Positions 1 to 64,000 of a DNA stretch of 64,000 nt are shown piece after piece. Within the stretch, counting starts at the first letter, position 1. Each line of letters begins with the position of its first letter. Location of the stretch: IMG/VR virus record IMGVR_UViG_3300050500_000527; one strand, written 5' to 3'. Source of the stretch: a virus (taxonomy: Duplodnaviria; Heunggongvirae; Uroviricota; Caudoviricetes). Both the position numbers and the translations under genes were made by a program. A model generated the notes under the pieces. The model was not told the origin of the DNA. It saw nothing but the letters and a program-made list of their open reading frames with translations, and ran no database searches.

Positions 1-160
1 GCTGCAATATCCCGGAGGCGAGTGTGTGCTTCCGGATGGCACTGCTCACAATGCGCAAGGTGCGTTCGGTTCAGTTTATGCACTGCCGAGCGCAGCGGGA
101 AGGCGAATAATCAGAGCGGCGCCGCGATGCTTGGCGCAAAGCTAGAGCAACATGCAATAA

Positions 161-1567
161 ATGGGGACCACAATGGCACAGCACTCCTCTAAGCTGATGG
201 AAGCCGTAACGCGGCTGGGCGAAAGCAACAACATTCGCAGCGAATGCGCAATGGGCCGCATGGAGTTGCCCAGGGAGGCGACCGTGTTGGAGCCGGTGCT
301 GCCGCGCTACACGCCGGAGCAGGCGACGCTGACGCCCGATCATGCTTCAGACCTGTTAGCAGGCGTGGACTATTCTCGCTCGGAGGAGCGCATCAGGGAA
401 TGGCTGGCGGGTGGGAAGAATGCCAAGGCAGCTATCCGGGCTGAATTCCGCCAGAAGCTGGTCCGCAACGACTTCACCTCTACCTATGAACGTGCCGTGG
501 CTGATGGCCTGGTTGAGGCCGATCCGAATGTGGGGCCTTCGATCGGCGCGATCGCCGAGGCGATGCTGCGCGCCTATTCTCGCAATCCACGGGCTCGATT
601 GGAGGACTGCAAGACGAAAGACTGGACAAACGCAGCTAGCGCTTATGCGAGTTATCCCAAAGGCGTGGCGCGGGACGTCGATGCAATGGCGAAGGTAGTC
701 TTAGCGGCTCGATGCGCGCCGCTCGACGTCCCCCTGCCATGGAGCAGCGTGAGCGATACAGCAAGGCAAGACTATCGGGCCGCCGCGCGCGCCGCTTATA
801 ATGTGTTGCACCGTCGCGTGCCACAGGCCGCTCCGAGCTCGGTGCCCTCTGACAGCACGGCGCCGCAGGAGCACATTGAACTCGCAACTGTGATAATGCA
901 GGCGTGGCGTGGCAGTCCTAGCCGCACTTGGGGTGAGTTGTTGGCCGAGGCTCAAGCCGGTTACCTTGCCGTGGCACAGCGGTTGTGCTTCTTATACCAT
1001 ACTGTGGATGGCGAGGTTATTGCCCAGGACGAGCGCCTCGCCGATGAGTTGCGCGAGGTGTTCCATGCGGTCTTCGTCGGCTCCAAGCCGCGTCCCTGGG
1101 CAGAGCTCCCCAGGCACTCCCAGCAGCGCTGGCTGCGGGCACTGCGCGCAGGCCGCCATTGGCTGGCGAACCGCATATCGGCTGACCTTGAGGTTATGGC
1201 TGGCGTGGCGATTGTGCCCAAGCCGGGCGGAGTTGAGCGTGTCAATCTCAACAACAAGGCGCAGGATGCATCCGACATCGTCCTGGAAGTCGCCCAGGTG
1301 CTGCGCGGCAATACGGGCAACCCCCTTACCCGTGATTGGGAAGAGCTCGCCCCTGAGCTACGGGCGGCTTGGCAAAAGGCCGCGGTCTATCTCTACCAGT
1401 TGTGCGCCGTGTATAATCCGGAAGACCTACCCGAATGGCTGCTGCAGGATTGCTGCGCTGCCTTTATGGGGCATGACAACGCCTGGACCGACGCTCATAT
1501 CCCCCTCTGGCGCTCGGGCGTAAAGGCGGCATTGCGGCGGCTGTATAAGCTCCGGGCACAAGCGTAG
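161..1567 (+). CDS. hypothetical protein (468 aa)
   Basis: Long ORF with GC-rich third codon positions; no motif recognised. First gene of a co-directional plus-strand block. Confidence 0.45.
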   Translation: MGTTMAQHSSKLMEAVTRLGESNNIRSECAMGRMELPREATVLEPVLPRYTPEQATLTPDHASDLLAGVDYSRSEERIREWLAGGKNAKAAIRAEFRQKLVRNDFTSTYERAVADGLVEADPNVGPSIGAIAEAMLRAYSRNPRARLEDCKTKDWTNAASAYASYPKGVARDVDAMAKVVLAARCAPLDVPLPWSSVSDTARQDYRAAARAAYNVLHRRVPQAAPSSVPSDSTAPQEHIELATVIMQAWRGSPSRTWGELLAEAQAGYLAVAQRLCFLYHTVDGEVIAQDERLADELREVFHAVFVGSKPRPWAELPRHSQQRWLRALRAGRHWLANRISADLEVMAGVAIVPKPGGVERVNLNNKAQDASDIVLEVAQVLRGNTGNPLTRDWEELAPELRAAWQKAAVYLYQLCAVYNPEDLPEWLLQDCCAAFMGHDNAWTDAHIPLWRSGVKAALRRLYKLRAQA

Positions 1568-1611
1568 CCGTGAGCCGCTACGCCGGAGTGCAATGCGAAG
1601 GAGCCTAGGCC

Positions 1612-2034
1612 GTGACATTCGAATACACCCCGGAACAACAGACCCTCATCTCTGCAACGGAAGTGACGGCGCTCGGGATGATGGGCACTTTCCGCCCAGA
1701 CCCGGCGCTCGCGGAGCGCTACAAGAATCTGTTCGCTTCAATGTTGCTACCGCATATGCGCGTAGAGCGGTTCTCGGCCTGGGTGGGTTTTAGCCAGGGC
1801 AACACTTCGGAATTCTCTCAGTCTTTCAGTTACCTGGTGCATATTCGCCTACCGGACAGCACCGAGCGCCGCACCTATGAGCGCGTACACATATTCACCC
1901 ATCGCACCTTCTCCCAACGCTCCATCCTGAGCACAATCGCCGAGCTCGCCTGGGGCCTTAACGTCTGGACCACGAAGTTTCCCGTTGAGGAACTCCGGCG
2001 CTGCACTCGGCCACTCGAGGAGGCCCCGGCCTAG
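1612..2034 (+). CDS. hypothetical protein (140 aa), probable GTG start
   Basis: AAGGAG ribosome-binding site 8 nt upstream of GTG at 1612; tightly packed after the previous gene. Confidence 0.4.
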   Translation: MTFEYTPEQQTLISATEVTALGMMGTFRPDPALAERYKNLFASMLLPHMRVERFSAWVGFSQGNTSEFSQSFSYLVHIRLPDSTERRTYERVHIFTHRTFSQRSILSTIAELAWGLNVWTTKFPVEELRRCTRPLEEAPA

Positions 2035-2036
2035 CC

Positions 2037-2357
2037 ATGCCCTACGCCGACCGTCCTGGCCCGCCCGTCACCTACCATTACGACGAGAGCCCAGAAGCCC
2101 TGGCCAAGTTGGACGCGGCCGTGCTGTACAGGCTCTGGGAGCTCTGCAACGCCCTGGGCACGGATACAGTCGGCCATTCCGCTCTGGCGGGCCGCCTCCG
2201 AGATTATTGCACGATATACCGGCTTGTGCGTTCGCTTGAGCGCTTGTGCCAGGCTGGGCGCATCACGAGCGATGGTGATATCCTGAGTCCTGTGGGAAGA
2301 AAGAAGCGCACCTATACCTTAATCGAATGGGGAGAATTACCCCCTAAAGCCTTATAA
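2037..2357 (+). CDS. hypothetical protein (106 aa)
   Basis: ATG 2 nt after the previous stop; followed by an AT-rich 100-bp intergenic region. Confidence 0.4.
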   Translation: MPYADRPGPPVTYHYDESPEALAKLDAAVLYRLWELCNALGTDTVGHSALAGRLRDYCTIYRLVRSLERLCQAGRITSDGDILSPVGRKKRTYTLIEWGELPPKAL

Positions 2358-2460
2358 TTATTCAACTAGTAGGCTAAATGTCTCGACACTACCTAGGGTT
2401 TAATAACTTATAGGTTATACGTCCAGCCCAGGGAGAAACCGTGCAACGCTCCTGTTTTAC

Positions 2461-2709
2461 ATGGTGCAACACATGACACGCAATCCTCGCCTGGCCACTC
2501 TTTCTAACCTCTACCGCACTGCCAATCCATTGCAACGTCAGTCAGCCCTGAAACGCGCTATGAGAGAGTTCGCGGCGCTGCGGGGCTATATAACGGTGGG
2601 GGAATATCAAGCTGCAGTAAAGCTCCGCACTTACGCAATCTTGGTGGAAGATGACACCGCACGGCGCAATCGAAGATATCGGGCGGATCCGGAAAGCCCT
2701 CGGCTCTAA
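2461..2709 (+). CDS. hypothetical small protein (82 aa)
   Basis: ORF directly after the AT-rich region 2358-2460; overlaps the next gene by 59 nt. Confidence 0.3.
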   Translation: MVQHMTRNPRLATLSNLYRTANPLQRQSALKRAMREFAALRGYITVGEYQAAVKLRTYAILVEDDTARRNRRYRADPESPRL

Positions 2710-3499
2710 TCTGGCAAAAGTGTTCGACGTTAATCTCCTGGAGAACGTCGAACGACTTCTGCCGATGGCCGCGCACTTCGATTATGGCAAGACAGACTTC
2801 GATGTCACCCATACCGAGTTTGGCCAAGACCTGTTTAAGCGCGGCTTGTTCCGGCTGCCGTTCGACGTAGTGTTCTTCACTTCTAACATGATGCCGCGTT
2901 CCGCCATTTTGGCCACGCAGCGCGTTGCCCAGGCGCCCGAGTTGGGCGAAGAACAACTGTTCTTATTTACCTTCGGCCCGACAATGTTAGGTGACGACCC
3001 CGCCGACTGTGTTGAGCTCGAGGGCCTCCCGCTGATGGCCGCGGGCATTGATAGTAACCACCAGGTTCGTTGGAAGTGCTTGACCTCGGAAGGCTACCAT
3101 CGCCGCCGTACTACGGGTGAGATGTACAAGGATAAAGACTTCGAGGAGTCCGTGGACAAAGCGGTCAACTTTCTGCTCGGTGCAACGGCGCTGCTCATGA
3201 GCAAGGAGGTGGTCACGGAGCATATTCCGGCGCCGGACAAGCTCAATAAGCGCCGCGCCCAGAAAGGTAAGCCGCCGCTCGTTGACCGGCACGTCGTTCG
3301 CCTCAATCCAGCGGCGCATCGTACCCTGGGCACGGGCACTCCTATAGACGGCCGCGCCTCGCCCCGTATGCACTGGCGCCGCGGGCATTTCCGCCATATC
3401 CGCGAAGACCTTATCCTCCCCATCCCGCCGACTATCGTAAATGCCCAGGAAGGCGTCACCCCGCGGCTCAAGACCTACCTACTAAGCGGGGCAAAATGA
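2651..3499 (+). CDS. hypothetical protein (282 aa)
   Basis: Long ORF in the codon-biased frame; start uncertain (alternative ATG at 2762). Confidence 0.4.
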   Translation: MTPHGAIEDIGRIRKALGSNLAKVFDVNLLENVERLLPMAAHFDYGKTDFDVTHTEFGQDLFKRGLFRLPFDVVFFTSNMMPRSAILATQRVAQAPELGEEQLFLFTFGPTMLGDDPADCVELEGLPLMAAGIDSNHQVRWKCLTSEGYHRRRTTGEMYKDKDFEESVDKAVNFLLGATALLMSKEVVTEHIPAPDKLNKRRAQKGKPPLVDRHVVRLNPAAHRTLGTGTPIDGRASPRMHWRRGHFRHIREDLILPIPPTIVNAQEGVTPRLKTYLLSGAK

Positions 3500-3864
3500 A
3501 CGTCTACCGGGTAGAGCGCCCGGACGGCGCCGGGCCATATCGTATCCCTACGCCCATGGGGTCCACTTCTATCCGGGTGTACTTGCACCCGGACGGTTAT
3601 GACAATCGCCGCCACCCAATGTGCCCCTTAGCTGCGACTAGGGTTGTTTACCCCGGCAGCCCTTGGATATATGGCTTCCCTAGCCGCACCGCTTACCGCA
3701 GGTGGTACGCTACGCCCTGGGAGCGGGGCGTGCTCGCCGCGTTCGGCTTTACCCTCGCCACCTATTCCGTGCCGCATCAGTACTACGACCGCATTGTGCC
3801 GGAGCAATGCGTGTTCCACCGAAAATATGCGGTGCTCGTTCGCCGCCAGGAGATTCGTATATGA
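3496..3864 (+). CDS. hypothetical protein (122 aa)
   Basis: ATGA start/stop overlap with the upstream gene at 3496-3499. Confidence 0.4.
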   Translation: MNVYRVERPDGAGPYRIPTPMGSTSIRVYLHPDGYDNRRHPMCPLAATRVVYPGSPWIYGFPSRTAYRRWYATPWERGVLAAFGFTLATYSVPHQYYDRIVPEQCVFHRKYAVLVRRQEIRI

Positions 3865-4325
3865 AGCCGACCCGCCGTTCCTTCCTAAAAGTCCTCGGCG
3901 CCGCGCCGCTGGCCGCGAATGCCGCGCGCACTAAAGTCATGGAACTCGTTGGGGCTCAATCTATCGGCGCTGGGGCCGAGGTCGTTAACATGGGCATGAC
4001 TTCGCCCGGTCCTTATTCGCGGCCCGAGCCCGCAAGCCCCGTTGGTTACAACAATGAACCTTACAAAGTCGGCCGCCGCTTGGTCGCGTGGATCAAGCAG
4101 GTCGGCTGGCCAGAATGGCGGAAGCACGAGGTGCGCCTCATAGCGCGTCAGGGGCGGTTGATAGACCCGGACCTCGCCGCCCTACGGTCTATCTCGCCTT
4201 CAGCGATGTTGCGCCTGCAGTGGGCTCGGAACGAGGCGCGCGCCTATGAAGGCATCCTGGGCAATATTGCTCGGGAGGAAGAGCGCAGCGAATGGCATGA
4301 GAAGAATCGCGTAGGGTGGTTCTAG
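3862..4325 (+). CDS. secreted protein with twin-arginine (Tat) signal peptide (154 aa)
   Basis: N-terminus MKPTRRSFLKVLGAAPLAANAA matches the Tat motif S/T-R-R-x-F-L-K plus a hydrophobic stretch and an A-x-A cleavage site. ATGA overlap with the upstream gene. Confidence 0.5.
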
Positions 4326-4347
4326 CGGCGCGCGCCCTCGCCTTACC

Positions 4348-4397
4348 TAGTGGGGGAGCTTACACTGAGGAGCATCAAGTTGCGCTGCTCCTCCCCC
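4348..4397. terminator. GC-rich inverted repeat TAGTGGGGGAGC...GCTCCTCCCCCACTA between convergent genes (candidate bidirectional terminator or repeat element)
   Basis: 12/15-bp arms around a roughly 22-nt loop that contains a second nested repeat GAGGAGCA/TGCTCCTC. Core TAGTGGGGG recurs at 6909-6953. Confidence 0.45.
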
Positions 4398-4411
4398 ACT
4401 AACCGCTAAAC

Positions 4412-5002
4412 TTATTTCGCCACCTCCGAATAAAACCGCGAAGAGCTTACCGGGTTATCTCCGACCTCGACGCTAGCCTGGGCGAGCAGGTCATGCACCC
4501 GCCGTACCAGGCTAGCGTCGCCGTGGCGCAACACCTCCAGCTGGGCGAGCTTTTCCGGCACGTAAATGGCGGCGAAAGGCAGGTCGTTGGCCACGATGGA
4601 AGGCACGTTGTCCAGGATGTCAGCGAGCTTAATGGTGGCGCCCGCGGGGGAACACTTCGTGATGTGGGCGAGGTCAATGGCCGCTCGCGCTTTGCGATTG
4701 CCGTCCTTGGGCTGGGCGACGTTCGTTACCTGATCCACAAGCGCGGAAACGTCGGCGCCAAACTTCCGAGTGAGTTCGCCCAGGCTGACACCGCAGTCCT
4801 CGACTACGTCGTGCAACACGCCCGCGATGAGCACGGCGTAAGGCATCCCCCGCATCGCCAGGGTGTGGCTAACGCGCAGCGGATGCAGGATGTAGGGCTC
4901 GCCAATATGCTTCCGAACCTGGCCCGCATGCGCCTCAGTGGCGAAGATCACTGCGGCGAGCAGGTCGCTCTCGCTCAGCGGATGGGTGGGGTAATGGGTC
5001 AT
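4412..5002 (-). CDS. HD-domain (p)ppGpp/(p)ppApp hydrolase, small alarmone hydrolase (SpoT/Mesh1-like)
   Basis: Motif AHAGQVRKHIGEPYILHPLRVS...VLHDVVEDCG is the canonical RelA/SpoT HD hydrolase signature (H...HP...HD...ED). 196 aa, the size of stand-alone small alarmone hydrolases. Start ATG overlaps the upstream stop (ATGA). Confidence 0.7.
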   Translation of the reverse strand: MTHYPTHPLSESDLLAAVIFATEAHAGQVRKHIGEPYILHPLRVSHTLAMRGMPYAVLIAGVLHDVVEDCGVSLGELTRKFGADVSALVDQVTNVAQPKDGNRKARAAIDLAHITKCSPAGATIKLADILDNVPSIVANDLPFAAIYVPEKLAQLEVLRHGDASLVRRVHDLLAQASVEVGDNPVSSSRFYSEVAK

Positions 5003-5211
5003 TTGGCGTTCTCCTTGGGTGGTGGTGGGGCAATCATGATGTAGTGCGCGAGCAGCAGCTTGATCAGTTCTTCGAGCTGTGGGGCGTTGAATTCGATCCA
5101 TTGGCCCGGTACGTCGTTGAGGTGCATCTGCACCCGAATAACGTTGCGCTCCGTGACGTGCTCGGCTGAGATGGAGTTGATTGGGCTGGGCGTGACTTCT
5201 TCGCAGGCCAT
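4999..5211 (-). CDS. small protein (70 aa) translationally coupled to the HD hydrolase
   Basis: GGAGG ribosome-binding site 6 nt upstream of ATG at 5211; stop TGA overlaps the hydrolase ATG. Confidence 0.45.
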   Translation of the reverse strand: MACEEVTPSPINSISAEHVTERNVIRVQMHLNDVPGQWIEFNAPQLEELIKLLLAHYIMIAPPPPKENAK

Positions 5212-5357
5212 TGGCCCCTCCTAATGCCTCAGCGCCGCTTATTGGGCTGCGCTGAGGACTTGGGCTAACCGCATCTAGAGGCGGTTTAGGTGGGGGACCG
5301 CCGTGCCGAAGCAGAGCCCACAGGCTATCCCCTCAATTTCGGTCACTCGGGGAACGG

Positions 5358-5810
5358 CTAGACGTCTAATCCGTGGGGAGAAGTACCTGGCGCGCATTTC
5401 TCCCAGCTCTCCCGGACTGAAAAAGTGCCTGTATCGCGCAAATTGGTCAGCAGGTCGATGACAATCGCCTTTTGCTGCACGCGGGTCAGCACAGTATCAA
5501 ATGCGACAAGATGATCGCGATTGTTGCTTGCATATTCCTTACGAAATAAGAACAAGGCGTGGCGTTGCTCGTTGTTCAGGCCGAGGTCGAGCGCGGCTTG
5601 TGTCAAATCTTCGGGTGGGCGGCCTTGGAGTTTATTCGCCCAGCCTGCCATGCAGTAAGCCGTGCCGCAAGGTTCATCTGCCCTGGGCGTAAAGCGGATA
5701 TACATCTCGGGGCTGATCTCGTGCTTATATTCGCTCATGCGCAGCAAACCTTCCGGTGCAGAAATCGCTGCAATCATAGCGTTGATTAGGTTGACTTTAT
5801 TGAGCAGCAC
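5358..5810 (-). CDS. hypothetical protein (150 aa; start may be internal at 5777 or 5738)
   Basis: ORF in the codon-biased frame; contains PCGTAYCMAGWA; no family recognised. Confidence 0.35.
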   Translation of the reverse strand: MLLNKVNLINAMIAAISAPEGLLRMSEYKHEISPEMYIRFTPRADEPCGTAYCMAGWANKLQGRPPEDLTQAALDLGLNNEQRHALFLFRKEYASNNRDHLVAFDTVLTRVQQKAIVIDLLTNLRDTGTFSVRESWEKCAPGTSPHGLDV

Positions 5811-6015
5811 GGATTCCCTCCTCGATCATAGAAGCCGTATTGGCCATCTGTTTAAGCCGCTCGGAGCGCAACTTCGATAAGCGCCGATCCAACTCACGGG
5901 CGGCGGCGAGGTCTTCTTCGTGGGTCATTCGTCCGCCCAGGGCTTTCAGTATGAGCAGCAGGTCTTCGTTCTCGATATCAATCGTCCAGACCAGGCGGCT
6001 CTTAAGGTCAGGCAT
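5797..6015 (-). CDS. hypothetical small helical protein (72 aa)
   Basis: Charged, coiled-coil-like sequence; immediately downstream of the intrinsic terminator at 6040-6075, so it probably has its own promoter. Confidence 0.35.
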   Translation of the reverse strand: MPDLKSRLVWTIDIENEDLLLILKALGGRMTHEEDLAAARELDRRLSKLRSERLKQMANTASMIEEGIRAAQ

Positions 6016-6039
6016 CTATTTCCCCTCCTGTTGGGGCTC

Positions 6040-6075
6040 AAAATAAAAGTGGCCGCCGAAGCAGCCACTCAATAA
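6040..6075 (-). terminator. rho-independent terminator (minus strand)
   Basis: Minus-strand reading: AGTGGC-tgcttcggcg-GCCACT followed by TTTATTTT, directly after the stop of gene 6091-6414. Confidence 0.55.
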
Positions 6076-6090
6076 AACCGTATCGCATCC

Positions 6091-6414
6091 TTACGCGAAA
6101 TGCTCGACAACGCATTGCACGGGAACTACGCAATGCAGCTTCAATACTGGGACGCGCCGAGCGCCGTTATACCGCCAGCTCATATAGCTGACCTTGAGGT
6201 GGCTATGGATATGCGCTTCTACCACGGCCCGGAAGCGTTCACCATTTAGCCGAATCGTGATGCGGCGCGGCGTCGCCCAGTACAAGAAGCCGTCGTTGGC
6301 GGCGTTAAGCTCTTCGATACGGTTATAGGCTGCGTCGTCGCTAACCCGCTCAACAGCTCGGCCGTTAAATCCGTTGCCTACCAGCGCCCGCATAATGTTC
6401 ATCATAGCGCCCAC
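6091..6414 (-). CDS. hypothetical protein (107 aa)
   Basis: Start ATGATG preceded by AAGGGTGG, 11 nt after the stop of the upstream 98-aa gene. Confidence 0.4.
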   Translation of the reverse strand: MGAMMNIMRALVGNGFNGRAVERVSDDAAYNRIEELNAANDGFLYWATPRRITIRLNGERFRAVVEAHIHSHLKVSYMSWRYNGARRVPVLKLHCVVPVQCVVEHFA

Positions 6415-6416
6415 CC

Positions 6417-6695
6417 TTAGTACGAAGAAGCGTTGTTGATCAGATCTTCGTGGAACAGGTTAAACAAGAAGGCTTCCTGCTCCAGGTCGCGGACTTCAAA
6501 ATTAACGAACTTGCCATTTGTGTCTATGATAATGCGGTCTTCGGGAGACTCATAACAATCGAAGGCCGGGTAGAAATCAAGGGCCGGGCCATTTTCTACG
6601 CCGCCGCACTCTTCATAAACCGCGTCGAAATGCTGGTGGGCATAGCCCAGTTCGATCAGGTTGGCGTGAACGCCGAGGTTCAGGATATCGTTCAT
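6417..6695 (-). CDS. hypothetical protein (about 92 aa; start MNDILNL)
   Basis: AAGGGGAGAG ribosome-binding site upstream of ATG at 6695; first gene downstream of promoter copy C. Confidence 0.4.
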   Translation of the reverse strand: MNDILNLGVHANLIELGYAHQHFDAVYEECGGVENGPALDFYPAFDCYESPEDRIIIDTNGKFVNFEVRDLEQEAFLFNLFHEDLINNASSY

Positions 6696-6721
6696 TGCTT
6701 CTCTCCCCTTCACTGCAACAA

Positions 6722-6752
6722 ACCTATACCAACACCCCGCAGAAGTAAAGCC
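6722..6752 (-). promoter_or_regulatory. promoter copy C: GGCTTTACTTCTGCGG-N8-TATAGG (half-palindrome version)
   Basis: The 16-mer GGCTTTACTTCTGCGG is identical to the one at 27074 and drives the minus-strand cassette 6695 down to 4412. -35-like TTTACT and -10-like TATAGG are present. Confidence 0.45.
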
Positions 6753-6908
6753 TTAAAAGAGCACAGCGCGTGGCAAATCGCTAGGCTATAGTGGCCGGGC
6801 CGGGAGTTCTTTAAGCTCCGTTTCTCTTCACCTAGGGGTCACCACCTTCGGTTGGAGCTTTCCTCGTCGCTGCTCCCGGCAGCAGACCTTTGACGCATAG
6901 ACGGCACG

Positions 6909-6953
6909 CCCCCACTAAGCCTAGGCCACCCTGCGCCGAAAGCTTAGTGGGGG
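6909..6953. repeat. perfect 12-bp inverted repeat CCCCCACTAAGC/GCTTAGTGGGGG with 21-nt spacer
   Basis: Seen directly in the sequence; shares the TAGTGGGGG core with the 4348-4397 hairpin. Lies in the divergent intergenic region. Confidence 0.5.
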
Positions 6954-7081
6954 TTCTTGCATGTACAGGGTAAGTGTACGTGAAGATGCCCAGCCGGTTA
7001 GCAGCTGGGCTTTAGTTCGTCATTTACCAACGAACACGGTTGAACATACTTGCACTGCTCAACAGGAGGCTAGCTTACATC

Positions 7082-7357
7082 ATGACACGGACGCTCGCAA
7101 TTCTTATTTCCGTAACCGCTCTTCTCGCAGCTTGCAAAGCCGAGACCGGCCGGGAGCTCTATTACCACGACTCTTCATCCCTGGCTCAGGCCAACAAGCA
7201 CCACCGCTCGGCCTCCCTCAATCGCTGGAAGGCGAATGGGGGTTGCCAGGGTGACGGCAATATGACGACCGAACAGGCATCATTCTGCTGGGGCCGCGGT
7301 AAGTCGGCCAATTCCTTCCCGCCGATCGGCGCCTCGGAAGGGGGCAGTGAAAACTAA
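7082..7357 (+). CDS. lipoprotein (91 aa)
   Basis: AGGAGG ribosome-binding site; N-terminus MTRTLAILISVTALLAAC has a lipobox (LAAC) with cysteine +1. Confidence 0.5.
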   Translation: MTRTLAILISVTALLAACKAETGRELYYHDSSSLAQANKHHRSASLNRWKANGGCQGDGNMTTEQASFCWGRGKSANSFPPIGASEGGSEN

Positions 7358-7505
7358 CTTTTCCGAGGCTGGCATTCCAGGCCTAGTTTTGGGAGAAAGA
7401 GGGCGGTAGTCACTGGGGTGGCTGCCGCCCTTTCTACATTTGGACACACCGCGCTGCCCAGGGCGCGCACTAGAGTTGCGAAATTTTAACCTTTGGGATG
7501 CATAC

Positions 7506-7880
7506 ATGGACAGTCGCCGCCTTACCATCGAAGAAGCTGATGCTCGCATCGCCGCGAAGCCGAACCGAGTGACCGTGGAGGGTATGGCGGCGCGGATCAA
7601 GGAAGTCGACTACAAGGTGTACGGCAAGTTGACCATTTGCTTTATTACCATGATCAACGATTTTACTGTAACTGGGGAGAATGCCTGCGTGGATCCGGCG
7701 AATTTCGACGCTGAGGTCGGCCGGACTTATGCATATCAGAATGCCTTCGAGAAGCTCTGGCCGCTCGAGGGTTACTTGCTTGCAGAGCAGCGTTACGCCT
7801 ATAAACTCATTGAGGCTACTAGGAACGACCCCCAATGTTCAACCCCACGAAGTTTCCCTTCTTCCGAGTCGATCATCTAA
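7506..7880 (+). CDS. N4 Gp49 / Sf6 gp66-like phage protein (about 124 aa)
   Basis: Segment LTICFITMINDFTVTGENACVDPANFDAEVGRTYAYQNAFEKLWPLEGYLL resembles the conserved core of the Gp49 family (PF13876) as remembered. Start uncertain (TTG at 7440 is an alternative). Confidence 0.4.
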   Translation: MDSRRLTIEEADARIAAKPNRVTVEGMAARIKEVDYKVYGKLTICFITMINDFTVTGENACVDPANFDAEVGRTYAYQNAFEKLWPLEGYLLAEQRYAYKLIEATRNDPQCSTPRSFPSSESII

Positions 7881-8401
7881 TCGCGGGCTTTATCTATTTC
7901 CTCTTCGCCATAGCGGCCGTGCTGGTCGCCTGGGCCGGGCCGGTCGGCGCTCAGGGTATGAAAGATCCGCCCAGCTGGAAGCGCCCAGTCGGCTACGGCA
8001 TCTCCGTGCCCGATGAATTTGTAGCGCGCCCGCGGCTCCCGTGGCGCATGCCGCTGCCCGATAAGAACACCGTTCGGAAGCTGGGACCTGTAGACTCAGC
8101 TTTCCGTTATGAGCGGCGCGTGCTGTTAGTGAAATGCGCTGCCTTCTACGTCATCTTCGGGCGTAACTCCACGACGGGCGACGCCGAAACCCTAAAGCAA
8201 CTCAGCATCGCCGCGTTACGCGAGGCCAATCGCCTCGCCCCAACCCCGGCACAAAGGGAGGCGGAAAAGGACGAGAGCTATTTCATGGCAGTCTACGAGG
8301 ATTACGTGATGAGCGTGGAACGCGGCACGGACCTCTACGATCAATATGGCGAAACATGCAACGCAGTGGTGCGGCCACTGTTGCAAATCGGAGCGGACTA
8401 G
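7835..8401 (+). CDS. membrane-anchored hypothetical protein (188 aa)
   Basis: N-terminal hydrophobic helix LIAGFIYFLFAIAAVLVAWAG; overlaps the previous gene by 46 nt. Confidence 0.35.
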   Translation: MFNPTKFPFFRVDHLIAGFIYFLFAIAAVLVAWAGPVGAQGMKDPPSWKRPVGYGISVPDEFVARPRLPWRMPLPDKNTVRKLGPVDSAFRYERRVLLVKCAAFYVIFGRNSTTGDAETLKQLSIAALREANRLAPTPAQREAEKDESYFMAVYEDYVMSVERGTDLYDQYGETCNAVVRPLLQIGAD

Positions 8402-8760
8402 TGAAAGAGAAGCGCTTCCATTGCCCAGCCTGCGCAGAAGAGGGCATCGTTCGGAAATTCAGCACGAACGGTGCCCTAGAGATGCACAAGAGTACCGTCC
8501 ACCCACCGGCCCGGCCGACTCTGGCCCCGATTAGCCCGGCACGGGTAACGACGACGCGTGAGGAGCAATTGCGTAAGGCTGGCGAGTTTAATGCAGCCTA
8601 CCACGTTACCAAGAATGCGGGGAAGCGCCGGTCAGTGCTGTGGCCAATCGGCTTCCTGGCGCTGGCCGCGGCGACGGTGGCCCTGGTTATTTACAGCGGC
8701 ACTATTCGAGAAGAATGGGGCTATTGGCTGGCGGGCGACCCCACGGCGACGCATCAATGA
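8401..8760 (+). CDS. zinc-finger-like protein with C-terminal transmembrane helix (119 aa, GTG start)
   Basis: GGAGCGG ribosome-binding site before GTG; HCPACAEEG...H...H resembles a C2H2-like zinc knuckle; hydrophobic C-terminus. Confidence 0.4.
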   Translation: MKEKRFHCPACAEEGIVRKFSTNGALEMHKSTVHPPARPTLAPISPARVTTTREEQLRKAGEFNAAYHVTKNAGKRRSVLWPIGFLALAAATVALVIYSGTIREEWGYWLAGDPTATHQ

Positions 8761-8999
8761 ACCGTTTCTGCGTGGATTGCAAGTGGTCGGGTCTGCCTCA
8801 CGGGATGGTGTTTCAATATGAGCCGCCTTCCCCTGAGACGATGAATCTCTTCTTGCTTTGTCGCCACCCTGACCGGCCCGGCTGCCAGTGTACTTCACCC
8901 GTAACGGGCAAGCCGGGCGTTTCACCTTGCTGGCTGACGCGGCAGACTTCTTTCTGTGGAAAAGAAGGTGCGCACTGGGAAGCGTCTGCGGAACAGTGA
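8757..8999 (+). CDS. cysteine-rich small protein (80 aa)
   Basis: ATGA overlap with the upstream gene; multiple CxxC-type cysteine pairs. Confidence 0.35.
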   Translation: MNRFCVDCKWSGLPHGMVFQYEPPSPETMNLFLLCRHPDRPGCQCTSPVTGKPGVSPCWLTRQTSFCGKEGAHWEASAEQ

Positions 9000-9081
9000 T
9001 GTGCAATGCGTCGCTCGGGTTTACGGCCGCCCAGCCCGAGCGATAACGTTCCCTCTCCACTACACCCGGAGGGGGAGAGAA

Positions 9082-9419
9082 TGTTCGGCATTAAAGTTGC
9101 TGCCACCTTACTGCTCGTTTCTGACCTAGTCTTTCAGGCCACGCCGCCCGGTCGGCCGCGGCCCCCGGTGGAATATGTTCGGCCCGTCCCGAAGCCTGCC
9201 CCCCTCATCGAGTTGTTCGTCGCTCCGCCGCCCGCCCCAGTAAGTGCCGAACCCTCTGCTCCGCGGGACGAAGAGAGCTATGTACTGGTGAAAGGGCTAG
9301 ACGGTAGGCTGCTGGTACTGCCCTCCATTATGGCCGAGCTCGCCCTAACGAACGGCCAGGAGATTACCCTGGAGCAGATGTACCAGCTGCTGGACTACAA
9401 CAACCGGAAGCTCTATTGA
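9082..9419 (+). CDS. secreted proline-rich protein (112 aa)
   Basis: GGAGGGGGAGAGA ribosome-binding site then ATG; N-terminal signal-peptide-like helix followed by a P-rich linker. Confidence 0.4.
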
Positions 9420-9420
9420 T

Positions 9421-10059
9421 ATGACCCCGCCGATCCCCGTCCCCTCCCGCCACGTCTACCCGCCCGGCGCGCCGAGGCATGGCGCCTTCCGCGAGGACCG
9501 CGGCGGGCTGGGCGACCGGGAGCGGAAGGGGTTGCTGCGATTGCGGACCGTAGAAAGCGGCGAGGTTGAGCAGCGCGAAACTCTCCCGGACGAGGATGGC
9601 TTAATGCTCTTCCGCAACCGCGAGGTGTTCGATTTCTACGATCAAGATACGCGCATGCGCTTCCTGCTCGACGTGCGGGGCATTAAGGACGCTATCGCTG
9701 AGGAGCGTGTATCTTACGTGGTCGGGGAAGCGGAATTAACGCTGGACAGCTACTTCATCCTGTTAGAGCGGGGCGGTATTGAAGAGTCTCACCTCGCCCG
9801 GATTACTAAGCGCGACCTAGAAATCCCAGTAATCTACGTGCAATGGCCGGATGGCTCCCTTGTGCTAATCGACGGGGTGCACCGGGTGGTCAAGCAATTC
9901 CGCGCCGGGCGGCCCGCCGTGCGATGCGTGATCCTGACCTTCCGGGCCGCGCAGCGCTTCTTCCTCGACCTTTCCCGGACGGAGATGTTTAACGCGGCGG
10001 GCGAGCGCATTCCTTTCGTCGCGCCGCTACCGCCTATAGCCCCGAAAGCGTCGCTATGA
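9421..10059 (+). CDS. ParB-like nuclease (ParB N-terminal/sulfiredoxin fold) domain protein
   Basis: EIPVIYVQWPDGSLVLIDGVHRVVKQFRAGRPAVRCVIL matches the ParB N-terminal-domain pattern (hydrophobic run, DG-HR, arginine-rich). TGATATG coupling to the upstream gene. Confidence 0.45.
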   Translation: MTPPIPVPSRHVYPPGAPRHGAFREDRGGLGDRERKGLLRLRTVESGEVEQRETLPDEDGLMLFRNREVFDFYDQDTRMRFLLDVRGIKDAIAEERVSYVVGEAELTLDSYFILLERGGIEESHLARITKRDLEIPVIYVQWPDGSLVLIDGVHRVVKQFRAGRPAVRCVILTFRAAQRFFLDLSRTEMFNAAGERIPFVAPLPPIAPKASL

Positions 10060-10343
10060 ACAAGCCCAATCAGCCCGAGCGTGCCCAGCTCCACCTCCCC
10101 TCAGCGAAGAAGCCTATGCACCGCGTTCCTACGGCCTGGATTACGGCCTTGTTTATCCTCCTGCTCTGCGTGTTTTTTGAGCTGCAAATTTGGGCATTGC
10201 GCTCCGCCTCAAATCAGCTTTGTATAAAGGCGGGTGGGACGCCAACCGCGTTCTACCTAGCGAGCTGCGATTTTCTTGGCTCAGCAGCGCGCACGGTAGC
10301 CCCCACAGCGCCGCGGAATGGCGCTAGACGGAATCGGGAGTAG
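10056..10343 (+). CDS. small membrane protein (95 aa)
   Basis: ATGA overlap; central transmembrane segment WITALFILLLCVFFEL. Confidence 0.35.
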   Translation: MNKPNQPERAQLHLPSAKKPMHRVPTAWITALFILLLCVFFELQIWALRSASNQLCIKAGGTPTAFYLASCDFLGSAARTVAPTAPRNGARRNRE

Positions 10344-10347
10344 GATT

Positions 10348-10791
10348 ATGACGACCGTGACCTGGGAAGAAGCTTGCGATCAAGCGAATAGAGAGCTCGC
10401 GCATCGCGCCGAGCAGATGACCCAAGACGAATATCAAGAAGTGCTCCACGACCGCACGCGGGAGCTGCTAGGTCAGTTGCCGCTCGCCCGGCTACGCGAC
10501 GGCAAGCGGCTGAGCTCCGAGCAGTTCTTCCAGCTCGCTAGTATTGTCGGCCGTTACCTGGAAGACTTCGAGCACGTCGCCACCCTGGGCGACGCCCGGT
10601 TCTATGGCAGGCGGCTCGTCATAATGTTTCGCCTTTCCGCCCGGCCGGACGTAAGTTTTTCCATCGAATTAACGCCTACCGGCCAAATGGACCTTACGCG
10701 CGCCGGGCAAGATGCGGCCGTCCGAGCCTACGATGTACTGACTCCGGAATACGTGGACCGGCTGATCAAGGCCAAACCAATCACGCCATGA
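10348..10791 (+). CDS. hypothetical protein (147 aa)
   Basis: GGAG ribosome-binding site then ATG at 10348; no motif recognised. Confidence 0.4.
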   Translation: MTTVTWEEACDQANRELAHRAEQMTQDEYQEVLHDRTRELLGQLPLARLRDGKRLSSEQFFQLASIVGRYLEDFEHVATLGDARFYGRRLVIMFRLSARPDVSFSIELTPTGQMDLTRAGQDAAVRAYDVLTPEYVDRLIKAKPITP

Positions 10792-11123
10792 CCCAGAGCA
10801 AGGGTATTCGGAAGCGGCAAACCATGACAGCCCGGGATCGGCGGCACGCAATATTGATCCTTTATGCGGAAGGGCTGCTGTATAAGGAGATTGCCCACCG
10901 GCTGAGCATCGCGATCGGTACAGTGCAGAACGACCTTTGGCAGTTACGCGGCCAGTATAGCGCGCGGAATGGCCCCCACCTTGTTACGCGGGCATTTCAG
11001 CTCGGCGTCTTAAAGGTCCAGGAGAACACCCAGAATGGCAGCCACTCTCCCCTCGAGCCTCGAGAAGACTATGGAGCGCCGCGTTTATGCGGAGCGGGTG
11101 CCAAAGGGCATGATCCACTTTGA
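10788..11123 (+). CDS. LuxR/GerE-type helix-turn-helix transcriptional regulator
   Basis: ATGA overlap; ILILYAEGLLYKEIAHRLSIAIGTVQNDL is a typical LuxR C-terminal helix-turn-helix. Confidence 0.5.
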   Translation: MTQSKGIRKRQTMTARDRRHAILILYAEGLLYKEIAHRLSIAIGTVQNDLWQLRGQYSARNGPHLVTRAFQLGVLKVQENTQNGSHSPLEPREDYGAPRLCGAGAKGHDPL

Positions 11124-11124
11124 G

Positions 11125-11454
11125 GTGCCGATTATTATCGTGCGCTATGGCGGGAATGTCTGCGGCTTGGCCATGCACCCTGGCATTATGGTCCTGGAGG
11201 ATAACGTAGAGCGCGTGCCCGGCGCCGCACTGGTCTATTTGACCATGACGCGCTTTCACCATGACAACGCCGAGGTTGGCTTCGTGATCGGCGGTTATGC
11301 CGTTTATGCCAGCTGGTGGCGGAAAGGCGCGCCAGTCCAATATCAGCGACGCGCTTATGGCTCTAGTGAAGGGTGGCCGACGCAAGTCGACCCGCGCAAG
11401 CAGCTTCGTTTTGTCGGGTTTCGTAAACCTTCCTGGCGCGGCTGGAGAGAGTAA
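11125..11454 (+). CDS. hypothetical protein (start uncertain; GTG 11125, or ATG 11071/11173)
   Basis: In-frame ORF filling the gap between the LuxR gene and 11455; start codon not resolved. Confidence 0.3.
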   Translation: MPIIIVRYGGNVCGLAMHPGIMVLEDNVERVPGAALVYLTMTRFHHDNAEVGFVIGGYAVYASWWRKGAPVQYQRRAYGSSEGWPTQVDPRKQLRFVGFRKPSWRGWRE

Positions 11455-11835
11455 ATGGCAACATGGCAACTGACCTCAGTCCAGGAGCGCGGCAAGCGCG
11501 AGCTGGTGGAGGTGCTGGTTCACCCGCACTGGTTTCTACAACTTTGGGGGAAGCCCCTTAGGGTCGCGCACTTCGTTCGGGAGGCCGGGGCCTGGTATGA
11601 GGCGATGCCGAGCGGAGTATTGGTGCGGTGCTATCCGCAGGTTGAGGACCGCTTAACCCAGATGATGGCCCTCCGTGCAATTAAGCAGCGGGCGCTGGAT
11701 GTAGCGGTTGAGCAAGGTAGGATCAAACTCCGCGCGACGCGAACGAATTATTCTGACTATGCGAAATTGGGCAGAGACGTGCACCTAGGGAGAGAACATG
11801 CCAAACGCCCCGATGAGCCTACGAAGAGCGATTAA
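11455..11835 (+). CDS. hypothetical protein (126 aa)
   Basis: GGAGAG ribosome-binding site then ATG; no motif recognised. Confidence 0.4.
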   Translation: MATWQLTSVQERGKRELVEVLVHPHWFLQLWGKPLRVAHFVREAGAWYEAMPSGVLVRCYPQVEDRLTQMMALRAIKQRALDVAVEQGRIKLRATRTNYSDYAKLGRDVHLGREHAKRPDEPTKSD

Positions 11836-12346
11836 TCTCCTAACACGGGCGCACACGGACGACGCTCCGCCGGGCGGCCCGGAAGCCGCCTGGACGCTAC
11901 ACATGCCCAAGGTGGATCAGATTTGGCTGGCGCGGGCCGGGTGTTCCTTCCACGAATATATGGAAGCCTGGAATGCGCTGCGGGAGGCGCGGAAGGGCAT
12001 CCTCCGCAGCCTAGACCTTACCGAGCTCCGACCGCTCAGCGAGTGGCACGAAGACGTCGGTCCAGTATTGTGGTGGAAGTTCCCGCTCGACGAGCCGCCT
12101 TATTGCGGCTCCCCGTTGGACCTGGGCTACGAGGTGGTGATTACCGGCATAGCGACGGCGGCGGCGCCCCTAGATCAATCTCCCAATGCACCGAAGCCTG
12201 TTACGGTCAAGTCGGAGATGGGCTCGATTATGGTGGGCGGGTGGCCAGGCTACCATACCCACTGGACGCCGCTGCCGATGCCCATGGCGCCGCGGGAAGC
12301 GCCGCCCAAGCTTCCGCACGATGAACGGGGCTGGCAGCCGGATTAA
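11798..12346 (+). CDS. hypothetical protein (182 aa)
   Basis: ORF in the codon-biased frame overlapping the upstream gene; no motif recognised. Confidence 0.35.
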   Translation: MPNAPMSLRRAINLLTRAHTDDAPPGGPEAAWTLHMPKVDQIWLARAGCSFHEYMEAWNALREARKGILRSLDLTELRPLSEWHEDVGPVLWWKFPLDEPPYCGSPLDLGYEVVITGIATAAAPLDQSPNAPKPVTVKSEMGSIMVGGWPGYHTHWTPLPMPMAPREAPPKLPHDERGWQPD

Positions 12347-12353
12347 GCCCCTA

Positions 12354-12384
12354 CTTCCGCTTCCTGACACTCCGGAAGCTTCCG
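12354..12384. repeat. CTTCCG repeats and 12-bp palindrome CGGAAGCTTCCG immediately upstream of the recombinase gene
   Basis: aCTTCCGCTTCCtgacactCCGGAAGCTTCCGaaaaa seen directly; candidate recombinase or regulator binding site. Confidence 0.35.
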
Positions 12385-12414
12385 AAAAATCTCCCATAAT
12401 TACAAGAGCGTTCA

Positions 12415-13050
12415 ATGAAAAAGCTAGGCCGCCACCATACGCGGGTTTCCGTAGAGGCCCCCGTACGGAAGCCGAAGCAGGTCCGCGGCCAGATGAAAGC
12501 CTTTAGCCCGGCGGATGTCACGAACATTGAACAACGGCTACAGGAAAACGGCAGCCTCGTAGATATCCGCGACCTAGCGCTATTCCGCGTGGCTATTGAC
12601 ACGATGCTCCGCGGCTCAGACGTCATAGCCCTAACAGTGGGCACCGTTCAGCCCAGGGCGGACGCGCCGCTCGTGGAAGAGTTCTGGTGGAGCCAGCGGA
12701 AGACCGCGCGGGCCGTCCAGTGCCACCTCAGCGAGCGCACTCGCACTGCCCTGGGCGCCTGGCTCGCCGCGTTTTGGGACGCCTACACGCCCAACGACCG
12801 GGTGTTCAATATCTCCGATCGGCAGTTCCGCAATCGCATTAAGCTGCTGGCCGGATATGCGGGGCACGACCCGCGGCTCTATAGCGGGCATAGCACCCGG
12901 CGCACGCTCCCCAAGCAGATTTATGCCCAGGAACGCAACCTGGCCGCGGCGCGCCTACTACTCGGCCACACGTCGATCGGCGCGACAGCAGAATATTTGG
13001 GCGTAGAGCGTGAAGACGCGAAAGAAGCTTGGAAGAGGAACGTGCTATGA
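12415..13050 (+). CDS. tyrosine recombinase (phage integrase family, short catalytic-domain-only form, 211 aa)
   Basis: C-terminal LLGHTSIGATAEYLGV corresponds to the LGH...Y catalytic tyrosine motif. Upstream RDLALFRVAIDTMLRGSDVIALT carries the conserved arginine box; HSTRRT carries the His-x-x-Arg. Confidence 0.6.
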   Translation: MKKLGRHHTRVSVEAPVRKPKQVRGQMKAFSPADVTNIEQRLQENGSLVDIRDLALFRVAIDTMLRGSDVIALTVGTVQPRADAPLVEEFWWSQRKTARAVQCHLSERTRTALGAWLAAFWDAYTPNDRVFNISDRQFRNRIKLLAGYAGHDPRLYSGHSTRRTLPKQIYAQERNLAAARLLLGHTSIGATAEYLGVEREDAKEAWKRNVL

Positions 13051-13523
13051 GACTATGGATTGAGTGGGCGTGGGCGCAAGTTACTCGGGCAGCTCAGACG
13101 AAGTTCGGAGAATTTGTTGCGCTGCTCTTCATCATCTTCCTTATGCTCGCGGTGGTCGTGGTCGCCCTGGGCTTCTTCAGCAAACCGAAAGAAATCGTGC
13201 TGAACGCTCCAGAAAAGCTAGCGATGAAGGGCGACGCCTTACAAATCCGCGCCGTAGAGCTCAAGCCTTCTGAGCCGCTCCCCGTAGCGCCGCCGCGGCT
13301 GGGCTTCATTATGGTGTTCTCGGCGAATGGTGCTTTGGTCATCTACGAGGCCATAAAGGGAGAGGTGCGCAAAACGGAAGCCGGTATGTTCTATACGAAC
13401 AGTGAGGGAGTTGACCGGGAGTTCGGCGGCCATTCGGTATTTTTCCGCTCTGCCCAGCCACTAAAGCTCGAGGAAACTCCAAAAATCGCGACGCAAAGCG
13501 CCGCCCGGTTTAGGGCCAATTGA
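13029..13523 (+). CDS. membrane protein (164 aa)
   Basis: Hydrophobic segment FVALLFIIFLMLAVVVVALGFF; start may be 13047. Confidence 0.4.
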   Translation: MEEERAMRLWIEWAWAQVTRAAQTKFGEFVALLFIIFLMLAVVVVALGFFSKPKEIVLNAPEKLAMKGDALQIRAVELKPSEPLPVAPPRLGFIMVFSANGALVIYEAIKGEVRKTEAGMFYTNSEGVDREFGGHSVFFRSAQPLKLEETPKIATQSAARFRAN

Positions 13524-13525
13524 AC

Positions 13526-13633
13526 ATGAAACCCTATTTGCTCGCCGCAGCCATCGTCATTTCGCTCGGCCTGGCTGATTATGTCTTTGACATCTCTCTC
13601 CACCATTTCGCCACTTATTTGGGCGCGAAATGA
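13526..13633 (+). CDS. unannotated 35-aa hydrophobic peptide (MKPYLLAAAIVISLGLADYVFDISLHHFATYLGAK)
   Basis: Not in the supplied ORF track (under 60 aa). ATG 2 nt after the upstream TGA, and its own TGA overlaps the ATG of the next gene (ATGA), fitting the translational-coupling pattern of this block. Confidence 0.35.
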   Translation: MKPYLLAAAIVISLGLADYVFDISLHHFATYLGAK

Positions 13634-14286
13634 GTAACCGGCTCTTCCTCTACCACCGCCCCACCCGGCAGTTCCTGATCCTGGCCCAGCGGGGCGAATT
13701 CGGATGGGTGCCGACGGGCGGCCGGAATGACGAGCTATTCGTCGGCCTGGCCAACATGTTCCAGCGTGCAGCCAATGGCCTGGATGCAACCCAGCCCTTC
13801 GGTCACCAGGATGACTTCGTGCTGCTTATGGACAGCGCGGAGGGCGCCCCTTATGCCTACCCGCTGGACGACGCCTCCCACTATTGGGTCGGCGACGACC
13901 TACACCTCCGGCCGCCGCTCGCCTTTACCGGCGCCACTAACCGCGACGAAGCTGCCCAGTCCCTACAGCGCACGCTAGCCATCGTTAGCGGTCATCGCGG
14001 CGTCCCGAAGGCCTGGGACGATAAAGGTCAGCAGCGCGTGCTCGCCGCGAACGACATGTTGCAAGCGGAAAACGCCGAACTGCGTGACGGTATTCGTTAC
14101 CTGATGGAGATGATTGATCTGCGTAAGCTCGGCGAGCAGATTTTCGCGCATGAGCTGCTCGGCCAGAAACACCCGGCTCGCGTGCAGTTTAAGGAGCGCG
14201 TCGCGGTGCTATGGCCCAAGGTGTTCGCCTGGGCAGAAGGCTTCGAGGAGCGGGTCAAGAACTGGCGCCGGAAGCGGCGGGCCTGA
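13630..14286 (+). CDS. hypothetical protein (218 aa)
   Basis: ORF in the codon-biased frame, coupled on both sides; no motif recognised. Confidence 0.4.
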   Translation: MSNRLFLYHRPTRQFLILAQRGEFGWVPTGGRNDELFVGLANMFQRAANGLDATQPFGHQDDFVLLMDSAEGAPYAYPLDDASHYWVGDDLHLRPPLAFTGATNRDEAAQSLQRTLAIVSGHRGVPKAWDDKGQQRVLAANDMLQAENAELRDGIRYLMEMIDLRKLGEQIFAHELLGQKHPARVQFKERVAVLWPKVFAWAEGFEERVKNWRRKRRA

Positions 14287-14512
14287 GATGGCTCGCGCCC
14301 GGATAACGCCGCCGATCAAGCAGGTCCAGGAACGCCTAGAGCGGATCGAGTCGCTGATTAAGGCGCATGCAACTTATATCGGGATCTTGGAGGGCGAGCG
14401 CCAAGAGCTGCTAACCGCGATGAAGGTTTTACTTCGTCCCGGCTATACGGCGGATTACGGCGCCCGATATAGGCGGCGGCGAGCGCCCGTGAAGCGGCGT
14501 CTGGTGCCATAA
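14287..14512 (+). CDS. hypothetical small basic protein (74 aa)
   Basis: TGAGATG coupling to the upstream gene; GC3-rich; arginine-rich C-terminus. Overlaps the minus-strand ORF 14358-14741 convergently. Confidence 0.3.
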
Positions 14513-14678
14513 AGCCTTTGTCGATCTGGCCATTGCGCCAGCCATGCCAATAATCGCGGGACCGATTGTCGCCGCAAGGCTCATTCGCGCGGCCGTCGGC
14601 GTAACCGGCGATCACCTCATAGGAGTCTAGGCTAACGAGCTCTTCGATAGTGGTAACGGGTTTGCGGCGATCTTCCAT
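14358..14678 (-). CDS. hypothetical protein (about 106 aa from MEDRRKP; ORF extends to 14741)
   Basis: N-terminal part looks protein-like (DYWHGWRNGQIDKGF); C-terminal part is low complexity and overlaps the plus-strand gene. Confidence 0.25.
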   Translation of the reverse strand: MEDRRKPVTTIEELVSLDSYEVIAGYADGRANEPCGDNRSRDYWHGWRNGQIDKGFMAPDAASRALAAAYIGRRNPPYSRDEVKPSSRLAALGARPPRSRYKLHAP

Positions 14679-14730
14679 GGGGAGCCCTGAGGCAGCTTCT
14701 AACCGCCTCAGTATAACCGTATAATCGCGC

Positions 14731-15009
14731 CTAGGCCGCATCTTCGAGGACTTTTCTCACGACCTCATCGTCGCCGATGGCTTCTTGCTTCGCGAGTTCC
14801 TCGACCGCAGGGGCCTTGTTCATGGCCAGCTCGGACTCGGTAATCGCTTTGGCCAATTCGAGCTTCTTGGCGGCCTCTTCTTCCTCGTCCATCAGCTGTA
14901 GCAGGTTCGTAACTTCCTGCTCGGCCCCTTGGGCCGCATGAACCTGCGCGGTCAGCTGAAGGCGCGTATTGCGCAGTAGCTCTAGGCGTGCCAGCAGTTT
15001 TTCCCGCAT
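14731..15009 (-). CDS. coiled-coil protein (about 92 aa)
   Basis: Heptad-like, glutamate/lysine-rich sequence downstream of the scaffold-like gene. Confidence 0.35.
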   Translation of the reverse strand: MREKLLARLELLRNTRLQLTAQVHAAQGAEQEVTNLLQLMDEEEEAAKKLELAKAITESELAMNKAPAVEELAKQEAIGDDEVVRKVLEDAA

Positions 15010-15013
15010 GAGT

Positions 15014-16375
15014 CTACGCCCCCAAGAACTGGCGCATACCGCCGCGCTTACCACCCATTTTGTGGTAGAGCGCTTCGAATTCCGCTTCGCTCATATTGGC
15101 AATTGCGTCGGCCGTTAGGGCGTCGCTACCGGCTCCACCGACGCCGCTCAGCGTCGCAGAGGCCGCGCGGGCCGCTGCCTGATTGGCCAGGGCTTGAGCA
15201 TGGTTAATCGCCGCGGGCGTAGCCGAGTTCGGCACGGGCACCGGAGCGGCGGGCGGCGGAACCACCGCGGCGGCGGGCGCCGGAGCGGGGGCTGGTGCCG
15301 CGGTGGGTGCGGCGGGCGGTGCGTGACGGAAGCCCCGCATAATGGCGACGTTGTGGATAAACTCGGCGGGCCGCTTGCGCTGCTCATATGCCTTGCGCAC
15401 CAGCTGGGCTTCTTCTTCCCGAATTACCTGCATCCGCTGGTTGGGGTCTGTATAGCCCATCAGCGTCAGCTCAGCGTTGCGCGAATCGATCAGGTGCCGA
15501 TAGGCTTGAGCGAACTCCGGCTTCGCCGCGGCATAGGCCTGGGCGTCACCCTTATAGCTCTGCATCATATTGGCTTCGGTAAGCTGCCCTGAGACCTCCT
15601 CCACCTTCTTGGTGGCGGTTTCCTGAAGGGCCGTGATGCGCTGATCCATCTTCGCGATCTGGCGGCCCTGCCAGGCAGCATAGCCGAAGATATCCGTCTG
15701 CGGGTCGGGTGCTTCGTCCACCGGCTCGGGAGCGGGCGCCGGAGCGGCGGGCTGAGCGGGCGCCGCGCGCTGCGCCAACAGGTCGTTGAGCTGAGCGAAG
15801 CGGCCTTCCATGGTGGCCAGGTTCTGGCGCAGCTGGGTCAGCTCCGTGGTAGCCGTATCAGCGCGGGCGCGCTCCGACTTAAAGCGCTCACGGGCTTTAT
15901 GCAGAGCGGAGTGCGGCACGTAACGGCCGCGCGGGTCGCGCATTACGCCCTGGGCGTCGACCGTGAGGGTGTCAAAGTCTACTTCCTCATCTTCACCGAC
16001 GGCTTCCGAGTTCGGCGCCGGAGCGGCGGGCTGCGGTGGGGTAAGCGGCGCACCGTCGGGCGTAACCGGAGCGCGCGGCGCTTCCGCGGCGACGGGCGTC
16101 GGCGCCGGAGCGGGCGGAGGCGTATAGGCGGGCTGAGGTGTCAGGGGTCCGCCGTCGGGCGTAACCGGAGCGCGCGGCGCGACGGGTTCGGGCGCGACGC
16201 CCAGCCCCGCAGTGTCATTGCCGCGGGAGTTGAAATAGGCGAGCTCTTCCGGGCTAAGCTCTTCGCTTTCCCATCCCGATTTCTTCTCGCCGAGTTCAGT
16301 CCGGGTGAATTCGTCCGCGTTGGTCGGCGCGGGCTGCGGCGCCGCGGCGCCGGGGATATCAGTAGCGGTCGTCAT
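15014..16375 (-). CDS. proline/alanine-rich coiled-coil protein, candidate head scaffolding protein (453 aa)
   Basis: Directly downstream of the portal-like gene. Contains the internal tandem repeat APRAPVTPDG(G/A)PLTP twice, central coiled-coil segments and a C-terminal helix; composition is typical of scaffolding proteins. Confidence 0.4.
   Translation of the reverse strand: MTTATDIPGAAAPQPAPTNADEFTRTELGEKKSGWESEELSPEELAYFNSRGNDTAGLGVAPEPVAPRAPVTPDGGPLTPQPAYTPPPAPAPTPVAAEAPRAPVTPDGAPLTPPQPAAPAPNSEAVGEDEEVDFDTLTVDAQGVMRDPRGRYVPHSALHKARERFKSERARADTATTELTQLRQNLATMEGRFAQLNDLLAQRAAPAQPAAPAPAPEPVDEAPDPQTDIFGYAAWQGRQIAKMDQRITALQETATKKVEEVSGQLTEANMMQSYKGDAQAYAAAKPEFAQAYRHLIDSRNAELTLMGYTDPNQRMQVIREEEAQLVRKAYEQRKRPAEFIHNVAIMRGFRHAPPAAPTAAPAPAPAPAAAVVPPPAAPVPVPNSATPAAINHAQALANQAAARAASATLSGVGGAGSDALTADAIANMSEAEFEALYHKMGGKRGGMRQFLGA
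16049..16190. repeat. about 100-bp intragenic tandem direct repeat (GTCGGGCGTAACCGGAGCGCGCGGCGC twice) in the scaffold-like gene
   Basis: Seen directly; encodes the duplicated peptide APRAPVTPDG(G/A)PLTP. Confidence 0.55.
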
Positions 16376-16390
16376 TATGGCCTCCTGGGC

Positions 16391-18754
16391 TTAGAACGCT
16401 GGGGCGCCCGTTCCGGGCATTTCACGCGGGATATTCAGCAGGCCCATCGGCGCCGCGCCGCCGTCGGGACCCAATTCCATCGGCAAACCTTCGAAGAACT
16501 TGCCGCCTTCCGTCGGGAGCGCGCCCAACTGGGGCGGCCCGTCGAGGCTCATGCGGGAAGACGGTGCGCCGATCATTGGCGTCGGCGTTTCGTCGCCCAG
16601 CAGGCCGAGCCCGGCGAAGTCGTCCAGGCCGTAGCCGCCGAGCGGGTCTTCGTTCTTGTTGCCTTCCGTCGTGATATAACGGGCCTTGGCTTTGTCCAGC
16701 ATCGCCTGGGAAGCTTCCGCGCCCGCTGAGGCTAGGTCCAGCACCGTCTTGGCGCGGACTGCCTCAGTATCGGCCTGGGTTTTACCAAGGCCCATTTTAT
16801 CCACGATTAAGCCGAACTGCTCACGCTGAGCGATGGCTTTGTCTTTTTCCGCAACGGCCATCAGCTTATCCAGCTCGGCCTTAGCGGCGGCCATAGCCAT
16901 TTGTTGCTGCATCTGCTTCTGTGGGTCGGGATCCTTCAGCATGGTCTTGAGCGATTCGACCAGCTTGGCGGGCAGCGGCGAGTATTCCAGCAACAACAGT
17001 ACAATCTCGGGCGTCAACATATCCCGAATGGCGGGCAGCATCAGTTGGATCACGCCCCACGACTTTTCTTTCTGGTTGGGCGAAGTCGGGGCGTCGTCGA
17101 TGATAATGTCGTAATCGCCCTGGGTCTTATCCCGGAGCAGTTGTACGAACTTAAAGCCGTCCGGCCCAGTAACGCGGATCCACCGGCCGTCGCTGAGGTA
17201 ATTCTGCATCATGTAGAGCCGCACTCGGCCTACGCCCTTGCGGTAGCGCCTCAGCGAGTCGAACAACGTCGCGAGGATCGTCATTGCCGCCTGTTTACGC
17301 TGCGCTTCGAGGATGCCCGGCTGGGTGGCGTCGCGCATGCCCAGCAGCTCGAGGTTGATGCCGACTGTGTCGCGGATCGAGGTAATGGCGAATTGCAGCA
17401 AATTCATATAGGGCGCGGCGATGCCGCCGCCCGGCTTCTGGATAATCTTGCCTTTCTGGATGGCTTCCTTGCGCACCCAGGTAATAGCGTCGGGCTGGGC
17501 GTAGGTCTCTTCGGCTTCGCGCTGGTCGGGGAAGGCGTCTTCTTCAGCTAGGATGCCGCCCTTCGCCGTAGCGTTCAAGATGTGGAGCGACTGGCTGAGC
17601 CACTTATTGGCCCACATCTGCGGATCTTTCATCAGCCGCGTTAGGCCGAACCAAGTGCCCTCATTACGGTCGCGCTCGCCAGTGATGCACTGGAAGGTGA
17701 AGCGGTCAGCGACCGGCGCCGGGCGCACTTTGTTCAGAATGGAGGCGCCCAGGAAGGCTTGCTTATAGACGCGGCGGCGGCATTCCAAGGCGATGAGCGG
17801 CCGATCCAGCATCATGTAGCGCTTAGCCAGGCGCTGATATTCTTGCGGCGAATATTCTTGCGGAGCGCTGCCGGTGGCCGGATCCACGACGCGCCAATAG
17901 ACCTCCCGCTCCCACCACTGGCACTGCACGATGTGCACTTCGGTTTTGGGATCGAAGTCGAATTTCAAGTTTTCTTCGCGGAGGCGCCGGTCTTCGACGG
18001 GCTTTACCGGCTCGGTATTAATGCCCGCGGCGCGTGCCCAGGAGGCGTCGAGCTCAACGTCGGGCACGCCGGGGAAGAGCTCGCGGGCGTCGCTTAGCGC
18101 CATCTTACGCACGCGCCACACGCGGCGCGCATCCATCAGGTTCTTAGCGCGAGCGTTGTAGTCCCAGAACATCTCTAGCGGGTCGACGCGCTCTTCAACG
18201 TAGGTGCCTTCGGCGTCGAGCTCGAAGTCCAGGCGCATCTCCGTCCAGCCCATACCGCAGATGCAAGTATCCTGGAAGGCGTCGGACTGCTCATCCTGGG
18301 CGTCGCACCCGTCGCCCATCCACCGCGACCCCTCGGACAGCAGCTCGTTGAACTCGGCTTGCTGCATATTGGTGGCTTGGCGGGGCAGGAAGGCGATCTC
18401 ATGTCGGCCATTGATTTCAATGCCGGCAACGGATTTAATGATGGCGAGTGTACGGTTGAAGGTAATCGGGACGCGGCCCTGATCGGTTAGGGCACGCTCG
18501 TCTTGCGGGTCCCATTGACGGCAGGCCACGAAATCAAACTCATCGCGCGCGGCGCGGCGCCATTTGTTGGAGAATTGTGCGTCGAGGTCGAACCAGGTTT
18601 TAAGGGTCCGATAGAGCATCTCTTCGGTAAGCTGAGAAGGCGCCGAGGGCCGTTCTTCAATGCTTGCCTCCCCACTATGGGGCATGCCGGGCACGCCGCC
18701 ATTCCTTAATTTGGGATGGCCTGCATCGTAGTGTTCTACTGTGTAGTCGACCAT
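16391..18754 (-). CDS. portal (head-to-tail connector) protein, podovirus-type, 787 aa
   Basis: Large acidic protein in the terminase gene cluster with a C-terminal helical barrel-like segment (QMQQQMAMAAAKAELDKLMAVAEKDKAIAQ). Segments WDPQDERALTDQGRVPITFNR and GINLELLGMRDATQPGILEAQRKQAA resemble portal wing/clip regions. No search was run. Confidence 0.5.
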   Translation of the reverse strand: MVDYTVEHYDAGHPKLRNGGVPGMPHSGEASIEERPSAPSQLTEEMLYRTLKTWFDLDAQFSNKWRRAARDEFDFVACRQWDPQDERALTDQGRVPITFNRTLAIIKSVAGIEINGRHEIAFLPRQATNMQQAEFNELLSEGSRWMGDGCDAQDEQSDAFQDTCICGMGWTEMRLDFELDAEGTYVEERVDPLEMFWDYNARAKNLMDARRVWRVRKMALSDARELFPGVPDVELDASWARAAGINTEPVKPVEDRRLREENLKFDFDPKTEVHIVQCQWWEREVYWRVVDPATGSAPQEYSPQEYQRLAKRYMMLDRPLIALECRRRVYKQAFLGASILNKVRPAPVADRFTFQCITGERDRNEGTWFGLTRLMKDPQMWANKWLSQSLHILNATAKGGILAEEDAFPDQREAEETYAQPDAITWVRKEAIQKGKIIQKPGGGIAAPYMNLLQFAITSIRDTVGINLELLGMRDATQPGILEAQRKQAAMTILATLFDSLRRYRKGVGRVRLYMMQNYLSDGRWIRVTGPDGFKFVQLLRDKTQGDYDIIIDDAPTSPNQKEKSWGVIQLMLPAIRDMLTPEIVLLLLEYSPLPAKLVESLKTMLKDPDPQKQMQQQMAMAAAKAELDKLMAVAEKDKAIAQREQFGLIVDKMGLGKTQADTEAVRAKTVLDLASAGAEASQAMLDKAKARYITTEGNKNEDPLGGYGLDDFAGLGLLGDETPTPMIGAPSSRMSLDGPPQLGALPTEGGKFFEGLPMELGPDGGAAPMGLLNIPREMPGTGAPAF

Positions 18755-18784
18755 TGCTTAGTGCCCTACTCCCGCAGGCCGCCT

Positions 18785-19387
18785 TTATTCGACGCTCGCC
18801 ATCTCTAGGGTGACTTCGAATGTCTCACCTGAAGCGGGGGCATAGGCGCCCAGGGCTTCTAGGAGGCCGTAAAGGCGTCGTTCGCGGGCCGAGACGGATT
18901 GCAGGTCGAAGTTGATTTCTGGGCTGGCCGCGGCGGCTTTAATAACGTCCGTCGCAGTCACGAACGCGCCCGTGCTTAGGTCTAGGGCGATTGTGCCCAG
19001 GAAGTGTTGGGCGGTAGCGACTGCCAGGGCACCGTTATCGCCGTTCGTTACGACGGGAGATTGGCTGAAAAGGTGTAGGTTGAAGCTGGCTGCCGTCACC
19101 GTTTCGCTGTCTTTAAACAGCCGAGCGCGGCGGATAATACCACGTCCAGAGCTTAGGCGGGACGTGGTGAATTTGAGCGGGATAACGTCAGCCGCGTCTA
19201 CGTCATTGGCGATAAGGTCGCCCGCCGTGTAGGCGGTTGTGTTCGCGGGACGTGTAAAACTATTCGAAACCGAGATAATCATCTGATAGAGTCCCATCAT
19301 TGGTGAGGCCGCGTCACTTTCATCTTCAGCCGCCTCCGCTTGGAGCAAGGCTCCACCGATCAGAAGCGGTGAGTAGAGCCAGCTCAT
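18785..19387 (-). CDS. hypothetical protein with N-terminal signal-peptide-like segment (200 aa)
   Basis: MSWLYSPLLIGGALLQAEAA then an acidic stretch; function unknown; lies between the terminase large subunit and the portal. Confidence 0.35.
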   Translation of the reverse strand: MSWLYSPLLIGGALLQAEAAEDESDAASPMMGLYQMIISVSNSFTRPANTTAYTAGDLIANDVDAADVIPLKFTTSRLSSGRGIIRRARLFKDSETVTAASFNLHLFSQSPVVTNGDNGALAVATAQHFLGTIALDLSTGAFVTATDVIKAAAASPEINFDLQSVSARERRLYGLLEALGAYAPASGETFEVTLEMASVE

Positions 19388-19737
19388 TAGGCAACCTTTG
19401 AAATTCGCCAGTTAATGGCACGGTCCGTGCCCGCTGTTTTGTCTAGGGTCATATCCCACCCCACGCCCAGGATCAGGGAAGGCGAAACCCAGATCGGCTG
19501 GGACTGTACGCCTGTAAACGTCGCCTCGTAGACGACGCGCTGGGTGTCGCCAGTGCGGACTTTTTCGTACACCTTGAAAACGAATGTGTCGCCTGCGGCT
19601 AGGGCATTAAGGTCAATAAAAGCCTGATACAGCCCCGCATTAACGTCTACGTCAGGACCAGCTGTATCCGTCGTCAGCGAATGCTCGGTTGTTCCGATTG
19701 TTTCGGTGCCAGTATAGGCTTCAACGGTGATGGCCAT
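19387..19737 (-). CDS. hypothetical protein (about 116 aa, start MAITVEAY)
   Basis: ORF in the codon-biased frame; beta-rich threonine/valine-rich sequence. Confidence 0.35.
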   Translation of the reverse strand: MAITVEAYTGTETIGTTEHSLTTDTAGPDVDVNAGLYQAFIDLNALAAGDTFVFKVYEKVRTGDTQRVVYEATFTGVQSQPIWVSPSLILGVGWDMTLDKTAGTDRAINWRISKVA

Positions 19738-19750
19738 GGTCGTTGCGTTC

Positions 19751-20845
19751 CTATTGCACGAGGTAGGCAGCACAATCCAAATTGGTCTGTGCACCATTCA
19801 AGACGCTGCTGGCAGCACCCCGGATTTGGAGCTGCGTGCCCGCCGGAATATCGCAGAAAATTGGCCCCTGATAGAGCGAGACGCCGACTTCCGTCGAAGC
19901 CATGCCGCGATAGACGCGTGGTCCGATTTTCGTTCCGCCCGCGCCAAATTGGAAGTCGTAAGTAACCTTGGCTGCGGAAGCGCCGGTTACGCCACCGACC
20001 GCCCACTGGGCTGCACCGGACCGTGCTGCAGCTGGCGAGCCCAGGTTCGTCCAGCTGGAGAAATTCCCACTAACTGTGCCGCCCGACACGTAAGCATTAA
20101 CGAAAGTCGAGCCTTGGAGGTCGATATGAGTGCCGTCCACCACTGTAATGGTCCAGGCCCCGTTCGCTTCGGTGGTGCCCGTAACACCGGCTACAGCGCG
20201 CCGGTCGCCGGTCGTCATGCCAGTTGTTGAGGCGACGGTAAGGCGGATTAAGCCGCTACCGTTATCCGCGGCGCCCGAAACTGTAATCGCGCCGCCCGGC
20301 GTATGGAGTTGGCCGAGGCTATTCGCTGCATCGAAGGTGGCGATGCTTTGGACTTTCTGGCCGCACCACCAAGAAGCCGGGTTCTTATTGCCGCCGAACG
20401 CAGCGGCCAGCACGCGCGTGGAGGAGGGCGCCGAACCACTCTGCATACGGATGCGCGCACCGAGCGAGGCCCCGGCCGGTAGCCAGAGCGGGAAGTGGTA
20501 GGAAAGCGGGATGGCTGCGCCAGTGGCATTATAGAGAATCGTCGTGGTGAATCCGACGATGAGGTCAGCGATCAGCTCCGACCAGTTCGTGCCTCCGGCC
20601 GGATCGATCAGCAGGTCCATCAGCGCCGCATTGGCAGCATTGGACGTGCCCAAGCCCGAGACGGCCAGCCACAGATACTCGCAGTCATGGGCGAGCGCGG
20701 GCATCACTGTAACAGCCGTTCCGTCCGCGGAAGACACGCCCGCCGTAATGCCCGCACCGAAGCCCGTAGCGTCGTCCGCGAAGGGCGGGCCGAAATTGTC
20801 GGAATAATGGGCGAAGCAGGGGCCGCTCGGAACGATTAGACTCAC
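19751..20845 (-). CDS. hypothetical structural-like protein (364 aa, glycine/alanine/threonine-rich)
   Basis: Long ORF; composition resembles a beta-rich virion or fibre protein; no motif recognised. Confidence 0.35.
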   Translation of the reverse strand: MSLIVPSGPCFAHYSDNFGPPFADDATGFGAGITAGVSSADGTAVTVMPALAHDCEYLWLAVSGLGTSNAANAALMDLLIDPAGGTNWSELIADLIVGFTTTILYNATGAAIPLSYHFPLWLPAGASLGARIRMQSGSAPSSTRVLAAAFGGNKNPASWWCGQKVQSIATFDAANSLGQLHTPGGAITVSGAADNGSGLIRLTVASTTGMTTGDRRAVAGVTGTTEANGAWTITVVDGTHIDLQGSTFVNAYVSGGTVSGNFSSWTNLGSPAAARSGAAQWAVGGVTGASAAKVTYDFQFGAGGTKIGPRVYRGMASTEVGVSLYQGPIFCDIPAGTQLQIRGAASSVLNGAQTNLDCAAYLVQ

Positions 20846-20905
20846 AGCATATCCTCCGTTACATCTTCGTTCATGGCCAGCCCCCGCTCTTAAACGCCCC
20901 TGAGA

Positions 20906-21313
20906 CTATTGGTTGCGCGTAATCGTGGTCAGCTTTTTGCGCAACTCGATGGCCAGGATGAACGTGCCATCGAAGGCGGCGGACGCATGTTTGTTGTACA
21001 GCGTTACAGTGATGACGCCCGCTGTGGCCACGGCCTTAATAACGGGGGTGCCCGCCGCGGACGTGCCGCCATTCCAGGTCACTTGGACGTAATCACCGGC
21101 TTCAGCGCGGCCGTGGTTGATGGTCAGCGCTTGGCTCGCTGCCGCGGCCGTGGTCAACGCTTCCGTCGTCACCTGCATGGCCAGGCGGTCGGGATTCGCC
21201 GTGCCAGCATTCGAGCTCAGGGTGATCGCGTCGATTTCCTGAGCAATACCCACCATCTCCAGGATGCGGTTGCGGTAGGTCATATCCCGTACAACGGGTC
21301 CGCCAGTCGACAT
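20906..21313 (-). CDS. hypothetical protein (135 aa)
   Basis: ORF in the codon-biased frame; alanine/threonine-rich. Confidence 0.35.
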   Translation of the reverse strand: MSTGGPVVRDMTYRNRILEMVGIAQEIDAITLSSNAGTANPDRLAMQVTTEALTTAAAASQALTINHGRAEAGDYVQVTWNGGTSAAGTPVIKAVATAGVITVTLYNKHASAAFDGTFILAIELRKKLTTITRNQ

Positions 21314-21368
21314 TTCTATTATCCTCTCAAGGGGTTGTTCGCTTCACCCACAGGATGATTGCGTTAGA

Positions 21369-21596
21369 TCATGACGCTACAAAATCCCCATGGATGTTTG
21401 CCGCCATGATCTCAGCGGCTGTTTTGAGCGCGGGGATGAGGTCGGCGCTACCAGGCAACACAAGCTCTTCGTCGCGGGGCGCCATGTTGGGCTCGGTAAA
21501 CTTGAATCGCACCACCTGCTTCTTGTCGCGGTAGTACATACGCACGTCGCTTACGGTGCCTACGGGGTGCAGCGCATCGACGAGCGTAAGGCGCAC
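21369..21596 (-). CDS. hypothetical small protein (about 76 aa, GTG start next to the upstream stop)
   Basis: GTG at 21596 lies 1 nt after the TGA of the 200-aa gene. The longer ORF start at 21731 would overlap that gene by 134 nt. Confidence 0.3.
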   Translation of the reverse strand: MRLTLVDALHPVGTVSDVRMYYRDKKQVVRFKFTEPNMAPRDEELVLPGSADLIPALKTAAEIMAANIHGDFVAS

Positions 21597-21597
21597 A

Positions 21598-22200
21598 TCA
21601 ATGATCCCCACGGGGAGCGCCCTCCTTCTTGGGCTTCGTCGCCTTCTGGGCTGCGGCCTGCAGGACGCGCTCGTGACGAGCAGTCTGCTCTTGCAGGGCC
21701 TGATCGAGTTCGCGATCCTTTTGCTCCACAATGGCCAGGAAAGTCGCGCCGAGCTTCGTGATGATCGCGCTCTTGGGAAGCGGGTGAAGCTTGCCGCTGA
21801 GGTGCGCCCGGTTGAGCTCTTCCCATTCGTCGATCATGTCCTGGGCGAGCTCCTCCCATTCATGATAGTTCCAATGCGTGATGCCGCGCACGGCTATGTC
21901 ATGGCGAAGCTGATCTTGAATTGCGGGTCGCATCCAGCCCTGCACGGCCCGACCGAATTCAGCGCCGAGGCCCGCCCAGCCAACCAGGCCCGCGGGCGGC
22001 GAATAGGGAATTTCGAAGACGCGGCCAATGGGTGCATCAATAACTTTGACCACCGCAGCAACGCGGATGTTCTTATTGATGGTCCGTAGCGAAAGACGGA
22101 TGATCTCGGCGGGTTCAGGATAACCTAAAACTTCTGCGAAGCCTGCCTTAAAGGCTTCCAGTTCTTGACCCCCGATGTACTTACGGTAGACGCTAGGCAT
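21598..22200 (-). CDS. hypothetical protein (200 aa)
   Basis: AGGAGC ribosome-binding site upstream of ATG at 22200; first gene after the AT-rich island. Confidence 0.4.
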   Translation of the reverse strand: MPSVYRKYIGGQELEAFKAGFAEVLGYPEPAEIIRLSLRTINKNIRVAAVVKVIDAPIGRVFEIPYSPPAGLVGWAGLGAEFGRAVQGWMRPAIQDQLRHDIAVRGITHWNYHEWEELAQDMIDEWEELNRAHLSGKLHPLPKSAIITKLGATFLAIVEQKDRELDQALQEQTARHERVLQAAAQKATKPKKEGAPRGDH

Positions 22201-22382
22201 GGTTGGGTTTAAGCTCCTGTACTAGCTTTCATGCATGGCTAGCACCCTACCATTTATTGCTTTGAAATCATGCAGAAATTTATGCTGCACAACCTAACAA
22301 CGGTTGTAATACAGTAAAAAGTCAAGTAAAATCGTCACCGGAAGCGCTTCTTCGTCGGTGGGCTTCCAGCTTTCATGTTTTA

Positions 22383-22420
22383 GGGCATATTGGGGCTCGC
22401 TTTCTCTCCCTGGAGGCGAG
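22383..22420 (+). terminator. hairpin GGGCTCGC-N15-GCGAGCCC followed by TTTTACTT (terminator-like on the plus strand) inside the AT-rich island 22201-22429
   Basis: Perfect 8-bp GC stem plus a T-tract, seen directly; there is no plus-strand gene upstream. Confidence 0.35.
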
Positions 22421-22429
22421 CCCTTTTAC

Positions 22430-23881
22430 TTATGCCGCCCAGCCTGATACTCGTTTTGGCCGAGTAGAGCGGTGCAGGCCGGGCTTAACCTTCCGGTCTA
22501 GGCCCGCGGCGAGGGTTAACAGAAAGGCGTCGGCACGGTTCGGAGATTTGACACCGCGCTTTTTCATGTCTTTCTTGGACTCTACCACGATGCGGCCGTT
22601 AGAGTGGAAGTCATAGGTCGGCTGGCAGAGCTCGGCGATGGTGGCCTCGTCATTGAAAATGCAATTACGATCCATAAAGAACTTCCGGCCTTTGAACCAG
22701 AGTTCATCGCGCAGCCTCATATAGAGGTCGTCTGCACTGGGCACTTCGCCGACGTTAATGCCTGTCACGGGCAGGCGCAGCTCATTTAGCCGATCAACCA
22801 CGCCCGCGCCCAGGCCAATTACGTCGACCAAAATCTCGATGGGGCGCTCATCCGGATGGGTGGCATTGTATTCGGCCATAATCAGGCCCGCCACCTGCAT
22901 TGTGTCTTTCTGGTGCCACTCCTTAATCGGCTCTAAGAGCTTATTGCCCTTCCGCTTACACAGCGCAGTGCTGTCGTCGCCGTAACGGGCCACGTCAAGC
23001 CCCCAAACGGGGATGACGTCCGGAACGGCAATCTCTCGGAAACGCGCCGCTTCCATGAGTTCGAGCGGGATAACAGTTTCGTCGTCGGCGGTCGGGAATT
23101 CACCCAACACGCGGACACGATATTTGTTGGATCCCTTCCCGTAAGCCGCGATAATATCGTCGATGTGACCACGGGCGCGCGGCACGTCTTCCGAGCTAAC
23201 GACGAAGGTCTTCCACCGGCCGCGCAGCTTGTGGTGCGTATCATAGAAGAAGCCAGAAGCGCGGGTCGGGTTGCCCAGGAGGATAGCCTTGGCACCCGGC
23301 GAGGAGAGCGACCCCTGGGCGACTTCGAACACGATGTCATCGATGCCTGAGGCTTCGTCGATGATGTAGAAGGTATTCGTACCACGCAGGCCTTGCAGCG
23401 CTTCCGGGTTATTCTTAGAGGCAGTGCGAGCGACGGCGAAGGCGGCTTCCGCGGCGACCTTGATAAAGACGCGTTCCTTTTGGATCTCCACCTGTTTTTG
23501 GAGCTCTTCGGGGAGGCGCTTATGCCACTTGGTAATTTCTGGCCAGTTATTGTCCCGCAACTGATTCTGGCTGTTCGCCGCAATCGGAATCTTAACGTCG
23601 TCATGGGTCAACAGCGCCCAGAGCACGATCCAGCTGATAAATGCGCCCTTCCCCACGCCGTGGCCGGAGCGGATAGAAAGGCGATCATGCTTGGGAATAG
23701 CCCGCAATACTTCTTGCTGCCAGAACTCTAGCTGCGGCTCATTCTTCGGGTTCGGGGCGCCGAATGGCAACACGCCCAGGACGCCCGTAACGAAGATGTA
23801 GGGGTTGTTCTTGGATTGTAGCCAGGCGAGCTGCCAGCGTGGCAATTGCGGAACGACGGGCGGCTCTAGGAGGTCAACCAA
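22430..23881 (-). CDS. terL: terminase large subunit
   Basis: ATPase Walker A-like SGHGVGKG and Walker B TFYIIDEAS; C-terminal RNaseH-like nuclease motifs VWGLDVARYGDDSTAL and SPNRADAFLLTLA; 483 aa. Confidence 0.85.
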   Translation of the reverse strand: MVDLLEPPVVPQLPRWQLAWLQSKNNPYIFVTGVLGVLPFGAPNPKNEPQLEFWQQEVLRAIPKHDRLSIRSGHGVGKGAFISWIVLWALLTHDDVKIPIAANSQNQLRDNNWPEITKWHKRLPEELQKQVEIQKERVFIKVAAEAAFAVARTASKNNPEALQGLRGTNTFYIIDEASGIDDIVFEVAQGSLSSPGAKAILLGNPTRASGFFYDTHHKLRGRWKTFVVSSEDVPRARGHIDDIIAAYGKGSNKYRVRVLGEFPTADDETVIPLELMEAARFREIAVPDVIPVWGLDVARYGDDSTALCKRKGNKLLEPIKEWHQKDTMQVAGLIMAEYNATHPDERPIEILVDVIGLGAGVVDRLNELRLPVTGINVGEVPSADDLYMRLRDELWFKGRKFFMDRNCIFNDEATIAELCQPTYDFHSNGRIVVESKKDMKKRGVKSPNRADAFLLTLAAGLDRKVKPGLHRSTRPKRVSGWAA

Positions 23882-24365
23882 ACAACGCCCTCCGGATACG
23901 GACGAGCGCGGGCAGCGCAGCCTGCTCCCGAACGGGATCGGCTAGGGGTTTTTGGGGGTTTTTGGGGGTTTCCTGCTCCTGTTCGGGAGCCATCGCCCGG
24001 TCAGCGGAGGCACGCACCGCCCAAGTGTCAGGTTTAAGGTGCCTTCGGCTCAGCGCGCGCTGCGGCGAGCGCGCCGCGGTAAAGGTAGGCGGTACGATGC
24101 GGAACTGTTCTAGGCGATTTTTGTCCTGGAGCTCCACCTGGGCGACGAGCGATTCCGGTCGGTTATGCTTCATGCGGGCGAAGGCCCAGAGCTCCGTGGG
24201 GTCATGAGCGGTATCGAACATCGCCTCACGCACCGCTTTCCGCAGGATTGGCGGTAGCTTATCGAAGCACTCCATCCAATAGCGGGTGCGTTGCTCGTAA
24301 CGCGCACTAACGGGCGTGGAATAGTTCAGCGCGATAGATTCAGGCCGCTTCTTCCGGCGTGACAT
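23874..24365 (-). CDS. hypothetical protein between the terminase subunits (163 aa)
   Basis: Overlaps both terminase genes by short distances; contains the (GGGGGTTTTT)3 tract that encodes TPKNPQKP. Confidence 0.4.
   Translation of the reverse strand: MSRRKKRPESIALNYSTPVSARYEQRTRYWMECFDKLPPILRKAVREAMFDTAHDPTELWAFARMKHNRPESLVAQVELQDKNRLEQFRIVPPTFTAARSPQRALSRRHLKPDTWAVRASADRAMAPEQEQETPKNPQKPLADPVREQAALPALVRIRRALFG
23945..23972. repeat. tandem decamer (GGGGGTTTTT) x about 2.8 inside a coding region
   Basis: Seen directly; homopolymer runs G5/T5 repeated three times. Confidence 0.6.
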
Positions 24366-25110
24366 CGATAATGTCCTGGGTCAGCATTGGCGCGACCTGC
24401 CCCTGGGCCACCATCACCCAAAGGTTGCGGAAGGTCTCGTCGGCGCTGAGGTTGAGGTTGCTAGCGGGGTTCCAATCCTGCTTCCGGCGCGAGCGCAACC
24501 AGGCTTGGCACGCACCAACGTCGGGCGGAAGATGCTTCATCACTGGAATGACGTGCACCGAGCCCTGATGGGTCTTAAACTCTACGTCCGGATAACTATA
24601 GCCGACGGCCCGCTGGTAGAGCGAGCGGATTACCCGCTCGTCGGGTAGGTCTTTCCCGATAATCATCGCGCGGAAGAACTCTTCATGGCGCGACTGCCAG
24701 CCCCACATGGTGCTCATCGAGACGCCCAGGGCGCGCGCCACCTCAACGTCGGTGCCGCCCAGCTCACAGATCGTCTTAGCAATGCGGGCGTATTCGGAAC
24801 GGTAGGTGGTGCCCGCTTCGCCGCTCATGCAAGCTTGCTTTTGCAAGGCGCTGGCTTCGGGAATAGGCTCACCGCGGGGCAGGTAATCGCCAGGCTCAAT
24901 AAGGGGCGGGCCGGGCTGAGGCTCGTGAGGATGCTTCCCGTCGCGCAACTCCTGGAACGCGCGCTCGGCCGTAAGGTGCCGCTGAGCGGTATGCCTCCGG
25001 CCGCGCTTCTGTGCATTCGCCTTATTGCCCTTGGGCTTCTTCGCCTTACCTTTCGGAGGCGAGGTCCAAGCAGATTTGGATTTTTCTTCGTCGGACATGG
25101 AAAATGGCAT
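24340..25110 (-). CDS. terS: terminase small subunit (helix-turn-helix, Terminase_2-like)
   Basis: YARIAKTICELGGTDVEVARALGVSMSTMWGWQSRHEEFFRAM...ERVIRSLYQRAVGY matches the conserved helix-turn-helix core of small terminase subunits; lysine-rich N-terminus; immediately upstream of the terminase large subunit. Confidence 0.55.
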   Translation of the reverse strand: MPFSMSDEEKSKSAWTSPPKGKAKKPKGNKANAQKRGRRHTAQRHLTAERAFQELRDGKHPHEPQPGPPLIEPGDYLPRGEPIPEASALQKQACMSGEAGTTYRSEYARIAKTICELGGTDVEVARALGVSMSTMWGWQSRHEEFFRAMIIGKDLPDERVIRSLYQRAVGYSYPDVEFKTHQGSVHVIPVMKHLPPDVGACQAWLRSRRKQDWNPASNLNLSADETFRNLWVMVAQGQVAPMLTQDIIDVTPEEAA

Positions 25111-25183
25111 GAAAACGGGAAGTTATCATGGCCAGTATGTCTGAGTGCTTAGAACCCGACAAGATAAAACGTACTAGATACTA

Positions 25184-25534
25184 TCAGGACGCTTGTAAAA
25201 AGCTTATCCGATCTCCTTCCGCGAAGCGCAGCATCGTTTCTCCGGCGATAATAACCGAAGTGTCCGTGGCTTCTACAAGCGTTTGACCTGCGGCCGTATA
25301 TTCCATATGCACGCGGTAGCCTGCATCGACCTGGATGAGCACCATCTCTGTTTTGGCGGGTGCCAGGGAAGCGTCAGTGTGGACGGGGGTGACGAGGTCG
25401 ATGGTGAGCTTGGCTCGGCCGCGGGGCGGGTGGTTGAGAACATAGAGCGAATCGCTGTTCGGGCGGTTCGTCCCCCCGGAGGAAATCTTCAGCGAGCTAA
25501 GCCCAGGGAAGGCGAACACCCGAACAGAAGCCAT
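25184..25534 (-). CDS. hypothetical protein (116 aa)
   Basis: ATG 3 nt after the stop of the small glycine/lysine-rich ORF; no motif recognised. Confidence 0.35.
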   Translation of the reverse strand: MASVRVFAFPGLSSLKISSGGTNRPNSDSLYVLNHPPRGRAKLTIDLVTPVHTDASLAPAKTEMVLIQVDAGYRVHMEYTAAGQTLVEATDTSVIIAGETMLRFAEGDRISFLQAS

Positions 25535-25537
25535 GGG

Positions 25538-25669
25538 CTAGTAGCCTTTCTTGCCGCCGGAGGGCACCTTGGGCGGTTTGGGCGTCGCGGGCGCTCCGGC
25601 CTTACCGCCGCCCTTCATGCCGCCCTTCATGCCGGGCCCACAATTTTTGTTCAGCCAAACATCTTGCAT
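25538..25669 (-). CDS. unannotated 43-aa glycine/lysine-rich peptide (MQDVWLNKNCGPGMKGGMKGGGKAGAPATPKPPKVPSGGKKGY)
   Basis: GGAGAG ribosome-binding site about 7 nt upstream of ATG 25669; stop is 3 nt before the next ATG; absent from the ORF track because it is under 60 aa. Confidence 0.3.
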   Translation of the reverse strand: MQDVWLNKNCGPGMKGGMKGGGKAGAPATPKPPKVPSGGKKGY

Positions 25670-32913: not shown

Positions 32914-33990
32914 ATGAAAGCCGGAATCACCACCCAGGAACTCGCCACCCGCGTCCAGGCCAATATCGCGGCCCGTAAGGACATTATTGCTGGTGCCCGG
33001 TCCCTTGAGTTCCGCCACGACGAAGAGACCAACGCTCTCACGGCCGCGATCGAAGGCTTCGAGGGCGACTACGCAATGACGGACTTGTTCTCCCAGCAGG
33101 TTTATTCTGACCTGGGCCTGCCCGCGGTCTATGCTCGGGCGTTGAACGCCAACGACCGTCACCTGCTCGCCTACAACGTCAACCGCCTGGCGCAGCGGGA
33201 TAGCTCTACCCGGCTGATCCGCACCCTGGAACGCGATGCTAACAAGACGGCTCGCGCCTACCTCTCTAACGCCTATCGCCCGTTGGATAACGAGCAGGTG
33301 CTGGAGCAGGTGCTTCCGGCCCTGGGCGCGATCGACGGCCTGCAGATCACCGAGTGCGAGCTCACCGAAAACCGCATGTACATCAAGGCAATCACGCCGA
33401 AGATCGCGGGTGACGTGAAAGTCGGCGATACGATGTATGCGGGCGTGATCATCTCCAACTCGGAAGTCGGCGGCGGCGCCCTGAATATCTCGCTGCTGGC
33501 TTACCGGCTGCGTTGCCTGAACGGCTTGATTCTGCCGGACGGCAAGTTCCGGGCGATGCACCTGGGCAAGCGCGCCCAGGTCGGTGATGACGCCTACGAG
33601 CTGTTGACCACCGAAACCAAGCTGGCCGACGACCGCGTGCTGCTGATGAAGGCGCGCGACGTAGCGGCGGGCATTTTCACCCAGGACAATTTCGATAAGG
33701 TTCTGGGCAAGATGCGCGCCGCGGCCGAAGTTCAGCTGGACACCAAGCGCCCGGATAAGGCCGTGGAAGTGCTGGCCAAGGAAGTCGGCTTGAATGGTCA
33801 GGAGCAGTTCGACGTGCTCAGCCACCTGATCCAGGGCGGTGACCTCTCACGGTGGGGCTTTACCAACGCCGTCACCCGCGCTGCCCAGGACGTGCCGAGC
33901 TACGACCGTTCCGTGCAGCTGGAGCAGCTCGGCTCCCGTATCCTGGAGTTGCCTACCAAGACCTGGCGTGCTATGGAAGTCGCCGACTGA
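32914..33990 (+). CDS. DUF932-like phage/plasmid-associated protein (358 aa)
   Basis: AGGAG ribosome-binding site. GVIISNSEVGGGALNISLLAYRLRCLNGLI resembles the conserved v-N-S-h-D-G-s-s-a...R-l-v-C-s-N-G core of DUF932/TIGR03299 proteins, from memory. Confidence 0.4.
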   Translation: MKAGITTQELATRVQANIAARKDIIAGARSLEFRHDEETNALTAAIEGFEGDYAMTDLFSQQVYSDLGLPAVYARALNANDRHLLAYNVNRLAQRDSSTRLIRTLERDANKTARAYLSNAYRPLDNEQVLEQVLPALGAIDGLQITECELTENRMYIKAITPKIAGDVKVGDTMYAGVIISNSEVGGGALNISLLAYRLRCLNGLILPDGKFRAMHLGKRAQVGDDAYELLTTETKLADDRVLLMKARDVAAGIFTQDNFDKVLGKMRAAAEVQLDTKRPDKAVEVLAKEVGLNGQEQFDVLSHLIQGGDLSRWGFTNAVTRAAQDVPSYDRSVQLEQLGSRILELPTKTWRAMEVAD

Positions 33991-34009
33991 TATCTATGAC
34001 CTGAAGAGT

Positions 34010-34042
34010 CGCCCGCCGCGGGAAACTGCGGCGGGTTTTTCT
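34010..34042 (+). terminator. rho-independent terminator CCCGCCGC-gggaaact-GCGGCGGG-TTTTTCT between convergent genes
   Basis: Perfect 8-bp GC stem plus T-tract on the plus strand. Confidence 0.55.
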
Positions 34043-35024
34043 ATGGGGTGTAGCGGATCACAATGATGCCCTGGCCGCCAGTGCCGGCATTCGTAGCAGT
34101 TCCTGGTCCGGCCCGGCCGCCACCCCCGCCGCCGTAGAGCCCACCATTACCACCCACTGCGCCCAGCCCTGTACCGTTACCTGCACCCGCACCGCCGCCC
34201 CCGCCACCCGCGCCCCCAGTCGCGCTATCGCTCGTTTGGACCCATTCAGTGCCATTGCCGCCATTGCCGCCAGCATTGGCATTGCCGTTAGTGAATCCAC
34301 TCCAGTCACCCCCACCTCCGCCGCCGCCCAGGGTGGCATTCTGGCCCGGCCCATCAGTAACTGCCAGGCCACGGCCGGTGCCTAGGCGGCCCTGGCCACC
34401 ATTGCCGCCAGTGGAGATGCCGCCTGCGCTGCCCGCTGTACTGGAAGCGCCGCCCTGACCACCGCCTCCGCCGCCTCCGCCCGCTGTGGCATTTGTTCCG
34501 CCGCCGTTTCTACCAGCGCCGCCAATACCGCCTGCACCTCCGCCACCGCCCCCGCCACCAGCGTTGGTTGTGACAGAACTGTTGGCACCCGTGGCACCGT
34601 TACCACCGGCGAAGAGGAAGCCCGTCCCGCCGCTGCCCTGGGCTGTTCCACCGGCCGTGCCATTCGCAGCGACGCCGCCCAGCGCCCATACATTCGCGCT
34701 CGCCGCGACGGCATTGCCGAACCAGGTATCGCCGCCCGCCGTTGCGGCCCCTGTTCCCGTGTTACCTGCGCCGCCAACACCTACATTGTAGGCGACTGAC
34801 CCACTAGGCGTTAAGGTGATATTGGAAGCTTTGCAGATCATGGAACCGGCGCCCCCGCCGTATGATCCGCCGCCCCCGCCGCCGATGCACCAAACATCGT
34901 TATTGGAACTGTTCCAATCGGCTGGGACAGTCCAGTTATTTGCACCCGTCGTCGTTAGGAAAACGAATTTGTCCGCGGCAGAGCTAGTCGCGATCATCAA
35001 TGCCTGGAAGGAAACGCCAACCAT
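34041..35024 (-). CDS. glycine-rich (poly-GGxGG) tail-fibre-associated protein, 327 aa
   Basis: More than 45 percent glycine with GGAGG/GGNGG runs and short asparagine/threonine-rich beta segments; last gene of the tail-fibre module. Confidence 0.45.
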   Translation of the reverse strand: MVGVSFQALMIATSSAADKFVFLTTTGANNWTVPADWNSSNNDVWCIGGGGGGSYGGGAGSMICKASNITLTPSGSVAYNVGVGGAGNTGTGAATAGGDTWFGNAVAASANVWALGGVAANGTAGGTAQGSGGTGFLFAGGNGATGANSSVTTNAGGGGGGGGAGGIGGAGRNGGGTNATAGGGGGGGGQGGASSTAGSAGGISTGGNGGQGRLGTGRGLAVTDGPGQNATLGGGGGGGDWSGFTNGNANAGGNGGNGTEWVQTSDSATGGAGGGGGGAGAGNGTGLGAVGGNGGLYGGGGGGRAGPGTATNAGTGGQGIIVIRYTP

Positions 35025-35026
35025 GC

Positions 35027-36769
35027 CTAGGTGAGCCCCGTTCCCGAGATGATCCAGATAGTGCTCGTAATTTTCAGGGCCGTGGCAATACCATTCGCGG
35101 CGAGGGTGCGGCTACCCGTCGCACCCGAACCCGCTAGAGTGAGGGTGTCTGAGTTGATCGCGATCGTTACAGTATTGATTTGATTGACGAAAGTGATGCA
35201 CGTGCCGATTGGATAGGCTACGGAAGCGTTCGCCGCGATGGTAAAGGTCCGAGCGTTATTGTCGGCCGTCGGGTGCAGTATATGCTTCTGGGCGTCGGCC
35301 AGCACGGTGGTGTAGGCGGTCGACTGAGAGTTCTGCGGGATGCCCGCGAAAAGTGGCACGCCTTCTACAGCGATCACGCCCGCCGCGGAACGAGAAATGG
35401 TTGTATCGGAAGCCGCGCCGAGTTCAATGGTGCCGCAGGTAAAGGCGTTGCCCGTACCGATGCTCAGTGCGCCATTGGCCGTAAGCAAGCCCGCCGAATG
35501 CGTGAGTGTGTAGTTGCCGTTATTCCAGTTGATCACCCCGCCGGAAGCGAGGAAAAGGTCGCCCCAGCTTAACGTTCCTGTACCCAGGGGGAGCTGGTCA
35601 TTAGCGACGGGAGTGAGACCGGAAGAGGTAAGCGCTACCCGGAAAGAAAAACTGCCGTTGGAGCGCGTCCCTAGGGCTATCCGGGAAGTTTCATTGCCCG
35701 CTGTATTCGTGGTGAAGCTGGTCTCGATCGTGCCAGTATTGGTGTCTGCGGAAGCGGAATTCCACTGGTTGAATTCGATGTAGCTGGCGTCGGTTGAGCC
35801 GGGCGTCGTTGGGCGGCTAAAATACCGCATCATCCCAGCGTTATTGCCTGCCGAGGAATGCGTCAGCGTGAGTGGCGTGGTGCCGTTCATACTGACGCTG
35901 AGCGTGCCACCGACCATGCTAAGCGTGTCAGTGGAATGGGTGAGCGTTACGTCGCCCGCGTTAAAATTGATTACCCCGCCCGAAGCGAGGAACAGGTCGG
36001 ACCAAGCGGTGCCCGAAACGCCTAGGGCGGCGCCATCATTCGCGGAAGGCCGCACCGGACCACCATTAAAGGTGTAGGCCGTCGCTGCGCCTGCGAAAGC
36101 GAGCGTATCCGTGGAATGAGTGATTGTTACGTCGCCAGCTGCGAAGTTGATCACTGCGCCGGAAGCGAGGAAAAGGTCGGCCCAAGCTGTACCAGACAAG
36201 CCCAGGGCGGCGCCATCATTCGCCGTGGGGCGCAGATTAACCCCGACCCGCAGCGCGCCGTCGGTATTGGCGGCGATTAGTGCTGTAGTAAAGGCCGAGC
36301 CGTTGGAGCTTACCTTAAGCGTAAAGTCGTTATCGCCGATCAGGCCGAACTCGGCTCGGCTGCTAAAAGCGGTCTGGAAGAGGTGCGAGACGGTATCTCC
36401 GCTCGCGTTCTTGTTGGCCTTAAGTTGGGTGCCCGCGCCAGCGTGATTGAATAGCACGGCCGTCGAATTCACGGAAAGGCGATTGGTGGCGTCCGCCGTG
36501 GCGTTGACCCCGACCGCCGTCGCCCCGTTCATGATCCCAACATCGTCAATGGTAACGAGCGAACCTTGGGCCAGGGCACCCCCGGTGCCGTCGGTGCGGA
36601 CAATAGCGTTATCAGTCGAGCCGAGATTGCCACTAACCGGCGCGACGGGGATCAGGCTCTTAACATACTCAATGGCTTCTTGGACGTTTGTTCGGGGTAT
36701 CGCGGTGCTGTAGCCGAAGGCGGTTTCGCCTGCTTCCTTCCGGGCGCCGATATCCGTTGATACAAGCAT
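35027..36769 (-). CDS. tail fibre protein with three about 57-aa tandem repeats
   Basis: Repeats ANDGAALG(L/V)SGTAW(A/S)DLFLASG(A/G)VINF(A/N)AGDVT(I/L)THSTDTL at the DNA level near 35531, 35965 and 36139; beta-rich; position equivalent to T7 gp17. Confidence 0.5.
   Translation of the reverse strand: MLVSTDIGARKEAGETAFGYSTAIPRTNVQEAIEYVKSLIPVAPVSGNLGSTDNAIVRTDGTGGALAQGSLVTIDDVGIMNGATAVGVNATADATNRLSVNSTAVLFNHAGAGTQLKANKNASGDTVSHLFQTAFSSRAEFGLIGDNDFTLKVSSNGSAFTTALIAANTDGALRVGVNLRPTANDGAALGLSGTAWADLFLASGAVINFAAGDVTITHSTDTLAFAGAATAYTFNGGPVRPSANDGAALGVSGTAWSDLFLASGGVINFNAGDVTLTHSTDTLSMVGGTLSVSMNGTTPLTLTHSSAGNNAGMMRYFSRPTTPGSTDASYIEFNQWNSASADTNTGTIETSFTTNTAGNETSRIALGTRSNGSFSFRVALTSSGLTPVANDQLPLGTGTLSWGDLFLASGGVINWNNGNYTLTHSAGLLTANGALSIGTGNAFTCGTIELGAASDTTISRSAAGVIAVEGVPLFAGIPQNSQSTAYTTVLADAQKHILHPTADNNARTFTIAANASVAYPIGTCITFVNQINTVTIAINSDTLTLAGSGATGSRTLAANGIATALKITSTIWIISGTGLT
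35500..36250. repeat. three copies of an about 171-bp repeat inside the tail fibre gene
   Basis: Near-identical stretches GAT(T/C)ACCCCGCC(C/G)GAAGCGAGGAA(C/A)AGGTCG at about 35531, 35965 and 36139. Confidence 0.55.
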
Positions 36770-36810
36770 TTTAGATTATCTCCTAGCCGAAGGAGGCACA
36801 GGATTTTGCC

Positions 36811-37572
36811 TCATGCCCAGGACGCGGCGCAATAGCGGCTCGCCCCAGCACCTCCGCCCCCCGGCCCAGCGGAAAAACTGGATGCGGCCGTCTGTTGAAC
36901 TGGCGTATGGGCATTGCTAAGTTGCACGCCATCCAGGCCGGTATCGATGTCCTCAACGAGTGGCGACGGCCATGTATGCCCCCCGCCGGAAACTGTCGCG
37001 CCGGAAGTAACTAAAATACCGCGCTCTGGGATATCTATGAAAAGCGTGGAGGCATTGTCGCTCGTCGCCGTGTCAGAAGGCGTTCCGCTGACGAGCCGCG
37101 TGACCCGGTACACGCTTATGACGCATTCCTGCATCGCCCCTGCGCCGGTATAGACGACAACAATGTCCCCAGAAGTTCCTGCCGGCACGAGTGCGGAGGC
37201 AATAGCAACGTGGCCATTGCGGGTATTTCCGTTATTTGACGTCTCTGTATGTATTGTGGCCGAAACCCCGCCTATAGTGACCGTGGATATAGAGGCCCCA
37301 ATCGAGGCAGAGCCAGCGCATGCGGCAACAATAATCCTCCGATCTACAGCTGCTTCGCCAAATGACTGCGACGCGAATGTGTAGGAGAGTTGATTGCTCG
37401 AATCAGCCGTTGACGCAATGTGATCGAAAGTCGGTCCGGCTATATTCAGCATGCCGATTGGAAACCAGCCAGGCGGAAAGTTGGCCTCCACCGGACGTTT
37501 CCAATCACGGCGCAACTCAACGGCCGCGGGCCGGACGATCGCCGGTTTTGGCGGGAGATAAAAATCAACCAT
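36811..37572 (-). CDS. hypothetical tail-associated protein (253 aa)
   Basis: ORF in the codon-biased frame within the fibre cluster; beta-rich. Confidence 0.35.
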   Translation of the reverse strand: MVDFYLPPKPAIVRPAAVELRRDWKRPVEANFPPGWFPIGMLNIAGPTFDHIASTADSSNQLSYTFASQSFGEAAVDRRIIVAACAGSASIGASISTVTIGGVSATIHTETSNNGNTRNGHVAIASALVPAGTSGDIVVVYTGAGAMQECVISVYRVTRLVSGTPSDTATSDNASTLFIDIPERGILVTSGATVSGGGHTWPSPLVEDIDTGLDGVQLSNAHTPVQQTAASSFSAGPGGGGAGASRYCAASWA

Positions 37573-38525
37573 CAGAACGGTCCAAGAGGTGGGGCAACAA
37601 GCACGGCGTTTGAGCTATTTAATGCGAGCAGCCCCATGATATAACGCTTGGTGCTGCTGTTGAACGTCAATGCATTCCACAACGCCACGTTCGGCCCCAG
37701 ATAGCCCGCCCCTAGCGTAAGGGTTCTATCAGTGCCGTCATTGCCCTGAATCCAAATCTGGCGCCACACCATGGTTTGCAAATTGGTCGGGGCGTTCAGC
37801 GTCCTATTGCCGGCCAGCGTAATCTGGCCATTTATGAAAGCGTCCCAGTCTGGCGTTATCGTCGCGCCATCGGTGATCGTCACTAAGGCAGCCGCGCTTT
37901 CCAGGTCAGCAGCAGTAAGAGCATGCGCGCCGGTCGTAGCGGCCCTGATTTCGGCGTCAGTCGCGAGGTCGAGCACGCCCGTGTTCGTCTCATCCGCTGC
38001 CTGTTTCAGTGCGCCGAATGCGGCAGAAGCCGATGTCTGGCCTGTGCCGCCGTTGGTGAGGGAAAGTGTGCCTGTAACCTGCGTGGCTAGATCAATAACG
38101 CCAATGTTGAAAAAGCTGTTAACGTACCAGCAATCGTCACCGGCATCGTAAGTGAATTTGTGCGTGGCCCCGGCGAGCAGCGCGCCCGTCGCCACGGCCG
38201 TACCGCTGTGGGTGCGGACTGCCTTCGCCCCCTGGGCATCCACATTGAGGGTCGGCGCGGCACCAGACGTGGTATGCATCCGGAGCGTGACGCTAAAACC
38301 GTCCAGGAGCGCCGTCGTAACCTGAAAGGACGTATAGGTGTAAGCTGTTGAACTACCCCCCGTAACGGCGAGGCCGGAGGTGTCGTCCCGCCACTTAGCG
38401 ACGGCCGCCATTTCCGCGCGGGAAGAGTTGTTCACGTTGGACGGCGGCATACCTTCCGCCCAATCGATGGTCGAATCGATATCGTCGTTATCAGCGGCCG
38501 TCCGGGACCATTTGTAGAGCGTCAT
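37572..38525 (-). CDS. tail fibre/spike-like protein (317 aa)
   Basis: Threonine/alanine/glycine-rich beta-type composition; follows the transglycosylase gene. Confidence 0.4.
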   Translation of the reverse strand: MTLYKWSRTAADNDDIDSTIDWAEGMPPSNVNNSSRAEMAAVAKWRDDTSGLAVTGGSSTAYTYTSFQVTTALLDGFSVTLRMHTTSGAAPTLNVDAQGAKAVRTHSGTAVATGALLAGATHKFTYDAGDDCWYVNSFFNIGVIDLATQVTGTLSLTNGGTGQTSASAAFGALKQAADETNTGVLDLATDAEIRAATTGAHALTAADLESAAALVTITDGATITPDWDAFINGQITLAGNRTLNAPTNLQTMVWRQIWIQGNDGTDRTLTLGAGYLGPNVALWNALTFNSSTKRYIMGLLALNSSNAVLVAPPLGPF

Positions 38526-38566
38526 ATTTCACTCCATAAGCGCCATAACGCGCTATCAATGTGGCC

Positions 38567-39490
38567 TCAGCGAAGCATCGTCGGGCTGGAGAGCAACCCT
38601 GGGCCCTGGCCAAGCGTCGGCCGGTTGGCCAGCAGGGCTTGCAAGCGGCTCATGTCAACTTGCGGACGCTGCATTGCAGGGGTTTGCGGCACCTGGGCAC
38701 CCGCGAGCGGGTTTGCGGGGTCCGGCTGGCCGGAGCTGTTCATCATCTTGCCGAAGTCGAAGCCGCCTTCGCCGAAGAGCGAGGAGAGCAAGCCGCCGCT
38801 ACCAGAAAGAGCCGAGCCCAGGGAGCCTACACCCGCGCCGCCCGCCGCGGCGCCTGCACCGGATTCGAAGAGGGAGGCGAGGAAAGGGAGCACGGCTTGT
38901 TCCTTCTGGGCTGGGGCGGGCTGGGCCGCCGCGGGAGGGGTTGTGGGGGAAGCCGCGGTAGGCGCCATCGAAGCGACCACGTCCGCGGTGTTAAATGGGT
39001 CGCTCGGCGTAGCCGCGCGCGGGGTCTTCGCGACTTCGGTGCCGGGCTCGGCGATGCGCTTACCCGCCCAGTTGATTACGTCGGCGCCAGTCCAATTAGC
39101 CAGGAATGGGTTCGCCTTAATGGCTGCGGGACTAAGCAGCTCACGTGCCGGTTTTTCTGGATTCGCCAGGAGCGCCGCGGCGCCTTGCGGTCCGGCGAAG
39201 TGGGAGAGCGAAATATTCTCGTCGCTCGGCGCGTAGCCGCGGCCAGCTAGGTAGCGGCCGTTTTCCTCGCCATAGCGCTTGGTCATCTCTTCGTTGAGCG
39301 CTGGGTCGGACCGTAGCGCGAGCACCTCGGCCTGGCTGCGCCCCTGCATCAGGTCTGGACGATAACGGGCAATCATGTTTAGCCAAGTTGAGCTAATGAA
39401 CTGCCCAGGGCCGTAGGCCGAGGAATTCGGGTTGCGTGCGTGGCGACGGCCATCGCTCTCAGCATTGATTATGCGCTGTTCAATCGCCAT
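38567..39490 (-). CDS. lytic transglycosylase (SLT-domain) virion-associated peptidoglycan hydrolase, 307 aa
   Basis: INAESDGRRHARNPNSSAYGPGQFISSTW fits the SLT catalytic E-S ... AxGxxQ(F/M) ... T/W pattern; glycine/alanine-rich C-terminal tail. Confidence 0.55.
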   Translation of the reverse strand: MAIEQRIINAESDGRRHARNPNSSAYGPGQFISSTWLNMIARYRPDLMQGRSQAEVLALRSDPALNEEMTKRYGEENGRYLAGRGYAPSDENISLSHFAGPQGAAALLANPEKPARELLSPAAIKANPFLANWTGADVINWAGKRIAEPGTEVAKTPRAATPSDPFNTADVVASMAPTAASPTTPPAAAQPAPAQKEQAVLPFLASLFESGAGAAAGGAGVGSLGSALSGSGGLLSSLFGEGGFDFGKMMNSSGQPDPANPLAGAQVPQTPAMQRPQVDMSRLQALLANRPTLGQGPGLLSSPTMLR

Positions 39491-39547
39491 TTTTAGAGGA
39501 ACCCCTGCCGAGGTTGTAGCGCCCTAGTGCTAAAGTGCAGTATTGTG

Positions 39548-39553
39548 TATAAT
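39548..39553 (+). promoter_or_regulatory. consensus -10 hexamer TATAAT (preceded by TGTG) for the small plus-strand gene
   Basis: Perfect TATAAT, 35 nt upstream of ATG 39589; weak -35. Confidence 0.35.
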
Positions 39554-39588
39554 GTGTTGAAAATCACGGGTAAAATGGAGTAGAGCGT

Positions 39589-39789
39589 ATGGCGTTTACT
39601 TTCACTGAACAGGTAAAACAAATTCTTCGTGCCTCGGGCTTCACCGAAGCTGAAATTCGCACTCAGGAAGTGCGCACCGCCCAGGGCATGAACCAGAGTA
39701 AACGCCCTGACGGAGCGGAACCGGGCATTGAATTGCCCGAGCGCTTTACTGGCAAGCCAGAAGACCTCCCTAAAGTTTTTCAAAATTAA
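39589..39789 (+). CDS. small protein (66 aa) encoded antisense to the structural operon, low-GC codon usage
   Basis: GGAG ribosome-binding site 9 nt before ATG; own TATAAT box; locally AT-rich (about 48 percent GC); 3-prime end overlaps the stop of the giant gene convergently. Confidence 0.45.
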   Translation: MAFTFTEQVKQILRASGFTEAEIRTQEVRTAQGMNQSKRPDGAEPGIELPERFTGKPEDLPKVFQN

Positions 39790-42700
39790 TCTCCTCAAGC
39801 TCCTGCAACCAAATATCGGTGCGCGGGTCACCATATGTGTCTGCGCCGCTATCGTCGATATGCGTGATTAAGAAGTGGCGTTCCGTCGGGAAGAGCACTT
39901 CTTTTTCAGACTGATGCGAGGAGAGTTCCTCGATATTCCGTCCGGTTAGGGACTGGATATGCAACTTTACCTTACCGCTGAAGCTGTTCGTCTTGTCGTA
40001 ACTGGTCGACCAGAACGCGGGCGTGACGATTATCCGGCCAGGCTTCCACTTCGCGAGCTCCTCCGCGTCGAGATCTTGGCCGCGATAAACCTCGCCGGTG
40101 AAGGGCGGTAACTTCTCTAGGGCACTTTCCAGCAGCTCCGCGTAGCTCAACCAACGCAGGCGTTCCGTGCCCAGAGCGAGCGGGTCGGAACGACCGGCCT
40201 TCTTGTCCTGGCGCAACTCACGGTTAATGTCGTCGGAGTGGTCGCCCGTATAGGCGTAGATCGCGGCAAACTCTTCCGCACTAAGGCCGTGCCGCTCAGC
40301 GGCGTCATTTCTGTAGTTTTCATCGAAGTCGTAAACAGATTGCAGCGCCTTTTTACGTCGTTCTTGGGACGAACTTAGCTTTTGGAAAAAGCGATGGAAC
40401 TTGTTGGCGAGGTTGTGTTTACGCTGCAAGGCGTAATCTAGAAAAGCGTCGCGGTTTTTCGGGCGGCCCTTAAAGCGCGCTTCGGCATAAGGCCGGATCA
40501 TGCCCAGGTAGGCTTCGTCCGTGAGCCCGTTCTGCAACGTGTTGATCGCCTCATAGGCCGGTTCGAAGAGCTTATTGTCGACTTCGGCGCGACCTTCTTC
40601 GACTGCCTGTTTCAGGCCGTAGAACCGGACGTTGAGCTGGCTCTTCTTCCGCTCAAGTTCGCTTATCTCCTTTGCGGAAAGCATGCCCGCTTCCGGATAA
40701 AGATTACGGACCTGTTGGAAAAACGCTGGAAATTCGGAGCGGGGCTTTGACCGCACATGGTCAAGAATAAAGTCCCAAAGGCTATTGTCTGGCCGAATTT
40801 CTGGTAGGCGGCCCGCATTCAGTGCGTCGTCATAGCGTGCGGTGAGCGCATAACGGACCGCGCTTTCCGCGCTACGCATCGCATTGTAAACGGGCGTTTC
40901 GTACTCTGCTTTCAGTGCCGGGATTTGTAAATCCTCGGCCTTCACCTTATTGGGGTCAGCGTTTTCTAACAGGTCGGCTTGCTCAGCCGTAATCGCGCGA
41001 CCTTCTTCGTTGCCGAGCTGCTCTCCGGCGCGGCGTAACACGTCCGCCATAAAGCCATTCACCGCTTCATAAGTCGAAGCAGCGAGCTCGTTCTTCTCCT
41101 TGTTGTAGCCGTAGTCTCGCCAGTTCTCTAGAGTCTGCGGCGCGATTAGTGCAACGATTTTTCCATCCGGGAAGGTGACATGGTCGTAGCCCTGAGTGCG
41201 TAAGAACGCGGCGTTCGCCTCCCCTGCCGGGCCGCCAGTTTGAGCAAGGTAGCTATCGGTAGAAGGATAGAAGCCAAATTTCTCTTGTGCCTCCTCGGCG
41301 CTAATACCATTCTGCGGTGTAAAAGTTGTCCGCTGCAGGTCGGGCGGAAAGGATCTGTTCGCCCAGAGCATGGTTTGCTCTGGATCTTTCGAGATCAGGA
41401 AGGAACGCTCACCTTTCCCGCTAACCCGCGTCCACCAGTCATTCGGTTTCAGCGTCAGGGCTTCTTTAATGTCCCCTAGGAACCGCTGCTCGTATTTATC
41501 GAAAACTTCTTTGAGTGCAGATCTCACTTCCTTGATCGAGGGGTGGTCCCGGTCAGTTAGATCGGTAATGCGATTCCTCGTCGCCTGTTCGACTTCGTTT
41601 TTTGCTTCCCGCTGAGCGTTCAGGTTCTCAGTAACACTTTCAAGCTCTTCTTGGACGCGCTTAAATTCTGCCTCGTCTTCCGTGAGCTGTGCACCCCCCT
41701 GGGCAGTGATCTTTTTAACCACCCCATCGAGCTTCCCCTGGGTTAGGGCACGCCAGAGCTTATTGTAAATCGGCTCTTCTTCGCCGTACACCTCGTTGGG
41801 GTGGTAATCGGTATCCAGGCGGTCTTTGCCGATATATTTAAACGCCTGGCCTTTATCGATGCCGACCAGGCCCTTATCCGTAATCAGGAACTGGTTCGAG
41901 TGGCCGTCATGGTTGGAAATCAGCCAGTCCACCACGTGTTCACGCATGAGCGCAGTGATTTCTTGCGGCGTAAGCTCGCTCATCTTCGTGCCGCGCAGCG
42001 TCCCGCTATTGGGCAGCATCTCCTGCATGACGCCCAGGCGGCCGTTGAGGCTTTGCACCCAGATACGCGGTGCGTTCGGGTTTATGAGCCGCGAGATATG
42101 GCCACCAGCCGCTTCGCCATGCGCTGAGAAGGGGCGGTCCGGCAGGTTCGGCTTGAACATATACTCATTGCCTTCTTCGTCCTGCCAGATCTCCTTCGGC
42201 TTGGACCCGCCGCCCGCATTCCCGACGAAGGTGTAATTGCGGTCCGGCGCCGGGATTAGGTCATCGAAACTGAGCCCCGCGGGCACGCTAACGGCGGGCG
42301 CCGCCGTGGTATCCGGCGCTGTATCAATCGTTCCAGCGAAGTCGCGCATTGCGCGGGCGGTGGCCGCGTAACCTTCTTTCTCGTTAGCCGCTGCATTGTG
42401 GAGTAGATTGTCGATAACAGCCTGCTTAAAGGCCTGGGTTTTTACGACATCTGTGTAGGGGCCTTGGTCTTTGAAGACTTCGTTGTAGACAAATTGAATG
42501 CTGTCCCGGATGATCTTTTTAAGAGAGGAATTCAGCTGAGATTTATTCAGTGCCTCGGTGAGGGATTTGTGGGTCTTGGGGCTCGACGGAGCGAGCTCTT
42601 CGCCGGTTAGCGCATTCTTGGCAATTGCTTCGTTAACTTGCTTCTGCTGGACAGCAGTATTCTCGTTCGCCTGCTTCTTCAGCGTATTCGCGCCTTCGAA

Positions 42701-45700
42701 GAGCCCGTTCATCAATTTGATGAGGCTCTCCTTCACGGCCGGTTCCGTCGCATTAATCGCAGCGACGCCCAGCTGGGTCGCAACGCCATCCATTTTGATA
42801 TGCTCAATGGCGTAAGGCGTCTTTATTGAATTTACGGCGTCTTCGAACGCTTTTGCGATCAGCGGGCCTTGACTTTTGGCGGCGGCTTCCGCTTGGGTGA
42901 GCGAAGCGAAGCCATTCTGTCCCGGAGCAGCAGCCGGTGCTTTCGCCGAGACCATCTTCGTAACGGCGTCGATGAGCTTTTGCTGCGCTGCTTCTTCCGC
43001 CGCGCTCTTCGGCGCCGGTTCGATCGGCGTCCCACCCTCAATTTGGTGCAACGGCGTCCCGCCCAGCAGGTCCACCCCCTGGGCAATTGCCATCAACAAT
43101 TTATTGACTTCCGGCGCATTGGTCGCGCCTTGCATGCCCTTTGTGTATTGGAAGATTTTCTCGTAGAACGCCTGCTTAAATTCTGGTGTATCTGCTAGGC
43201 CTGACCACCCGACCTGGGGGTATTGCTTTTTAAAAGCGGCATGAACTTCTTTTAAAAGGCCCTTCGCCTGGTCAATCGCATTAATCGCGTCGGGGCCGCT
43301 ATATTTCTTAATTGCGTCCATCGCGGCGAAGACTGAGCCGGGCGTGCCGGTCTTCTTCGGCTGGGGCTCTGGCTCAGCGCTAGACTTAGAGCCCCATTTG
43401 CCCAGCAGGGCGGCGTCGGGCGCCGCGCCGCGGCCGGGCGCACTGATCGGCTCGGAGAACGCGCCGTTGTCAATCGCGTCCAGAATATCCCTAATTGGAG
43501 CAATCTGTTGCTCAGTCAGGCCCCCATGGCTATATAATTCGAGCATGTGGGCAACGGCTTCTTGATCCATTGCCTCGTCATAGTCCGGGCGGTCCTTATT
43601 GTACTCAGCGTAGAGTTCACGGATGGTCGGCGCGGACTCATAGTTTTCCGCGTAGGGGTCGCGCGTTTTGCGGGCGAAGTCCGCATAGCCCAGGCCCAGG
43701 ATGTTGAGGTCCGTCGCATGGCCAAGAAGCCGATTCCAGGCGCTAAGGGGCAAGTGCCCCTCTCGGCGGAGGGCATGAAGCAACTCATGCCGCAATACGC
43801 CCCGAAGTCGATCGCTGCCACTCTGAGCCGGATCAACCGGAAGAAGGAAAAGGCCGCTGGGGTTCCCGAAGCCGGGCGGCATGTAAAAGGCCCGAACGTC
43901 AGTTAGGTCTTCCCACACGCCTTCCATGGCGACTTCCTCGCCATTGGTGGTTTGGAAGAAAGCATGGATTAGTGGCTTACCGGCTTCGTCGAAGCCCGCG
44001 GGCTCGACGCGCGTCAATACGTTGCCCGGGATGGAGTTCGGTAGCGCGTCGCCCAGGGCGGCGAACGCCTCAAGGTGCGCATCGACGATGGCTTGCGGCA
44101 TCAGCACCGCGCGGCCCGCATTGAGCAGCTTTTTCGCCGTATCCGTAATCTGGTCGGCGTCCAACTCCGCGGAGAGCTCTACCGGCCGGGTTAGCGGGTT
44201 GCCAGGCTCAGTCGGCTTGCCGCTCGCCTTGAATGGCTTCTCTGGGAGTTCCTTCTTGGCCTCCTTCTTCGGGCTTTTCGCCAACATCTGCTGAAGGTTT
44301 TCCACCTCCAGTGCTTCCGGAGGTAGCCGTTGCAGGCCGCGGTTGTACAGGTCGGCCAGCGTGCCTAGGCGTTCCTGCTCCTGCGCCACGTATTCCGGCC
44401 CGCGGTCAATAACGGCCCGCGCTGTATAAGTGGCCTTATTAGCCTTGCCCGCGCGGGCAAGGTCCACGCCCGCATTTAGCTCATTCAACTGGCGCTGGTA
44501 GCTATTCCGGGTGCGCAGGATCTGCTTCGGGCTTAGATACATGCCATTCCAAGGTTGCCACCACTTTGCCACCGCGGGGTGGGAGCGGCTCAACATGGCA
44601 TAACCGTCCGGCAGTAAAATGCCCGAAGGCTCCAGCCGCTCACCTATTGCATTCTGGGCGGCCCGCATTAGCGCCATAGCGGCGCCGGAGTTCTGATATT
44701 TCGGGTTAACCTCGATTAGGGCTACGTTCCAACGACCGTCCGGCGCTTTTTCCAGCTCGATGCTACCCATCGCTGGGCCGAGTTGCTTGGCGGGTTGCTT
44801 AACCGCGGAGAGCTCCAGGTTTCCGGGGTTGCCGTGCACGACGAAATAGCGGCTATCTTCCGAGCCGCCCTTCGGCCGCCGCGGGTCAACCTGTTCCCGC
44901 ACCACGAGGTTGCCGAACTTAGTCAGCTTCGAGGGCTGCCATTGGGCTGCCTTCTTCAACTCCTCGGGGCTTTGCTTGAACCGGGCGAGTGCTTCCTTCG
45001 CGCCTTTGACCTTCGAGGCGTAGTAGTCCTGCCACAACTTACCTTGTTGCGGCGCCGTGGGATCCGCTTTAGCATTGGCCAGGCGCTCTTCAAAGTAGCC
45101 GAGCATCTCGGTGAGCTGCGGCTCGGTGTAGCGGCCGTAATCGAAGCGGGTGCGGCGGGGTTGAAGGGCTGCGTCGGCCTCCGGAGAAGCCTCAGGAGCT
45201 GCGCTCGGCCCTTCCGGCGCACCTACGGCGCCCGGCACTTCTTCGGTCGCCCTCGGCCCCTCCAGGGCCTTAAGCGGTGCGCCGAGTTCGCGCGTCGGCT
45301 CAACGACCGTGTAGCCTTCGCCGGGGACGAGGTCGATAAAGCTGAGCGGTTCACCGGGCGCACCCGAATAGGGCTGCCCGCTATACGGCGCTTCTACCTC
45401 GGGCGTAATTTCCGGGATGCGCGGTTCGGCCTTACCGCCGCCGAGCACCGCCCCCGCCCCGCCGCCCAAGATGGCGCCGAGCGCCGCGGACTCCGCGACG
45501 CCTTCCGTCGTTGCGCGGCTTGGGTCCGTGGTTTGCTGCGTGATAATGTTCTGACCGAGCTGGGAGCCGCCTTCTTGGAGCCCTTCCTCCAACGCGCCTT
45601 CCGCCGCTGCGGCCGCGCGGCCGAATAAGCCGCCGCCCGGCACGGAGCGGGTTAGCGTCTTCGCGATCGGAATAGCCTCGGTGAGGCCCAGGCCCGCATA

Positions 45701-47107
45701 GCCGAAGGTTTTCAGGATGCGGTCGAGCTCATCCACCTGGGCCGTATCGCCCGCGGCGCGCGCCTTATCCTGCGCGGCCTTAATTTCCCGCGTGGCTTCT
45801 TCGAAGCCTTGCGAGCCGGTCGCGCTGCCGCCCATCGCCGCAACCACGGCCGCCGCGGCTTTCGGCCCGGCCTTGAGCAGCGCGGTCACGGCGCCGCCGC
45901 CGTAGAAGGCCCCGAGCTGACCCACCCCCTGGGCGAGCTGCATGGAGAAATCGTTCTGGCGGGCTACGTCGCCGGGGAACATTCTGTTCACTTCCAGCTT
46001 CGTATCCTGAGCCCATTTTAGCAGCGCGTTATCGTCGACCTTCTCGTCGCCCAGGTAGCCCGCTACAATGCCCGCGAATTCCGGGATGCCCAGTACGGCG
46101 CCGCTAAAGCCTTGCACCACGTTCTCGGTGCCCGCCCGCAGGCCGGTTTTGGTTGGGAGCGGCGCGCGGCCTGCTTTCATCTCGTTGAGTGCGTTAAGGT
46201 CCGGTAGCGTGGCGCGCGTGGTATTGAGTTGCGACTGGTAGGCGCGCGTAGCGTAAGGCGAAGGCGACGCCTTAATCAGCGCCTCGAGGTTGGCAATGCG
46301 TTTCTGGCCGTTCTCGTAATCCTTGTATTGTTGATCCAGCCAGGCCTGCTGATCGGCCGGGCTCATCATACCGAAGCTCTCACCTAGCGTGCCCCGATAT
46401 GGCTTCGGCGCTTTCTCCCGCGCAGCCCAGTCGCGGGCATCCTGATCAAAATAGGAATGTAGCTTACCGTAGCGGTCTTCAGCTTCTTGCAGCGAGGAGT
46501 AAGAGGGGAATTTATCCCAGCCGACTGCCCCCACATTGCGGAAAATTCGCGCGCGTTGGGCGTCGTCGTTCATATCGTAAATTTTACCACCCCAGACAGT
46601 CGGGATGGTGTAGTAGCGGCCGTCTGCCTCTACCGTTGTTTGTAAAAGTGTGGAGCGCGATCCGTCCGGATTTGTGACGCCACCCGGTCCATAAAGGTTG
46701 GTGAGGTGGCGCTTGTAGAAGTCCTGTTCCTGCGGATTAAGTTTTAGCGCCGCATTGGCCGCGTCAAACTGTGATGGAGGCGCAAATTTGCGCGTGGGCT
46801 CCTTCACGTCCGCGGCGAACGCCTTAAAGGGGCTGTACTCGGCCTGCGGGGCCGGAGAAAAGGGAGCCCGTGGGCTTAGAACGGGCTCTGAGTCTAGCGT
46901 CGGCCAGGAGTTCGACGCTTCTCGCTTAGGCTCAGGTGCTAAAGGCGGAGCGAGGGCAGCGGGTTCGAGCTCCGTCCGCCAAGGATTCGTCGCTGGTGAG
47001 GGAGCGATTGGCTCAATCGTCGGCGCCCATCCGCCCGGCGTTGCCGCTGCGGGTGTCACTGTATTAAACAGGGCCGGATTAAAGAGCAGCTCATCCCAAT
47101 AACCCAT
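39770..47107 (-). CDS. giant multidomain virion (ejection/internal) protein, 2445 aa, with HipA/PI3-4K-like kinase motif, HExxH motif and C-terminal R-S-E ADP-ribosyltransferase domain
   Basis: Uninterrupted 7.3-kb ORF in the internal-virion-protein position of a T7-like layout.
- Kinase-like region (about 41800-42260): GGGSKP, YMFKP, DWLISNHDGHSNQFLI, GIDKGQAF.
- HExxH region (about 43700-43900): LRHELLHALRREGH.
- ADP-ribosyltransferase region (39773-40330): AIYAYTGDHSDDINRELR, VYRG, FWSTSYD, QSEKEV.
- N-terminal third is alanine/glycine/proline-rich low complexity. Confidence 0.7.
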   Translation of the reverse strand: MGYWDELLFNPALFNTVTPAAATPGGWAPTIEPIAPSPATNPWRTELEPAALAPPLAPEPKREASNSWPTLDSEPVLSPRAPFSPAPQAEYSPFKAFAADVKEPTRKFAPPSQFDAANAALKLNPQEQDFYKRHLTNLYGPGGVTNPDGSRSTLLQTTVEADGRYYTIPTVWGGKIYDMNDDAQRARIFRNVGAVGWDKFPSYSSLQEAEDRYGKLHSYFDQDARDWAAREKAPKPYRGTLGESFGMMSPADQQAWLDQQYKDYENGQKRIANLEALIKASPSPYATRAYQSQLNTTRATLPDLNALNEMKAGRAPLPTKTGLRAGTENVVQGFSGAVLGIPEFAGIVAGYLGDEKVDDNALLKWAQDTKLEVNRMFPGDVARQNDFSMQLAQGVGQLGAFYGGGAVTALLKAGPKAAAAVVAAMGGSATGSQGFEEATREIKAAQDKARAAGDTAQVDELDRILKTFGYAGLGLTEAIPIAKTLTRSVPGGGLFGRAAAAAEGALEEGLQEGGSQLGQNIITQQTTDPSRATTEGVAESAALGAILGGGAGAVLGGGKAEPRIPEITPEVEAPYSGQPYSGAPGEPLSFIDLVPGEGYTVVEPTRELGAPLKALEGPRATEEVPGAVGAPEGPSAAPEASPEADAALQPRRTRFDYGRYTEPQLTEMLGYFEERLANAKADPTAPQQGKLWQDYYASKVKGAKEALARFKQSPEELKKAAQWQPSKLTKFGNLVVREQVDPRRPKGGSEDSRYFVVHGNPGNLELSAVKQPAKQLGPAMGSIELEKAPDGRWNVALIEVNPKYQNSGAAMALMRAAQNAIGERLEPSGILLPDGYAMLSRSHPAVAKWWQPWNGMYLSPKQILRTRNSYQRQLNELNAGVDLARAGKANKATYTARAVIDRGPEYVAQEQERLGTLADLYNRGLQRLPPEALEVENLQQMLAKSPKKEAKKELPEKPFKASGKPTEPGNPLTRPVELSAELDADQITDTAKKLLNAGRAVLMPQAIVDAHLEAFAALGDALPNSIPGNVLTRVEPAGFDEAGKPLIHAFFQTTNGEEVAMEGVWEDLTDVRAFYMPPGFGNPSGLFLLPVDPAQSGSDRLRGVLRHELLHALRREGHLPLSAWNRLLGHATDLNILGLGYADFARKTRDPYAENYESAPTIRELYAEYNKDRPDYDEAMDQEAVAHMLELYSHGGLTEQQIAPIRDILDAIDNGAFSEPISAPGRGAAPDAALLGKWGSKSSAEPEPQPKKTGTPGSVFAAMDAIKKYSGPDAINAIDQAKGLLKEVHAAFKKQYPQVGWSGLADTPEFKQAFYEKIFQYTKGMQGATNAPEVNKLLMAIAQGVDLLGGTPLHQIEGGTPIEPAPKSAAEEAAQQKLIDAVTKMVSAKAPAAAPGQNGFASLTQAEAAAKSQGPLIAKAFEDAVNSIKTPYAIEHIKMDGVATQLGVAAINATEPAVKESLIKLMNGLFEGANTLKKQANENTAVQQKQVNEAIAKNALTGEELAPSSPKTHKSLTEALNKSQLNSSLKKIIRDSIQFVYNEVFKDQGPYTDVVKTQAFKQAVIDNLLHNAAANEKEGYAATARAMRDFAGTIDTAPDTTAAPAVSVPAGLSFDDLIPAPDRNYTFVGNAGGGSKPKEIWQDEEGNEYMFKPNLPDRPFSAHGEAAGGHISRLINPNAPRIWVQSLNGRLGVMQEMLPNSGTLRGTKMSELTPQEITALMREHVVDWLISNHDGHSNQFLITDKGLVGIDKGQAFKYIGKDRLDTDYHPNEVYGEEEPIYNKLWRALTQGKLDGVVKKITAQGGAQLTEDEAEFKRVQEELESVTENLNAQREAKNEVEQATRNRITDLTDRDHPSIKEVRSALKEVFDKYEQRFLGDIKEALTLKPNDWWTRVSGKGERSFLISKDPEQTMLWANRSFPPDLQRTTFTPQNGISAEEAQEKFGFYPSTDSYLAQTGGPAGEANAAFLRTQGYDHVTFPDGKIVALIAPQTLENWRDYGYNKEKNELAASTYEAVNGFMADVLRRAGEQLGNEEGRAITAEQADLLENADPNKVKAEDLQIPALKAEYETPVYNAMRSAESAVRYALTARYDDALNAGRLPEIRPDNSLWDFILDHVRSKPRSEFPAFFQQVRNLYPEAGMLSAKEISELERKKSQLNVRFYGLKQAVEEGRAEVDNKLFEPAYEAINTLQNGLTDEAYLGMIRPYAEARFKGRPKNRDAFLDYALQRKHNLANKFHRFFQKLSSSQERRKKALQSVYDFDENYRNDAAERHGLSAEEFAAIYAYTGDHSDDINRELRQDKKAGRSDPLALGTERLRWLSYAELLESALEKLPPFTGEVYRGQDLDAEELAKWKPGRIIVTPAFWSTSYDKTNSFSGKVKLHIQSLTGRNIEELSSHQSEKEVLFPTERHFLITHIDDSGADTYGDPRTDIWLQELEEINFEKL

Positions 47108-49564
47108 TTAGGCGCTCGCTCCCAGATTATTGGCGCGGATATAGTCGTCTAACCGCGCCATGACAGCCTCGCGCGGGGCGCCGCGAGCAATCGCGTCTTC
47201 CGCCATACGTTGCGCTTCCTGAAGGCCCTGGAGCCCGGCGCCGCGGCCGGGCGTAGCGGGCGCCGGAGCAGCTGGACCCGCGGCGGGAGGCTGCGCGGAG
47301 GGCATAGGGGCCGCCGCGGGCTGGCGAGCGGGGGAAGGCAAAGCGGGCTGCGGCGCGGCAGCGGGGACGCGGGCTGCGGGCGCTTGCGGCGCCGGGCGCG
47401 CGGGCGTCAGCCCCTGGGCACCCTGGCTCGCCACGCCCGTCCGCACCAGAATACGGTCGAAGTTCCGGAGTGCATCAAGCATCGGCGTGGAAGCAACCTG
47501 CCGTAAGGCAGTCTGCACCTGAGCCGGGTTGTTAGAGAGGAGCTGTTGGGCGATGCGGGTCGCTACGCGGCGGTTAATCGCCTTATTGCCCAGGAGCAAG
47601 GCTGTGGCCAGCAGGCCGCCTTCCTCGTCGCCTTGCGAATAGCCCAGGCCGCCGACCAGGCCGAGCTCGACCAATTGGCGGGCGGTGGTGCTATTCCCCA
47701 TCGCGCCGCGGACCAGGTCCATTACGCCTTCCACGCGCAGGAAGGTCTCCAACTGACGGGCGCGATTCGGGCCGAGGGCGATGGTTAGCCGCTCGCGCGC
47801 GTTGGGGGAGTTATTGATCGAATTAAGCAGCGAGCGACGGTCCGGATTATCCCGGACGCGGCTGATAAAGCGCGTCGCGAAGCCTTCCGCGAAGAGGTCG
47901 CGTTCTTGCTGCGTCATTGCGGCCAGCGCGCGGCGGGCGGCGCCACCTTCAAAGCGGCCCGCGACGAAATTCTCACCCGCCTCCAGGGCGTTCTGGGCCT
48001 GGAAATAGGTCTGCGCCGTACCGCGTGCCCGAGCGAAGTCCGGGACCATGCGGTCCAGCTCCGCGACCAAGGGGCGCCGCAGTGCATCAATATCCCGTGC
48101 GGCGGAAAGGGCGCCTTGCCGCTTCAGCGTACCAATCTGATCGTCCAGATTACGCTTAACCGCGTCCCAGAATTCCAGCGTATAGCCATTCGGCCCGCGG
48201 GTGCCCGTCGTCCGGCCGCCCGCCGCCGCGGCGCGGTTGCGCACGGTATTGGCGGCCTGGGCCATCGCCGATTCCATGGCGGGGGCGCCACTGAGTTTGG
48301 TCAGGATAGGGCTCATCAGCCCGTTACGGCCTTGGCTGTAGGCCGCATCATAAAGCGGTCGACGTGCATTGCGGGCCGCGATTTCCAACGCCTCACGCGT
48401 CGCGGGCGCATTCGGCCCGCCGACTTGACCGGGACGGTTAACCAGGTCACGGATAAAGCTCTCGGCGCGGGTGCTCTGGCCTTCCAGCCGCTCGTCAATC
48501 AAATTACCGATCAGAGAGCGCGCTTCGGGGGACTGGTTCGCGGCAGACCGCGCCAGAGCACGCGTCGCCTCACCGCCCGCGTCGATTACGCGGAGGTCTT
48601 GGCCTGCCCGGCCTGCGGCGCGGGCTTCTTGCGGGGTTAGCGGCTGGCCGCGCGGGAAGGCCCGGTCGGCGCCCACAGCGGAAGCAATATCGCGGCTAGC
48701 CTGAGCGTCCGGCGCCAGAGCCGAACGCACGCGGTTAATCGGATAGCGGGCCGCAGCGCCCAGAACAGAGGCACCTCCGCGGAGGATGGGCTCCACGACA
48801 CCCGGCAGTGCAGCGCCGAGGCCCGCGGAGACGGCCGCCTTAACCGGATCAATGCCTTCTTGCGAGCCCACGCCCGCGGCCAGGGCGTCCTGTGCGACAG
48901 AAGCTGCACCCATACCGCCCGCGCCGAGCGCCGTTCGGGCCGCAATGGACGTGCCCGCGCCTGCGGGGCCGAGGAAGGGCAGCGTCGCAATGGTCTGTAA
49001 GCCGAAGTCGCCTACGTCCTGGGCCGAGAACCCCGGCTTGTTCAGGTAAGCGAAGTCCGTCATGCCCGGCGCTTTGAGTAGGAGGTTGCCCTTAGCATCC
49101 TTCTTCTCTTCAAGCCCAGGGATGCGGGCTTTTAGAATATTGACTTTGCCGGTTTCAGTCGGCGCGATCGCGGCCAGGCTCAGCGTGGTTCGGATATTGT
49201 CCAGGCCCGCTTGGTCCTTACCGCCCGTGTCATTCCGATAAGCGTCGCCGAATTCCGGCCGCTCGGCATAAGCGGGGTCCAGCCGCTCTTCGCCGGTATA
49301 GGCTTTGCGCAGCCCTTCAGCGGTGCGCTGAAGGAAATTCGGCTTGGGACCCGCGGCAGGAGGCTGCGCGGAGGGCATAGGCGCCGCAGGAGCGGGCGTA
49401 ACAGGCTTAGCCTCATTTAGCCAAGGCTTCGCTGCGGGCGCCGAGGACGGTGCAGGGGGAACGGCGTCCGGCGTAAAGGGATTCGGGACGAGACCCTCGT
49501 CCTCATCCTCCGCCACGGGCGCAGGACCGACCGGAATTGCTTGATTCAGCCAAGGCTTCGCCAT
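47108..49564 (-). CDS. internal virion protein (818 aa) with internal direct repeats
   Basis: Adjacent to the giant gene; alanine/glycine/proline-rich. Motif AKPWLN(Q/E)A twice at the N-terminus and APMPSAQPPAAGP at both ends, encoded by a 23-bp direct repeat at 47287 and 49355. Confidence 0.45.
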   Translation of the reverse strand: MAKPWLNQAIPVGPAPVAEDEDEGLVPNPFTPDAVPPAPSSAPAAKPWLNEAKPVTPAPAAPMPSAQPPAAGPKPNFLQRTAEGLRKAYTGEERLDPAYAERPEFGDAYRNDTGGKDQAGLDNIRTTLSLAAIAPTETGKVNILKARIPGLEEKKDAKGNLLLKAPGMTDFAYLNKPGFSAQDVGDFGLQTIATLPFLGPAGAGTSIAARTALGAGGMGAASVAQDALAAGVGSQEGIDPVKAAVSAGLGAALPGVVEPILRGGASVLGAAARYPINRVRSALAPDAQASRDIASAVGADRAFPRGQPLTPQEARAAGRAGQDLRVIDAGGEATRALARSAANQSPEARSLIGNLIDERLEGQSTRAESFIRDLVNRPGQVGGPNAPATREALEIAARNARRPLYDAAYSQGRNGLMSPILTKLSGAPAMESAMAQAANTVRNRAAAAGGRTTGTRGPNGYTLEFWDAVKRNLDDQIGTLKRQGALSAARDIDALRRPLVAELDRMVPDFARARGTAQTYFQAQNALEAGENFVAGRFEGGAARRALAAMTQQERDLFAEGFATRFISRVRDNPDRRSLLNSINNSPNARERLTIALGPNRARQLETFLRVEGVMDLVRGAMGNSTTARQLVELGLVGGLGYSQGDEEGGLLATALLLGNKAINRRVATRIAQQLLSNNPAQVQTALRQVASTPMLDALRNFDRILVRTGVASQGAQGLTPARPAPQAPAARVPAAAPQPALPSPARQPAAAPMPSAQPPAAGPAAPAPATPGRGAGLQGLQEAQRMAEDAIARGAPREAVMARLDDYIRANNLGASA

Positions 49565-49570
49565 GGACCC

Positions 49571-51172
49571 CTACCTGGGCTTGGTGTGCTGGGTACGCTT
49601 ACCCGCTTCGTCAATATCGATGAATGTGGCGCCGGGTTTCAGGGCGTCATAGTCTTCCTGCGAATTCACCACCGGCCAGCGTTCTACGTCAGTCGCTCCG
49701 CCGCTGCCAGGCTCATTGTCGCCCACTCCGGCCATGTCATGGGGAGCCGGACCGAAATTTGTTGAGCGGCCACGAGGATTTTCTTCGTCGTCGCCAATAA
49801 AGCCTTTCCAGTTTCCGATATTTGTCTTATTGACGGAAAGTGTTCCATCCGAATTGCGGGTAATAACCGGATTGGCCGTAATATAAGAGTCCCAAGCATC
49901 TTGTGCTCCTTCCAAGGAACCGCGACCTTTACTGAGCCAGCTCTCGAAGAACTTGGCTCGCTCAATCTGACGCTGCGCTACAGCTTCCATACCGGCCATC
50001 GTTTTATCGGCGGCAGCGTCTGTCATGCCGAACCCTGGAGTGCCTCCAGCGAAGAGGGCCATTTCGCGATCAGTGATGGCGCCCTTCGTCCGTTCCGTGA
50101 AGCCCAGCTGGATATCCAACTCCTTCGGACTCAGTGCTTTAACGCCGTCTGTTAGGCCAAAATAATCCGTCCACCCTGCAATCGTGCTCGCGGGGCCGGG
50201 GGGCAGGCCTTTCAGCGCGTCCGGAACTGTTTTGCGCAATTCCCTGATCTGCTGTATTGAGCCAATCATCTCGCGAGCACTGTCGGCTTCGTTCTTATAT
50301 TTCTCTACGCGCTTCACATTGGCCGTAGCCTGAGTCCGCGTTACGGCCGTGGCAGAGGGGTCGCGTTTACCGCCGCCGATATATTCGATATTGGCGGGGC
50401 CTTTTTCGTTGTAGAAGAACTTGCGGGCCTGACCGGATTCCGGGTCGTAGTCCTCACCGAGCTTCCGCTCACCGCCGCCGAACAAGGTCGGCAACACGGT
50501 TTTCAGGATCTCTGGGTTGCTAGCCGCGGCCGTGGCCGTGTCCACGTCCAACCCGCGGCTCATTAGTGCGCGGATAGTCTGGTTACGGACCTGACCTTGC
50601 CGCTCTAGGTCGTCCACAGCCGCCATACCACCGCCGATCGCGGGGAGGATAGCGTCAGAAGTGCCCAGCCCGCGCAGGAAGGCGGAGATCTGTTGGCCCG
50701 TCGAGGGGGGCGCAGCCCTCGGTAGCGTGGCGGCCGTCGGAATAATGCCCGGCGCCCGACCCGCTCCCGGCATAGCGCTCGGCGCGGCAGCCGATTGTGC
50801 GGTGGGGATGGCGGCCGTCGGTCCGAATTGCTTCATCGGGCTGTAGTTGGGGGCACCCGTGGGTTCGGGTGGCGGAGAACCCGGATTTGGGCTCAGCATA
50901 TCCGTCTTGGCGGCCGTATTCGATTGCTGCCCGGCCGAGGAAAGCATCGGGGGTGGCACCAGGGACGCCGTCATGCGGAACTGATCCGCCGCAGATTGCG
51001 GCATTTTAAATGGCGAGGCTGCTTCCGCAGGGAGTTGCGTCTCCGCAGCCTGGGCCATCGTCTGCATTAGCAGGTTGCGCAGCTCCGGGTCCATGGAGAA
51101 CGCCGTCGAAGCATTAACGTATTCCTGTTCGCCCGCCATCTTAGGCCGCTCCCCGCTGCATAAACAGCTCAT
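49571..51172 (-). CDS. internal virion protein (533 aa; start may be MAGEQ at 51139)
   Basis: ORF in the codon-biased frame in the gp13-16-like cluster; no motif recognised. Confidence 0.4.
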   Translation of the reverse strand: MSCLCSGERPKMAGEQEYVNASTAFSMDPELRNLLMQTMAQAAETQLPAEAASPFKMPQSAADQFRMTASLVPPPMLSSAGQQSNTAAKTDMLSPNPGSPPPEPTGAPNYSPMKQFGPTAAIPTAQSAAAPSAMPGAGRAPGIIPTAATLPRAAPPSTGQQISAFLRGLGTSDAILPAIGGGMAAVDDLERQGQVRNQTIRALMSRGLDVDTATAAASNPEILKTVLPTLFGGGERKLGEDYDPESGQARKFFYNEKGPANIEYIGGGKRDPSATAVTRTQATANVKRVEKYKNEADSAREMIGSIQQIRELRKTVPDALKGLPPGPASTIAGWTDYFGLTDGVKALSPKELDIQLGFTERTKGAITDREMALFAGGTPGFGMTDAAADKTMAGMEAVAQRQIERAKFFESWLSKGRGSLEGAQDAWDSYITANPVITRNSDGTLSVNKTNIGNWKGFIGDDEENPRGRSTNFGPAPHDMAGVGDNEPGSGGATDVERWPVVNSQEDYDALKPGATFIDIDEAGKRTQHTKPR

Positions 51173-52313
51173 CCTCTAACATCGGCCGGGGCCTCGGCGC
51201 GGGCAGGCGCGCGACGTTCCCCTCAACTTGGTCGAGGAGCCCAGGGCCTTCGCCGCCCGCCAGCATGTCCGCAGACCGGCGCGTCGCCGCGTCCATATCC
51301 ACATATTTGACCCGGCCATCGTCGGTACCCGCTTGCGGCGCATCATATTCGTGCACCGCTTCGGGCGTGACGTTCTCAAGGTCTTGCGCCGAAAGGCCGA
51401 TGCGCGTGGTGTCCTCGCCCTTGTATTTAAAGCGATAAATCGGCGTACCATCGGCCAGCGTGCCAATTTGTTGCAGGTCTTCCTTGAGCCGTTCGTCAGA
51501 CAGCAGCTTAGCGCCAACATTAAACCCAGTGGTTGAGGATGAGCCGGTGCCACTCTGTTGCTGGCCCAACTGGGCGACGGGCAACAGGAGCGAGGCCAGC
51601 TGACCGTATTTCTCATACGGCGCCGAGCTCTGCACAGCGTCCACGTTATATTGGCCGAGCGGCCCCCACAGCGAAGCGTTCGTCGCCGCGTCGGCGATCG
51701 GCAGCGCGCCCGCCCGCGCTTGTAGCGCTGCGGTGTCAAGGCCCTGCATGCCAGTGGCCGTAGTATTGCCCGCATTGAAGAGGGTATTCGCGGCGCCGAG
51801 CTGATTGGCTTGCTGCTGGGTAAACAGGTTGGCCAGGATCGGCAGTTGGGCTTCGGTAACGCCGGAGGCGACCGATTTCTGATTCATGCCACTAAGGTCG
51901 CGGCCCGCGCCCGCAAACTGGGCATTAATGCGTTGCTGGACCGAGTCACCGACGTTGGTCAACATTTCCTGGATATACGGATTTTCCTTAAAATCCAGGT
52001 ACTTCCCTTCGGCATACGGGGTCAGTACGTTCTGCAACGCACCGTAAGCATCGCCCAGCTGGGAGGACTGGCTCTGCGGCCCGGTAAAGAAGTCATTCGC
52101 CAGGCCTGTTAACTGGCCGGCAAATTGGTTGCCCTCGCCGTAGATATTGCTGAGGTCGCCCAGGGCGCTTACCTGCGTGCCCGTTAGTGGCTCAGTAGAG
52201 AGGTTGCCCACTCCGCCGAGATAGTCCTCCAAATAGGGAATTGTCGGCTCCCAGGGGTCTTGCTGGGAGCTCGATTTTGATTTAGTCTTGCTGGATCCGA
52301 ATCCGAAGCTCAT
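51141..52313 (-). CDS. structural protein with C-terminal intramolecular-chaperone (peptidase S74-like) domain, 390 aa
   Basis: C-terminal LSDERLKEDLQQIGTLADGTPIYRFKYKGEDTTRIGLSAQDLENVTPEAVHEY matches the SD-x-RLK-x-(N/D)I autoproteolytic chaperone module of tail fibres and spikes. Confidence 0.45.
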   Translation of the reverse strand: MSFGFGSSKTKSKSSSQQDPWEPTIPYLEDYLGGVGNLSTEPLTGTQVSALGDLSNIYGEGNQFAGQLTGLANDFFTGPQSQSSQLGDAYGALQNVLTPYAEGKYLDFKENPYIQEMLTNVGDSVQQRINAQFAGAGRDLSGMNQKSVASGVTEAQLPILANLFTQQQANQLGAANTLFNAGNTTATGMQGLDTAALQARAGALPIADAATNASLWGPLGQYNVDAVQSSAPYEKYGQLASLLLPVAQLGQQQSGTGSSSTTGFNVGAKLLSDERLKEDLQQIGTLADGTPIYRFKYKGEDTTRIGLSAQDLENVTPEAVHEYDAPQAGTDDGRVKYVDMDAATRRSADMLAGGEGPGLLDQVEGNVARLPAPRPRPMLEDELFMQRGAA

Positions 52314-52325
52314 GAGCTTAGCCCC

Positions 52326-52880
52326 TTAGGCCGCAATCCGTTTTTCGAAGAGGTACGTGCGGCCGTCCTCAGCGCACCCGATGATGTTTAAGTCGTCCAC
52401 CAGCGCCTTATAGGCGGCTCGTCCAAAGAACCGCACGGCGCGGCAATCGTTCATTTTCGCGAAGTCAATAACCAGGGCTTCGATCTTCGGCATCCAGAGT
52501 GGCAGCCGGTCGCCGCTCAGCCCGCAGACGGTCGCGAAGCCATGGCCTTCCTCGGCCACGCGGAGGTCACTAATCCAAATGCCCAGGGGGCGGAAGGGGT
52601 CGCGCTGGTAGGCCACGCCGAGCCAGGCCTTCCCGTTAACCACGGCTTCGACGAATTCATCGAGTGCCAGGTCGGAAGCCTTAAGGCCGCGCAGGATGTA
52701 GTAGCCGAACACCTTGATCACGTCACCAATCTGGCTCCGTGGCACCCAGGTCACGGTAATCGGCTGATCAAGCAATCTACCCAAGTGTGACAAAGCCGAA
52801 ATTCCTTGCGCCCGCACTCGAAGAGTGGGTGATAGTGAACGCGCCCGCTTCACGCGCGCTAACGTAGAGGCTGCCCGCAC
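52326..52880 (-). CDS. hypothetical virion protein (184 aa; alternative GTG start at 52754 avoids the 104-nt overlap)
   Basis: ORF in the codon-biased frame; no motif recognised. Confidence 0.35.
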   Translation of the reverse strand: MRAASTLARVKRARSLSPTLRVRAQGISALSHLGRLLDQPITVTWVPRSQIGDVIKVFGYYILRGLKASDLALDEFVEAVVNGKAWLGVAYQRDPFRPLGIWISDLRVAEEGHGFATVCGLSGDRLPLWMPKIEALVIDFAKMNDCRAVRFFGRAAYKALVDDLNIIGCAEDGRTYLFEKRIAA

Positions 52881-53091
52881 CCCATTCCGTCGCCGCCGCT
52901 GCGTTGAGCGGAATCAGCAAGGGAATAGACTGCGGACCCGCATTCGGCGCCCGGACCACCGTCGTCGTGGCAGGCGCGACGGCGAGCGTAACCTCCCCGA
53001 AGCAATTATTTCGGCCGGAAAACAGGTCTTGAATCGCCTGAACAATCTTGGCAACGTCGCGCTCACCAGGAACCGGATAATTGCCGCTCAT
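52777..53091 (-). CDS. hypothetical protein (104 aa)
   Basis: ATGA overlap with the upstream tail tubular B-like gene. Confidence 0.35.
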   Translation of the reverse strand: MSGNYPVPGERDVAKIVQAIQDLFSGRNNCFGEVTLAVAPATTTVVRAPNAGPQSIPLLIPLNAAAATEWGAGSLYVSAREAGAFTITHSSSAGARNFGFVTLG

Positions 53092-54569
53092 GATCCACCC
53101 GCTCCTCGGGCTTCCGGGATAAACCCCTTAAAGTACGTCCAAGCTTCTGCCTCGGGAATACGGCCCTTTATTCTCAGGTATCGCCCCTCTACAAGCTGGG
53201 GGCACATTCCATCATCGTTAAGCTCCGTTTCGTCAGAATACGTGGAAGCAGAATTTAAGTTAAACCGTATGCCGATACTACAGAAAATCTCCGGGGAATC
53301 AGACAACGGCCAAACACCGTTCACGTCCAACACCGAGCCGGGTACCGAATATTCGGCCGTTTCTAGTGTCGCCTCCTGAAAAGGCCCGGTGAAAAAGGAA
53401 ATGATATGAGTCGGCGCCGAGATGGAGAGCGCGGGCAGCGTTGAAGTAGAGATGTCGTCCAGGCTGAACGGCAGCGCGTCGAGGCTAGCCGAAATCGCGT
53501 CGAGGTTTTCCAGCGTCAGGCCCGGCTTGGCTAGCGAGGTGATATATTCGCCGTCAATCTCGAAGGGCGTCCAACGGTTGAGCGCCCAATCGTAAAGCAG
53601 CGCCTTATTAAAGCGGCCCATATTGCCGCCCGTGATGGTCTTATAGACCCAAATCACGACGTTGGTGGTAGGGTCAGCTACGCCGATCATCAGCTGCGGA
53701 CTGGCAGAGTCCCATTCCGCATAGAAGGTACGGTCCACGCGCTCTTTACCGATCGGTGTTAACAGGCCCGCCGCGTCGGACTGCACAAAGCCCTGGGCCG
53801 TAAGGAAGAAGATCTTCTCGCCTGCGGCCACCAAGGAATACGGCGCGTTTAGTCCACGGTCCTGAGCGACGCGAATAATCTGGAAGACCAGCTCCGAACC
53901 AGGCACATAAACCATGCGCCGGATCGCGCCTTCCTGCAGGATCATGCCGTATTCGCCGCCCGCCACGCCGCGATTCAAGCCACCGTCGGCCAGGTCTTGG
54001 AAATCGGAGAAATTGTCACCGGCCGTCCAGTTGTCAATTTCATTCAGCCCCGACCATTGCACCCGGTAGGGCTGGTCTAAGAGGCCAGAAAGCACGACAA
54101 ATCGGTTAACAACCGCGATATAGGCGGCTTGCGGCGGACTGCCACCGAGGTCTGCGAACGCTGAAGAAGAGCCGAGCGTGAAGCTCTGCACAACCTCGTT
54201 CGCCTGGGTGGCTAGCACAACGTTATTAAACTGCGCGAATTGCCACTGAGCCGTAGAGCTCAGCGCGGAATAAGCCAGGCCCCCCTGGGAAACATCGTCC
54301 CAAGTGAAATCCGTATTGTCCATGAGGTAGAGGCGGTCGACGGTCGCAGCGAAGATCGCCACCGATCCGTCACTCCGCCGAGCGTAGAAATAGCCGCGGC
54401 AGGCGGCCGGGAGCGCCGCTGTATAAGCCTGGGGTGAATTCAGCGGGCCATAGCCATCCGCGCGTGGTTTGACATTGAGCAACGAGCTCGTGTAAGCTTG
54501 GGCGTTATGGTCCGAAACGTCGGGCCGATATTCGCCCAAGGCGAGCGGAAGTGGCTGGGGTGCGGGCAT
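53088..54569 (-). CDS. tail tubular protein B-like / tail structural protein (493 aa)
   Basis: Position directly after the gatekeeper-like gene, downstream of the capsid gene; beta-rich. Assignment is by synteny only. Confidence 0.35.
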   Translation of the reverse strand: MPAPQPLPLALGEYRPDVSDHNAQAYTSSLLNVKPRADGYGPLNSPQAYTAALPAACRGYFYARRSDGSVAIFAATVDRLYLMDNTDFTWDDVSQGGLAYSALSSTAQWQFAQFNNVVLATQANEVVQSFTLGSSSAFADLGGSPPQAAYIAVVNRFVVLSGLLDQPYRVQWSGLNEIDNWTAGDNFSDFQDLADGGLNRGVAGGEYGMILQEGAIRRMVYVPGSELVFQIIRVAQDRGLNAPYSLVAAGEKIFFLTAQGFVQSDAAGLLTPIGKERVDRTFYAEWDSASPQLMIGVADPTTNVVIWVYKTITGGNMGRFNKALLYDWALNRWTPFEIDGEYITSLAKPGLTLENLDAISASLDALPFSLDDISTSTLPALSISAPTHIISFFTGPFQEATLETAEYSVPGSVLDVNGVWPLSDSPEIFCSIGIRFNLNSASTYSDETELNDDGMCPQLVEGRYLRIKGRIPEAEAWTYFKGFIPEARGAGGS

Positions 54570-55207
54570 TAGAACGCCATGGCCTTAATACGACCACCCC
54601 CTGTTTTGGTCTTGCGTGTAGTGCGAACGTTGAGCTGCTCCAGGGCCTCATTGACGTTGGCCGTCATTACCTGGGCTTCTTCCACGTTCCGCAGGACGTG
54701 CGTGAATATCTCGTATTTGGCCCGGCTGCGGATCAGTCGTTCCGCCGTGGTCATCCACGGGTTGCCAGTTTCCCCGTCGGTCGCGGGTTCAGCTTGCTCT
54801 AGCACCGCGCCAATGCGCACCGTCCAGGCCTCATTGGGCACCGGATAGAGCCAGAATTGTTCGTCGTACCAGGCATACCAGCCCGGCTGACCGAGGAATT
54901 GCGGCGTGGTGCCACTGTCCTCAACATATTTCATCGTTTCCGGCAGCAGCTCAAAGGGCTGGTCGCCGATCACGATAAAGGCGTAATCCACCTTAGAAAT
55001 CAGTCCGATAAATGCGGCCTGTGCGGCGCCGTAATTGGGCCGCAGAGCAATAGTGTCAAAGGTATTCTCGCGGGTTTCATTGAAGAACCAGCGTTCGTGC
55101 TCATACGCCTTAATGGCCGTAGAGATAGCCGCCGCGATTTGCGTGGTTAAGTCTGTGCGACGGAGCTCCGACGCGATCCTTGCCTTCATAATGGCGAGCG
55201 TGGTCAT
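54569..55207 (-). CDS. tail tubular protein A-like (gatekeeper, T7 gp11-like), 212 aa
   Basis: Size (about 200 aa) and position after the major capsid and decoration-like genes match T7 gp11; no search was run. Confidence 0.35.
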   Translation of the reverse strand: MTTLAIMKARIASELRRTDLTTQIAAAISTAIKAYEHERWFFNETRENTFDTIALRPNYGAAQAAFIGLISKVDYAFIVIGDQPFELLPETMKYVEDSGTTPQFLGQPGWYAWYDEQFWLYPVPNEAWTVRIGAVLEQAEPATDGETGNPWMTTAERLIRSRAKYEIFTHVLRNVEEAQVMTANVNEALEQLNVRTTRKTKTGGGRIKAMAF

Positions 55208-55282
55208 GCCTTACCCCTTACGCACGTAAGGGCTGGCCCGCCGGACCAGCCCTCTTATTCGCCGTTAAGCCCCTAAGAAGGC

Positions 55283-55696
55283 TTAGGAGAAGTTCTTGTC
55301 GTCCAGGATGTATTCCACCCAGGCGCGACCAATACCCGTGGTCGCGGCCGTGCCGGTCAGGTCAACCACGGCCACCAATTCGGTGTCCGCGGCATAAGGA
55401 CCAGCGTCGTTCGAGGTGGCCATCTCGTCCGTCGGAATCACGCCGACCGTGCCCAGGGCCAAGTCGGTAGCGAAGCCGTCCGGGTCTGCCGCCGTGCCGA
55501 GGTCCAGCACGTTCGTGGTGCCGGCATTAAAAGCCTGAGAGACCACCACGCCGCCGCGAATAACCGTCGCGCCGATCGGTGCGTAACCCAAGGAGAGCGT
55601 CAGGCCGTCCGAGGCGAAGGTGAAGTCGGCCGCCAGGTAGTGGACCTGGTGAGTGTGGTACTCGCGAGCGACCGTTCCCGCTGTATTCGTCGTCAT
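55283..55696 (-). CDS. hypothetical capsid-associated protein (137 aa)
   Basis: Beta-rich threonine/alanine/glycine composition directly after the major capsid gene; possibly a decoration protein or minor capsid variant. Confidence 0.35.
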   Translation of the reverse strand: MTTNTAGTVAREYHTHQVHYLAADFTFASDGLTLSLGYAPIGATVIRGGVVVSQAFNAGTTNVLDLGTAADPDGFATDLALGTVGVIPTDEMATSNDAGPYAADTELVAVVDLTGTAATTGIGRAWVEYILDDKNFS

Positions 55697-55746
55697 ATCC
55701 GTGTTTCCCTTATTGGGAGCCTAAGAGAGGCGCCCGTTCTCCGCTA

Positions 55747-56823
55747 TCAGCTTGCCGCTGCCGCGTAGGTTGACACGACGACCACGCCGAAGTCCGCGCT
55801 GTTGAACACGGTCTTCTTCATGCCCCAGATGGACCAGGCCGAAACTTCCAGCTTGCGCTTGTGGTCGAGCAGCTCTTCGTTCCAGCGATACTTGCTGGGA
55901 CCGTAGTTGTTCTGACCGTAAGCGATGACGCAGGCCTGCGCACCCAGCAGCACGGCGCGGCGGGTATTGCTAACCGCGGCCCCAGTGGAGCTGTTAACGC
56001 CGAGCGTCACGTCCTGCGAGGAACGCAGGATCACGCCGTTGTACTCGCCCAGGGCGCCGGTATAGATGGGGTTGCCAGAAACCTGGCCGCCCATCATCGC
56101 GGCTTTCTGGATATCCATCCACTGGCCGGAGGCCGAGTTGGTCCGCATGGACGTGACCTGATACGGATGCAGGTACATCACGTATTTCGGCTGGCCGCCG
56201 ATACGGATCGGCCGGACCATGTTGTTGCCGACCTTGGCGTTTTCCACGGCCGCGTCGATCAGGTCGAGCGTGAAAACGTCCGAGGAGGTCAGCCCCTGGT
56301 CATTGGTCGCGGTGCCCGCCCAAATCTGGCGGCCCGTGCCCGCCGGAGCGGTCGCGGTATTCAGGCCGGTGTACTTCAGGTTGGTCTGGGCGTTGTTGCC
56401 GCAAACCTGGTTGAAGAACGAAGCCGACTTGCGGTCCGCCCACCACTCGCCCAGGGCGTCACGGGCCTGCTCACGCAGGTCGTACTGAACGCGCTGCGCG
56501 TCGATGGTGTTTTCGGAACGCACGCCGACAATATGGCCGAGCTCGTTGATGAGCAGGTTGTCGGAATAGAGGGAGAGAGACTCGCCGTTACCTTCGGCCG
56601 TCTCGCCTTCGGTCTTGCCTTCGCCCGTCAGCCTCGCCCGCAGTGCGATTGTCACCCGGTCGCCAGCGCCTTTGCGCGGCTCGGTTTTCAGCTGGATGAT
56701 ATTGTCCTCGCCCTCGCCAATCAGCGGAGCGATATCCAGGTATTCGCGTTCTGCGACTGCCAGGGAGCGGGACCACAGCTTGACCGCCAAGGCGTCATTG
56801 ACGCCAAATGAAGTCGTAGCCAT
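55747..56823 (-). CDS. major capsid protein (T7 gp10-like, HK97 fold)
   Basis: Length about 358 aa; pattern similarity to T7 gp10 as remembered (LAVKLW... N-terminus, PKYVMYLHPYQVTSM versus T7 DRVFYCDPDSYSAI, glycine/alanine-rich C-terminal part); followed by tail tubular-like genes. Confidence 0.6.
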   Translation of the reverse strand: MATTSFGVNDALAVKLWSRSLAVAEREYLDIAPLIGEGEDNIIQLKTEPRKGAGDRVTIALRARLTGEGKTEGETAEGNGESLSLYSDNLLINELGHIVGVRSENTIDAQRVQYDLREQARDALGEWWADRKSASFFNQVCGNNAQTNLKYTGLNTATAPAGTGRQIWAGTATNDQGLTSSDVFTLDLIDAAVENAKVGNNMVRPIRIGGQPKYVMYLHPYQVTSMRTNSASGQWMDIQKAAMMGGQVSGNPIYTGALGEYNGVILRSSQDVTLGVNSSTGAAVSNTRRAVLLGAQACVIAYGQNNYGPSKYRWNEELLDHKRKLEVSAWSIWGMKKTVFNSADFGVVVVSTYAAAAS

Positions 56824-57015
56824 TGTGGGAATTGCCCCTAATAAGTGTTGAATTGTTCCCAAGTTAACAGCAGTGACGCCTGCTTAGCGCGGACAGAACC
56901 TTTAGTAGCGCACTAGGTTCTGAGAGTGGGAACACACTTACGGGGTTGTTCTACCGAAGCGGGATTAACCGCAACAATAGCAATAACTCAGATAAAATAC
57001 TGTGGCAACAACTAT

Positions 57016-58461
57016 TTACGTAGCTTCCGTAAAAATAACGCCGCCGTACTCTCGGCGTACAGGATGTAAGTCCCATCGCGGAGTGTGGCGATAGTAGGAT
57101 CGCTCGTCACGCAACTCATCGCACGTGGGTAGTATCACGCCGCCCGTCTTTGGGTCTAACCTCCACCTATTGGCGATTTTCAGCACCTCTTCTTCCTGCA
57201 ATTCCAGCCCGTATTTCTGGGCGAGCATTACGTCACCTTCTACCAGGTCGCCTTGCGGTAAGAAGCACAGCTTCTCAACGGCGCGGTTATCCGCGTTGAC
57301 CCGGAAGATATTCATCTGGCGGCCGTAAACAATCTTGTAACGGTGACCAGTTTTCCCGCCGATCACGAAGAAGGCGCGGATCGCCTTCCAATCGACCAGC
57401 TGGGCGGGGGTGAGGTTCTCCTCCAGGAGCTTAAGGCCCTTTTCCTGTGCGGCTTTGCGGCGCGCGGTTTCCGCCACGCGCTGTCCTTCCTGAGCCGCAA
57501 TTCCGACCATTTCAGCTTCAGTCCACTGAGCCCCACCCATCATGCGGCGCAACTCTTGCTCGGCGCGCCGCGAGAGCTCTAGCATCGCGGGCGCTATGGC
57601 AGGCCGCTCAATCGGTGTAAGCTCATAAGCTTCCCGCCTCAGCTCCGCATAGCTAACGGTGTCCACCGCCTCACGCTCAGCAGTACAATAGTAATGCTGA
57701 TAATTCTGGCGCCGCTGTTGCTCTGCATTGCGATGCATACGCGCGCGGTGGCGTGCTTCTTGAAGCGCATAATGATGATATTGGACCTGATCATCGGGGA
57801 GCCCCTGGCGCTGCGCTGACTCGTAAAGCATCCGCGCCGCATGGACTTCGACGCTCAGCTCGCTGTCATTACGGGCTTCCGCGAAGACCTCGCGGATTCG
57901 ATTTTCCACCTCATTTTGGGTTGAGCCACCGTACTCACCGCGCATCGCGCGGCGCACTTCCAACAACATATGGCCGAATTGGTGGCGAGGATCGGCGGCC
58001 ATATTGTACTCATGGCCAGACTCCATACGCACGGAAACAATCACGTCACCGCGGCAACGATCACCCGATTGGCTAATTTGTATACGGCCGAAGGAAGAGA
58101 TAAAGCCCAGGGCGCGGAGCTCAGAGTGATAGGCTTGGCCCGCGAATTCCGGCCAGAACTGCGCGAAGGCTCGGTGGAGCTCGCGGTTGTCGACGTGCCG
58201 CTCGTACCGCATTAGGCGAGCGAGGCGCGTAAGGTCAACCCGGTCAGCATAGGTCTCACCCGCAGGGTTCGCGACTAACTGCCCCGGATCGACAGTAACG
58301 CTATCCGCCGACGAAGGGGGCGTGGAGGGTGATGGTGCGGTTGGCGTCGAAGGTGCGGGTGACTTCTTTCGAGCCGTCCGCGTTTTCCGCGACGGCGACG
58401 TATTTTTTGCCACCCACCAGCTCCTGAAACCTGTCCATAGCCTCAGCGACCTTGATCTCAT
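57016..58461 (-). CDS. hypothetical protein (481 aa ORF; likely start at 58212 giving 399 aa)
   Basis: Long ORF upstream of the capsid gene; arginine/glutamine/glutamate-rich helical composition, not portal-like; N-terminal 80 aa are low complexity. Confidence 0.4.
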   Translation of the reverse strand: MRSRSLRLWTGFRSWWVAKNTSPSRKTRTARKKSPAPSTPTAPSPSTPPSSADSVTVDPGQLVANPAGETYADRVDLTRLARLMRYERHVDNRELHRAFAQFWPEFAGQAYHSELRALGFISSFGRIQISQSGDRCRGDVIVSVRMESGHEYNMAADPRHQFGHMLLEVRRAMRGEYGGSTQNEVENRIREVFAEARNDSELSVEVHAARMLYESAQRQGLPDDQVQYHHYALQEARHRARMHRNAEQQRRQNYQHYYCTAEREAVDTVSYAELRREAYELTPIERPAIAPAMLELSRRAEQELRRMMGGAQWTEAEMVGIAAQEGQRVAETARRKAAQEKGLKLLEENLTPAQLVDWKAIRAFFVIGGKTGHRYKIVYGRQMNIFRVNADNRAVEKLCFLPQGDLVEGDVMLAQKYGLELQEEEVLKIANRWRLDPKTGGVILPTCDELRDERSYYRHTPRWDLHPVRREYGGVIFTEAT

Positions 58462-58516
58462 CGGTTAAGTTGATCCGCGTATCGCCGCTGCGGTCCATAA
58501 CGATCAGCTGTTTCAT
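58301..58516 (-). CDS. hypothetical small protein (71 aa)
   Basis: ORF in the codon-biased frame; no motif recognised. Confidence 0.35.
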   Translation of the reverse strand: MKQLIVMDRSGDTRINLTDEIKVAEAMDRFQELVGGKKYVAVAENADGSKEVTRTFDANRTITLHAPFVGG

Positions 58517-58666
58517 GTGCGCCTATGAGGAGTTAGCGGGTTCCCTAGTCCGGTAAACATCGGACTCTCCAGCAAGGATATGAGGTCGTAAAGCCGGTTA
58601 CTCGACCAAGAAACCCAGAAAACGATACGCCGCCCCGGAGGGCGGCGCTCTGCTCTTCATGCGTGA

Positions 58667-59485
58667 TTAGTGGCGGCTCACCGAGCCGTGAGCTACCTTG
58701 AGCGCGGTCGCTGCGCTGACGCGGAGGCAAGCGGCGCGGAACGCCGCCCGGCGCACCTGCTCCAGCTTGTGCAGCTTGACGGTAACGTGGAGCGCACCGC
58801 GGTCCACTTCCGTCCGGACGAAGGCGCCGAGCTGAATATTCGGGTCGCCGGTGAAGAATGGCAGGTCGAGCGTCAGTCGCTCCGGAACGCGCGTGGAGCC
58901 TTCCACGTTGTCTTCGTCGGCATAGCTGATCACCTGGGCGCTATTGGCCCGCTTGATCTTGGACTGGAATTTCACCGTGCGGGTCTGCGAGAAATTGGTG
59001 ATCATATCGTAGAGCACCGCGCCTTCCGGCTCCAGGATATCGTCGATATGCTCCTCGACGAAATCGGCGAAGTGGATCTGACCCTGCGGGCGGCCACTGA
59101 TACCAGCCCAGGCATCCAGCTGCGGGGACGTGGTGAGCTGCAATATCGCCTTGTGGCTCAGCTTACCGACGGAATGCGCGCCTTCGGCGCCGGGCGTGTG
59201 GTAATCCAGAACGGCGCTGATCCGGAAATTACCCTCCGAGGCGAACAGCCGCGTGCTGGCGCCCTTGAAGGCATTGACGTAGTCGACGAAGCTTTCCACG
59301 TCGTAGAATTCCGGCGCCGACGAGATATATTCCGGTTGGTCCGGCCGGAGGTGCTCGAGGGTGTGGTCGTCCGGAACGATAACGGCCTTACCACCGCCCG
59401 GATGGTCGAAGGGCACCAAGCCGCGCGTTACCAGTTCTTCGACTTTCGAGGCCAATCCGGCCAGGTCACTATTGTGCGAGCTCAT
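58667..59485 (-). CDS. hypothetical protein (272 aa), possibly DUF2303/YfdQ-like
   Basis: AAGGAG ribosome-binding site with perfect spacing; size and prophage context resemble the YfdQ family; weak call. Confidence 0.4.
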   Translation of the reverse strand: MSSHNSDLAGLASKVEELVTRGLVPFDHPGGGKAVIVPDDHTLEHLRPDQPEYISSAPEFYDVESFVDYVNAFKGASTRLFASEGNFRISAVLDYHTPGAEGAHSVGKLSHKAILQLTTSPQLDAWAGISGRPQGQIHFADFVEEHIDDILEPEGAVLYDMITNFSQTRTVKFQSKIKRANSAQVISYADEDNVEGSTRVPERLTLDLPFFTGDPNIQLGAFVRTEVDRGALHVTVKLHKLEQVRRAAFRAACLRVSAATALKVAHGSVSRH

Positions 59486-59565
59486 ATTGAGCTAACTCCT
59501 TAAGTTTAAAGGGATAAAAGCCGAGCTCGCGCTCGGCTTAGGGATGGGGAAATGCCGGCAACAAC

Positions 59566-59883
59566 TTAAACAGCGGCGAGTTGCCGATTCGCCACTTCCG
59601 CGCGCGCCTCATCCTGCTTGGGTGAGGTACGGGTCAGCGAGCCATCGGTCCGGGCGAAGAAATTCGACTGGTCCGGCATGGCTTCCGGTGCTTTGGCGGT
59701 GATTTTGGCGTCGACCAGCGCCTTACCGCTACCGTTCGGCTTGACAGAAAGCGTCAGGGTAAGCGTACCGGGCTTCTGGTGCTCGTCCACGGCTAGGACC
59801 AGCGCAGCGAGCTTTTCCGTGGCGGCAGCACTCACGGCGCCGTAGTCCAGCTCGCCAAGAATTTCTGAGAAGGGACGTGGCAA
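59566..59883 (-). CDS. hypothetical acidic protein (105 aa)
   Basis: ORF in the codon-biased frame; no motif recognised. Confidence 0.35.
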   Translation of the reverse strand: MPRPFSEILGELDYGAVSAAATEKLAALVLAVDEHQKPGTLTLTLSVKPNGSGKALVDAKITAKAPEAMPDQSNFFARTDGSLTRTSPKQDEARAEVANRQLAAV

Positions 59884-59960
59884 AGGGAATACCTCCTAAC
59901 ATAAGGGAAGAAAATCCTTACCACGTTTTTATAGCCGGGCCAAGTAGAGCCGCGCTCTGT

Positions 59961-60329
59961 TTAAGCGTGGGCGTGCGGAGGCATCTTGGCCTTTACTGGA
60001 CCTTTCTCGGGCTGGTCTTGAAGTTGCATAACCAGATTGGTTAGCTGTTCGACTAGCAACTCGCGGCTCGGTGCCAGAATTGTTCCATCTGAGCTTGTAC
60101 GCTGCCGGAAATTAGCGTCCACATAATTCAAGAGGGCGAGTTTCACGTCCAATCGCTTCAGCGGCGGCGCTTCAGCCACTTCCGTAAGTTCCAATGGTCC
60201 TTCCTCGCGCGCTAATGCTGGGCGGCCAGAAAAGCTAGAAGCCAGCCCGCCCAATTTATCCCCGGCCCGGTCCATCGCTGTGCGCAGCGGGTTGCTCGCC
60301 ACGTCGCCTTTGTGCGTATCGACTGCCAT
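59961..60329 (-). CDS. hypothetical protein (122 aa)
   Basis: ORF in the codon-biased frame; no motif recognised. Confidence 0.35.
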   Translation of the reverse strand: MAVDTHKGDVASNPLRTAMDRAGDKLGGLASSFSGRPALAREEGPLELTEVAEAPPLKRLDVKLALLNYVDANFRQRTSSDGTILAPSRELLVEQLTNLVMQLQDQPEKGPVKAKMPPHAHA

Positions 60330-60433
60330 AAATGTCCCCCGTCGGTTATTGTGCCGGCGAGTTTAGGCTACACGGCCCCCCGCGTATTGTGCGAGAAGCG
60401 AGCGAAGTAAAAAGCGAAGCCCCGACGTTGCCG

Positions 60434-64000: not shown

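Follow-up and report, generated by a model that had tools for sequence, protein, structure and literature searches.

The DNA analysed here, a stretch of 64,000 nucleotides (the window), comes from the ~100.6 kb genome of an uncultured phage. It carries a block of six minus-strand genes flanked by two hairpins, H1 and H2. The six-gene cassette of the original prediction agrees with the public gene calls. It consists of gene 1 (6417-6695, 92 aa) and gene 2 (6091-6405, 104 aa), neither of which belongs to a family, gene 3 (5797-6015, 72 aa), gene 4 (5358-5810, 150 aa), of which an IMG/VR phage carries four paralogues in tandem, gene 5 (4999-5211, 70 aa) and the HD gene (4412-5002, 196 aa), the start of which overlaps the stop of gene 5 in an ATGA motif. 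The hydrolase predicted within the cassette was confirmed as an HD_4 (RelA/SpoT-type HD) protein (E=1.8e-17), and neither Pfam nor PHROGs gave any other domain for the cassette genes or their neighbours. The block is preceded by a conserved minus-strand promoter (6724-6755, GGCTTTACTTCTGCGG...GGTATAGG). The corresponding pattern, TTTAC-N15-20-TATAG, occurs three times in the window as compared to 0.12 expected, at 6724-6755, 27074-27104 and 32814-32844, and a longer motif could be seen by eye at all three sites. A canonical intrinsic terminator on the minus strand (6047-6070; 10-bp stem, UUCG loop, U-rich tail) lies inside the cassette, which therefore comprises at least two transcription units. 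Another canonical terminator of this phage is found at ~32745-32780. On the plus strand, the block is bordered on one side by a 154-aa gene (3861-4325), in which a TAT signal sequence was matched only weakly and below threshold, and on the other by the first gene of the rightward block, encoding a predicted lipoprotein of 91 aa (7082-7357; lipobox LAAC read from the translation). A small tyrosine-recombinase-like gene is located nearby (12415-13050).

H1 (4348-4401) has an outer 11-bp stem, whose arms TAGTGGGGGAG (4348-4358) and CTCCCCCACTA (4391-4401) pair perfectly around a 32-nt loop, and an inner stem within this loop, GAGGAGC/GCTCCTC (4368-4374/4387-4393). Its end had been placed at 4397, 4 nt short. 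H2 was correctly located at 6909-6953, with a perfect 12-bp stem in which CCCCCACTAAGC (6909-6920) pairs with GCTTAGTGGGGG (6942-6953) around a 21-nt loop. Among the 30 hairpins of the whole window having a stem of at least 9 and a loop of 3-50, H1 and H2 have the second and third longest perfect stems, the longest being within the HD coding sequence. H1 indeed occupies the place of a terminator, at a convergent gene junction: the plus-strand 154-aa gene stops 23 nt ahead of it and the HD stop follows at 11 nt, which places H1 immediately outside the cassette as predicted. H2, upstream of both neighbouring genes, fits this last description only loosely: its distance is 214 nt to the start codon of cassette gene 1 (6695) and 129 nt to the plus-strand gene starting at 7082; as anticipated, it is within a divergent control region and has no plus-strand gene upstream.

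The hairpins were then compared with known terminators. The tails of H1 (ACCGCUAA on the plus strand, GGUAAGGC on the minus strand) contain no U-tract on either strand. Those of H2 are UUCUUGCA (+) and CGUGCCGU (-), with UUCUUG on the plus strand only. An intrinsic-terminator scan called neither hairpin: both stems qualify as canonical, but the loops of 32 and 21 nt, the missing U-tract of H1 and the mere UUCUUG of H2 do not. H1 nevertheless resembles a bidirectional terminator in that it is GC-rich, fills a convergent gap, folds on both strands and recurs at the convergent junction of a second phage; it differs by its branched loop and by belonging to an 85-nt conserved module with a closing stem. 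Several other hairpin systems were considered. Integron attC cores (GTTRRRY / RYYYAAC) are absent from the arms of H1 and H2, and the domain scans of the block revealed no IntI, TnpA or TnpB. IS200-IS605 end hairpins have like orientation whereas the arm order of H1 and H2 is opposite. Paired RNA hairpins of the lambda nut or HK022 put type were rejected, the arm order being opposite in the respective transcripts and H1 lying at operon ends. N4-type hairpin promoters have a different stem and loop size and were also discarded.

The original prediction had drawn on a sequence core common to the two hairpins, which it took to suggest a repeated REP/MITE-like element or recombination sites. In the window, the exact 9-mer TAGTGGGGG/CCCCCACTA is confined to the four arms of H1 and H2, and its matches with one mismatch are at chance level (11, as compared to 11.0 expected). 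One pair of arms has 10 nt in common, CCCCCACTAA, at positions 4393-4402 and 6909-6918. Identity ends at these 9-10 nt, and the loops are unrelated in sequence. Moreover, the arms are arranged in opposite order, G-arm first in H1 and C-arm first in H2, and reverse-complementing preserves this order. REP/BIME elements are copies of the same palindrome present in tens or more per genome; here the word is found at two hairpins only in ~80 kb of the ~100.6-kb phage, with no additional copy, and the palindromes differ. When IMG/VR and 185,579 species genomes were scanned with the hairpin pattern, scattered single unrelated hairpins were returned and no genome had several. In the species set, which may omit the true host, the H2-type pattern gave 47 single matches in 47 genomes. 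No RAYT (Y1 transposase) was detected by Pfam and PHROGs among the cassette genes and their neighbours. H1 and H2 share with REP/BIME and MITE elements that they are short intergenic palindromes, and the H1 module has AGCGG/CCGCT terminal repeats and occurs in two unrelated genomes, but no multi-copy family and no RAYT or other transposase was found, and no target-site duplication is visible. The view of the hairpins as REP/MITE-like copies is not supported.

In order to estimate how often such a word would be shared by chance, 600 second-order Markov simulations of the window were performed. A 9-mer common to two hairpins more than 200 nt apart was obtained in 18 of them (3%). The real window contains 35 hairpins in this test as compared to a simulated mean of 19, so that the unconditioned chance is probably nearer 5-10%; an analytic estimate for this particular H1/H2 pair gave ~1e-4. 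Together, these values make chance sharing unlikely, yet not impossible. If the hairpins are separate elements, coincidence, with a chance of 3-10%, is the only account of the common 10-mer.

H1 is the core of a larger self-folding intergenic element of ~85 nt (4324-4407), which adjoins the stop codon of the 154-aa gene and fills the gap between this gene and the HD gene. Its outermost closing stem is AGCGG(U)/(G)CCGCU, and its folding energy is -37 to -39 kcal/mol on either strand. A copy 92% identical over 85 nt was found (L128:1352-1436 = L139:12105-12189) in an otherwise unrelated phage of 94 kb, IMGVR_UViG_3300046656_000613. There, the module is located 3 nt past the last of 21 tRNAs and 1 nt past the stop of a convergent gene encoding a 1555-aa LPD38 protein. 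No similarity beyond the module was observed between the two phages across 22 kb. The module ends, AGCGG/CCGCT, pair in the consensus fold, homology stops where the coding sequence starts, and no target-site duplication is visible at either copy. Between the copies, one G-C pair of the outer stem in the consensus fold is exchanged for U-A, a compensatory change. The other differences are concentrated in the unpaired linker, while the loops and a 24-nt flank, GGTAAGGCGAGGGCGCGCGCCGCT, are perfectly conserved. This distribution of changes suggests that the structure of the module is under selection. Furthermore, 92% identity including the loops and the 24-nt flank exceeds the needs of a mere terminator and may reflect either a sequence-specific function or a very recent transfer. 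Additional members were sought. Rfam 15 gave no match over either hairpin at E<=1 (4000-7400, both strands). A covariance model of the module identified no further credible member in 463 kb of phage DNA (best other E=0.06). A 20-mer of the module core matched the same contig only in IMG/VR, near and distant searches of GenBank phages with the region and with the module returned nothing, and a plasmid search yielded only a 24-nt chance match.

These features raise the question of whether the module is a small stable structured RNA, derived from a 3'UTR here and processed from a tRNA precursor in the other phage, with H2 unrelated to it and the conserved loop GCGCAACUUGA serving as functional or seed region. 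In favour of it, the strand of the module that comes after the HD mRNA in the present phage is also the one that comes after the tRNA array in the other, a terminal stem closes and delimits the fold, and loops and flank are invariant next to a variable linker. However, neither Rfam nor the covariance model produced any credible relative, only two sequences are available whose conservation may simply reflect recent transfer, and z-scores on the HD-mRNA strand are modest (-1.6 to -2.1). We consider this explanation improbable. We attach as little probability to a broader version, in which the module would be a sequence-specific structured RNA or DNA element exchanged between phages, and one factor would read both H1 and H2 through their common word. 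Such an element could be a small stable RNA, made at an mRNA 3' end here and from a tRNA-array precursor there, or a mobile terminator cassette.

To place the block in an evolutionary context, we relied on two relatives, L064 (IMGVR_UViG_3300028786_000007) and L059, besides the other module copy. In L064, where the HD protein is 54% identical and neighbouring genes are in the same order, a minus-strand HD block occupies the same place with the same promoter motif upstream. Its convergent end carries a different, 13-bp hairpin, which has the inner GGAGGAGC/GCTCCTCC stem in common with H1 without TAGTGGGGG, and its divergent end carries none. In L059, the HD protein is 64% identical and is encoded in the same reversed position, with no hairpin at all. 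HD is the sole cassette gene common to the relatives. The plus-strand genes just outside the hairpins also vary, showing that variability is not limited to the cassette, and the genes flanking the block are not adjacent in either relative. All five public contigs carrying the flanking gene have an identical arrangement, with no length variant or cassette-less contig. Other searches did not extend this set: the 207-aa ORF 3702-4325 (containing the 154-aa gene) and the recombinase-like gene retrieved no relatives from IMG/VR, a 282-aa protein retrieved distant phages only, without conserved gene order, and a metagenome scan with the HD alignment gave remote HD proteins only. The remaining HD and gp49 homologues on long contigs, which come from different phages with genes in co-orientation, provided no information.

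This comparison bears directly on the proposal that the hairpins are paired sites bounding a mobile moron. The original prediction had itself named the same cassette in relatives without the hairpins as evidence against it, and this is what L064 and L059 display. Because the relatives keep the HD block but lack these hairpins, a role of H1 and H2 as the limits of a mobile cassette is not supported. In the Hendrix/Juhala model, a moron is an inserted gene that brings its own promoter and terminator and separates two genes found next to each other in relatives. The block is moron-like in lying on the opposite strand, in its accessory-type genes and slightly lower G+C, and in having a conserved promoter motif of its own and a terminal hairpin, H1, albeit a non-canonical one. 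It is unlike a moron in having internal terminators and in being anchored by the same gene, HD, reversed at the same position in both relatives.

A related idea is that H1 and H2 are paired boundary elements similar to the PeSLs of T4-type phages, recombination at short repeats swapping, deleting or inserting the block. PeSLs are composite motifs of ~100 bp combining promoter and stem-loop, present in many copies and proposed as crossover points (PMC2839356, PMC4122927); their stem-loops are typically GGGG...CCCC and flank shuffled ORFans (PMC2839356). H1 and H2 are likewise intergenic stem-loops with G-runs and C-runs, in a variable region and alongside small uncharacterised genes. The direct repeat CCCCCACTAA flanks 2,516 bp, block content varies between relatives, and the H1 module seems to have passed from one phage to another, unrelated one. 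On the other hand, H1 and H2 are only two, neither contains the phage promoter motif, and they share 9-10 nt as compared to ~100 bp in dozens of copies for PeSLs. Closer to a PeSL are the two sites, 27074-27104 and 32814-32844, at which the phage promoter motif has an internal palindrome. The reversed arm order, the unrelated loops, the relatives having the block (and one of them also the promoter) without hairpins, the variation of genes beyond the hairpins and the lack of deletion variants in any of the five contigs further argue against boundary elements, which we regard as an unlikely explanation. What survives of the mobile-element idea, in an altered form, concerns H1 alone, as an 85-nt module that is also present in an unrelated phage, between other genes.

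The four copies of TTAGTGGGGG might also be half-sites for a DNA-binding protein, regulator or recombinase, which would face each other head-to-head at one end of the block and be set tail-to-tail at the opposite end. The exactness of the word in 4/4 arms and nowhere else in the window, the conserved recombinase-like gene nearby and the position of H2 within a control region are compatible with this. The spacings between the words are 36 and 26 bp, however, far from known tyrosine-recombinase or operator geometry. Beyond the word, each stem continues with bases that differ between H1 and H2, as expected if pairing rather than sequence is selected. A compensatory change is also present in the L128 copy. 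Finally, L064 keeps the recombinase-like gene, yet the word is absent from this locus in both relatives. Half-sites thus appear very unlikely, the least probable of the explanations weighed here.

Concerning H2, the surrounding divergent control region is 386 nt long, with H2 ~155 nt upstream of the conserved leftward promoter. The fold of 6756-7081 is highly structured (z=-2.8), and four small plus-strand hairpins (~6955-6986, 6988-7011, 7016-7037 and 7041-7067) separate H2 from the next gene. A weak promoter-like sequence, TTTACC-N16-CATACT (7023-7050), matches at 8/12 positions by eye and was unflagged by the scan. A homologue of H2 was found neither in the two relatives nor in the IMG/VR and species-genome pattern scans. 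Two origins of H2 were tried and rejected: a terminator left over from a lost gene block, because 6696-7081 showed no residual similarity to L064, and a junction formed by two H1 modules in tandem, because the loop alignment was unconvincing (p=0.015 or 0.87 depending on orientation).

Overall, we favour, with somewhat more confidence than doubt, the reading that H1 and H2 are separate elements, H1 being a portable module at which transcripts end from two directions and H2 a lineage-specific attenuator or insulator hairpin of the plus strand. The common G5/C5 word of 9-10 nt would then be a coincidence. The H1 module would mark transcript ends from both directions, as a two-way terminator or as a structure protecting 3' ends, and would be portable between phages, its near-identical copy presumably doing the same job at the convergent junction of the unrelated phage. 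A hairpin with a related inner stem was probably already in the lineage at this junction, as the one in L064 suggests. Plus-strand transcripts that run antisense through the block or start inside it would most likely be attenuated or stopped at H2 before reaching the rightward operon. The anatomy, the folding energies, the pattern of conservation and the lack of a repeat family are direct results; that the hairpins terminate or insulate, and which way the module was transferred, we infer from the sequence. Several observations weigh against this reading: neither hairpin is a canonical intrinsic terminator though the phage uses canonical ones, the plus-strand promoter scan upstream of H2 gave nothing above chance, the H1 module is conserved beyond what termination alone would demand, and the common 10-mer has no explanation other than coincidence. 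As for the minus-strand block, conservation of the promoter in L064, retention of HD and maintenance of the neighbouring gene order point to an old, plastic transcription unit of the phage lineage rather than to a recent hairpin-bounded insertion.

If this reading is true, the locus is an ordinary case of how phage transcripts end, and the notion of hairpins as moron boundaries can be given up. The 85-nt module, 92% identical in two phages with nothing else in common nearby, represents a clear case of a non-coding linker moved or retained independently of its flanking genes, the type of sequence that modular-exchange models require. A new small phage element would be at hand should the H1 module prove to function as an RNA or to be recognised by a protein.

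The two strong hairpins sharing a core near the block of six minus-strand genes were confirmed by stem coordinates, folding energies and word counts. In H1, the stem formed by TAGTGGGGGAG (4348-4358) and CTCCCCCACTA (4391-4401) closes a 32-nt loop containing an inner stem, GAGGAGC/GCTCCTC; the end first placed at 4397 falls 4 nt short of 4401. H2 (6909-6953) consists of a perfect 12-bp stem, CCCCCACTAAGC/GCTTAGTGGGGG, and a 21-nt loop. Both fold strongly on both strands (-27.6 to -34.8 kcal/mol, z -1.6 to -3.2) and rank second and third by perfect stem length among the window's 30 hairpins. The longest perfect inverted repeat of the window (14 bp, 25-nt loop) is located at 4468-4520, within the HD coding sequence. 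The exact 9-nt word shared by H1 and H2 is confined, in the window, to the four hairpin arms, and one-mismatch matches occur at chance level. A 9-mer common to two hairpins anywhere in a 64-kb sequence was obtained in 18 of 600 Markov simulations; this sharing is therefore unlikely by chance, though not overwhelmingly so, the whole stretch having been scanned when the pair was noticed.

The relationship between the two hairpins was then considered. Inverted copies were rejected: on both strands, H1 reads G-arm to C-arm and H2 C-arm to G-arm, and the arm order of a palindromic element survives reverse-complementing. The loops are unlike in length and sequence, and identity stops after 9-10 nt. 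Since each stem extends past the shared word with bases of its own (GAG/CTC in H1, AAGC/GCTT in H2), the sequences point to selection on pairing, not on a common longer sequence. Judged by sequence, H1 and H2 are not copies of one element. Another 15.6 kb of the phage genome contained no further copy of the shared word. Scanning IMG/VR for CCCCCACTA-N10-40-TAGTGGGGG gave 43 matches as compared to a rough chance estimate of about 45, and these were all unrelated hairpins of terminator type, from phages of any G+C. A scan of 185,579 species, one genome per species, for CCCCCACTAA-N8-38-TTAGTGGGGG gave 47 matches, each in a different genome and scattered across taxa, with no resemblance to H2 outside the arms. 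The REP/MITE-like family put forward in the original prediction was found neither in the roughly 80 kb of the genome covered nor in these two scans.

Public gene calls confirmed the six minus-strand genes of the block. They encode proteins of 92 (6417-6695), 104 (6091-6405), 72 (5797-6015), 150 (5358-5810) and 70 residues (4999-5211) and the HD_4 hydrolase (4412-5002), the only one assigned to a family. The 150-aa protein has four tandem paralogues at 2196-5284 of L049, a distantly related IMG/VR phage. A canonical intrinsic terminator on the minus strand (6047-6070; 10-bp stem, UUCG loop, U-rich tail) separates the second and third genes, and the block is not a single transcription unit. Its conserved minus-strand promoter (6724-6755) has the motif GGCTTTACTTCTGCGG...GTATAG(T/G), found again on the plus strand at 27074-27104 and 32814-32844, making three copies in the window; the core pattern TTTAC-N15-20-TATAG, expected 0.12 times, was matched 3 times. 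Downstream of the second copy lies a non-coding stretch of about 220 nt (27105-27326), a possible leader or small RNA, which includes a 21-nt imperfect hairpin at 27218-27267.

The phage itself is uncultured, tailed, about 100.6 kb long and roughly 60% G+C. Exact-protein look-ups identified public contigs of 100,595 and 100,719 nt, 100% identical to the window in the overlaps and circularly permuted with respect to each other. Portal, terminase and structural genes are identifiable; the nearest GenBank phages show only about 40% portal identity, and at the DNA level the region has no GenBank phage match. A small ORF preceding the terminase gene contains or adjoins a 10-bp inverted repeat (23934-23980), whose loop holds a G5T5-type repeat (GGGGTTTTTGGGGGTTTTTGGGGGTTT). 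ARAGORN predicted a tRNA-Ser(CGA) at 31332-31423, within a 469-aa ORF (31319-32728); the call is probably false, unless the ORF itself is non-coding. Pfam matches (HMUDK_hel, ADDT, a thymidylate-synthase-like gene) at 63350-63868 and in L138 1-10000, the sequence just past the right end of the window, suggest a hypermodified-thymidine DNA pathway; dCMP deaminase and DNA polymerase A genes adjoin this candidate set.

The original prediction also held that the hairpins delimit a mobile moron cassette. The window's lipoprotein gene is present on five public contigs, and the arrangement is the same in each. Relatives are few, two of them informative. The first, L064 (100.4 kb; also IMGVR_UViG_3300028786_000007), has a portal 84% identical to that of the window and the same rightward-side gene order. 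At the same place it carries a minus-strand block with the same promoter motif (9262-9296) upstream and an HD gene 54% identical; the remaining three genes of this block are unrelated to those of the window. Its plus-strand neighbours are DUF8224, a 133-aa gene and DUF1653, replacing the lipoprotein and 154-aa genes. A different hairpin, AATGAGGAGGAGC-7 nt-GCTCCTCCTTCTCATT, occupies its convergent junction, having GGAGGAGC/GCTCCTCC in common with the inner part of H1 and lacking TAGTGGGGG; its divergent region, only 144 nt long, contains no hairpin. In the second relative, the 2,969-nt contig L059, the HD protein is 64% identical and the HD gene is convergent, the gene ends overlap, and there is no hairpin. 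Block or HD gene are therefore kept without these hairpins, the very outcome that the original prediction had named as evidence against itself, and the comparison argues that the block is an old, plastic unit of the phage lineage whose mobility the hairpins do not mark. Elsewhere, the window has a short tyrosine-recombinase-like gene (PF00589, 211 aa, 12415-13050; 53% identical in L064), in a phage otherwise showing no sign of lysogeny here. In L064, a perfect inverted repeat (26 bp, 5-nt loop; 13982-14038) lies within a 353-aa gene.

H2 lies in a 386-nt divergent region with an unusual degree of structure (z=-2.8), where four smaller hairpins come between it and the lipoprotein start codon. 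Only its plus-strand tail is partly U-rich (UUCUUG). Upstream of H2, the search for a plus-strand promoter gave nothing above chance; downstream, a weak TTTACC-N16-CATACT can be read at 7023-7050. Apart from the promoter, the region shows no similarity to that of L064. The idea that H2 is where two tandem H1 modules meet was tested and was not convincing. At 26981-27010, a terminator-like plus-strand hairpin with a T-rich tail precedes a promoter in a divergent intergenic region and, like H2, has no upstream gene to terminate.

An IMG/VR scan for the H1-type pattern gave ten matches, one of which, in IMGVR_UViG_3300046656_000613 (94,166 nt, 62% G+C), is a true H1 homologue: over 85 nt it shows 92% identity with window 4324-4407. 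No other similarity was detected by blastn or tblastx between 22 kb of that contig and about 80 kb of the window's phage. There, the module lies 3 nt past the last of 21 tRNA genes (array at 12193-15917 of contig L139) and 1 nt past the stop codon of a convergent gene for a 1555-aa LPD38-domain protein, again at a convergent junction. The same module strand faces the tRNA array in that phage and the HD mRNA in the window. In the consensus fold, an outer stem, AGCGG(U)/(G)CCGCU, encloses the 11-bp stem and the inner hairpin. Between the two copies, one outer-stem pair is altered on both sides, from G-C to U-A, the remaining six differences are grouped in an unpaired linker, and the loops and 24-nt flank are identical. 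On each strand, the two copies fold with energies of -35 to -39 kcal/mol. A covariance model of the two copies, run on 463 kb of fetched phage DNA, revealed no other credible member, a 20-mer of the module core was unique within IMG/VR to the same contig, and Rfam gave no match.

Neither H1 nor H2 is a canonical intrinsic terminator, and such terminators are present elsewhere in the phage. The closest published concept is the PeSL of T4-type phages, in which stem-loops with G- and C-runs flank variable small genes (PMC2839356; PMC4122927). PeSLs are, however, defined as composite promoter-plus-stem-loop elements of about 100 bp in many copies (PMC2839356; PMC4122927), and neither H1 nor H2 is composite or abundant in this way; the phage's own promoter motif, with its internal palindrome, is a nearer likeness. 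Overall, the interpretation first proposed is partly supported, but the pair neither forms a repeat family nor marks the boundaries of a cassette. For H2, in the control region, the best reading is a lineage-specific attenuator or insulator that would act on the plus strand. H1 is most plausibly a portable module that would end transcripts from both directions at the convergent junction; its high sequence conservation would also allow it to act in a sequence-specific way, as a small stable RNA or a protein target. That unrelated phages share the H1 module is a real finding, if a small one.

Follow-up and report, generated by a model that had tools for sequence, protein, structure and literature searches.

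One of the small genes in this phage DNA encodes what is, judged from its sequence, an ordinary but divergent member of the known family of phage small alarmone hydrolases (SAHs). Most probably it is a stand-alone SAH whose nearest characterised counterpart is PaSpo of Salmonella phage SSU5, and the 70-aa open reading frame whose stop codon overlaps its start codon (orf70) is a separate, lineage-specific gene and not a conserved or required partner. It is recognised that phages use SAHs to counteract toxins of the RelA/SpoT type as well as alarmone signalling. Their use as a counter-measure to toxSAS toxins, which a preliminary description of this DNA had put forward, is indeed documented (PMC7229694). 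The same description recognised the hydrolase and its overlap with orf70 correctly; its further suggestion, that both genes form an obligate two-component unit, did not hold up.

The window, i.e., the whole stretch of 64,000 nucleotides that was analysed, is phage DNA, as had been assumed from the outset, since it carries portal, terminase and capsid genes. PHROG searches gave matches to a portal protein (E 2.5e-102), a large terminase and a virion structural protein, and the Pfam families found among the 78 predicted proteins include P22_portal, Phage_capsid_3, SU10_adaptor, N4 gp49/Sf6 gp66 and a phage integrase-family protein. The source replicon is a real phage of about 100 kb (~100.6 kb). 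An HD protein identical to the one described here is encoded on contigs of 100,595 and 100,719 bp that have different start points, which is consistent with a genome that is circular or circularly permuted. Some 36 kb of it are located beyond the window, and ~5.6 kb of this part is covered by a further locus, L004. The independent assemblies of this phage that were compared are all identical over 7.6-15 kb. When the 3 kb around both genes and 23 kb of the structural region were compared with 50,697 phage genomes by megablast, neither gave a match.

The SAH gene runs from an ATG at 5002 to a stop codon at 4412-4414, and its translation contains the motifs AHAGQVRKHIGEPYILHPLRVS and VLHDVVEDCG. 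The preliminary description had read these as the signature of a SpoT/Mesh1-type HD hydrolase devoid of synthetase and regulatory domains, and had proposed a comparison with the HD_4 profile by HMMER; this reading was borne out. Pfam HD_4 (PF13328) matches the 196-aa protein with 64.1 bits against a cutoff of 27.2 (E=1.6e-17), and PHROG 990, annotated as 'metal-dependent phosphohydrolase', matches it as well (E=1.7e-32). From the NCBIfam model TIGR00691 (spoT_relA), positions 1-122 only, which correspond to the hydrolase part, match the SAH (E=2.8e-26). HD_4 is the sole Pfam domain in the 196 residues, and no synthetase, TGS or ACT domain was found. The best sequence matches in the PDB are the Rel/SpoT hydrolase domains, Mesh1, RelH of C. 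glutamicum, the SAH of P. aeruginosa and a (p)ppApp hydrolase, and in this search the catalytic residues of the SAH align with those of the Rel/SpoT hydrolase domains. An alignment with about 50 homologues additionally showed that H25, Q28, R30, H40, H64, D65, E68, D128 and N132 are invariant, and that D69 is conserved in at least 90% of the sequences. According to what is known from the Rel(Seq) and Mesh1 structures, it is these residues that bind the metal, form the ED catalytic pair and contact the substrate in RSH hydrolases. By analogy with the family, the protein would have a metal-dependent HD active site in which H40, H64-D65 and D128 act as metal ligands and E68-D69 as the catalytic pair, while R30 and N132 would contact the substrate.

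The predicted structure leads to the same assignment. The AF2 model of the SAH has a pLDDT of 92.8 and a pTM of 0.87, with low confidence only in the last ~17 residues. A Foldseek search with this model retrieved 3nqw, 5vxa, 3nr1, 7qod, 6yvc and 7qoe, all with a probability of 1.00 and TM-scores of 0.72-0.84. For the top fold matches, i.e., Mesh1, RelH and PaSAH, the TM-scores are 0.77-0.84 at 24-30% identity, and the model covers the 178-aa Mesh1 almost end to end. As the superposition on Mesh1 and the bacterial SAHs extends over ~175-180 residues, the predicted fold appears to be complete, with no part missing. Altogether, the 196-aa protein can be regarded with good confidence as a single-domain RSH-type hydrolase, for which an all-helical Mesh1/SAH fold is predicted and whose catalytic residues are intact. 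A longer reading of the HD gene, of 229 aa and starting from an ATG at 5101, was considered and rejected. This start lacks a Shine–Dalgarno sequence, the additional part runs across orf70 in a different reading frame, and the homologues have N-termini that align with the ATG at 5002. The features of the region are listed in Table 1.

Table 1. Positions, in the 64,000-nt window, of the SAH gene, orf70 and the signals around them.
Feature	Position	Strand	Description
Long hairpin	4350..4399	.	Between the SAH gene and the convergent 154-aa gene (3861-4325, +)
SAH gene (small alarmone hydrolase)	4412..5002	-	196 aa, single HD_4 domain, PaSpo-like
ATGA junction	4999..5002	-	SAH start codon overlaps orf70 stop codon, 4 nt
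orf70	4999..5211	-	70 aa, beta3-alpha fold (predicted), one of a family of three, same direction as the SAH gene
Shine–Dalgarno AAGGAG of the SAH gene	5011..5016	-	8 nt before the ATG, within the C-terminal tail of orf70
Shine–Dalgarno AGGAGG of orf70	5217..5222	-	5 nt before the ATG
9-bp GC-rich hairpin (CCUCAGCGC...GCGCUGAGG)	5227..5257	-	Immediately before the ribosome-binding site of orf70, without U-tract

On coding statistics and homology, orf70 is a real small phage gene that is specific to its lineage. It extends from an ATG at 5211 to a TGA at 5001-4999. That it is a genuine gene is concluded from its codon-position GC content (0.61/0.35/0.75), which is like that of the other genes of this phage while the pattern of the antisense ORF is inverted, from its coding score per codon, which ranks in the top quarter of the genes in the window, and from its homologues at the protein level. 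Searches that covered ~15 billion proteins as well as three collections of DNA (viral, metagenome and genome) detected only two relatives. The first is P0124, a protein of 74 aa with 42% identity that was found with HMMER among 1.84 billion representatives (E 2e-5 library-wide, 7e-16 pairwise). The other is an 88-aa ORF in locus L060, which was identified by a DNA-pattern scan of IMG/VR and is the third member of the family. A word-indexed protein search and a two-sequence profile search yielded nothing beyond the query and P0124, pattern scans of the contigs from metagenomes and from genomes gave no match, and neither did Pfam, PHROG, NCBIfam or PADLOC. Three other candidates from the exhaustive HMMER search (P0122, P0123 and P0125) were rejected. 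These are long tandem-repeat proteins, of the Ig/cadherin type or other, whose scores were summed over the repeats; they also match many unrelated Pfam families and contain no single significant stretch.

The family shares the core V-x-[IL]-[QE]-x-x-[LI]-x-x-x-P-G-x-W-[IV]-E-[FY]-[ND]-x-x-Q-L-[ED]-x-L. The AF2 model of orf70 reaches a pLDDT of 75 overall and of 87-90 in the core, and predicts strands at residues 13-19, 24-31 and 34-42, a helix at residues 43-60 and a disordered end at residues 61-70. A comparison of the model with PDB folds gave no significant match; the best had an E-value of 0.075 (the XRCC4 head and Chlamydia CT584-like fragments).

The SAH ATG and the orf70 stop codon indeed overlap where the preliminary description had placed them, in the ATGA at 5002-4999, and AGGAGG precedes orf70. 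From this overlap and the good ribosome-binding site of orf70, the description derived an obligate two-component unit, in which orf70 would serve the SAH as a regulator, chaperone or specificity partner. In such a unit orf70 might also be an inhibitor, and both proteins would be made in a fixed ratio through translational coupling. The strong ribosome-binding sites of both genes and the 146-nt gap with hairpins before orf70 are consistent with this idea, as the pair could be its own bicistron, and so is the short ORF that abuts the HD start in the closest HD relatives as well. Nevertheless, an obligate unit is very improbable. The overlap is real but not unusual, and it is routine for this genome: 20 of the 71 same-strand junctions in the window overlap (28%), and six of the 71 have the form ATGA. 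At the junctions upstream of HD genes in other phages the proportion is about one third, so that there is no enrichment. With its 4-nt start/stop overlap and a Shine–Dalgarno sequence inside the upstream gene, the orf70-SAH junction resembles the translationally coupled pairs of packed phage genomes, and it is indistinguishable from the other five ATGA junctions in the window. The SAH gene may be translationally coupled to orf70 through ordinary phage gene packing.

The overlapping end of orf70 is its disordered and non-conserved tail, which has no counterpart in P0124. The SAH gene has a Shine–Dalgarno sequence of its own, and the 121 nt around it are no more structured than shuffles (z=+0.21). 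The site should therefore be accessible without upstream translation, which makes independent initiation plausible. The fold of the SAH is complete by itself, and its nearest characterised relative is functional alone (PMC7229694; PMC11245113): PaSpo, the SAH of phage SSU5, as well as PbcSpo, the SAH of phage PVP-SE1, each neutralise all five toxSAS classes without a partner (PMC7229694). In general, that a phage gene shares start/stop nucleotides with a small ORF is no evidence that the two function as a pair.

Conservation of the pair was evaluated at ~55 loci with an HD homologue, of which 48 are from IMG/VR, another seven from metagenomes and one from phage SSU5. At none of these was a relative of orf70 found: tblastn with orf70 and P0124 gave no match beyond the copies of this phage itself, and a three-member orf70 HMM had no match when all HD loci were translated in six frames. 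At ~50 of the HD loci, the first ORF upstream on the same strand has between 41 and 849 aa, and these ORFs make up 38 clusters that are unrelated to each other. Conversely, neither of the two orf70 relatives lies near an HD gene. The gene downstream of P0124 is not an HD gene, and there is no HD protein on its 3.7-kb contig. The family member in L060 overlaps, likewise by ATGA, a Cys-rich gene of 166 aa near a terminase; tblastn and the HD profile detected no HD homologue in 16.7 kb of that contig. Hence, from the three members of the family, only the one in this phage adjoins an HD gene. The preliminary description had set out beforehand that its proposal would be contradicted if the 70-aa ORF were not conserved with hydrolase homologues, and this lack of conservation is what the comparison revealed.

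In the closest relatives of the SAH gene, other genes occupy the upstream position. In L003, whose HD protein is 64% identical, this is another, different ORF of 70 aa, and in L001 (54% identical, on a contig of ~100.4 kb) it is an ORF of 126 aa; neither upstream ORF aligns with orf70 at E<=100. The genes that flank the HD gene are syntenic in the closest relatives, including a Y00F-like gene, a gp49/66-like gene and four more. Syntenic flanks combined with differing upstream ORFs indicate that the HD gene is conserved and adjoins a variable accessory slot, which in this phage would be occupied by orf70. On these comparisons, orf70 is an unrelated accessory neighbour, and the pair is not a conserved unit.

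Each of the three closest HD genes does have some short ORF that abuts or overlaps its start. These short ORFs differ from each other and could be swappable partners of the SAH. Along the same line, orf70, as a member of a tiny and previously undescribed beta3-alpha family, might have been recruited in this phage lineage as a modulator of the SAH, e.g., as a stoichiometric inhibitor, a timer or a substrate-specificity adaptor, but this is judged highly improbable. Beyond its adjacency to the SAH gene, nothing favours orf70 as a lineage-specific modulator.

Six small genes follow each other in the same direction from 6695 to 4412, and the SAH gene closes the series. The run is bordered by a divergent gap (6696-7081) at one side and by the long hairpin that faces a convergent gene at the other. 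The fold of 4320-4420 has a free energy of -40.9 kcal/mol (z=-2.29). The hairpin is likely a bidirectional transcript end; it has no T-run, and it was not called by a consensus terminator scan. Within the run, an intrinsic-terminator-like hairpin with a T-run is located at 6047-6070. The GC-rich hairpin upstream of orf70 lies in the 146-nt gap that separates orf70 from the upstream 150-aa gene. Folding of this intergenic region (5205-5360) is not significant (z=-1.8), and a consensus scan for a sigma-70-like promoter in the 146-nt gap found none. Probably, orf70 is co-transcribed with the SAH gene.

A toxin–antitoxin function was also considered for the locus. The SAH would then be a type IV antitoxin to a nearby alarmone-synthetase toxin, or orf70 and the SAH would together be a toxin and its neutraliser, as the preliminary description had offered as an alternative. 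FaRel toxSAS does have antitoxins among the SAHs of the PbcSpo group (PMC7229694), and the overlapping bicistronic layout is TA-like. However, a search for the RelA_SpoT synthetase domain (PF04607) in the 78 predicted proteins of the window found none at E<=1e-4, from which it follows that a toxSAS-SAH module is not present in the window. The immediate neighbours of both genes have no match in Pfam, PHROG or PADLOC, orf70 is unlike any known toxin or antitoxin family, and the orf70-SAH pair is not conserved. Altogether, a toxin–antitoxin arrangement is extremely improbable.

As a stand-alone SAH, the protein would be expected to remove the 3′-pyrophosphate from (p)ppGpp or (p)ppApp, and it may also act on tRNA that is pyrophosphorylated at its 3′-CCA end, as other SAHs do. 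SAHs strip the pyrophosphate from this tRNA end and thereby restore aminoacylation (bioRxiv 10.1101/2021.04.30.441581), and the neutralisation by PaSpo acts by removal of the tRNA modification (PMC11245113). During infection, the SAH would neutralise RSH-type toxins and immune effectors of the host (toxSAS or CapRel-like), or weaken its stringent response, or do both. The substrate range and the biological target are thus put forward on the basis of the characterised family members.

Alternatively, metabolic take-over may be the main task of the SAH. By degrading the (p)ppGpp of the host, it would avert the stringent shutdown of macromolecular synthesis, or it would act on another 3′-phosphorylated substrate, e.g., NADPH. 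The fold and the catalytic residues are the same as those of (p)ppGpp hydrolases and Mesh1, and according to work cited in a passage of bioRxiv 10.1101/2021.04.30.441581, Mesh1 is an NADPH phosphatase as well. Such a role has been proposed for phage SAHs by authors of phage genomes (PMC12846349), and according to the Pfam scan the window also codes for a NUDIX protein and for a dCMP deaminase, a sign that nucleotide metabolism is remodelled. On the other hand, the sole experimental phenotype of the nearest characterised relative is toxSAS neutralisation (PMC7229694; PMC11245113), and no sequence feature discriminates between (p)ppGpp, (p)ppApp, pyrophosphorylated tRNA and NADPH. Metabolic take-over as the main task is considered rather unlikely but retains a fair share of plausibility; it is compatible with a role in counter-defence and does not exclude it.

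Among the known systems with which the SAH can be compared, the cellular ones are the best structural matches. Mesh1 of human and Drosophila, RelH of C. glutamicum and the SAH of P. aeruginosa are likewise single-domain hydrolases of (p)ppGpp or (p)ppApp. They are cellular enzymes, however, and their identity to the SAH in the window is below that of the phage protein PaSpo.

Homologues of the SAH were detected by tblastn in 289 phage genomes. The PbcSpo SAHs, from phage PVP-SE1 and, as ATfaRel, from Cellulomonas marina, are HD-domain SAHs that neutralise toxSAS (PMC7229694), and ATfaRel restores the aminoacylation of pyrophosphorylated tRNA (bioRxiv 10.1101/2021.04.30.441581). In contrast to the SAH described here, ATfaRel forms a conserved bicistron with the FaRel toxin, whereas the window contains no such toxin. 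The similarity to the PVP-SE1 protein is much weaker than that to PaSpo, with 46.6 bits and a match that is confined to residues 12-77.

PaSpo, encoded by gene SSU5_099 of Salmonella phage SSU5, is the closest counterpart and the reference member of the PaSpo subfamily of SAHs (Jimmy et al. 2020). It is 38% identical to the SAH over the full length (E 3e-34, 108 bits), and this identity includes the region C-terminal of the HD core. The full-length match to SSU5_099, as opposed to the partial match to the PVP-SE1 protein, makes the SAH PaSpo-like, in the sense of its nearest characterised relative only. The gene organisation differs: 91 nt lie between SSU5_099 and the gene upstream of it, and the overlap of SSU5_099 is with the next gene downstream. 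Moreover, toxSAS neutralisation has been demonstrated for PaSpo, whereas the SAH in the window is known from its sequence and is only 38% identical. What is added to the family is a divergent PaSpo-like SAH. The ~100-kb phage that encodes it is uncultivated, and no deposited phage genome is related to it at the DNA level. The SAH could broaden the set of SAHs that is available for toxSAS detoxification during expression. In their basic design both proteins agree: like PaSpo, the SAH consists of a single HD_4 domain in ~200 aa, originates from a phage of ~100 kb and carries the same catalytic residues.

Between its 104-aa and 72-aa genes, the co-directional six-gene cluster that holds the hydrolase gene contains an intrinsic-terminator-like hairpin with a T-run. 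Because this element is found inside the cluster, it suggests that the six genes are divided over more than one transcription unit. The 72-aa gene itself is located two genes upstream of orf70, the 70-aa ORF overlapping the hydrolase gene start. By eye, it shares a segment 'E-L-L-L-[IV]-L-K-A-L-G-G-R' with a 94-aa gene upstream of the hydrolase in L003, a related locus; a tblastn search at E<=1e-3 did not pick up the likeness of these two genes. At the other side of the hydrolase, the convergent 154-aa neighbour is kept beside the hydrolase in both L002 and L003, the loci of relatives, with 45% identity. Its N-terminus gives a weak twin-arginine (TAT) signal match that is below the cutoff (E 0.0018).

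Coordinates of features in the window and in the compared loci
Feature	Locus	Position	Strand	Remark
Convergent 154-aa neighbour of hydrolase	window	3861-4325	+
72-aa gene	window	5797-6015	-
Terminator-like hairpin	window	6047-6070	-
gp49/66-like gene	window	7506-7880	+
Short phage-integrase-family protein, 211 aa	window	12415-13050	+	batch Pfam scan
tRNA-Ser, anticodon CGA, 92 nt	window	31332-31423	+	ARAGORN prediction
Single 2445-aa ORF, structural region	window	39770-47107	-
94-aa gene	L003	156-440
P0013, SAH-like HD homologue	L057	4001-4582		43% identical
Third orf70-family member, 88 aa	L060	2998-3264		extra Cys-rich C-terminus
166-aa Cys-rich protein	L060	3261-3761
PbcSpo SAH, PVP-SE1 gene 220	L062	36782-37291		experimentally tested enzyme

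The third orf70-family member is encoded in contig L060, where an ATGA overlap is also present at the 3′ end of the gene. The gene downstream of it encodes an unrelated Cys-rich protein, and the terminase large subunit follows about 1.2 kb further downstream. The contig of another family member, P0124, also carries a gene (L055, 1675-1821) whose 48-aa product matches the Pfam family RMF, the ribosome modulation factor. This RMF-like gene is unusual among what appears to be a run of small phage or mobile element genes.

The phage-like contig L057, which is about 70 kb long, carries a gene for an RtcB RNA ligase (2076-3266) two genes upstream of the small alarmone hydrolase (SAH) homologue P0013. 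The combination of both genes hints that, in some phages, such a neighbourhood serves counter-defence by tRNA/RNA repair.

Elsewhere, the window phage encodes a NUDIX hydrolase, a dCMP/cytidine deaminase, an SPFH/Band 7 protein, DUF2303 and DUF932, as identified in a batch Pfam scan of the window proteins from which the 2445-aa ORF was left out for its length. This long ORF is followed by ORFs of 818 aa and then 522 aa. The predicted tRNA-Ser sits at the 5′ end of a long ORF (31319-32728), for which the gene call starts downstream, at 31460.

Among known systems, the SAH of Salmonella phage PVP-SE1 is a tested enzyme of the PbcSpo type, and its gene, gene 220, is still annotated in GU070616 only as 'conserved hypothetical protein'. 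This gene overlaps one neighbour by 37 nt and the other by 4 nt.

Follow-up and report, generated by a model that had tools for sequence, protein, structure and literature searches.

In the virion region of the phage genome studied here, one short open reading frame runs against all of the genes that surround it. The locus raises the question of what this lone frame is: a chance opening in the code, a foreign gene with its own promoter set into a late operon, the source of an antisense RNA, or a conserved phage gene whose function is tied to a neighbor. The window (the whole 64-kb stretch of DNA that was analyzed, 64,000 nt) belongs to the genome of a tailed phage, about 100 kb in size, in which portal, terminase, and major capsid genes are recognizable and virion genes fill a minus-strand block from about 34 kb onwards. 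The genes around the small ORF all lie on the minus strand, and the ORF alone lies on the plus strand, between the gene for an SLT-like transglycosylase-domain protein and the gene for a giant polyvalent protein that ends in an ADP-ribosyltransferase (ART) domain (Table 1). The initial annotation of this DNA had described a 66-aa ORF on the plus strand with its ATG at 39589, which the ORF listing and translation confirm, and a 3′ end that convergently overlaps the stop of the 2445-aa gene, which it does by 20 nt. The intergenic gap and the GGAG motif that it placed upstream of the start codon are both present; they measure 279 bp (39491-39769) and 8 nt rather than 280 bp and 9 nt. The starts of the transglycosylase gene and the small gene lie 98 nt apart, and the two genes point away from each other.

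Identical contigs are found in the Logan assemblies of runs SRR5585586 and SRR5582390, and the longest contig in the cluster is 100,719 bp. Megablast returned no close relative among the deposited INPHARED phages, and tblastn against the same collection gave domain-level matches only, for the transglycosylase, giant, and portal proteins. Microcystis phage Mwe-JY08, the source of the best transglycosylase match, was considered as a relative and rejected, as its architecture is different and it is without the small gene.

Table 1. Features in and around the gap that holds the small gene, in window coordinates.
Feature	Position	Strand	Basis
Small ORF/gene, 66 aa	39589-39789	+	ORF listing; translation as quoted in the initial annotation
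SLT-like transglycosylase-domain protein, 307 aa, next gene of the virion operon	38567-39490	-	phrog_4067, E 5e-20; tblastn; orthologues
Giant polyvalent-protein gene, 2445 aa	39770-47107	-	ORF and profile matches; concept from passages of PMC5512222
Convergent 3′-end overlap of small gene and giant gene, 20 nt	39770-39789	both	
Terminal ADP-ribosyltransferase domain, aa 2242-2419 of 2445	39851-40384	-	Pfam ART E 1.8e-12; ADPrib_exo_Tox E 8.7e-12
113-aa ORF on operon strand, antisense shadow	39493-39834	-	Frame broken in L003, L007, L008
Weak terminator-like hairpin inside the antisense of the small ORF	39703-39717	-	Terminator scan
Conserved block CAGTATTGTGTA (CATTATTGTGTA in relatives), overlapping the -10 region	39538-39549	+	Upstream alignment
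TGTG	39544-39547	+	
TATAAT, -10-like hexamer without usable -35	39548-39553	+	
Conserved block GAAAATCACGG, also written GAAAATCA(CGG)	39559-39569	+	Exact or near-exact in relatives
Putative ribosome-binding site GGAG, 8 nt before ATG	39577-39580	+	Sequence; conserved position in relatives

The length of the small ORF is in itself no evidence of a gene, since 79 ORFs of at least 40 aa occur in 11.5 kb of this DNA; it is the comparative evidence that raises this one above chance. Short antisense ORFs are common in such GC-rich DNA and the longer, 113-aa ORF on the opposite strand covers the same gap, both of which would suit a frame that is open by chance in an untranslated operon spacer, or a mere shadow of the 113-aa ORF. 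The relatives point firmly the other way. Between loci L005 and L006, the small gene shows 43 nucleotide differences, distributed 7/9/27 over codon positions 1/2/3, with dN/dS = 0.14, and identity is 56/69 in the small-gene frame versus 36/69 for the open frame antisense to it. The 113-aa frame, interrupted in L003, L007, and L008, was rejected as the true gene of the gap. More distant pairs of small genes give pN of 0.24-0.55 with synonymous sites saturated. Failure of homologues to keep the frame had been named at the outset as a finding to look for, and the frame proved to be conserved in 11 loci. The conserved frame, the excess of third-position changes, and the unconserved rival frame together identify the 66-aa ORF as a real gene and, as judged from these alignments, show it to be protein coding and under purifying selection. 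The chance-frame explanation is already refuted and retains next to no probability.

A homology search of the 66-aa product, also suggested in the initial annotation, was run and places the protein in an unannotated family. An exhaustive HMMER and profile search of about 15 billion proteins yielded 13 members; a word-indexed search with the small protein returned the query alone. The members are 64-72 aa long, one of the 13 being a 108-aa call with a mis-set start. No match to the small protein was found in Pfam, PHROG, or NCBIfam, and none of significance in the PDB. Scans with the small-family alignment of IMG/VR and of the GTDB genomes (185,579 species genomes) gave no match, nor did single-protein scans of IMG/VR. 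Scans of IMG/VR and JGI with an alignment of the terminal ART domain recovered only an already known relative of 100,523 bp, and a scan with a hydrolase alignment reached 14 more distant phages, none of which has the giant gene, the ART domain, or the small gene. Across these collections, the searches show a new, unannotated family of 64-72 aa found solely in a rare clade of metagenomic tailed phages with genomes of roughly 100 kb.

Besides the window, loci L003, L005, L006, L007, L008, L009, L010, L011, L012, and L014 carry a homologue at the same junction, and all of the loci in which an ART domain closes the giant gene have the small gene (11/11). Six giant-gene relatives with an ART end each have a convergent small ORF on the opposite strand followed by a wall-hydrolase gene, and three short contigs show the same arrangement of the small gene. 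The overlap with the giant gene is 4-20 nt in the seven loci measured; for L010, L011, L012, and L014, an overlap follows from the gene calls. The giant proteins of the relatives are about 38-54% identical to that of the window over the aligned parts.

This distribution bears directly on the proposal, made in the initial annotation, that the gene is a foreign insertion of the moron type, that is, a recently acquired, self-promoted gene expressed from the prophage for lysogenic conversion or anti-defence. Several features of the window suit that proposal. The small ORF lies on the opposite strand behind a TATAAT hexamer, its GC content is 0.507 compared with 0.601 for the whole window, and its GC3 of 0.49 is among the lowest of the window ORFs. 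A tyrosine recombinase of 211 aa is encoded in the window, which makes lysogeny possible. The description of the region as AT-rich holds insofar as GC is locally low (0.46-0.55 in 150-nt windows across 39450-39950); the figure of about 63% GC given for the surroundings is a little high. The comparison of GC and codon usage that had been proposed as a check thus recovers the low values but does not point to recent transfer. The 3′ end of the giant gene is likewise low in GC, and the offset recurs in every homologue as well as in the adjacent ART-coding DNA, which makes it a family trait; low GC and a TATAAT within a late operon do not by themselves mark a recently acquired gene. Presence at the same junction across relatives with neighbors as divergent as these indicates that the gene was already present in the ancestor of the clade rather than inserted recently. 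No homologue was found outside the clade in the protein searches, IMG/VR, or GTDB, no prophage copies were found in the GTDB genomes, no sign of lysogeny other than the short tyrosine recombinase was found, and the gene has no terminator of its own that could be found in the window or in eight relatives. Conservation thus largely refutes the insertion proposal, for which we see very little probability, and the comparisons show the small gene to be vertically inherited.

The initial annotation had also assigned the gene its own TATAAT promoter. Promoter-like and ribosome-binding signals are indeed present among conserved blocks, but the hexamer has no -35 partner and is itself not conserved: the homologous hexamers are TATAAC in L009, TATTCG in L003, CAAGTT in L005, TAAGTT in L006, and TATAAT in L010. 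TATAAT is rare in this DNA, with nine occurrences on both strands of the 64 kb. A two-hexamer sigma-70 scan of the window called no promoter at the small gene, as is expected for a hexamer without a -35 partner. The upstream TGTG directly abuts the hexamer and so does not form a canonical extended -10, which is TGnTATAAT. A second -10-like box lies farther upstream in L005, L006, L008, L010, L012, and L014, and the scan calls a promoter on the small-gene strand in L006 (GTGAAA-17-TAGAAT) and L014 (GTTACA-16-TAGAAT).

Conservation upstream of the gene is concentrated in two blocks and the ribosome-binding site, which are maintained even though synonymous sites are saturated. The block GAAAATCACGG is exact or near-exact in L003, L005, L006, L008, L009, and L014. 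Its first base precedes the ATG by 30 nt in the window and in L005, L009, and L014, and the spacing is 23 nt in L008. At 0 mismatches, the block occurs only once within the 64-kb window; it probably marks the transcription start or the 5′ leader of the small gene. The second block, CAGTATTGTGTA/CATTATTGTGTA, is a candidate for either a promoter element or an operator. A purine-rich GGAG/AAGG/GGAGG stands at the position of the ribosome-binding site in L003, L005, L006, L007, and L009, and a weaker one in L008. A genome-wide promoter motif was considered and rejected, as neither ATTATTGTG nor GAAAATCACGG recurs with extended similarity in the 64 kb. The only repeats found in the gap are trivial short ones. 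Taken together, the upstream region has the appearance of a promoter and leader specific to this gene, with a possible operator, and transcription is predicted to start near 39560.

No intrinsic terminator was found after the small ORF in the window or in eight relatives (nine loci). Given the overlap, a transcript of the small gene would then run antisense into the ART-coding region of the giant gene, and the complementarity on which an earlier suggestion of antisense RNA against the giant gene was based is unavoidable, though probably of secondary importance. On the operon strand, the weak hairpin of the window has stronger equivalents in L003 (14 bp), L010 (12 bp), and L009 (8 bp) and none in L005, L008, L012, and L014; operon-strand hairpins within the same segment are found in 6/10 loci. 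An operon-strand sigma-70 promoter for the hydrolase gene, TTGATG-17-CACAAT as picked by eye, fits only L009 and L003 and was rejected as unconserved. The convergent 3′ overlap in every locus, the lack of an intrinsic terminator in nine loci, and the operon-strand hairpins would fit a locus whose main product is an RNA, cis-antisense to the 3′ end of the giant gene, with the reading frame secondary, or an alternative form in which transcription interferes at the junction of the giant gene and the hydrolase gene. Purifying selection on the protein, the third-position excess, and the conserved ribosome-binding site and start speak against both, as does the leader, for which RNAalifold predicts no conserved RNA structure and Rfam gives no match. 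Because the protein is conserved, an antisense effect may coexist with it and cannot be the whole explanation, and an RNA-based function in either form appears improbable.

The family proteins align from the first residue. Their N-terminal halves share the motif (I/F)T(Y/F)xPEVKxLLRASG(M/F)T(D/E)AEIxTxEV(R/K), and their C-terminal halves form a tail that is acidic, rich in proline, and marked by (P)ERF and DLP motifs. AlphaFold2, run with the family alignment, gives pLDDT values of 84-93 over residues 1-30 and of 54-62 over the tail, and predicts an extended segment (residues 1-6), a helix (7-15), a G-x-T turn, and a second helix (20-37). On this model, the protein would comprise two parts, a small folded N-terminal module and a disordered tail with a conserved aromatic motif.

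The predicted topology and the G-x-T turn recall ribbon-helix-helix proteins. Homology to that family was rejected, as the hhalign probability is ≤6% and helix A is short, by about four residues, for a ribbon-helix-helix protein, and no similarity to ribbon-helix-helix or helix-turn-helix proteins was detected. The N-terminal half is weakly basic, and not consistently so (net charge -1 to +3). The best PDB profile match, to a LigA-like helix of the borosin precursor SonA, is non-significant (E 0.45 over 21 residues), and this candidate was set aside; there is no Pfam LigA match and no modifying enzyme nearby. Mimicry of the C-terminal tail of the giant protein (ELPE..F..L) by the tail of the small protein was likewise rejected, being non-significant in 6/7 loci; the exception, L007 (z = 3), reflects a DNA inverted repeat.

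The giant protein contains two ART-like regions and a stretch that resembles the N terminus of the N4 virion RNA polymerase, and two relatives have LPD23 domains as well. The terminal ART domain is conserved in each of the eight loci where the giant gene is complete, including L008 and L009. Its R / S-T-S / E-x-E catalytic residues are invariant in eight relatives, and by its R-S-ExE residues the domain is predicted to be catalytically intact. Polyvalent proteins have been proposed, in the passages of Iyer et al. 2017 (PMC5512222) that describe them, to be injected together with the phage DNA. That proposal, together with the position of the gene among virion genes, makes packaging and injection of the giant protein probable.

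One relative separates the small gene from the remainder of the locus. L015 is syntenic with the window: the gene upstream of its giant gene is 39% identical to the 818-aa protein of the window, the N-terminal domain of its giant protein shows 54% identity, and the hydrolase encoded downstream has its orthologues in L007, L008, and L010. The giant protein of L015, of 4127 aa, lacks an ART domain; the small gene is missing, and the gap between giant gene and hydrolase gene is 61 nt. The small gene is thus found in 11/11 loci with the ART end and 0/1 without it, the negative side being this single case, in which the giant protein differs over its whole C-terminal third, beyond the ART domain. 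The downstream hydrolase comes in two catalytic versions among the loci that carry the small gene, which indicates that the small gene follows the ART end and not the hydrolase. Since its presence tracks the ART end, its function would be tied to that neighbor rather than to free-standing lysogenic-conversion cargo. In a mirror-tree comparison of the small protein with the ART domain versus the N-terminal domain of the giant protein, Pearson r is 0.57 versus 0.33, and the rank correlation, at 0.37 versus 0.38, is no better for the ART domain than for the unrelated one. The locus comparisons show conservation of the small gene and its linkage to the ART domain, with one negative case for the latter.

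The reading that we favor, with a probability of roughly one in three, is that the small protein has its own transcript and acts as a partner of the terminal ART domain, with a role like that of an immunity protein or antitoxin. In such a scheme, host RNA polymerase would transcribe the small gene independently of the late operon, from near 39560, and a separate promoter on the opposite strand would allow the protein to be made at times when the late genes are not expressed. Through its disordered tail, the protein would bind the ART domain next door and would neutralize the enzyme or hold it in cells that carry the phage genome. Protection could benefit the cell that produces the phage, or else a lysogen or carrier cell that meets sibling virions. 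The small protein might also regulate its own gene, with the conserved upstream blocks as the operator. A more specific version, in which the locus is a convergent, separately promoted cassette whose product is a dedicated neutralizer of the ART, protecting against enzyme that is self-made or injected by siblings, is advanced here only tentatively.

Apart from the co-occurrence with the ART end, the partner reading draws on the predicted architecture of the small protein, a folded N terminus followed by an acidic, proline-rich tail, which would suit a binder, and on its independent expression signals, namely the conserved upstream blocks, the ribosome-binding site, and the promoters called in L006 and L014. 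Precedent also exists for immunity-type ORFs beside phage MuF toxins: in temperate phages, 89% of the MuF genes that carry a toxin are followed by small ORFs of this type (Jamet et al. 2017, PMC5576092).

A number of observations count against the partner reading. The absence of the gene without the ART end is seen in L015 only, where the whole C-terminal third differs, and the rank correlation gives the ART domain no preference. An immunity or antitoxin gene usually shares its orientation and its transcript with the toxin gene, whereas the small gene is convergent with the gene that encodes the toxin-type domain. Both members of the present pair, moreover, are conserved as orthologues and do not take the form of polymorphic cassettes. 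The small protein has no homology to immunity or antitoxin families. A lytic phage would have little obvious need to protect a cell that is about to lyse, and although a recombinase is present, the GTDB genomes yielded no prophage copies. For T4 Alt, the best-studied packaged ART, no immunity protein is known, which is a further point against a dedicated partner.

The main rival, which we consider possible but on balance unlikely, holds that the small protein is unrelated to its neighbors and is simply expressed at a different time, as an early or middle host-takeover or anti-defence factor or as a small transcription regulator, and that its place is kept only by the synteny of the structural module. 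The helical hairpin at the N terminus would then form the folded core and the tail would dock to a host protein, or the N terminus would bind DNA. The opposite strand and the promoter-like signals imply an expression program unlike that of the late operon, as this alternative would have it, and small size, a disordered acidic tail, a short motif, and membership in no known family are typical of host-directed phage proteins; the conserved upstream blocks would suit a DNA-binding protein that regulates its own gene. What the alternative leaves unexplained is the absence of the gene exactly where the ART end is missing and the flanks are retained. The charge of the N-terminal half, which is not consistently basic, and the lack of detectable ribbon-helix-helix or helix-turn-helix similarity fit a DNA-binding protein poorly, and the 64 kb holds no second copy of the upstream motif that could be another target.

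Effector enzymes packaged in the virion, among them T4 Alt, MuF toxins, and polyvalent proteins, probably enter the cell along with the phage DNA, and how a cell that carries the phage copes with them is largely unexplored; immunity ORFs adjacent to phage toxins have so far mostly been proposed from their position alone. The ART domain and its 66-aa neighbor form a compact, testable pair. Should the two interact, they would offer a handle on the control of packaged effectors and a new family of small proteins engaged in it, and should the small protein prove to be a neutralizer, the effector ends of polyvalent proteins would behave like toxin-immunity modules. If the two do not interact, the locus would still offer a clean case of a small phage gene limited to one clade, with control sequences that are conserved and a transcription program that runs opposite to that of the late operon.

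Several known systems share part of this arrangement. The small gene recalls the morons of lambdoid phages, such as lambda bor and HK97 gp15, in its size, in its promoter-like signals within the late structural operon, and in a composition unlike that of the surroundings, which here is a family trait. It differs from them in that it is not variably present but clade-ancestral, and in that no terminator of its own and no outside homologues were found. The immI region of P22 (mnt/arc/sar) embeds small regulators and an antisense RNA within the late operon. The likeness lies in a small gene set against the late operon in the virion region, with unavoidable antisense overlap; here, however, an antirepressor gene is missing, homology to ribbon-helix-helix proteins was not detected, and the putative partner is a structural giant gene. 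Antisense RNAs of the lambda oop and P22 sar type are non-coding, whereas the frame described here is under purifying selection with a conserved ribosome-binding site.

Type II antitoxins such as CcdA, RelB, and ParD, which join a folded N-terminal domain for DNA binding or dimerization to a disordered tail that binds the toxin, are of a size similar to the 64-72 aa of the present family. The small protein is predicted to share this layout, its acidic tail bearing a conserved hydrophobic or aromatic motif, and an upstream operator is possible as well. No sequence or fold similarity between these antitoxins and the small protein was detected, its helix A is, as noted, short by about four residues, and the antitoxins are encoded in an operon with their toxin; the small gene is convergent, and the toxin would be one domain of a 2445-aa structural protein.

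The 2445-aa protein itself resembles T4 Alt and the polyvalent proteins as characterized in passages of PMC5512222, in that it combines several unrelated domains, ARTs included, and is encoded among virion genes. A keyword search of that paper turned up no mention of an immunity protein or of a partner gene on the opposite strand. The closest parallels to the proposed pair are the MuF toxins (PMC5576092) and the polymorphic-toxin/immunity cassettes (Zhang et al. 2012, PMC3482391), in which a toxin-type domain, as the ART domain does here, ends a multi-domain virion protein, and a very short ORF without recognizable domains adjoins the toxin end and co-occurs with the toxin domain. In those cassettes, the ORF is co-directional and immediately downstream, and the pairs are polymorphic and swapped; here, the ORF is convergent with a 3′ overlap and separate promoter-like signals, and the two partners are conserved orthologues. 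The carrier also differs, being MuF in the one case and a giant polyvalent protein in the other, for which neutralization is suggested by analogy. The locus is thus best described as a variant of two known themes, the small ORF beside a phage-delivered toxin domain and the counter-oriented small gene in a late operon.

On the operon strand, the junction between the giant gene and the wall-hydrolase gene that follows it carries hairpins with T-containing tails, 30-105 nt past the giant gene's stop, in 6 of the 10 loci compared (the window and the relatives' loci L003, L006, L007, L009, and L010). All of these hairpins lie within the part of the small ORF that encodes its variable linker, and they may act as partial terminators separating the giant gene from the hydrolase gene. 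At the same convergent junction, L007 and no other relative has an imperfect inverted repeat, whose arms are the DNA for the last residues of the giant protein and the DNA for the tail of the small protein; the repeat accounts for the similar peptides WNKLAEDD and WRKFQEDD.

TATTGTG, the core of the conserved DNA block that precedes the small gene, also occurs in TATTGTGC, which is found twice, 40 nt apart, in intergenic DNA of a minus-strand virion block. The likeness is possibly due to chance.

The N-terminal catalytic domain encoded by the wall-hydrolase gene was observed in two alternative forms across the relatives. Comparison of the orthologues places an SLT-like form with the motif AESxG…SSAYGPGQF in the window, L003, L005, and L006, and the other form, which starts MAYWG..DPLWLSLSGPQRAAAMALLEA and looked SleB-like when judged by eye, in L007, L008, L010, and L015, the last being a syntenic relative with neither the small gene nor the ART (ADP-ribosyltransferase) end of the giant protein. 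Common to both versions is a Gly/Ala-rich C-terminal half that ends RPxVDMSxLQAMxxxRPxLG, and the arrangement looks like domain swapping inside a single orthologous virion gene.

The virion genes are organized in two minus-strand blocks, one with the terminase and portal genes and the other with the capsid, giant-protein, and tail-like genes, separated by about 7 kb of plus-strand genes. Within this plus-strand stretch, a gene for a Band_7 (stomatin/prohibitin-like) protein sits directly downstream of a tRNA-Ser. The tyrosine recombinase, at 211 aa, is short for an integrase and might point to lysogeny, to maintenance in a plasmid-like state, or to the resolution of dimers. Three accessory genes encode an HD_4 domain, from a RelA/SpoT-type hydrolase-like Pfam family, a NUDIX domain, and a phrog_1362 protein, which is named DUF932 in the relatives' records.

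Features of the window and its relatives (window coordinates unless a locus is named)
Feature	Position	Strand	Remark
Accessory genes (HD_4, NUDIX, phrog_1362)	4412-5101; 26157-26798; 32914-33990	-; -; +
Tyrosine recombinase	12415-13050	+	Phage_integrase family match, E 2.2e-12
Virion blocks	14358-26798; 34041-63868	-
tRNA-Ser	31332-31423	+	anticodon CGA
Wall-hydrolase gene	38567-39490	-
Hairpin	39703-39717	-	stem only 5 bp
Hairpin stems in relatives			L003 14 bp; L010 12 bp; L009 8 bp
Giant gene	39770-47107	-
TATTGTGC copies	60330-60433
Inverted repeat	L007, about 14190-14330

In terms of the giant protein itself, one relative has a NUDIX domain fused into it. Residues 382-564 show a resemblance (phrog_2206, E 3.6e-8) to the N-terminal portion of virion RNA polymerases of the N4 type, and no polymerase domain was detected in the giant protein. 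A second ART-like region was also observed at residues 1634-1876 (approximate limits), and it matches the ART part of mycobacteriophage proteins described as "minor capsid and ADP-ribosyltransferase fusion".

Follow-up and report, generated by a model that had tools for sequence, protein, structure and literature searches.

A 2445-residue phage polyvalent protein with an ADP-ribosyltransferase domain and kinase-like, GNAT-like and HExxH modules

The giant protein described here belongs to an already described class, the phage polyvalent proteins of Iyer, Burroughs, Anand, de Souza and Aravind (2017, J Bacteriol; PMC5512222), and it is probably stored in the capsid and delivered to the next host along with the DNA. 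It is encoded by an uncultured, short-tailed phage of about 100 kb, in the tail/core block of the window (the whole 64,000-nucleotide stretch of DNA that was analysed). The class assignment is made because the gene lies in the structural module and because its orthologues carry ART-PolyVal, LPD23 and NUDIX domains. A published framework exists for reading such a protein as an injected multi-enzyme effector (PMC5512222, PMC9503650). The first-pass annotation had presented the protein as an unusual effector, a description that does not hold because the protein fits the published class (PMC5512222) and its orthologues carry the signature domains.

The open reading frame and its neighbourhood

The gene occupies positions 39770..47107 on the minus strand and runs from an ATG to a stop codon, encoding 2445 aa. 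This agrees with the single 2445-aa frame originally proposed at these positions, for which the strand had been left unstated. An assembly artefact is ruled out as the origin of the frame, because an identical protein (P0001) was called on six contigs from several sources and because syntenic orthologues of 2708–3070 aa exist. The motifs quoted in the first-pass annotation are all present where it had placed them: the GNAT-like segment at residues 795–819 and HELLH at 1107–1111; the kinase motifs GGGSKP (1632–1637), YMFKP (1649–1653), DWLISNHDGHSNQFLI (1727–1742) and IDKGQAF (1750–1756); and the ADP-ribosyltransferase (ART) motifs AIYAYTGDHSDDINRELR (2282–2299), VYRG (2340–2343), FWSTSYD (2365–2371) and QSEKEV (2399–2404). 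They go beyond chance because the ART triad and the kinase and HExxH residues are conserved or invariant across homologues. With megablast, the 20 kb surrounding the gene had zero matches among phage records, an Rfam search of the whole window found no family, and a promoter and terminator scan near the 3' end of the gene gave background-level signal.

The gene lies in a podovirus structural module, between a nozzle homologue (4e-48) and a tail-fibre homologue (3e-21). The module also contains a capsid gene, an SU10-type adaptor and an adjacent transglycosylase, giving the late/virion gene neighbourhood of the polyvalent class. Immediately upstream, an 818-aa candidate internal/ejection protein (47108..49564, minus strand; phrog_5880, 1.8e-60) has a stop codon that abuts the ATG of the giant gene; this junction is exact in loci L001, L006 and L011 and shows a 1-nt gap in L007. 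The downstream gene (38567..39490, minus strand) encodes a 307-aa transglycosylase-like protein (phrog_4067, 5e-20). Synteny around the giant gene is kept in four divergent phages, and a cultured relative has "structural proteins" at the equivalent nozzle-to-fibre position. A BLAST comparison of the KLEP18-1 structural proteins gp19–21 with the 533-, 818- and 2445-aa proteins of the window gave nothing significant, and the giant protein matches none of the known internal virion/ejection-protein PHROGs. The earlier suggestion of a T7-like core-protein locus is thus upheld by position, from nozzle to fibre, while homology to T7 gp14–16 was not found. From this context, we infer that the giant protein is packaged and injected.

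The N-terminal region

By composition, residues 1–110 form a Pro-rich leader. The conserved domain that follows (aa 110–247; 46367..46780, minus strand) is 44–48% identical to segments of two further giant proteins, P0008 and P0009, and a tblastn search of aa 105–250 against phages gave one weak match, to Roseobacter phage CRP-738. Residues 330–564 (45416..46120, minus strand) make up a Gly/Ala-rich, moderately hydrophobic module with distinct hydrophobic peaks, and are the best-conserved part of the giant-protein family. This module matches phrog_10691 (1.5e-8) and phrog_2206, annotated as virion RNA polymerase (3.6e-8), and is 53–65% identical to P0002–P0005 and P0007, above the 37–43% identity of the C-terminal part in P0002–P0006. 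A tblastn search with aa 225–650 found no match among phages, cultured ones included. Residues 330–564 are a candidate module for incorporation or translocation.

It is quite unlikely that the giant protein is a late-expressed polyprotein that stays unpackaged in the cytoplasm and modifies the cell that made it, for instance by blocking defences or timing lysis. Packaging is deduced from context, and the T4 Alt paralogues ModA and ModB are ARTs that act without being packaged (PMC5512222), both of which favour such a role. Against it stand the location of the gene between nozzle and fibre genes with its ATG abutting the upstream stop codon, the N-terminal module shared with giant virion-protein PHROGs, and the fusion of the same kinase–ART cargo to capsid-associated MuF or VG15 domains elsewhere.

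The C-terminal ADP-ribosyltransferase and the convergent small ORF

Residues 2264–2425 (39833..40318, minus strand) are firmly supported as a predicted ART domain of the R-S-ExE type, with R2342, S2367-T-S2369 and E2401-K-E2403 as the putative catalytic residues. Two Pfam families match above their gathering thresholds: ART (PF01129; 1.8e-12, 47.5 bits against a cutoff of 22.3) and ADPrib_exo_Tox (PF03496; 8.7e-12, 45.2 bits against a cutoff of 23.4). Among PDB sequences, Tre1 matches at 6.5e-9 with the YRG, STS and ExE motifs aligned, the ExE of Tre1 being EAE. All five full-length orthologues keep the Arg, STS and ExE motifs. Structural models of the giant protein were built on shallow alignments of 8–10 sequences; over aa 2314–2445 the AlphaFold2 pLDDT is mostly about 80–94. 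The modelled domain has the split beta-sheet ART fold that had been proposed as a check on the assignment, and Foldseek matches it to XopAI (2e-9) and Tre1 (TMt 0.81), as well as Vis, HopU1, C3 and ExoS. Capsid-fused ART PHROGs (phrog_595 and phrog_21789) also match, at 1e-13 to 1e-15. The C-terminal ART of the first-pass annotation is therefore retained on profile, PDB sequence and fold matches. Of the families named there for its signature, C3/VIP2/iota and T4 Alt, C3 is a fold match; the T4 Alt profile (phrog_802) is marginal at E = 0.03, and Tre1, XopAI, Vis and HopU1 are nearer. The XopAI NCBIfam model scores 54, far under its cutoff of 300.

A conserved 66-aa ORF on the plus strand (39589..39789) converges on the giant gene and overlaps its 3' end by 20 nt. 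In all four loci that have the ART, an antisense ORF of 64–66 aa comes directly after it; the single ART-less locus, whose contig stops 637 nt past the giant gene, does not have this ORF. As a profile against PDB, the small ORF gave no significant match, and no Tri1-like ADP-ribosylhydrolase immunity gene was found near the giant gene. A 113-aa frame at 39493..39834 (minus strand) was rejected as a gene, being uncalled on any contig and antisense to the conserved 66-aa ORF.

The arrangement raises the alternative of a MuF-like polymorphic toxin directed at competing or superinfected bacteria, in which the ART would kill and the small downstream ORF would encode the immunity protein. We consider this unlikely. 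In its favour, the ART is nearest to the T6SS antibacterial toxin Tre1, cargo is exchanged among orthologues behind a conserved N-terminus, the small ORF is present in four of four ART-bearing loci and missing at the one ART-less locus, and a small ORF usually follows MuF toxins (PMC5576092). However, the small ORF is antisense to the giant gene, which is not typical of immunity genes, and the comparison sets four loci against one whose contig ends after 637 nt. In addition, the giant protein lacks a MuF domain and no lysogeny genes were seen in the flanks of its gene. Such a toxin would share its delivery route with an effector of host takeover, so that the two are not fully exclusive.

The HipA/PI3-4-kinase-like module

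Upstream of the ART lies a kinase-like module in two parts. Its core (aa 1612–1800; 41708..42274, minus strand) carries a P-loop-like GGGSKPK together with K1652, E1665, D1734, Q1739 and D1751, and its helical extension (aa 2188–2257; 40337..40546, minus strand) spans DEAYLGMIRPYAE...QRKHNL. The two are split by a clade-specific insertion (aa 1801–2187; 40547..41707, minus strand) composed of a coiled coil and an alpha/beta subdomain, so that the core-to-helix gap, with a median of 4 aa across 206 domains, is 388 aa in the query. Conservation of the insertion is 24–30%; taken together with the linker at aa 1241–1612, it is 24–46% across three orthologues, and these regions gave no leads.

The kinase-like family comprises 2047 clusters. 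HipA_C matches 24 of 34 family members (best 1.7e-8) and PI3_PI4_kinase matches seven of the 34 (best 4.8e-6), with family member P0015 reaching 32.6 bits against the HipA_C cutoff of 30.5. The query's own segment matches neither Pfam model at E <= 1; the profile check proposed for it thus gave matches in part of the homologues and none in the query itself. In the 34-sequence alignment K1652, D1727, W1728, D1734 and D1751 are invariant and Q1739 is near-invariant, which supplies the canonical catalytic set of an ATP-binding Lys, a catalytic Asp, and a metal-binding Gln and Asp. Alignment to E. coli HipA by hhalign gives E = 8e-5 over the catalytic loop and places D309 and D332 on D1734 and D1751. 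The AlphaFold2 model follows the order beta1, Gly-loop, beta2, beta3 (K), alphaC (E), beta4–5, alphaE, catalytic loop, beta6–7 and DxG. Trimmed alignments gave sub-threshold PDB profile matches to Fam20C (0.039) and HipA (0.92); the untrimmed alignment was discarded, since all its matches were coiled-coil noise due to the helical tail. When the kinase-like module and the ART were submitted to Foldseek as one C-terminal model, the matches listed were filled by ARTs. Neither HipA_N nor couple_hipA was found in the query, nor a HipB-like neighbour at the locus. The HipA/PI3-4-kinase-like character proposed at first reading is accordingly supported at the family level, by HipA_C, PI3_PI4_kinase and hhalign matches, for what remains a predicted kinase fold.

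The 150 best-scoring kinase-like clusters consist almost entirely of giant phage virion proteins or proteins of MuF type. Copies are often in tandem in family members, and about one-fifth of the best matches are followed by a C-terminal R-S-E ART. Phage_Mu_F co-occurs with the kinase-like domain in 14 of 40 proteins, and VG15 does so in McProf gp54. The same kinase–ART cargo is fused to MuF or VG15 capsid-associated domains in other phages, an observation consistent with delivery. Pfam and NCBIfam hold no dedicated model for the domain, and no description of a HipA-like kinase within MuF or virion proteins was found in the literature. One speculative proposal, to which we assign a low probability, is that the module represents an uncharacterised family of kinase-fold enzymes that virions deliver, whose chemistry may be non-canonical or which may target the ART or cooperate with it, and that the convergent 64–66-aa ORF encodes an ART-dedicated immunity factor or regulator.

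The GNAT-like and HExxH modules

Residues 750–865 (44513..44860, minus strand) are predicted, with moderate support, to form a GNAT-like acetyltransferase. The segment combines a Q/RxxGxG/A acetyl-CoA loop (QxxGxA at 805–810) with a modelled GNAT core fold. The query scores under the Acetyltransf_1 cutoff (E = 0.018; 15.7 bits against 20.7), and three of four relatives of the segment match that model (best 2e-5); the motif is degenerate in orthologue P0003. Fold and family-level Pfam matches thus lend moderate backing to the GNAT-like segment of the first-pass annotation.

The zincin-like module (aa 984–1215; 43463..44158, minus strand) contains H1107, E1108 and H1111 and an invariant E1183 on a later helix. 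The HExxH residues, H1130, E1183, H1187, E1190 and H1194 are invariant in seven sequences of 33–61% identity. In the model, the HExxH helix (1099–1115) and the E1183 helix (1176–1193) both follow a beta-sheet, which is the zincin arrangement of HExxH on one helix and a downstream Glu on a later one. Pfam searches of the seven members at E <= 10 matched no peptidase family, a PDB profile search of the region found nothing, no zincin appeared among the top 50 Foldseek matches of its model to PDB, and a homologue search with the alignment scored nothing. Of the HELLH zincin motif first noted here, the motif and invariant residues stand, and a match to any peptidase profile was not obtained.

That the protein serves chiefly a structural purpose, either in the internal core or in length determination, with its enzyme-like segments being inactive relics, is very improbable. 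Its long Ala-rich helical linkers, the sub-threshold Pfam scores of its kinase, GNAT and HExxH segments, and the degenerate GNAT motif of P0003 would suit such a role. The ART, kinase-like and HExxH catalytic residues are nevertheless invariant across orthologues of only 30–50% identity, which would not be expected of relics.

A model for the polyvalent protein

As a polyvalent protein, the giant polypeptide would be made late, alongside the structural proteins, stored within the podovirus capsid with internal-core/ejection proteins, and ejected into the next cell with the DNA. The N-terminal third (aa ~110–650), with its Gly/Ala-rich hydrophobic segments, would mediate incorporation or translocation, and the remainder of the chain would be exchangeable enzyme cargo: GNAT-like, zincin-like, HipA/PI3-4-kinase-like and ART. 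The zincin-like domain may process the chain itself into individual effectors, or its substrates may be host proteins. The ExE-type ART would mono-ADP-ribosylate arginines of host proteins, using host NAD+ as a substrate; T4 Alt, for comparison, modifies RNA polymerase in this way, and Tre1 so modifies FtsZ. Enzymatic activity, targets and self-processing are all put forward here as predictions.

Exchange of cargo is apparent among the syntenic orthologues, in which cassettes are swapped at fixed slots: GNAT for ART-PolyVal, and NUDIX present or absent. Relatives carry polyvalent domains, with ART-PolyVal in P0005 (8.7e-23) and LPD23 in P0007 (8.7e-44); in the query itself, the ART-PolyVal, LPD and MPTase-PolyVal Pfam models found no match. 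Judged from sequence, at least two disparate activities are likely to be combined in its single polypeptide (ART, kinase-like, GNAT-like and HExxH).

Comparison with known systems

The N4 virion RNA polymerase gp50, T7 gp14–16 and the P22 ejection proteins are stored in podovirus capsids and ejected with the DNA. The N-terminal module of the query matches the virion RNA polymerase PHROG, although the query lacks an RNA polymerase module. Its gene has an equivalent nozzle–fibre position, with a lytic transglycosylase adjacent, and homology to the T7 or P22 ejection proteins was not detected.

E. coli HipA (PDB 3TPD, 2WIU) aligns with the query over the alphaE helix, catalytic loop and Mg-binding Asp segment, and its GAQxK resembles the query's P-loop-like GGxHxK. 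Unlike HipA, the query lacks the HipA N-terminal domain and HipB, and its kinase-like domain of about 260 aa lies inside a giant protein.

The best sequence and fold matches of the ART are Tre1 (a Serratia T6SS effector; PDB 6DRE/6DRH), XopAI, Vis and HopU1, which are arginine-specific mono-ARTs. Identity in the fold alignments is about 23–25%, and delivery is by T6SS or T3SS rather than by a phage virion as proposed for the query. MuF and capsid-fused ARTs (MuF toxins, PMC5576092; McProf gp54, Aikoy gp15) share the C-terminal ADPrib_exo_Tox-type ART, and the two mycobacteriophage proteins, McProf gp54 and Aikoy gp15, also share the kinase-like core and helical extension upstream of it. The MuF/VG15 carriers are capsid-associated, whereas the query has neither MuF (Phage_Mu_F is absent by Pfam) nor VG15, bears a different N-terminal module and lies in the nozzle-to-fibre block; it is also two to three times longer, with additional GNAT-like and HExxH modules and a kinase insertion of about 390 aa. 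T4 Alt, an R-S-E ART that is packaged in the head, injected with the DNA and modifies host RNA polymerase (PMC5512222), provides a functional precedent, but Alt is only about 680 aa long, stands outside any multi-enzyme chain and belongs to a myovirus.

ART, kinase, GNAT and zincin MPTase domains are listed components of the polyvalent class (PMC5512222). The query differs in that its ART is of the R-S-ExE type and its kinase links to HipA and PI3/4-kinases by sequence; the polyvalent kinase clade was reported for the most part from (pro)phages of Verrucomicrobia-Chlamydia and Bacteroidetes (PMC5512222), whereas that of the query occurs in mycobacteriophages as well as this podovirus. The giant protein is a well-resolved addition to the injected multi-enzyme phage effectors, with four candidate host-modifying activities mapped together with their catalytic residues, and it documents an R-S-ExE ART within a polyvalent architecture. 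The family-level by-product is perhaps more useful: a HipA/PI3-4K-like kinase domain that recurs across large phage proteins by the thousand, some of them from cultured mycobacteriophages. With the polyvalent proteins, the query shares a giant polypeptide of disparate enzymes, encoded among late/virion genes and subject to modular cargo shuffling, and the relation of the polyvalent MPTase to the lethal-factor fold would be a further likeness.

Genomic context of the giant gene

The minus-strand interval 39770..47107 translates as a single ORF that runs from ATG to stop and encodes 2445 amino acids; its plus-strand translation is riddled with stops. An identical 2445-amino-acid protein occurs on six contigs of independent sources, the longest of about 100.6 kb, and syntenic orthologues of 2708–3070 amino acids are encoded on other contigs of about 100 kb, indicating that the ORF is a real gene. 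The motifs quoted for this protein in the first-pass annotation were all found at the expected residues. The window has a G+C content of 60%, and no near-identical DNA to the 20 kb around the giant gene was found among 50,697 phage records. A 113-amino-acid ORF overlapping the end of the gene (39493–39834, minus strand) is probably spurious, being called on no contig and lying antisense to a conserved 66-amino-acid gene.

On the strand of the giant gene, the order is major capsid protein, a 137-amino-acid ORF, an SU10-type adaptor, a 493-amino-acid protein, ORFs of 104 and 155 amino acids, an S74-type fibre, a 522/533-amino-acid protein, an 818-amino-acid protein, the giant protein, a 307-amino-acid transglycosylase-like protein, and proteins of 317, 253 and 580 amino acids. 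The portal shares about 40% identity with its counterparts in small podoviruses infecting Rhizobium, Paracoccus and Microcystis. The 493-amino-acid protein is homologous to the nozzle gp16 of Paracoccus phage KLEP18-1 (4e-48) and the 317-amino-acid protein to its tail fibre gp22 (3e-21); between these two genes, KLEP18-1 carries a free-standing GNAT and genes annotated as 'structural protein'. Because nozzle and fibre homologues flank the same block in KLEP18-1, the giant gene fills the position of internal-core/ejection proteins in a podovirus module, where it adjoins a lytic transglycosylase. The T7-like core-protein position first proposed for it is thus borne out as a slot within the nozzle-to-fibre block, but we found no homology by sequence between the giant protein and T7-type core proteins. 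On the opposite strand to this module, a tRNA-Ser(CGA) gene (31332–31423, plus strand) lies just upstream of a 422-amino-acid Band_7 (SPFH) gene (31460–32728, plus strand).

The order adaptor, nozzle, fibre, a protein of about 500–560 amino acids, one of about 750–820 amino acids and the giant protein is kept in the four divergent phages examined, among which the shortest locus, L011, covers the order only from the end of the nozzle gene onward. Directly upstream lies a gene for 745–818 amino acids, whose stop codon abuts the giant ATG exactly in the window (47107/47108) and in the orthologue loci L006 (9000/9001) and L011 (6000/6001), with a 1-nt gap in a further locus, L007 (8999/9001). This arrangement, conserved in all four loci, suggests translational coupling. 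From its slot in the structural module, the giant protein would be packaged and ejected; a late effector that stays outside the virion is the less likely reading of this gene.

The C-terminal ADP-ribosyltransferase

Residues 2264–2425 form an R-S-E ADP-ribosyltransferase (ART), as predicted from the motifs, and match both Pfam ART (1.8e-12) and ADPrib_exo_Tox (8.7e-12) above gathering thresholds. Among solved structures, the closest by sequence are Tre1 (6.5e-9), Vis, VsdC and XopAI, and the YRG, STS and E-x-E motifs of Tre1 align in register with those of the giant protein. An AlphaFold2 model of residues 1590–2445 has a mean pLDDT of 78.7, with blocks mostly around 80–94 over residues 2314–2445, and its ART fold superposes on XopAI (2e-9), Tre1 (TMt 0.81), Vis, HopU1, C3 and ExoS. 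T4 Alt, named in the first-pass annotation, is itself matched only marginally (phrog_802, E = 0.03); PHROGs of capsid-fused ARTs match far better.

Across the five full-length orthologues, with only 37–43% identity in this part, R2342, S2367-T-S2369 and E2401-x-E2403 are conserved throughout. Arginine-specific mono-ARTs, among them C2, iota, VIP2 and Tre1, have an ExE ARTT loop as their hallmark. The ART would mono-ADP-ribosylate host arginines with host NAD+. That the chain is instead an inactive structural relic is less likely.

A large family of kinase-like domains

The kinase-like module had been read as HipA/PI3-4-kinase-like. This label is correct at the superfamily level on the evidence of profiles and modeling, but the segment itself reaches no Pfam kinase model. 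Among 34 diverse family members, 24 match HipA_C (best 1.7e-8) and seven match PI3_PI4_kinase (best 4.8e-6), others matching Fam20C, ABC1 or LepB_N; one family member clears the HipA_C cutoff. Profile searches of the PDB gave sub-threshold, motif-congruent matches to Fam20C (0.039) and HipA (0.92), and hhalign aligned residues 291–342 of E. coli HipA (E = 8e-5, probability 61%) with D309 and D332 on D1734 and D1751. A HipA toxin is ruled out because the domain has neither a HipA N-domain nor a HipB partner.

K1652, D1727, W1728, D1734 and D1751 are invariant in the 34-member alignment. In the model, K1652 lies on β3, D1727 and W1728 at the end of αE, D1734 in the catalytic loop and D1751 in a DxG motif after β7, with a Gly-rich loop between β1 and β2 and E1665 on the αC helix; the predicted module thus shows the canonical protein-kinase-like order of elements. 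A helical extension of about 70 amino acids (DEAYL..PYAE..QRKxNL) follows the core in 148 of 154 family proteins, at a median gap of four residues. In the giant protein and its close clade it lies 388 residues downstream (residues 2188–2257), so the kinase module is split by a clade-specific insertion.

An exhaustive profile search with the domain recovered 2047 representatives of clusters defined at 50% identity (E ≤ 0.001), 577 of them at E ≤ 1e-30, and a matching dedicated model was found in neither Pfam nor NCBIfam. The best 150 of these 2047 matches lie nearly all inside proteins of 1000–7700 amino acids, and about 40% of the 150 have 2–4 tandem copies; giant carriers include P0065 (7742 amino acids), P0056 (6354) and P0074 (4862, four copies). 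In P0012, a small family member, the kinase-like domain is immediately preceded, within residues 1–40, by a C-terminal intein splice motif (..LLVHNC; Intein_splicing 1.2e-4), so either some carriers contain inteins or P0012 is a fragment.

Of 40 proteins sampled, 14 join the domain to Phage_Mu_F. The domain also precedes a C-terminal ADPrib_exo_Tox ART in cultured mycobacteriophage McProf gp54 (VG15, then kinase-like domain at 477–651 and ART at 1007–1176) and in mycobacteriophage Aikoy gp15 (182–366 and 1158–1332). Such an ART is present in 30 of the 154 best kinase-family proteins and is C-terminal in 27. In the literature we found no MuF or virion protein described as carrying a HipA-like kinase.

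HExxH and GNAT-like modules

HExxHALR, in the region of residues 984–1215, is invariant in seven relatives at 33–61% identity, as are H1130, E1183, H1187, E1190 and H1194. A model of the region (mean pLDDT 78.4, blocks mostly 80–96) predicts N-terminal helices, a β-sheet, the HExxH helix and, further on, a helix carrying E1183, a zincin layout of the kind described for the metallopeptidases (MPTases) of polyvalent proteins (PMC5512222). No Pfam or PDB match was obtained by sequence, and a Foldseek search of the PDB with the model returned no zincin among the top 50 matches listed. The metallopeptidase assignment of the region is likely, though not established. This zincin-like module would process the giant chain or host proteins.

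The GNAT-like segment (residues 750–865) scores below threshold against Acetyltransf_1 (E = 0.018), and three of four relatives match (best 2e-5). The model places the Q805-x-x-G-x-A810 loop at the N-terminus of a helix; the corresponding loop of one relative, P0003, is degenerate (RKTDAF). The closest cultured relative, KLEP18-1, encodes a GNAT annotated 'aminoglycoside acetyltransferase' as a gene of its own, gp18 (11145–11534 of its locus), in the same nozzle-to-fibre block, and BLAST found no similarity between gp18 and the GNAT-like segment. The kinase-like and GNAT-like modules would modify further host targets.

A convergent small ORF

A 64–66-amino-acid ORF on the opposite strand runs convergently to the giant gene, overlapping the 3′ end of the latter by 4–20 nt. 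It lies at 39589–39789 (plus strand) in the window and, on the minus strand, at 18140–18340 in L006, 17250–17444 in L007 and 14117–14311 in L011. In each of the four ART-bearing loci examined, the ORF is conserved at the protein level (30–41% identity), with the common motif VKxxL(R/K)A(S/A)G.T(E/D).(E/Q); it has no match in the PDB and is absent from the one ART-less locus (L010, encoding the relative P0007). Since four ART-bearing loci against one ART-less locus is a small sample, no link to the ART is claimed. The product might be an immunity factor or a regulator, and a polymorphic toxin paired with an immunity gene is the less likely reading of the giant gene and its neighbour.

Modular layout and relation to polyvalent proteins

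The N-terminal module (residues ~225–650) is the most conserved part of the giant protein, at 53–65% identity versus 37–43% for the C-terminal part. Hydrophobic stretches rich in Gly and Ala occur within it, and its PHROG matches are to giant virion proteins, the N4-type virion RNA polymerase family among them. Syntenic orthologues show swapping of cassettes: between this module and HExxH, the slot holds the GNAT-like segment in the query (residues 750–865), P0003 and P0006 but ART-PolyVal in P0005 (residues 555–724), and P0003 has an extra NUDIX domain (residues 1330–1446) between its HExxH and kinase modules. Polyvalent and polymorphic effectors are built on this principle, in which the carrier is conserved and the cargo varies.

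Polyvalent proteins are giant phage or plasmid polypeptides that join disparate enzymes, with ART, kinase, GNAT and zincin MPTase domains among their commonest components; their genes lie among those of the virion, and injection along with the DNA is predicted for them (PMC5512222). No Pfam polyvalent-specific model matches the query; among relatives, P0005 matches ART-PolyVal and P0007 matches LPD23. The initial domain reading is essentially correct. Interest rests mainly on a large, under-described kinase-like family and a clean set of testable catalytic residues.

The giant protein is a polyvalent protein and belongs to a class already described, not to a new type of system. It differs from those described (PMC5512222) in that its chain ends in an R-S-ExE ART, and one orthologue has both ART types; this is an extension and no surprise, because Alt/VIP2 ARTs fused to MuF were already noted in a 2022 survey (PMC9503650). 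The polyvalent kinase clade, reported from Verrucomicrobia-Chlamydia and Bacteroidetes, is marked by a truncated C-lobe and by a Gln conserved in the final strand of the N-lobe (PMC5512222). Q1695 is invariant in close-family alignments and the kinase core spans only about 190 amino acids, so the query family, compared by description rather than by sequences, may be this same clade.
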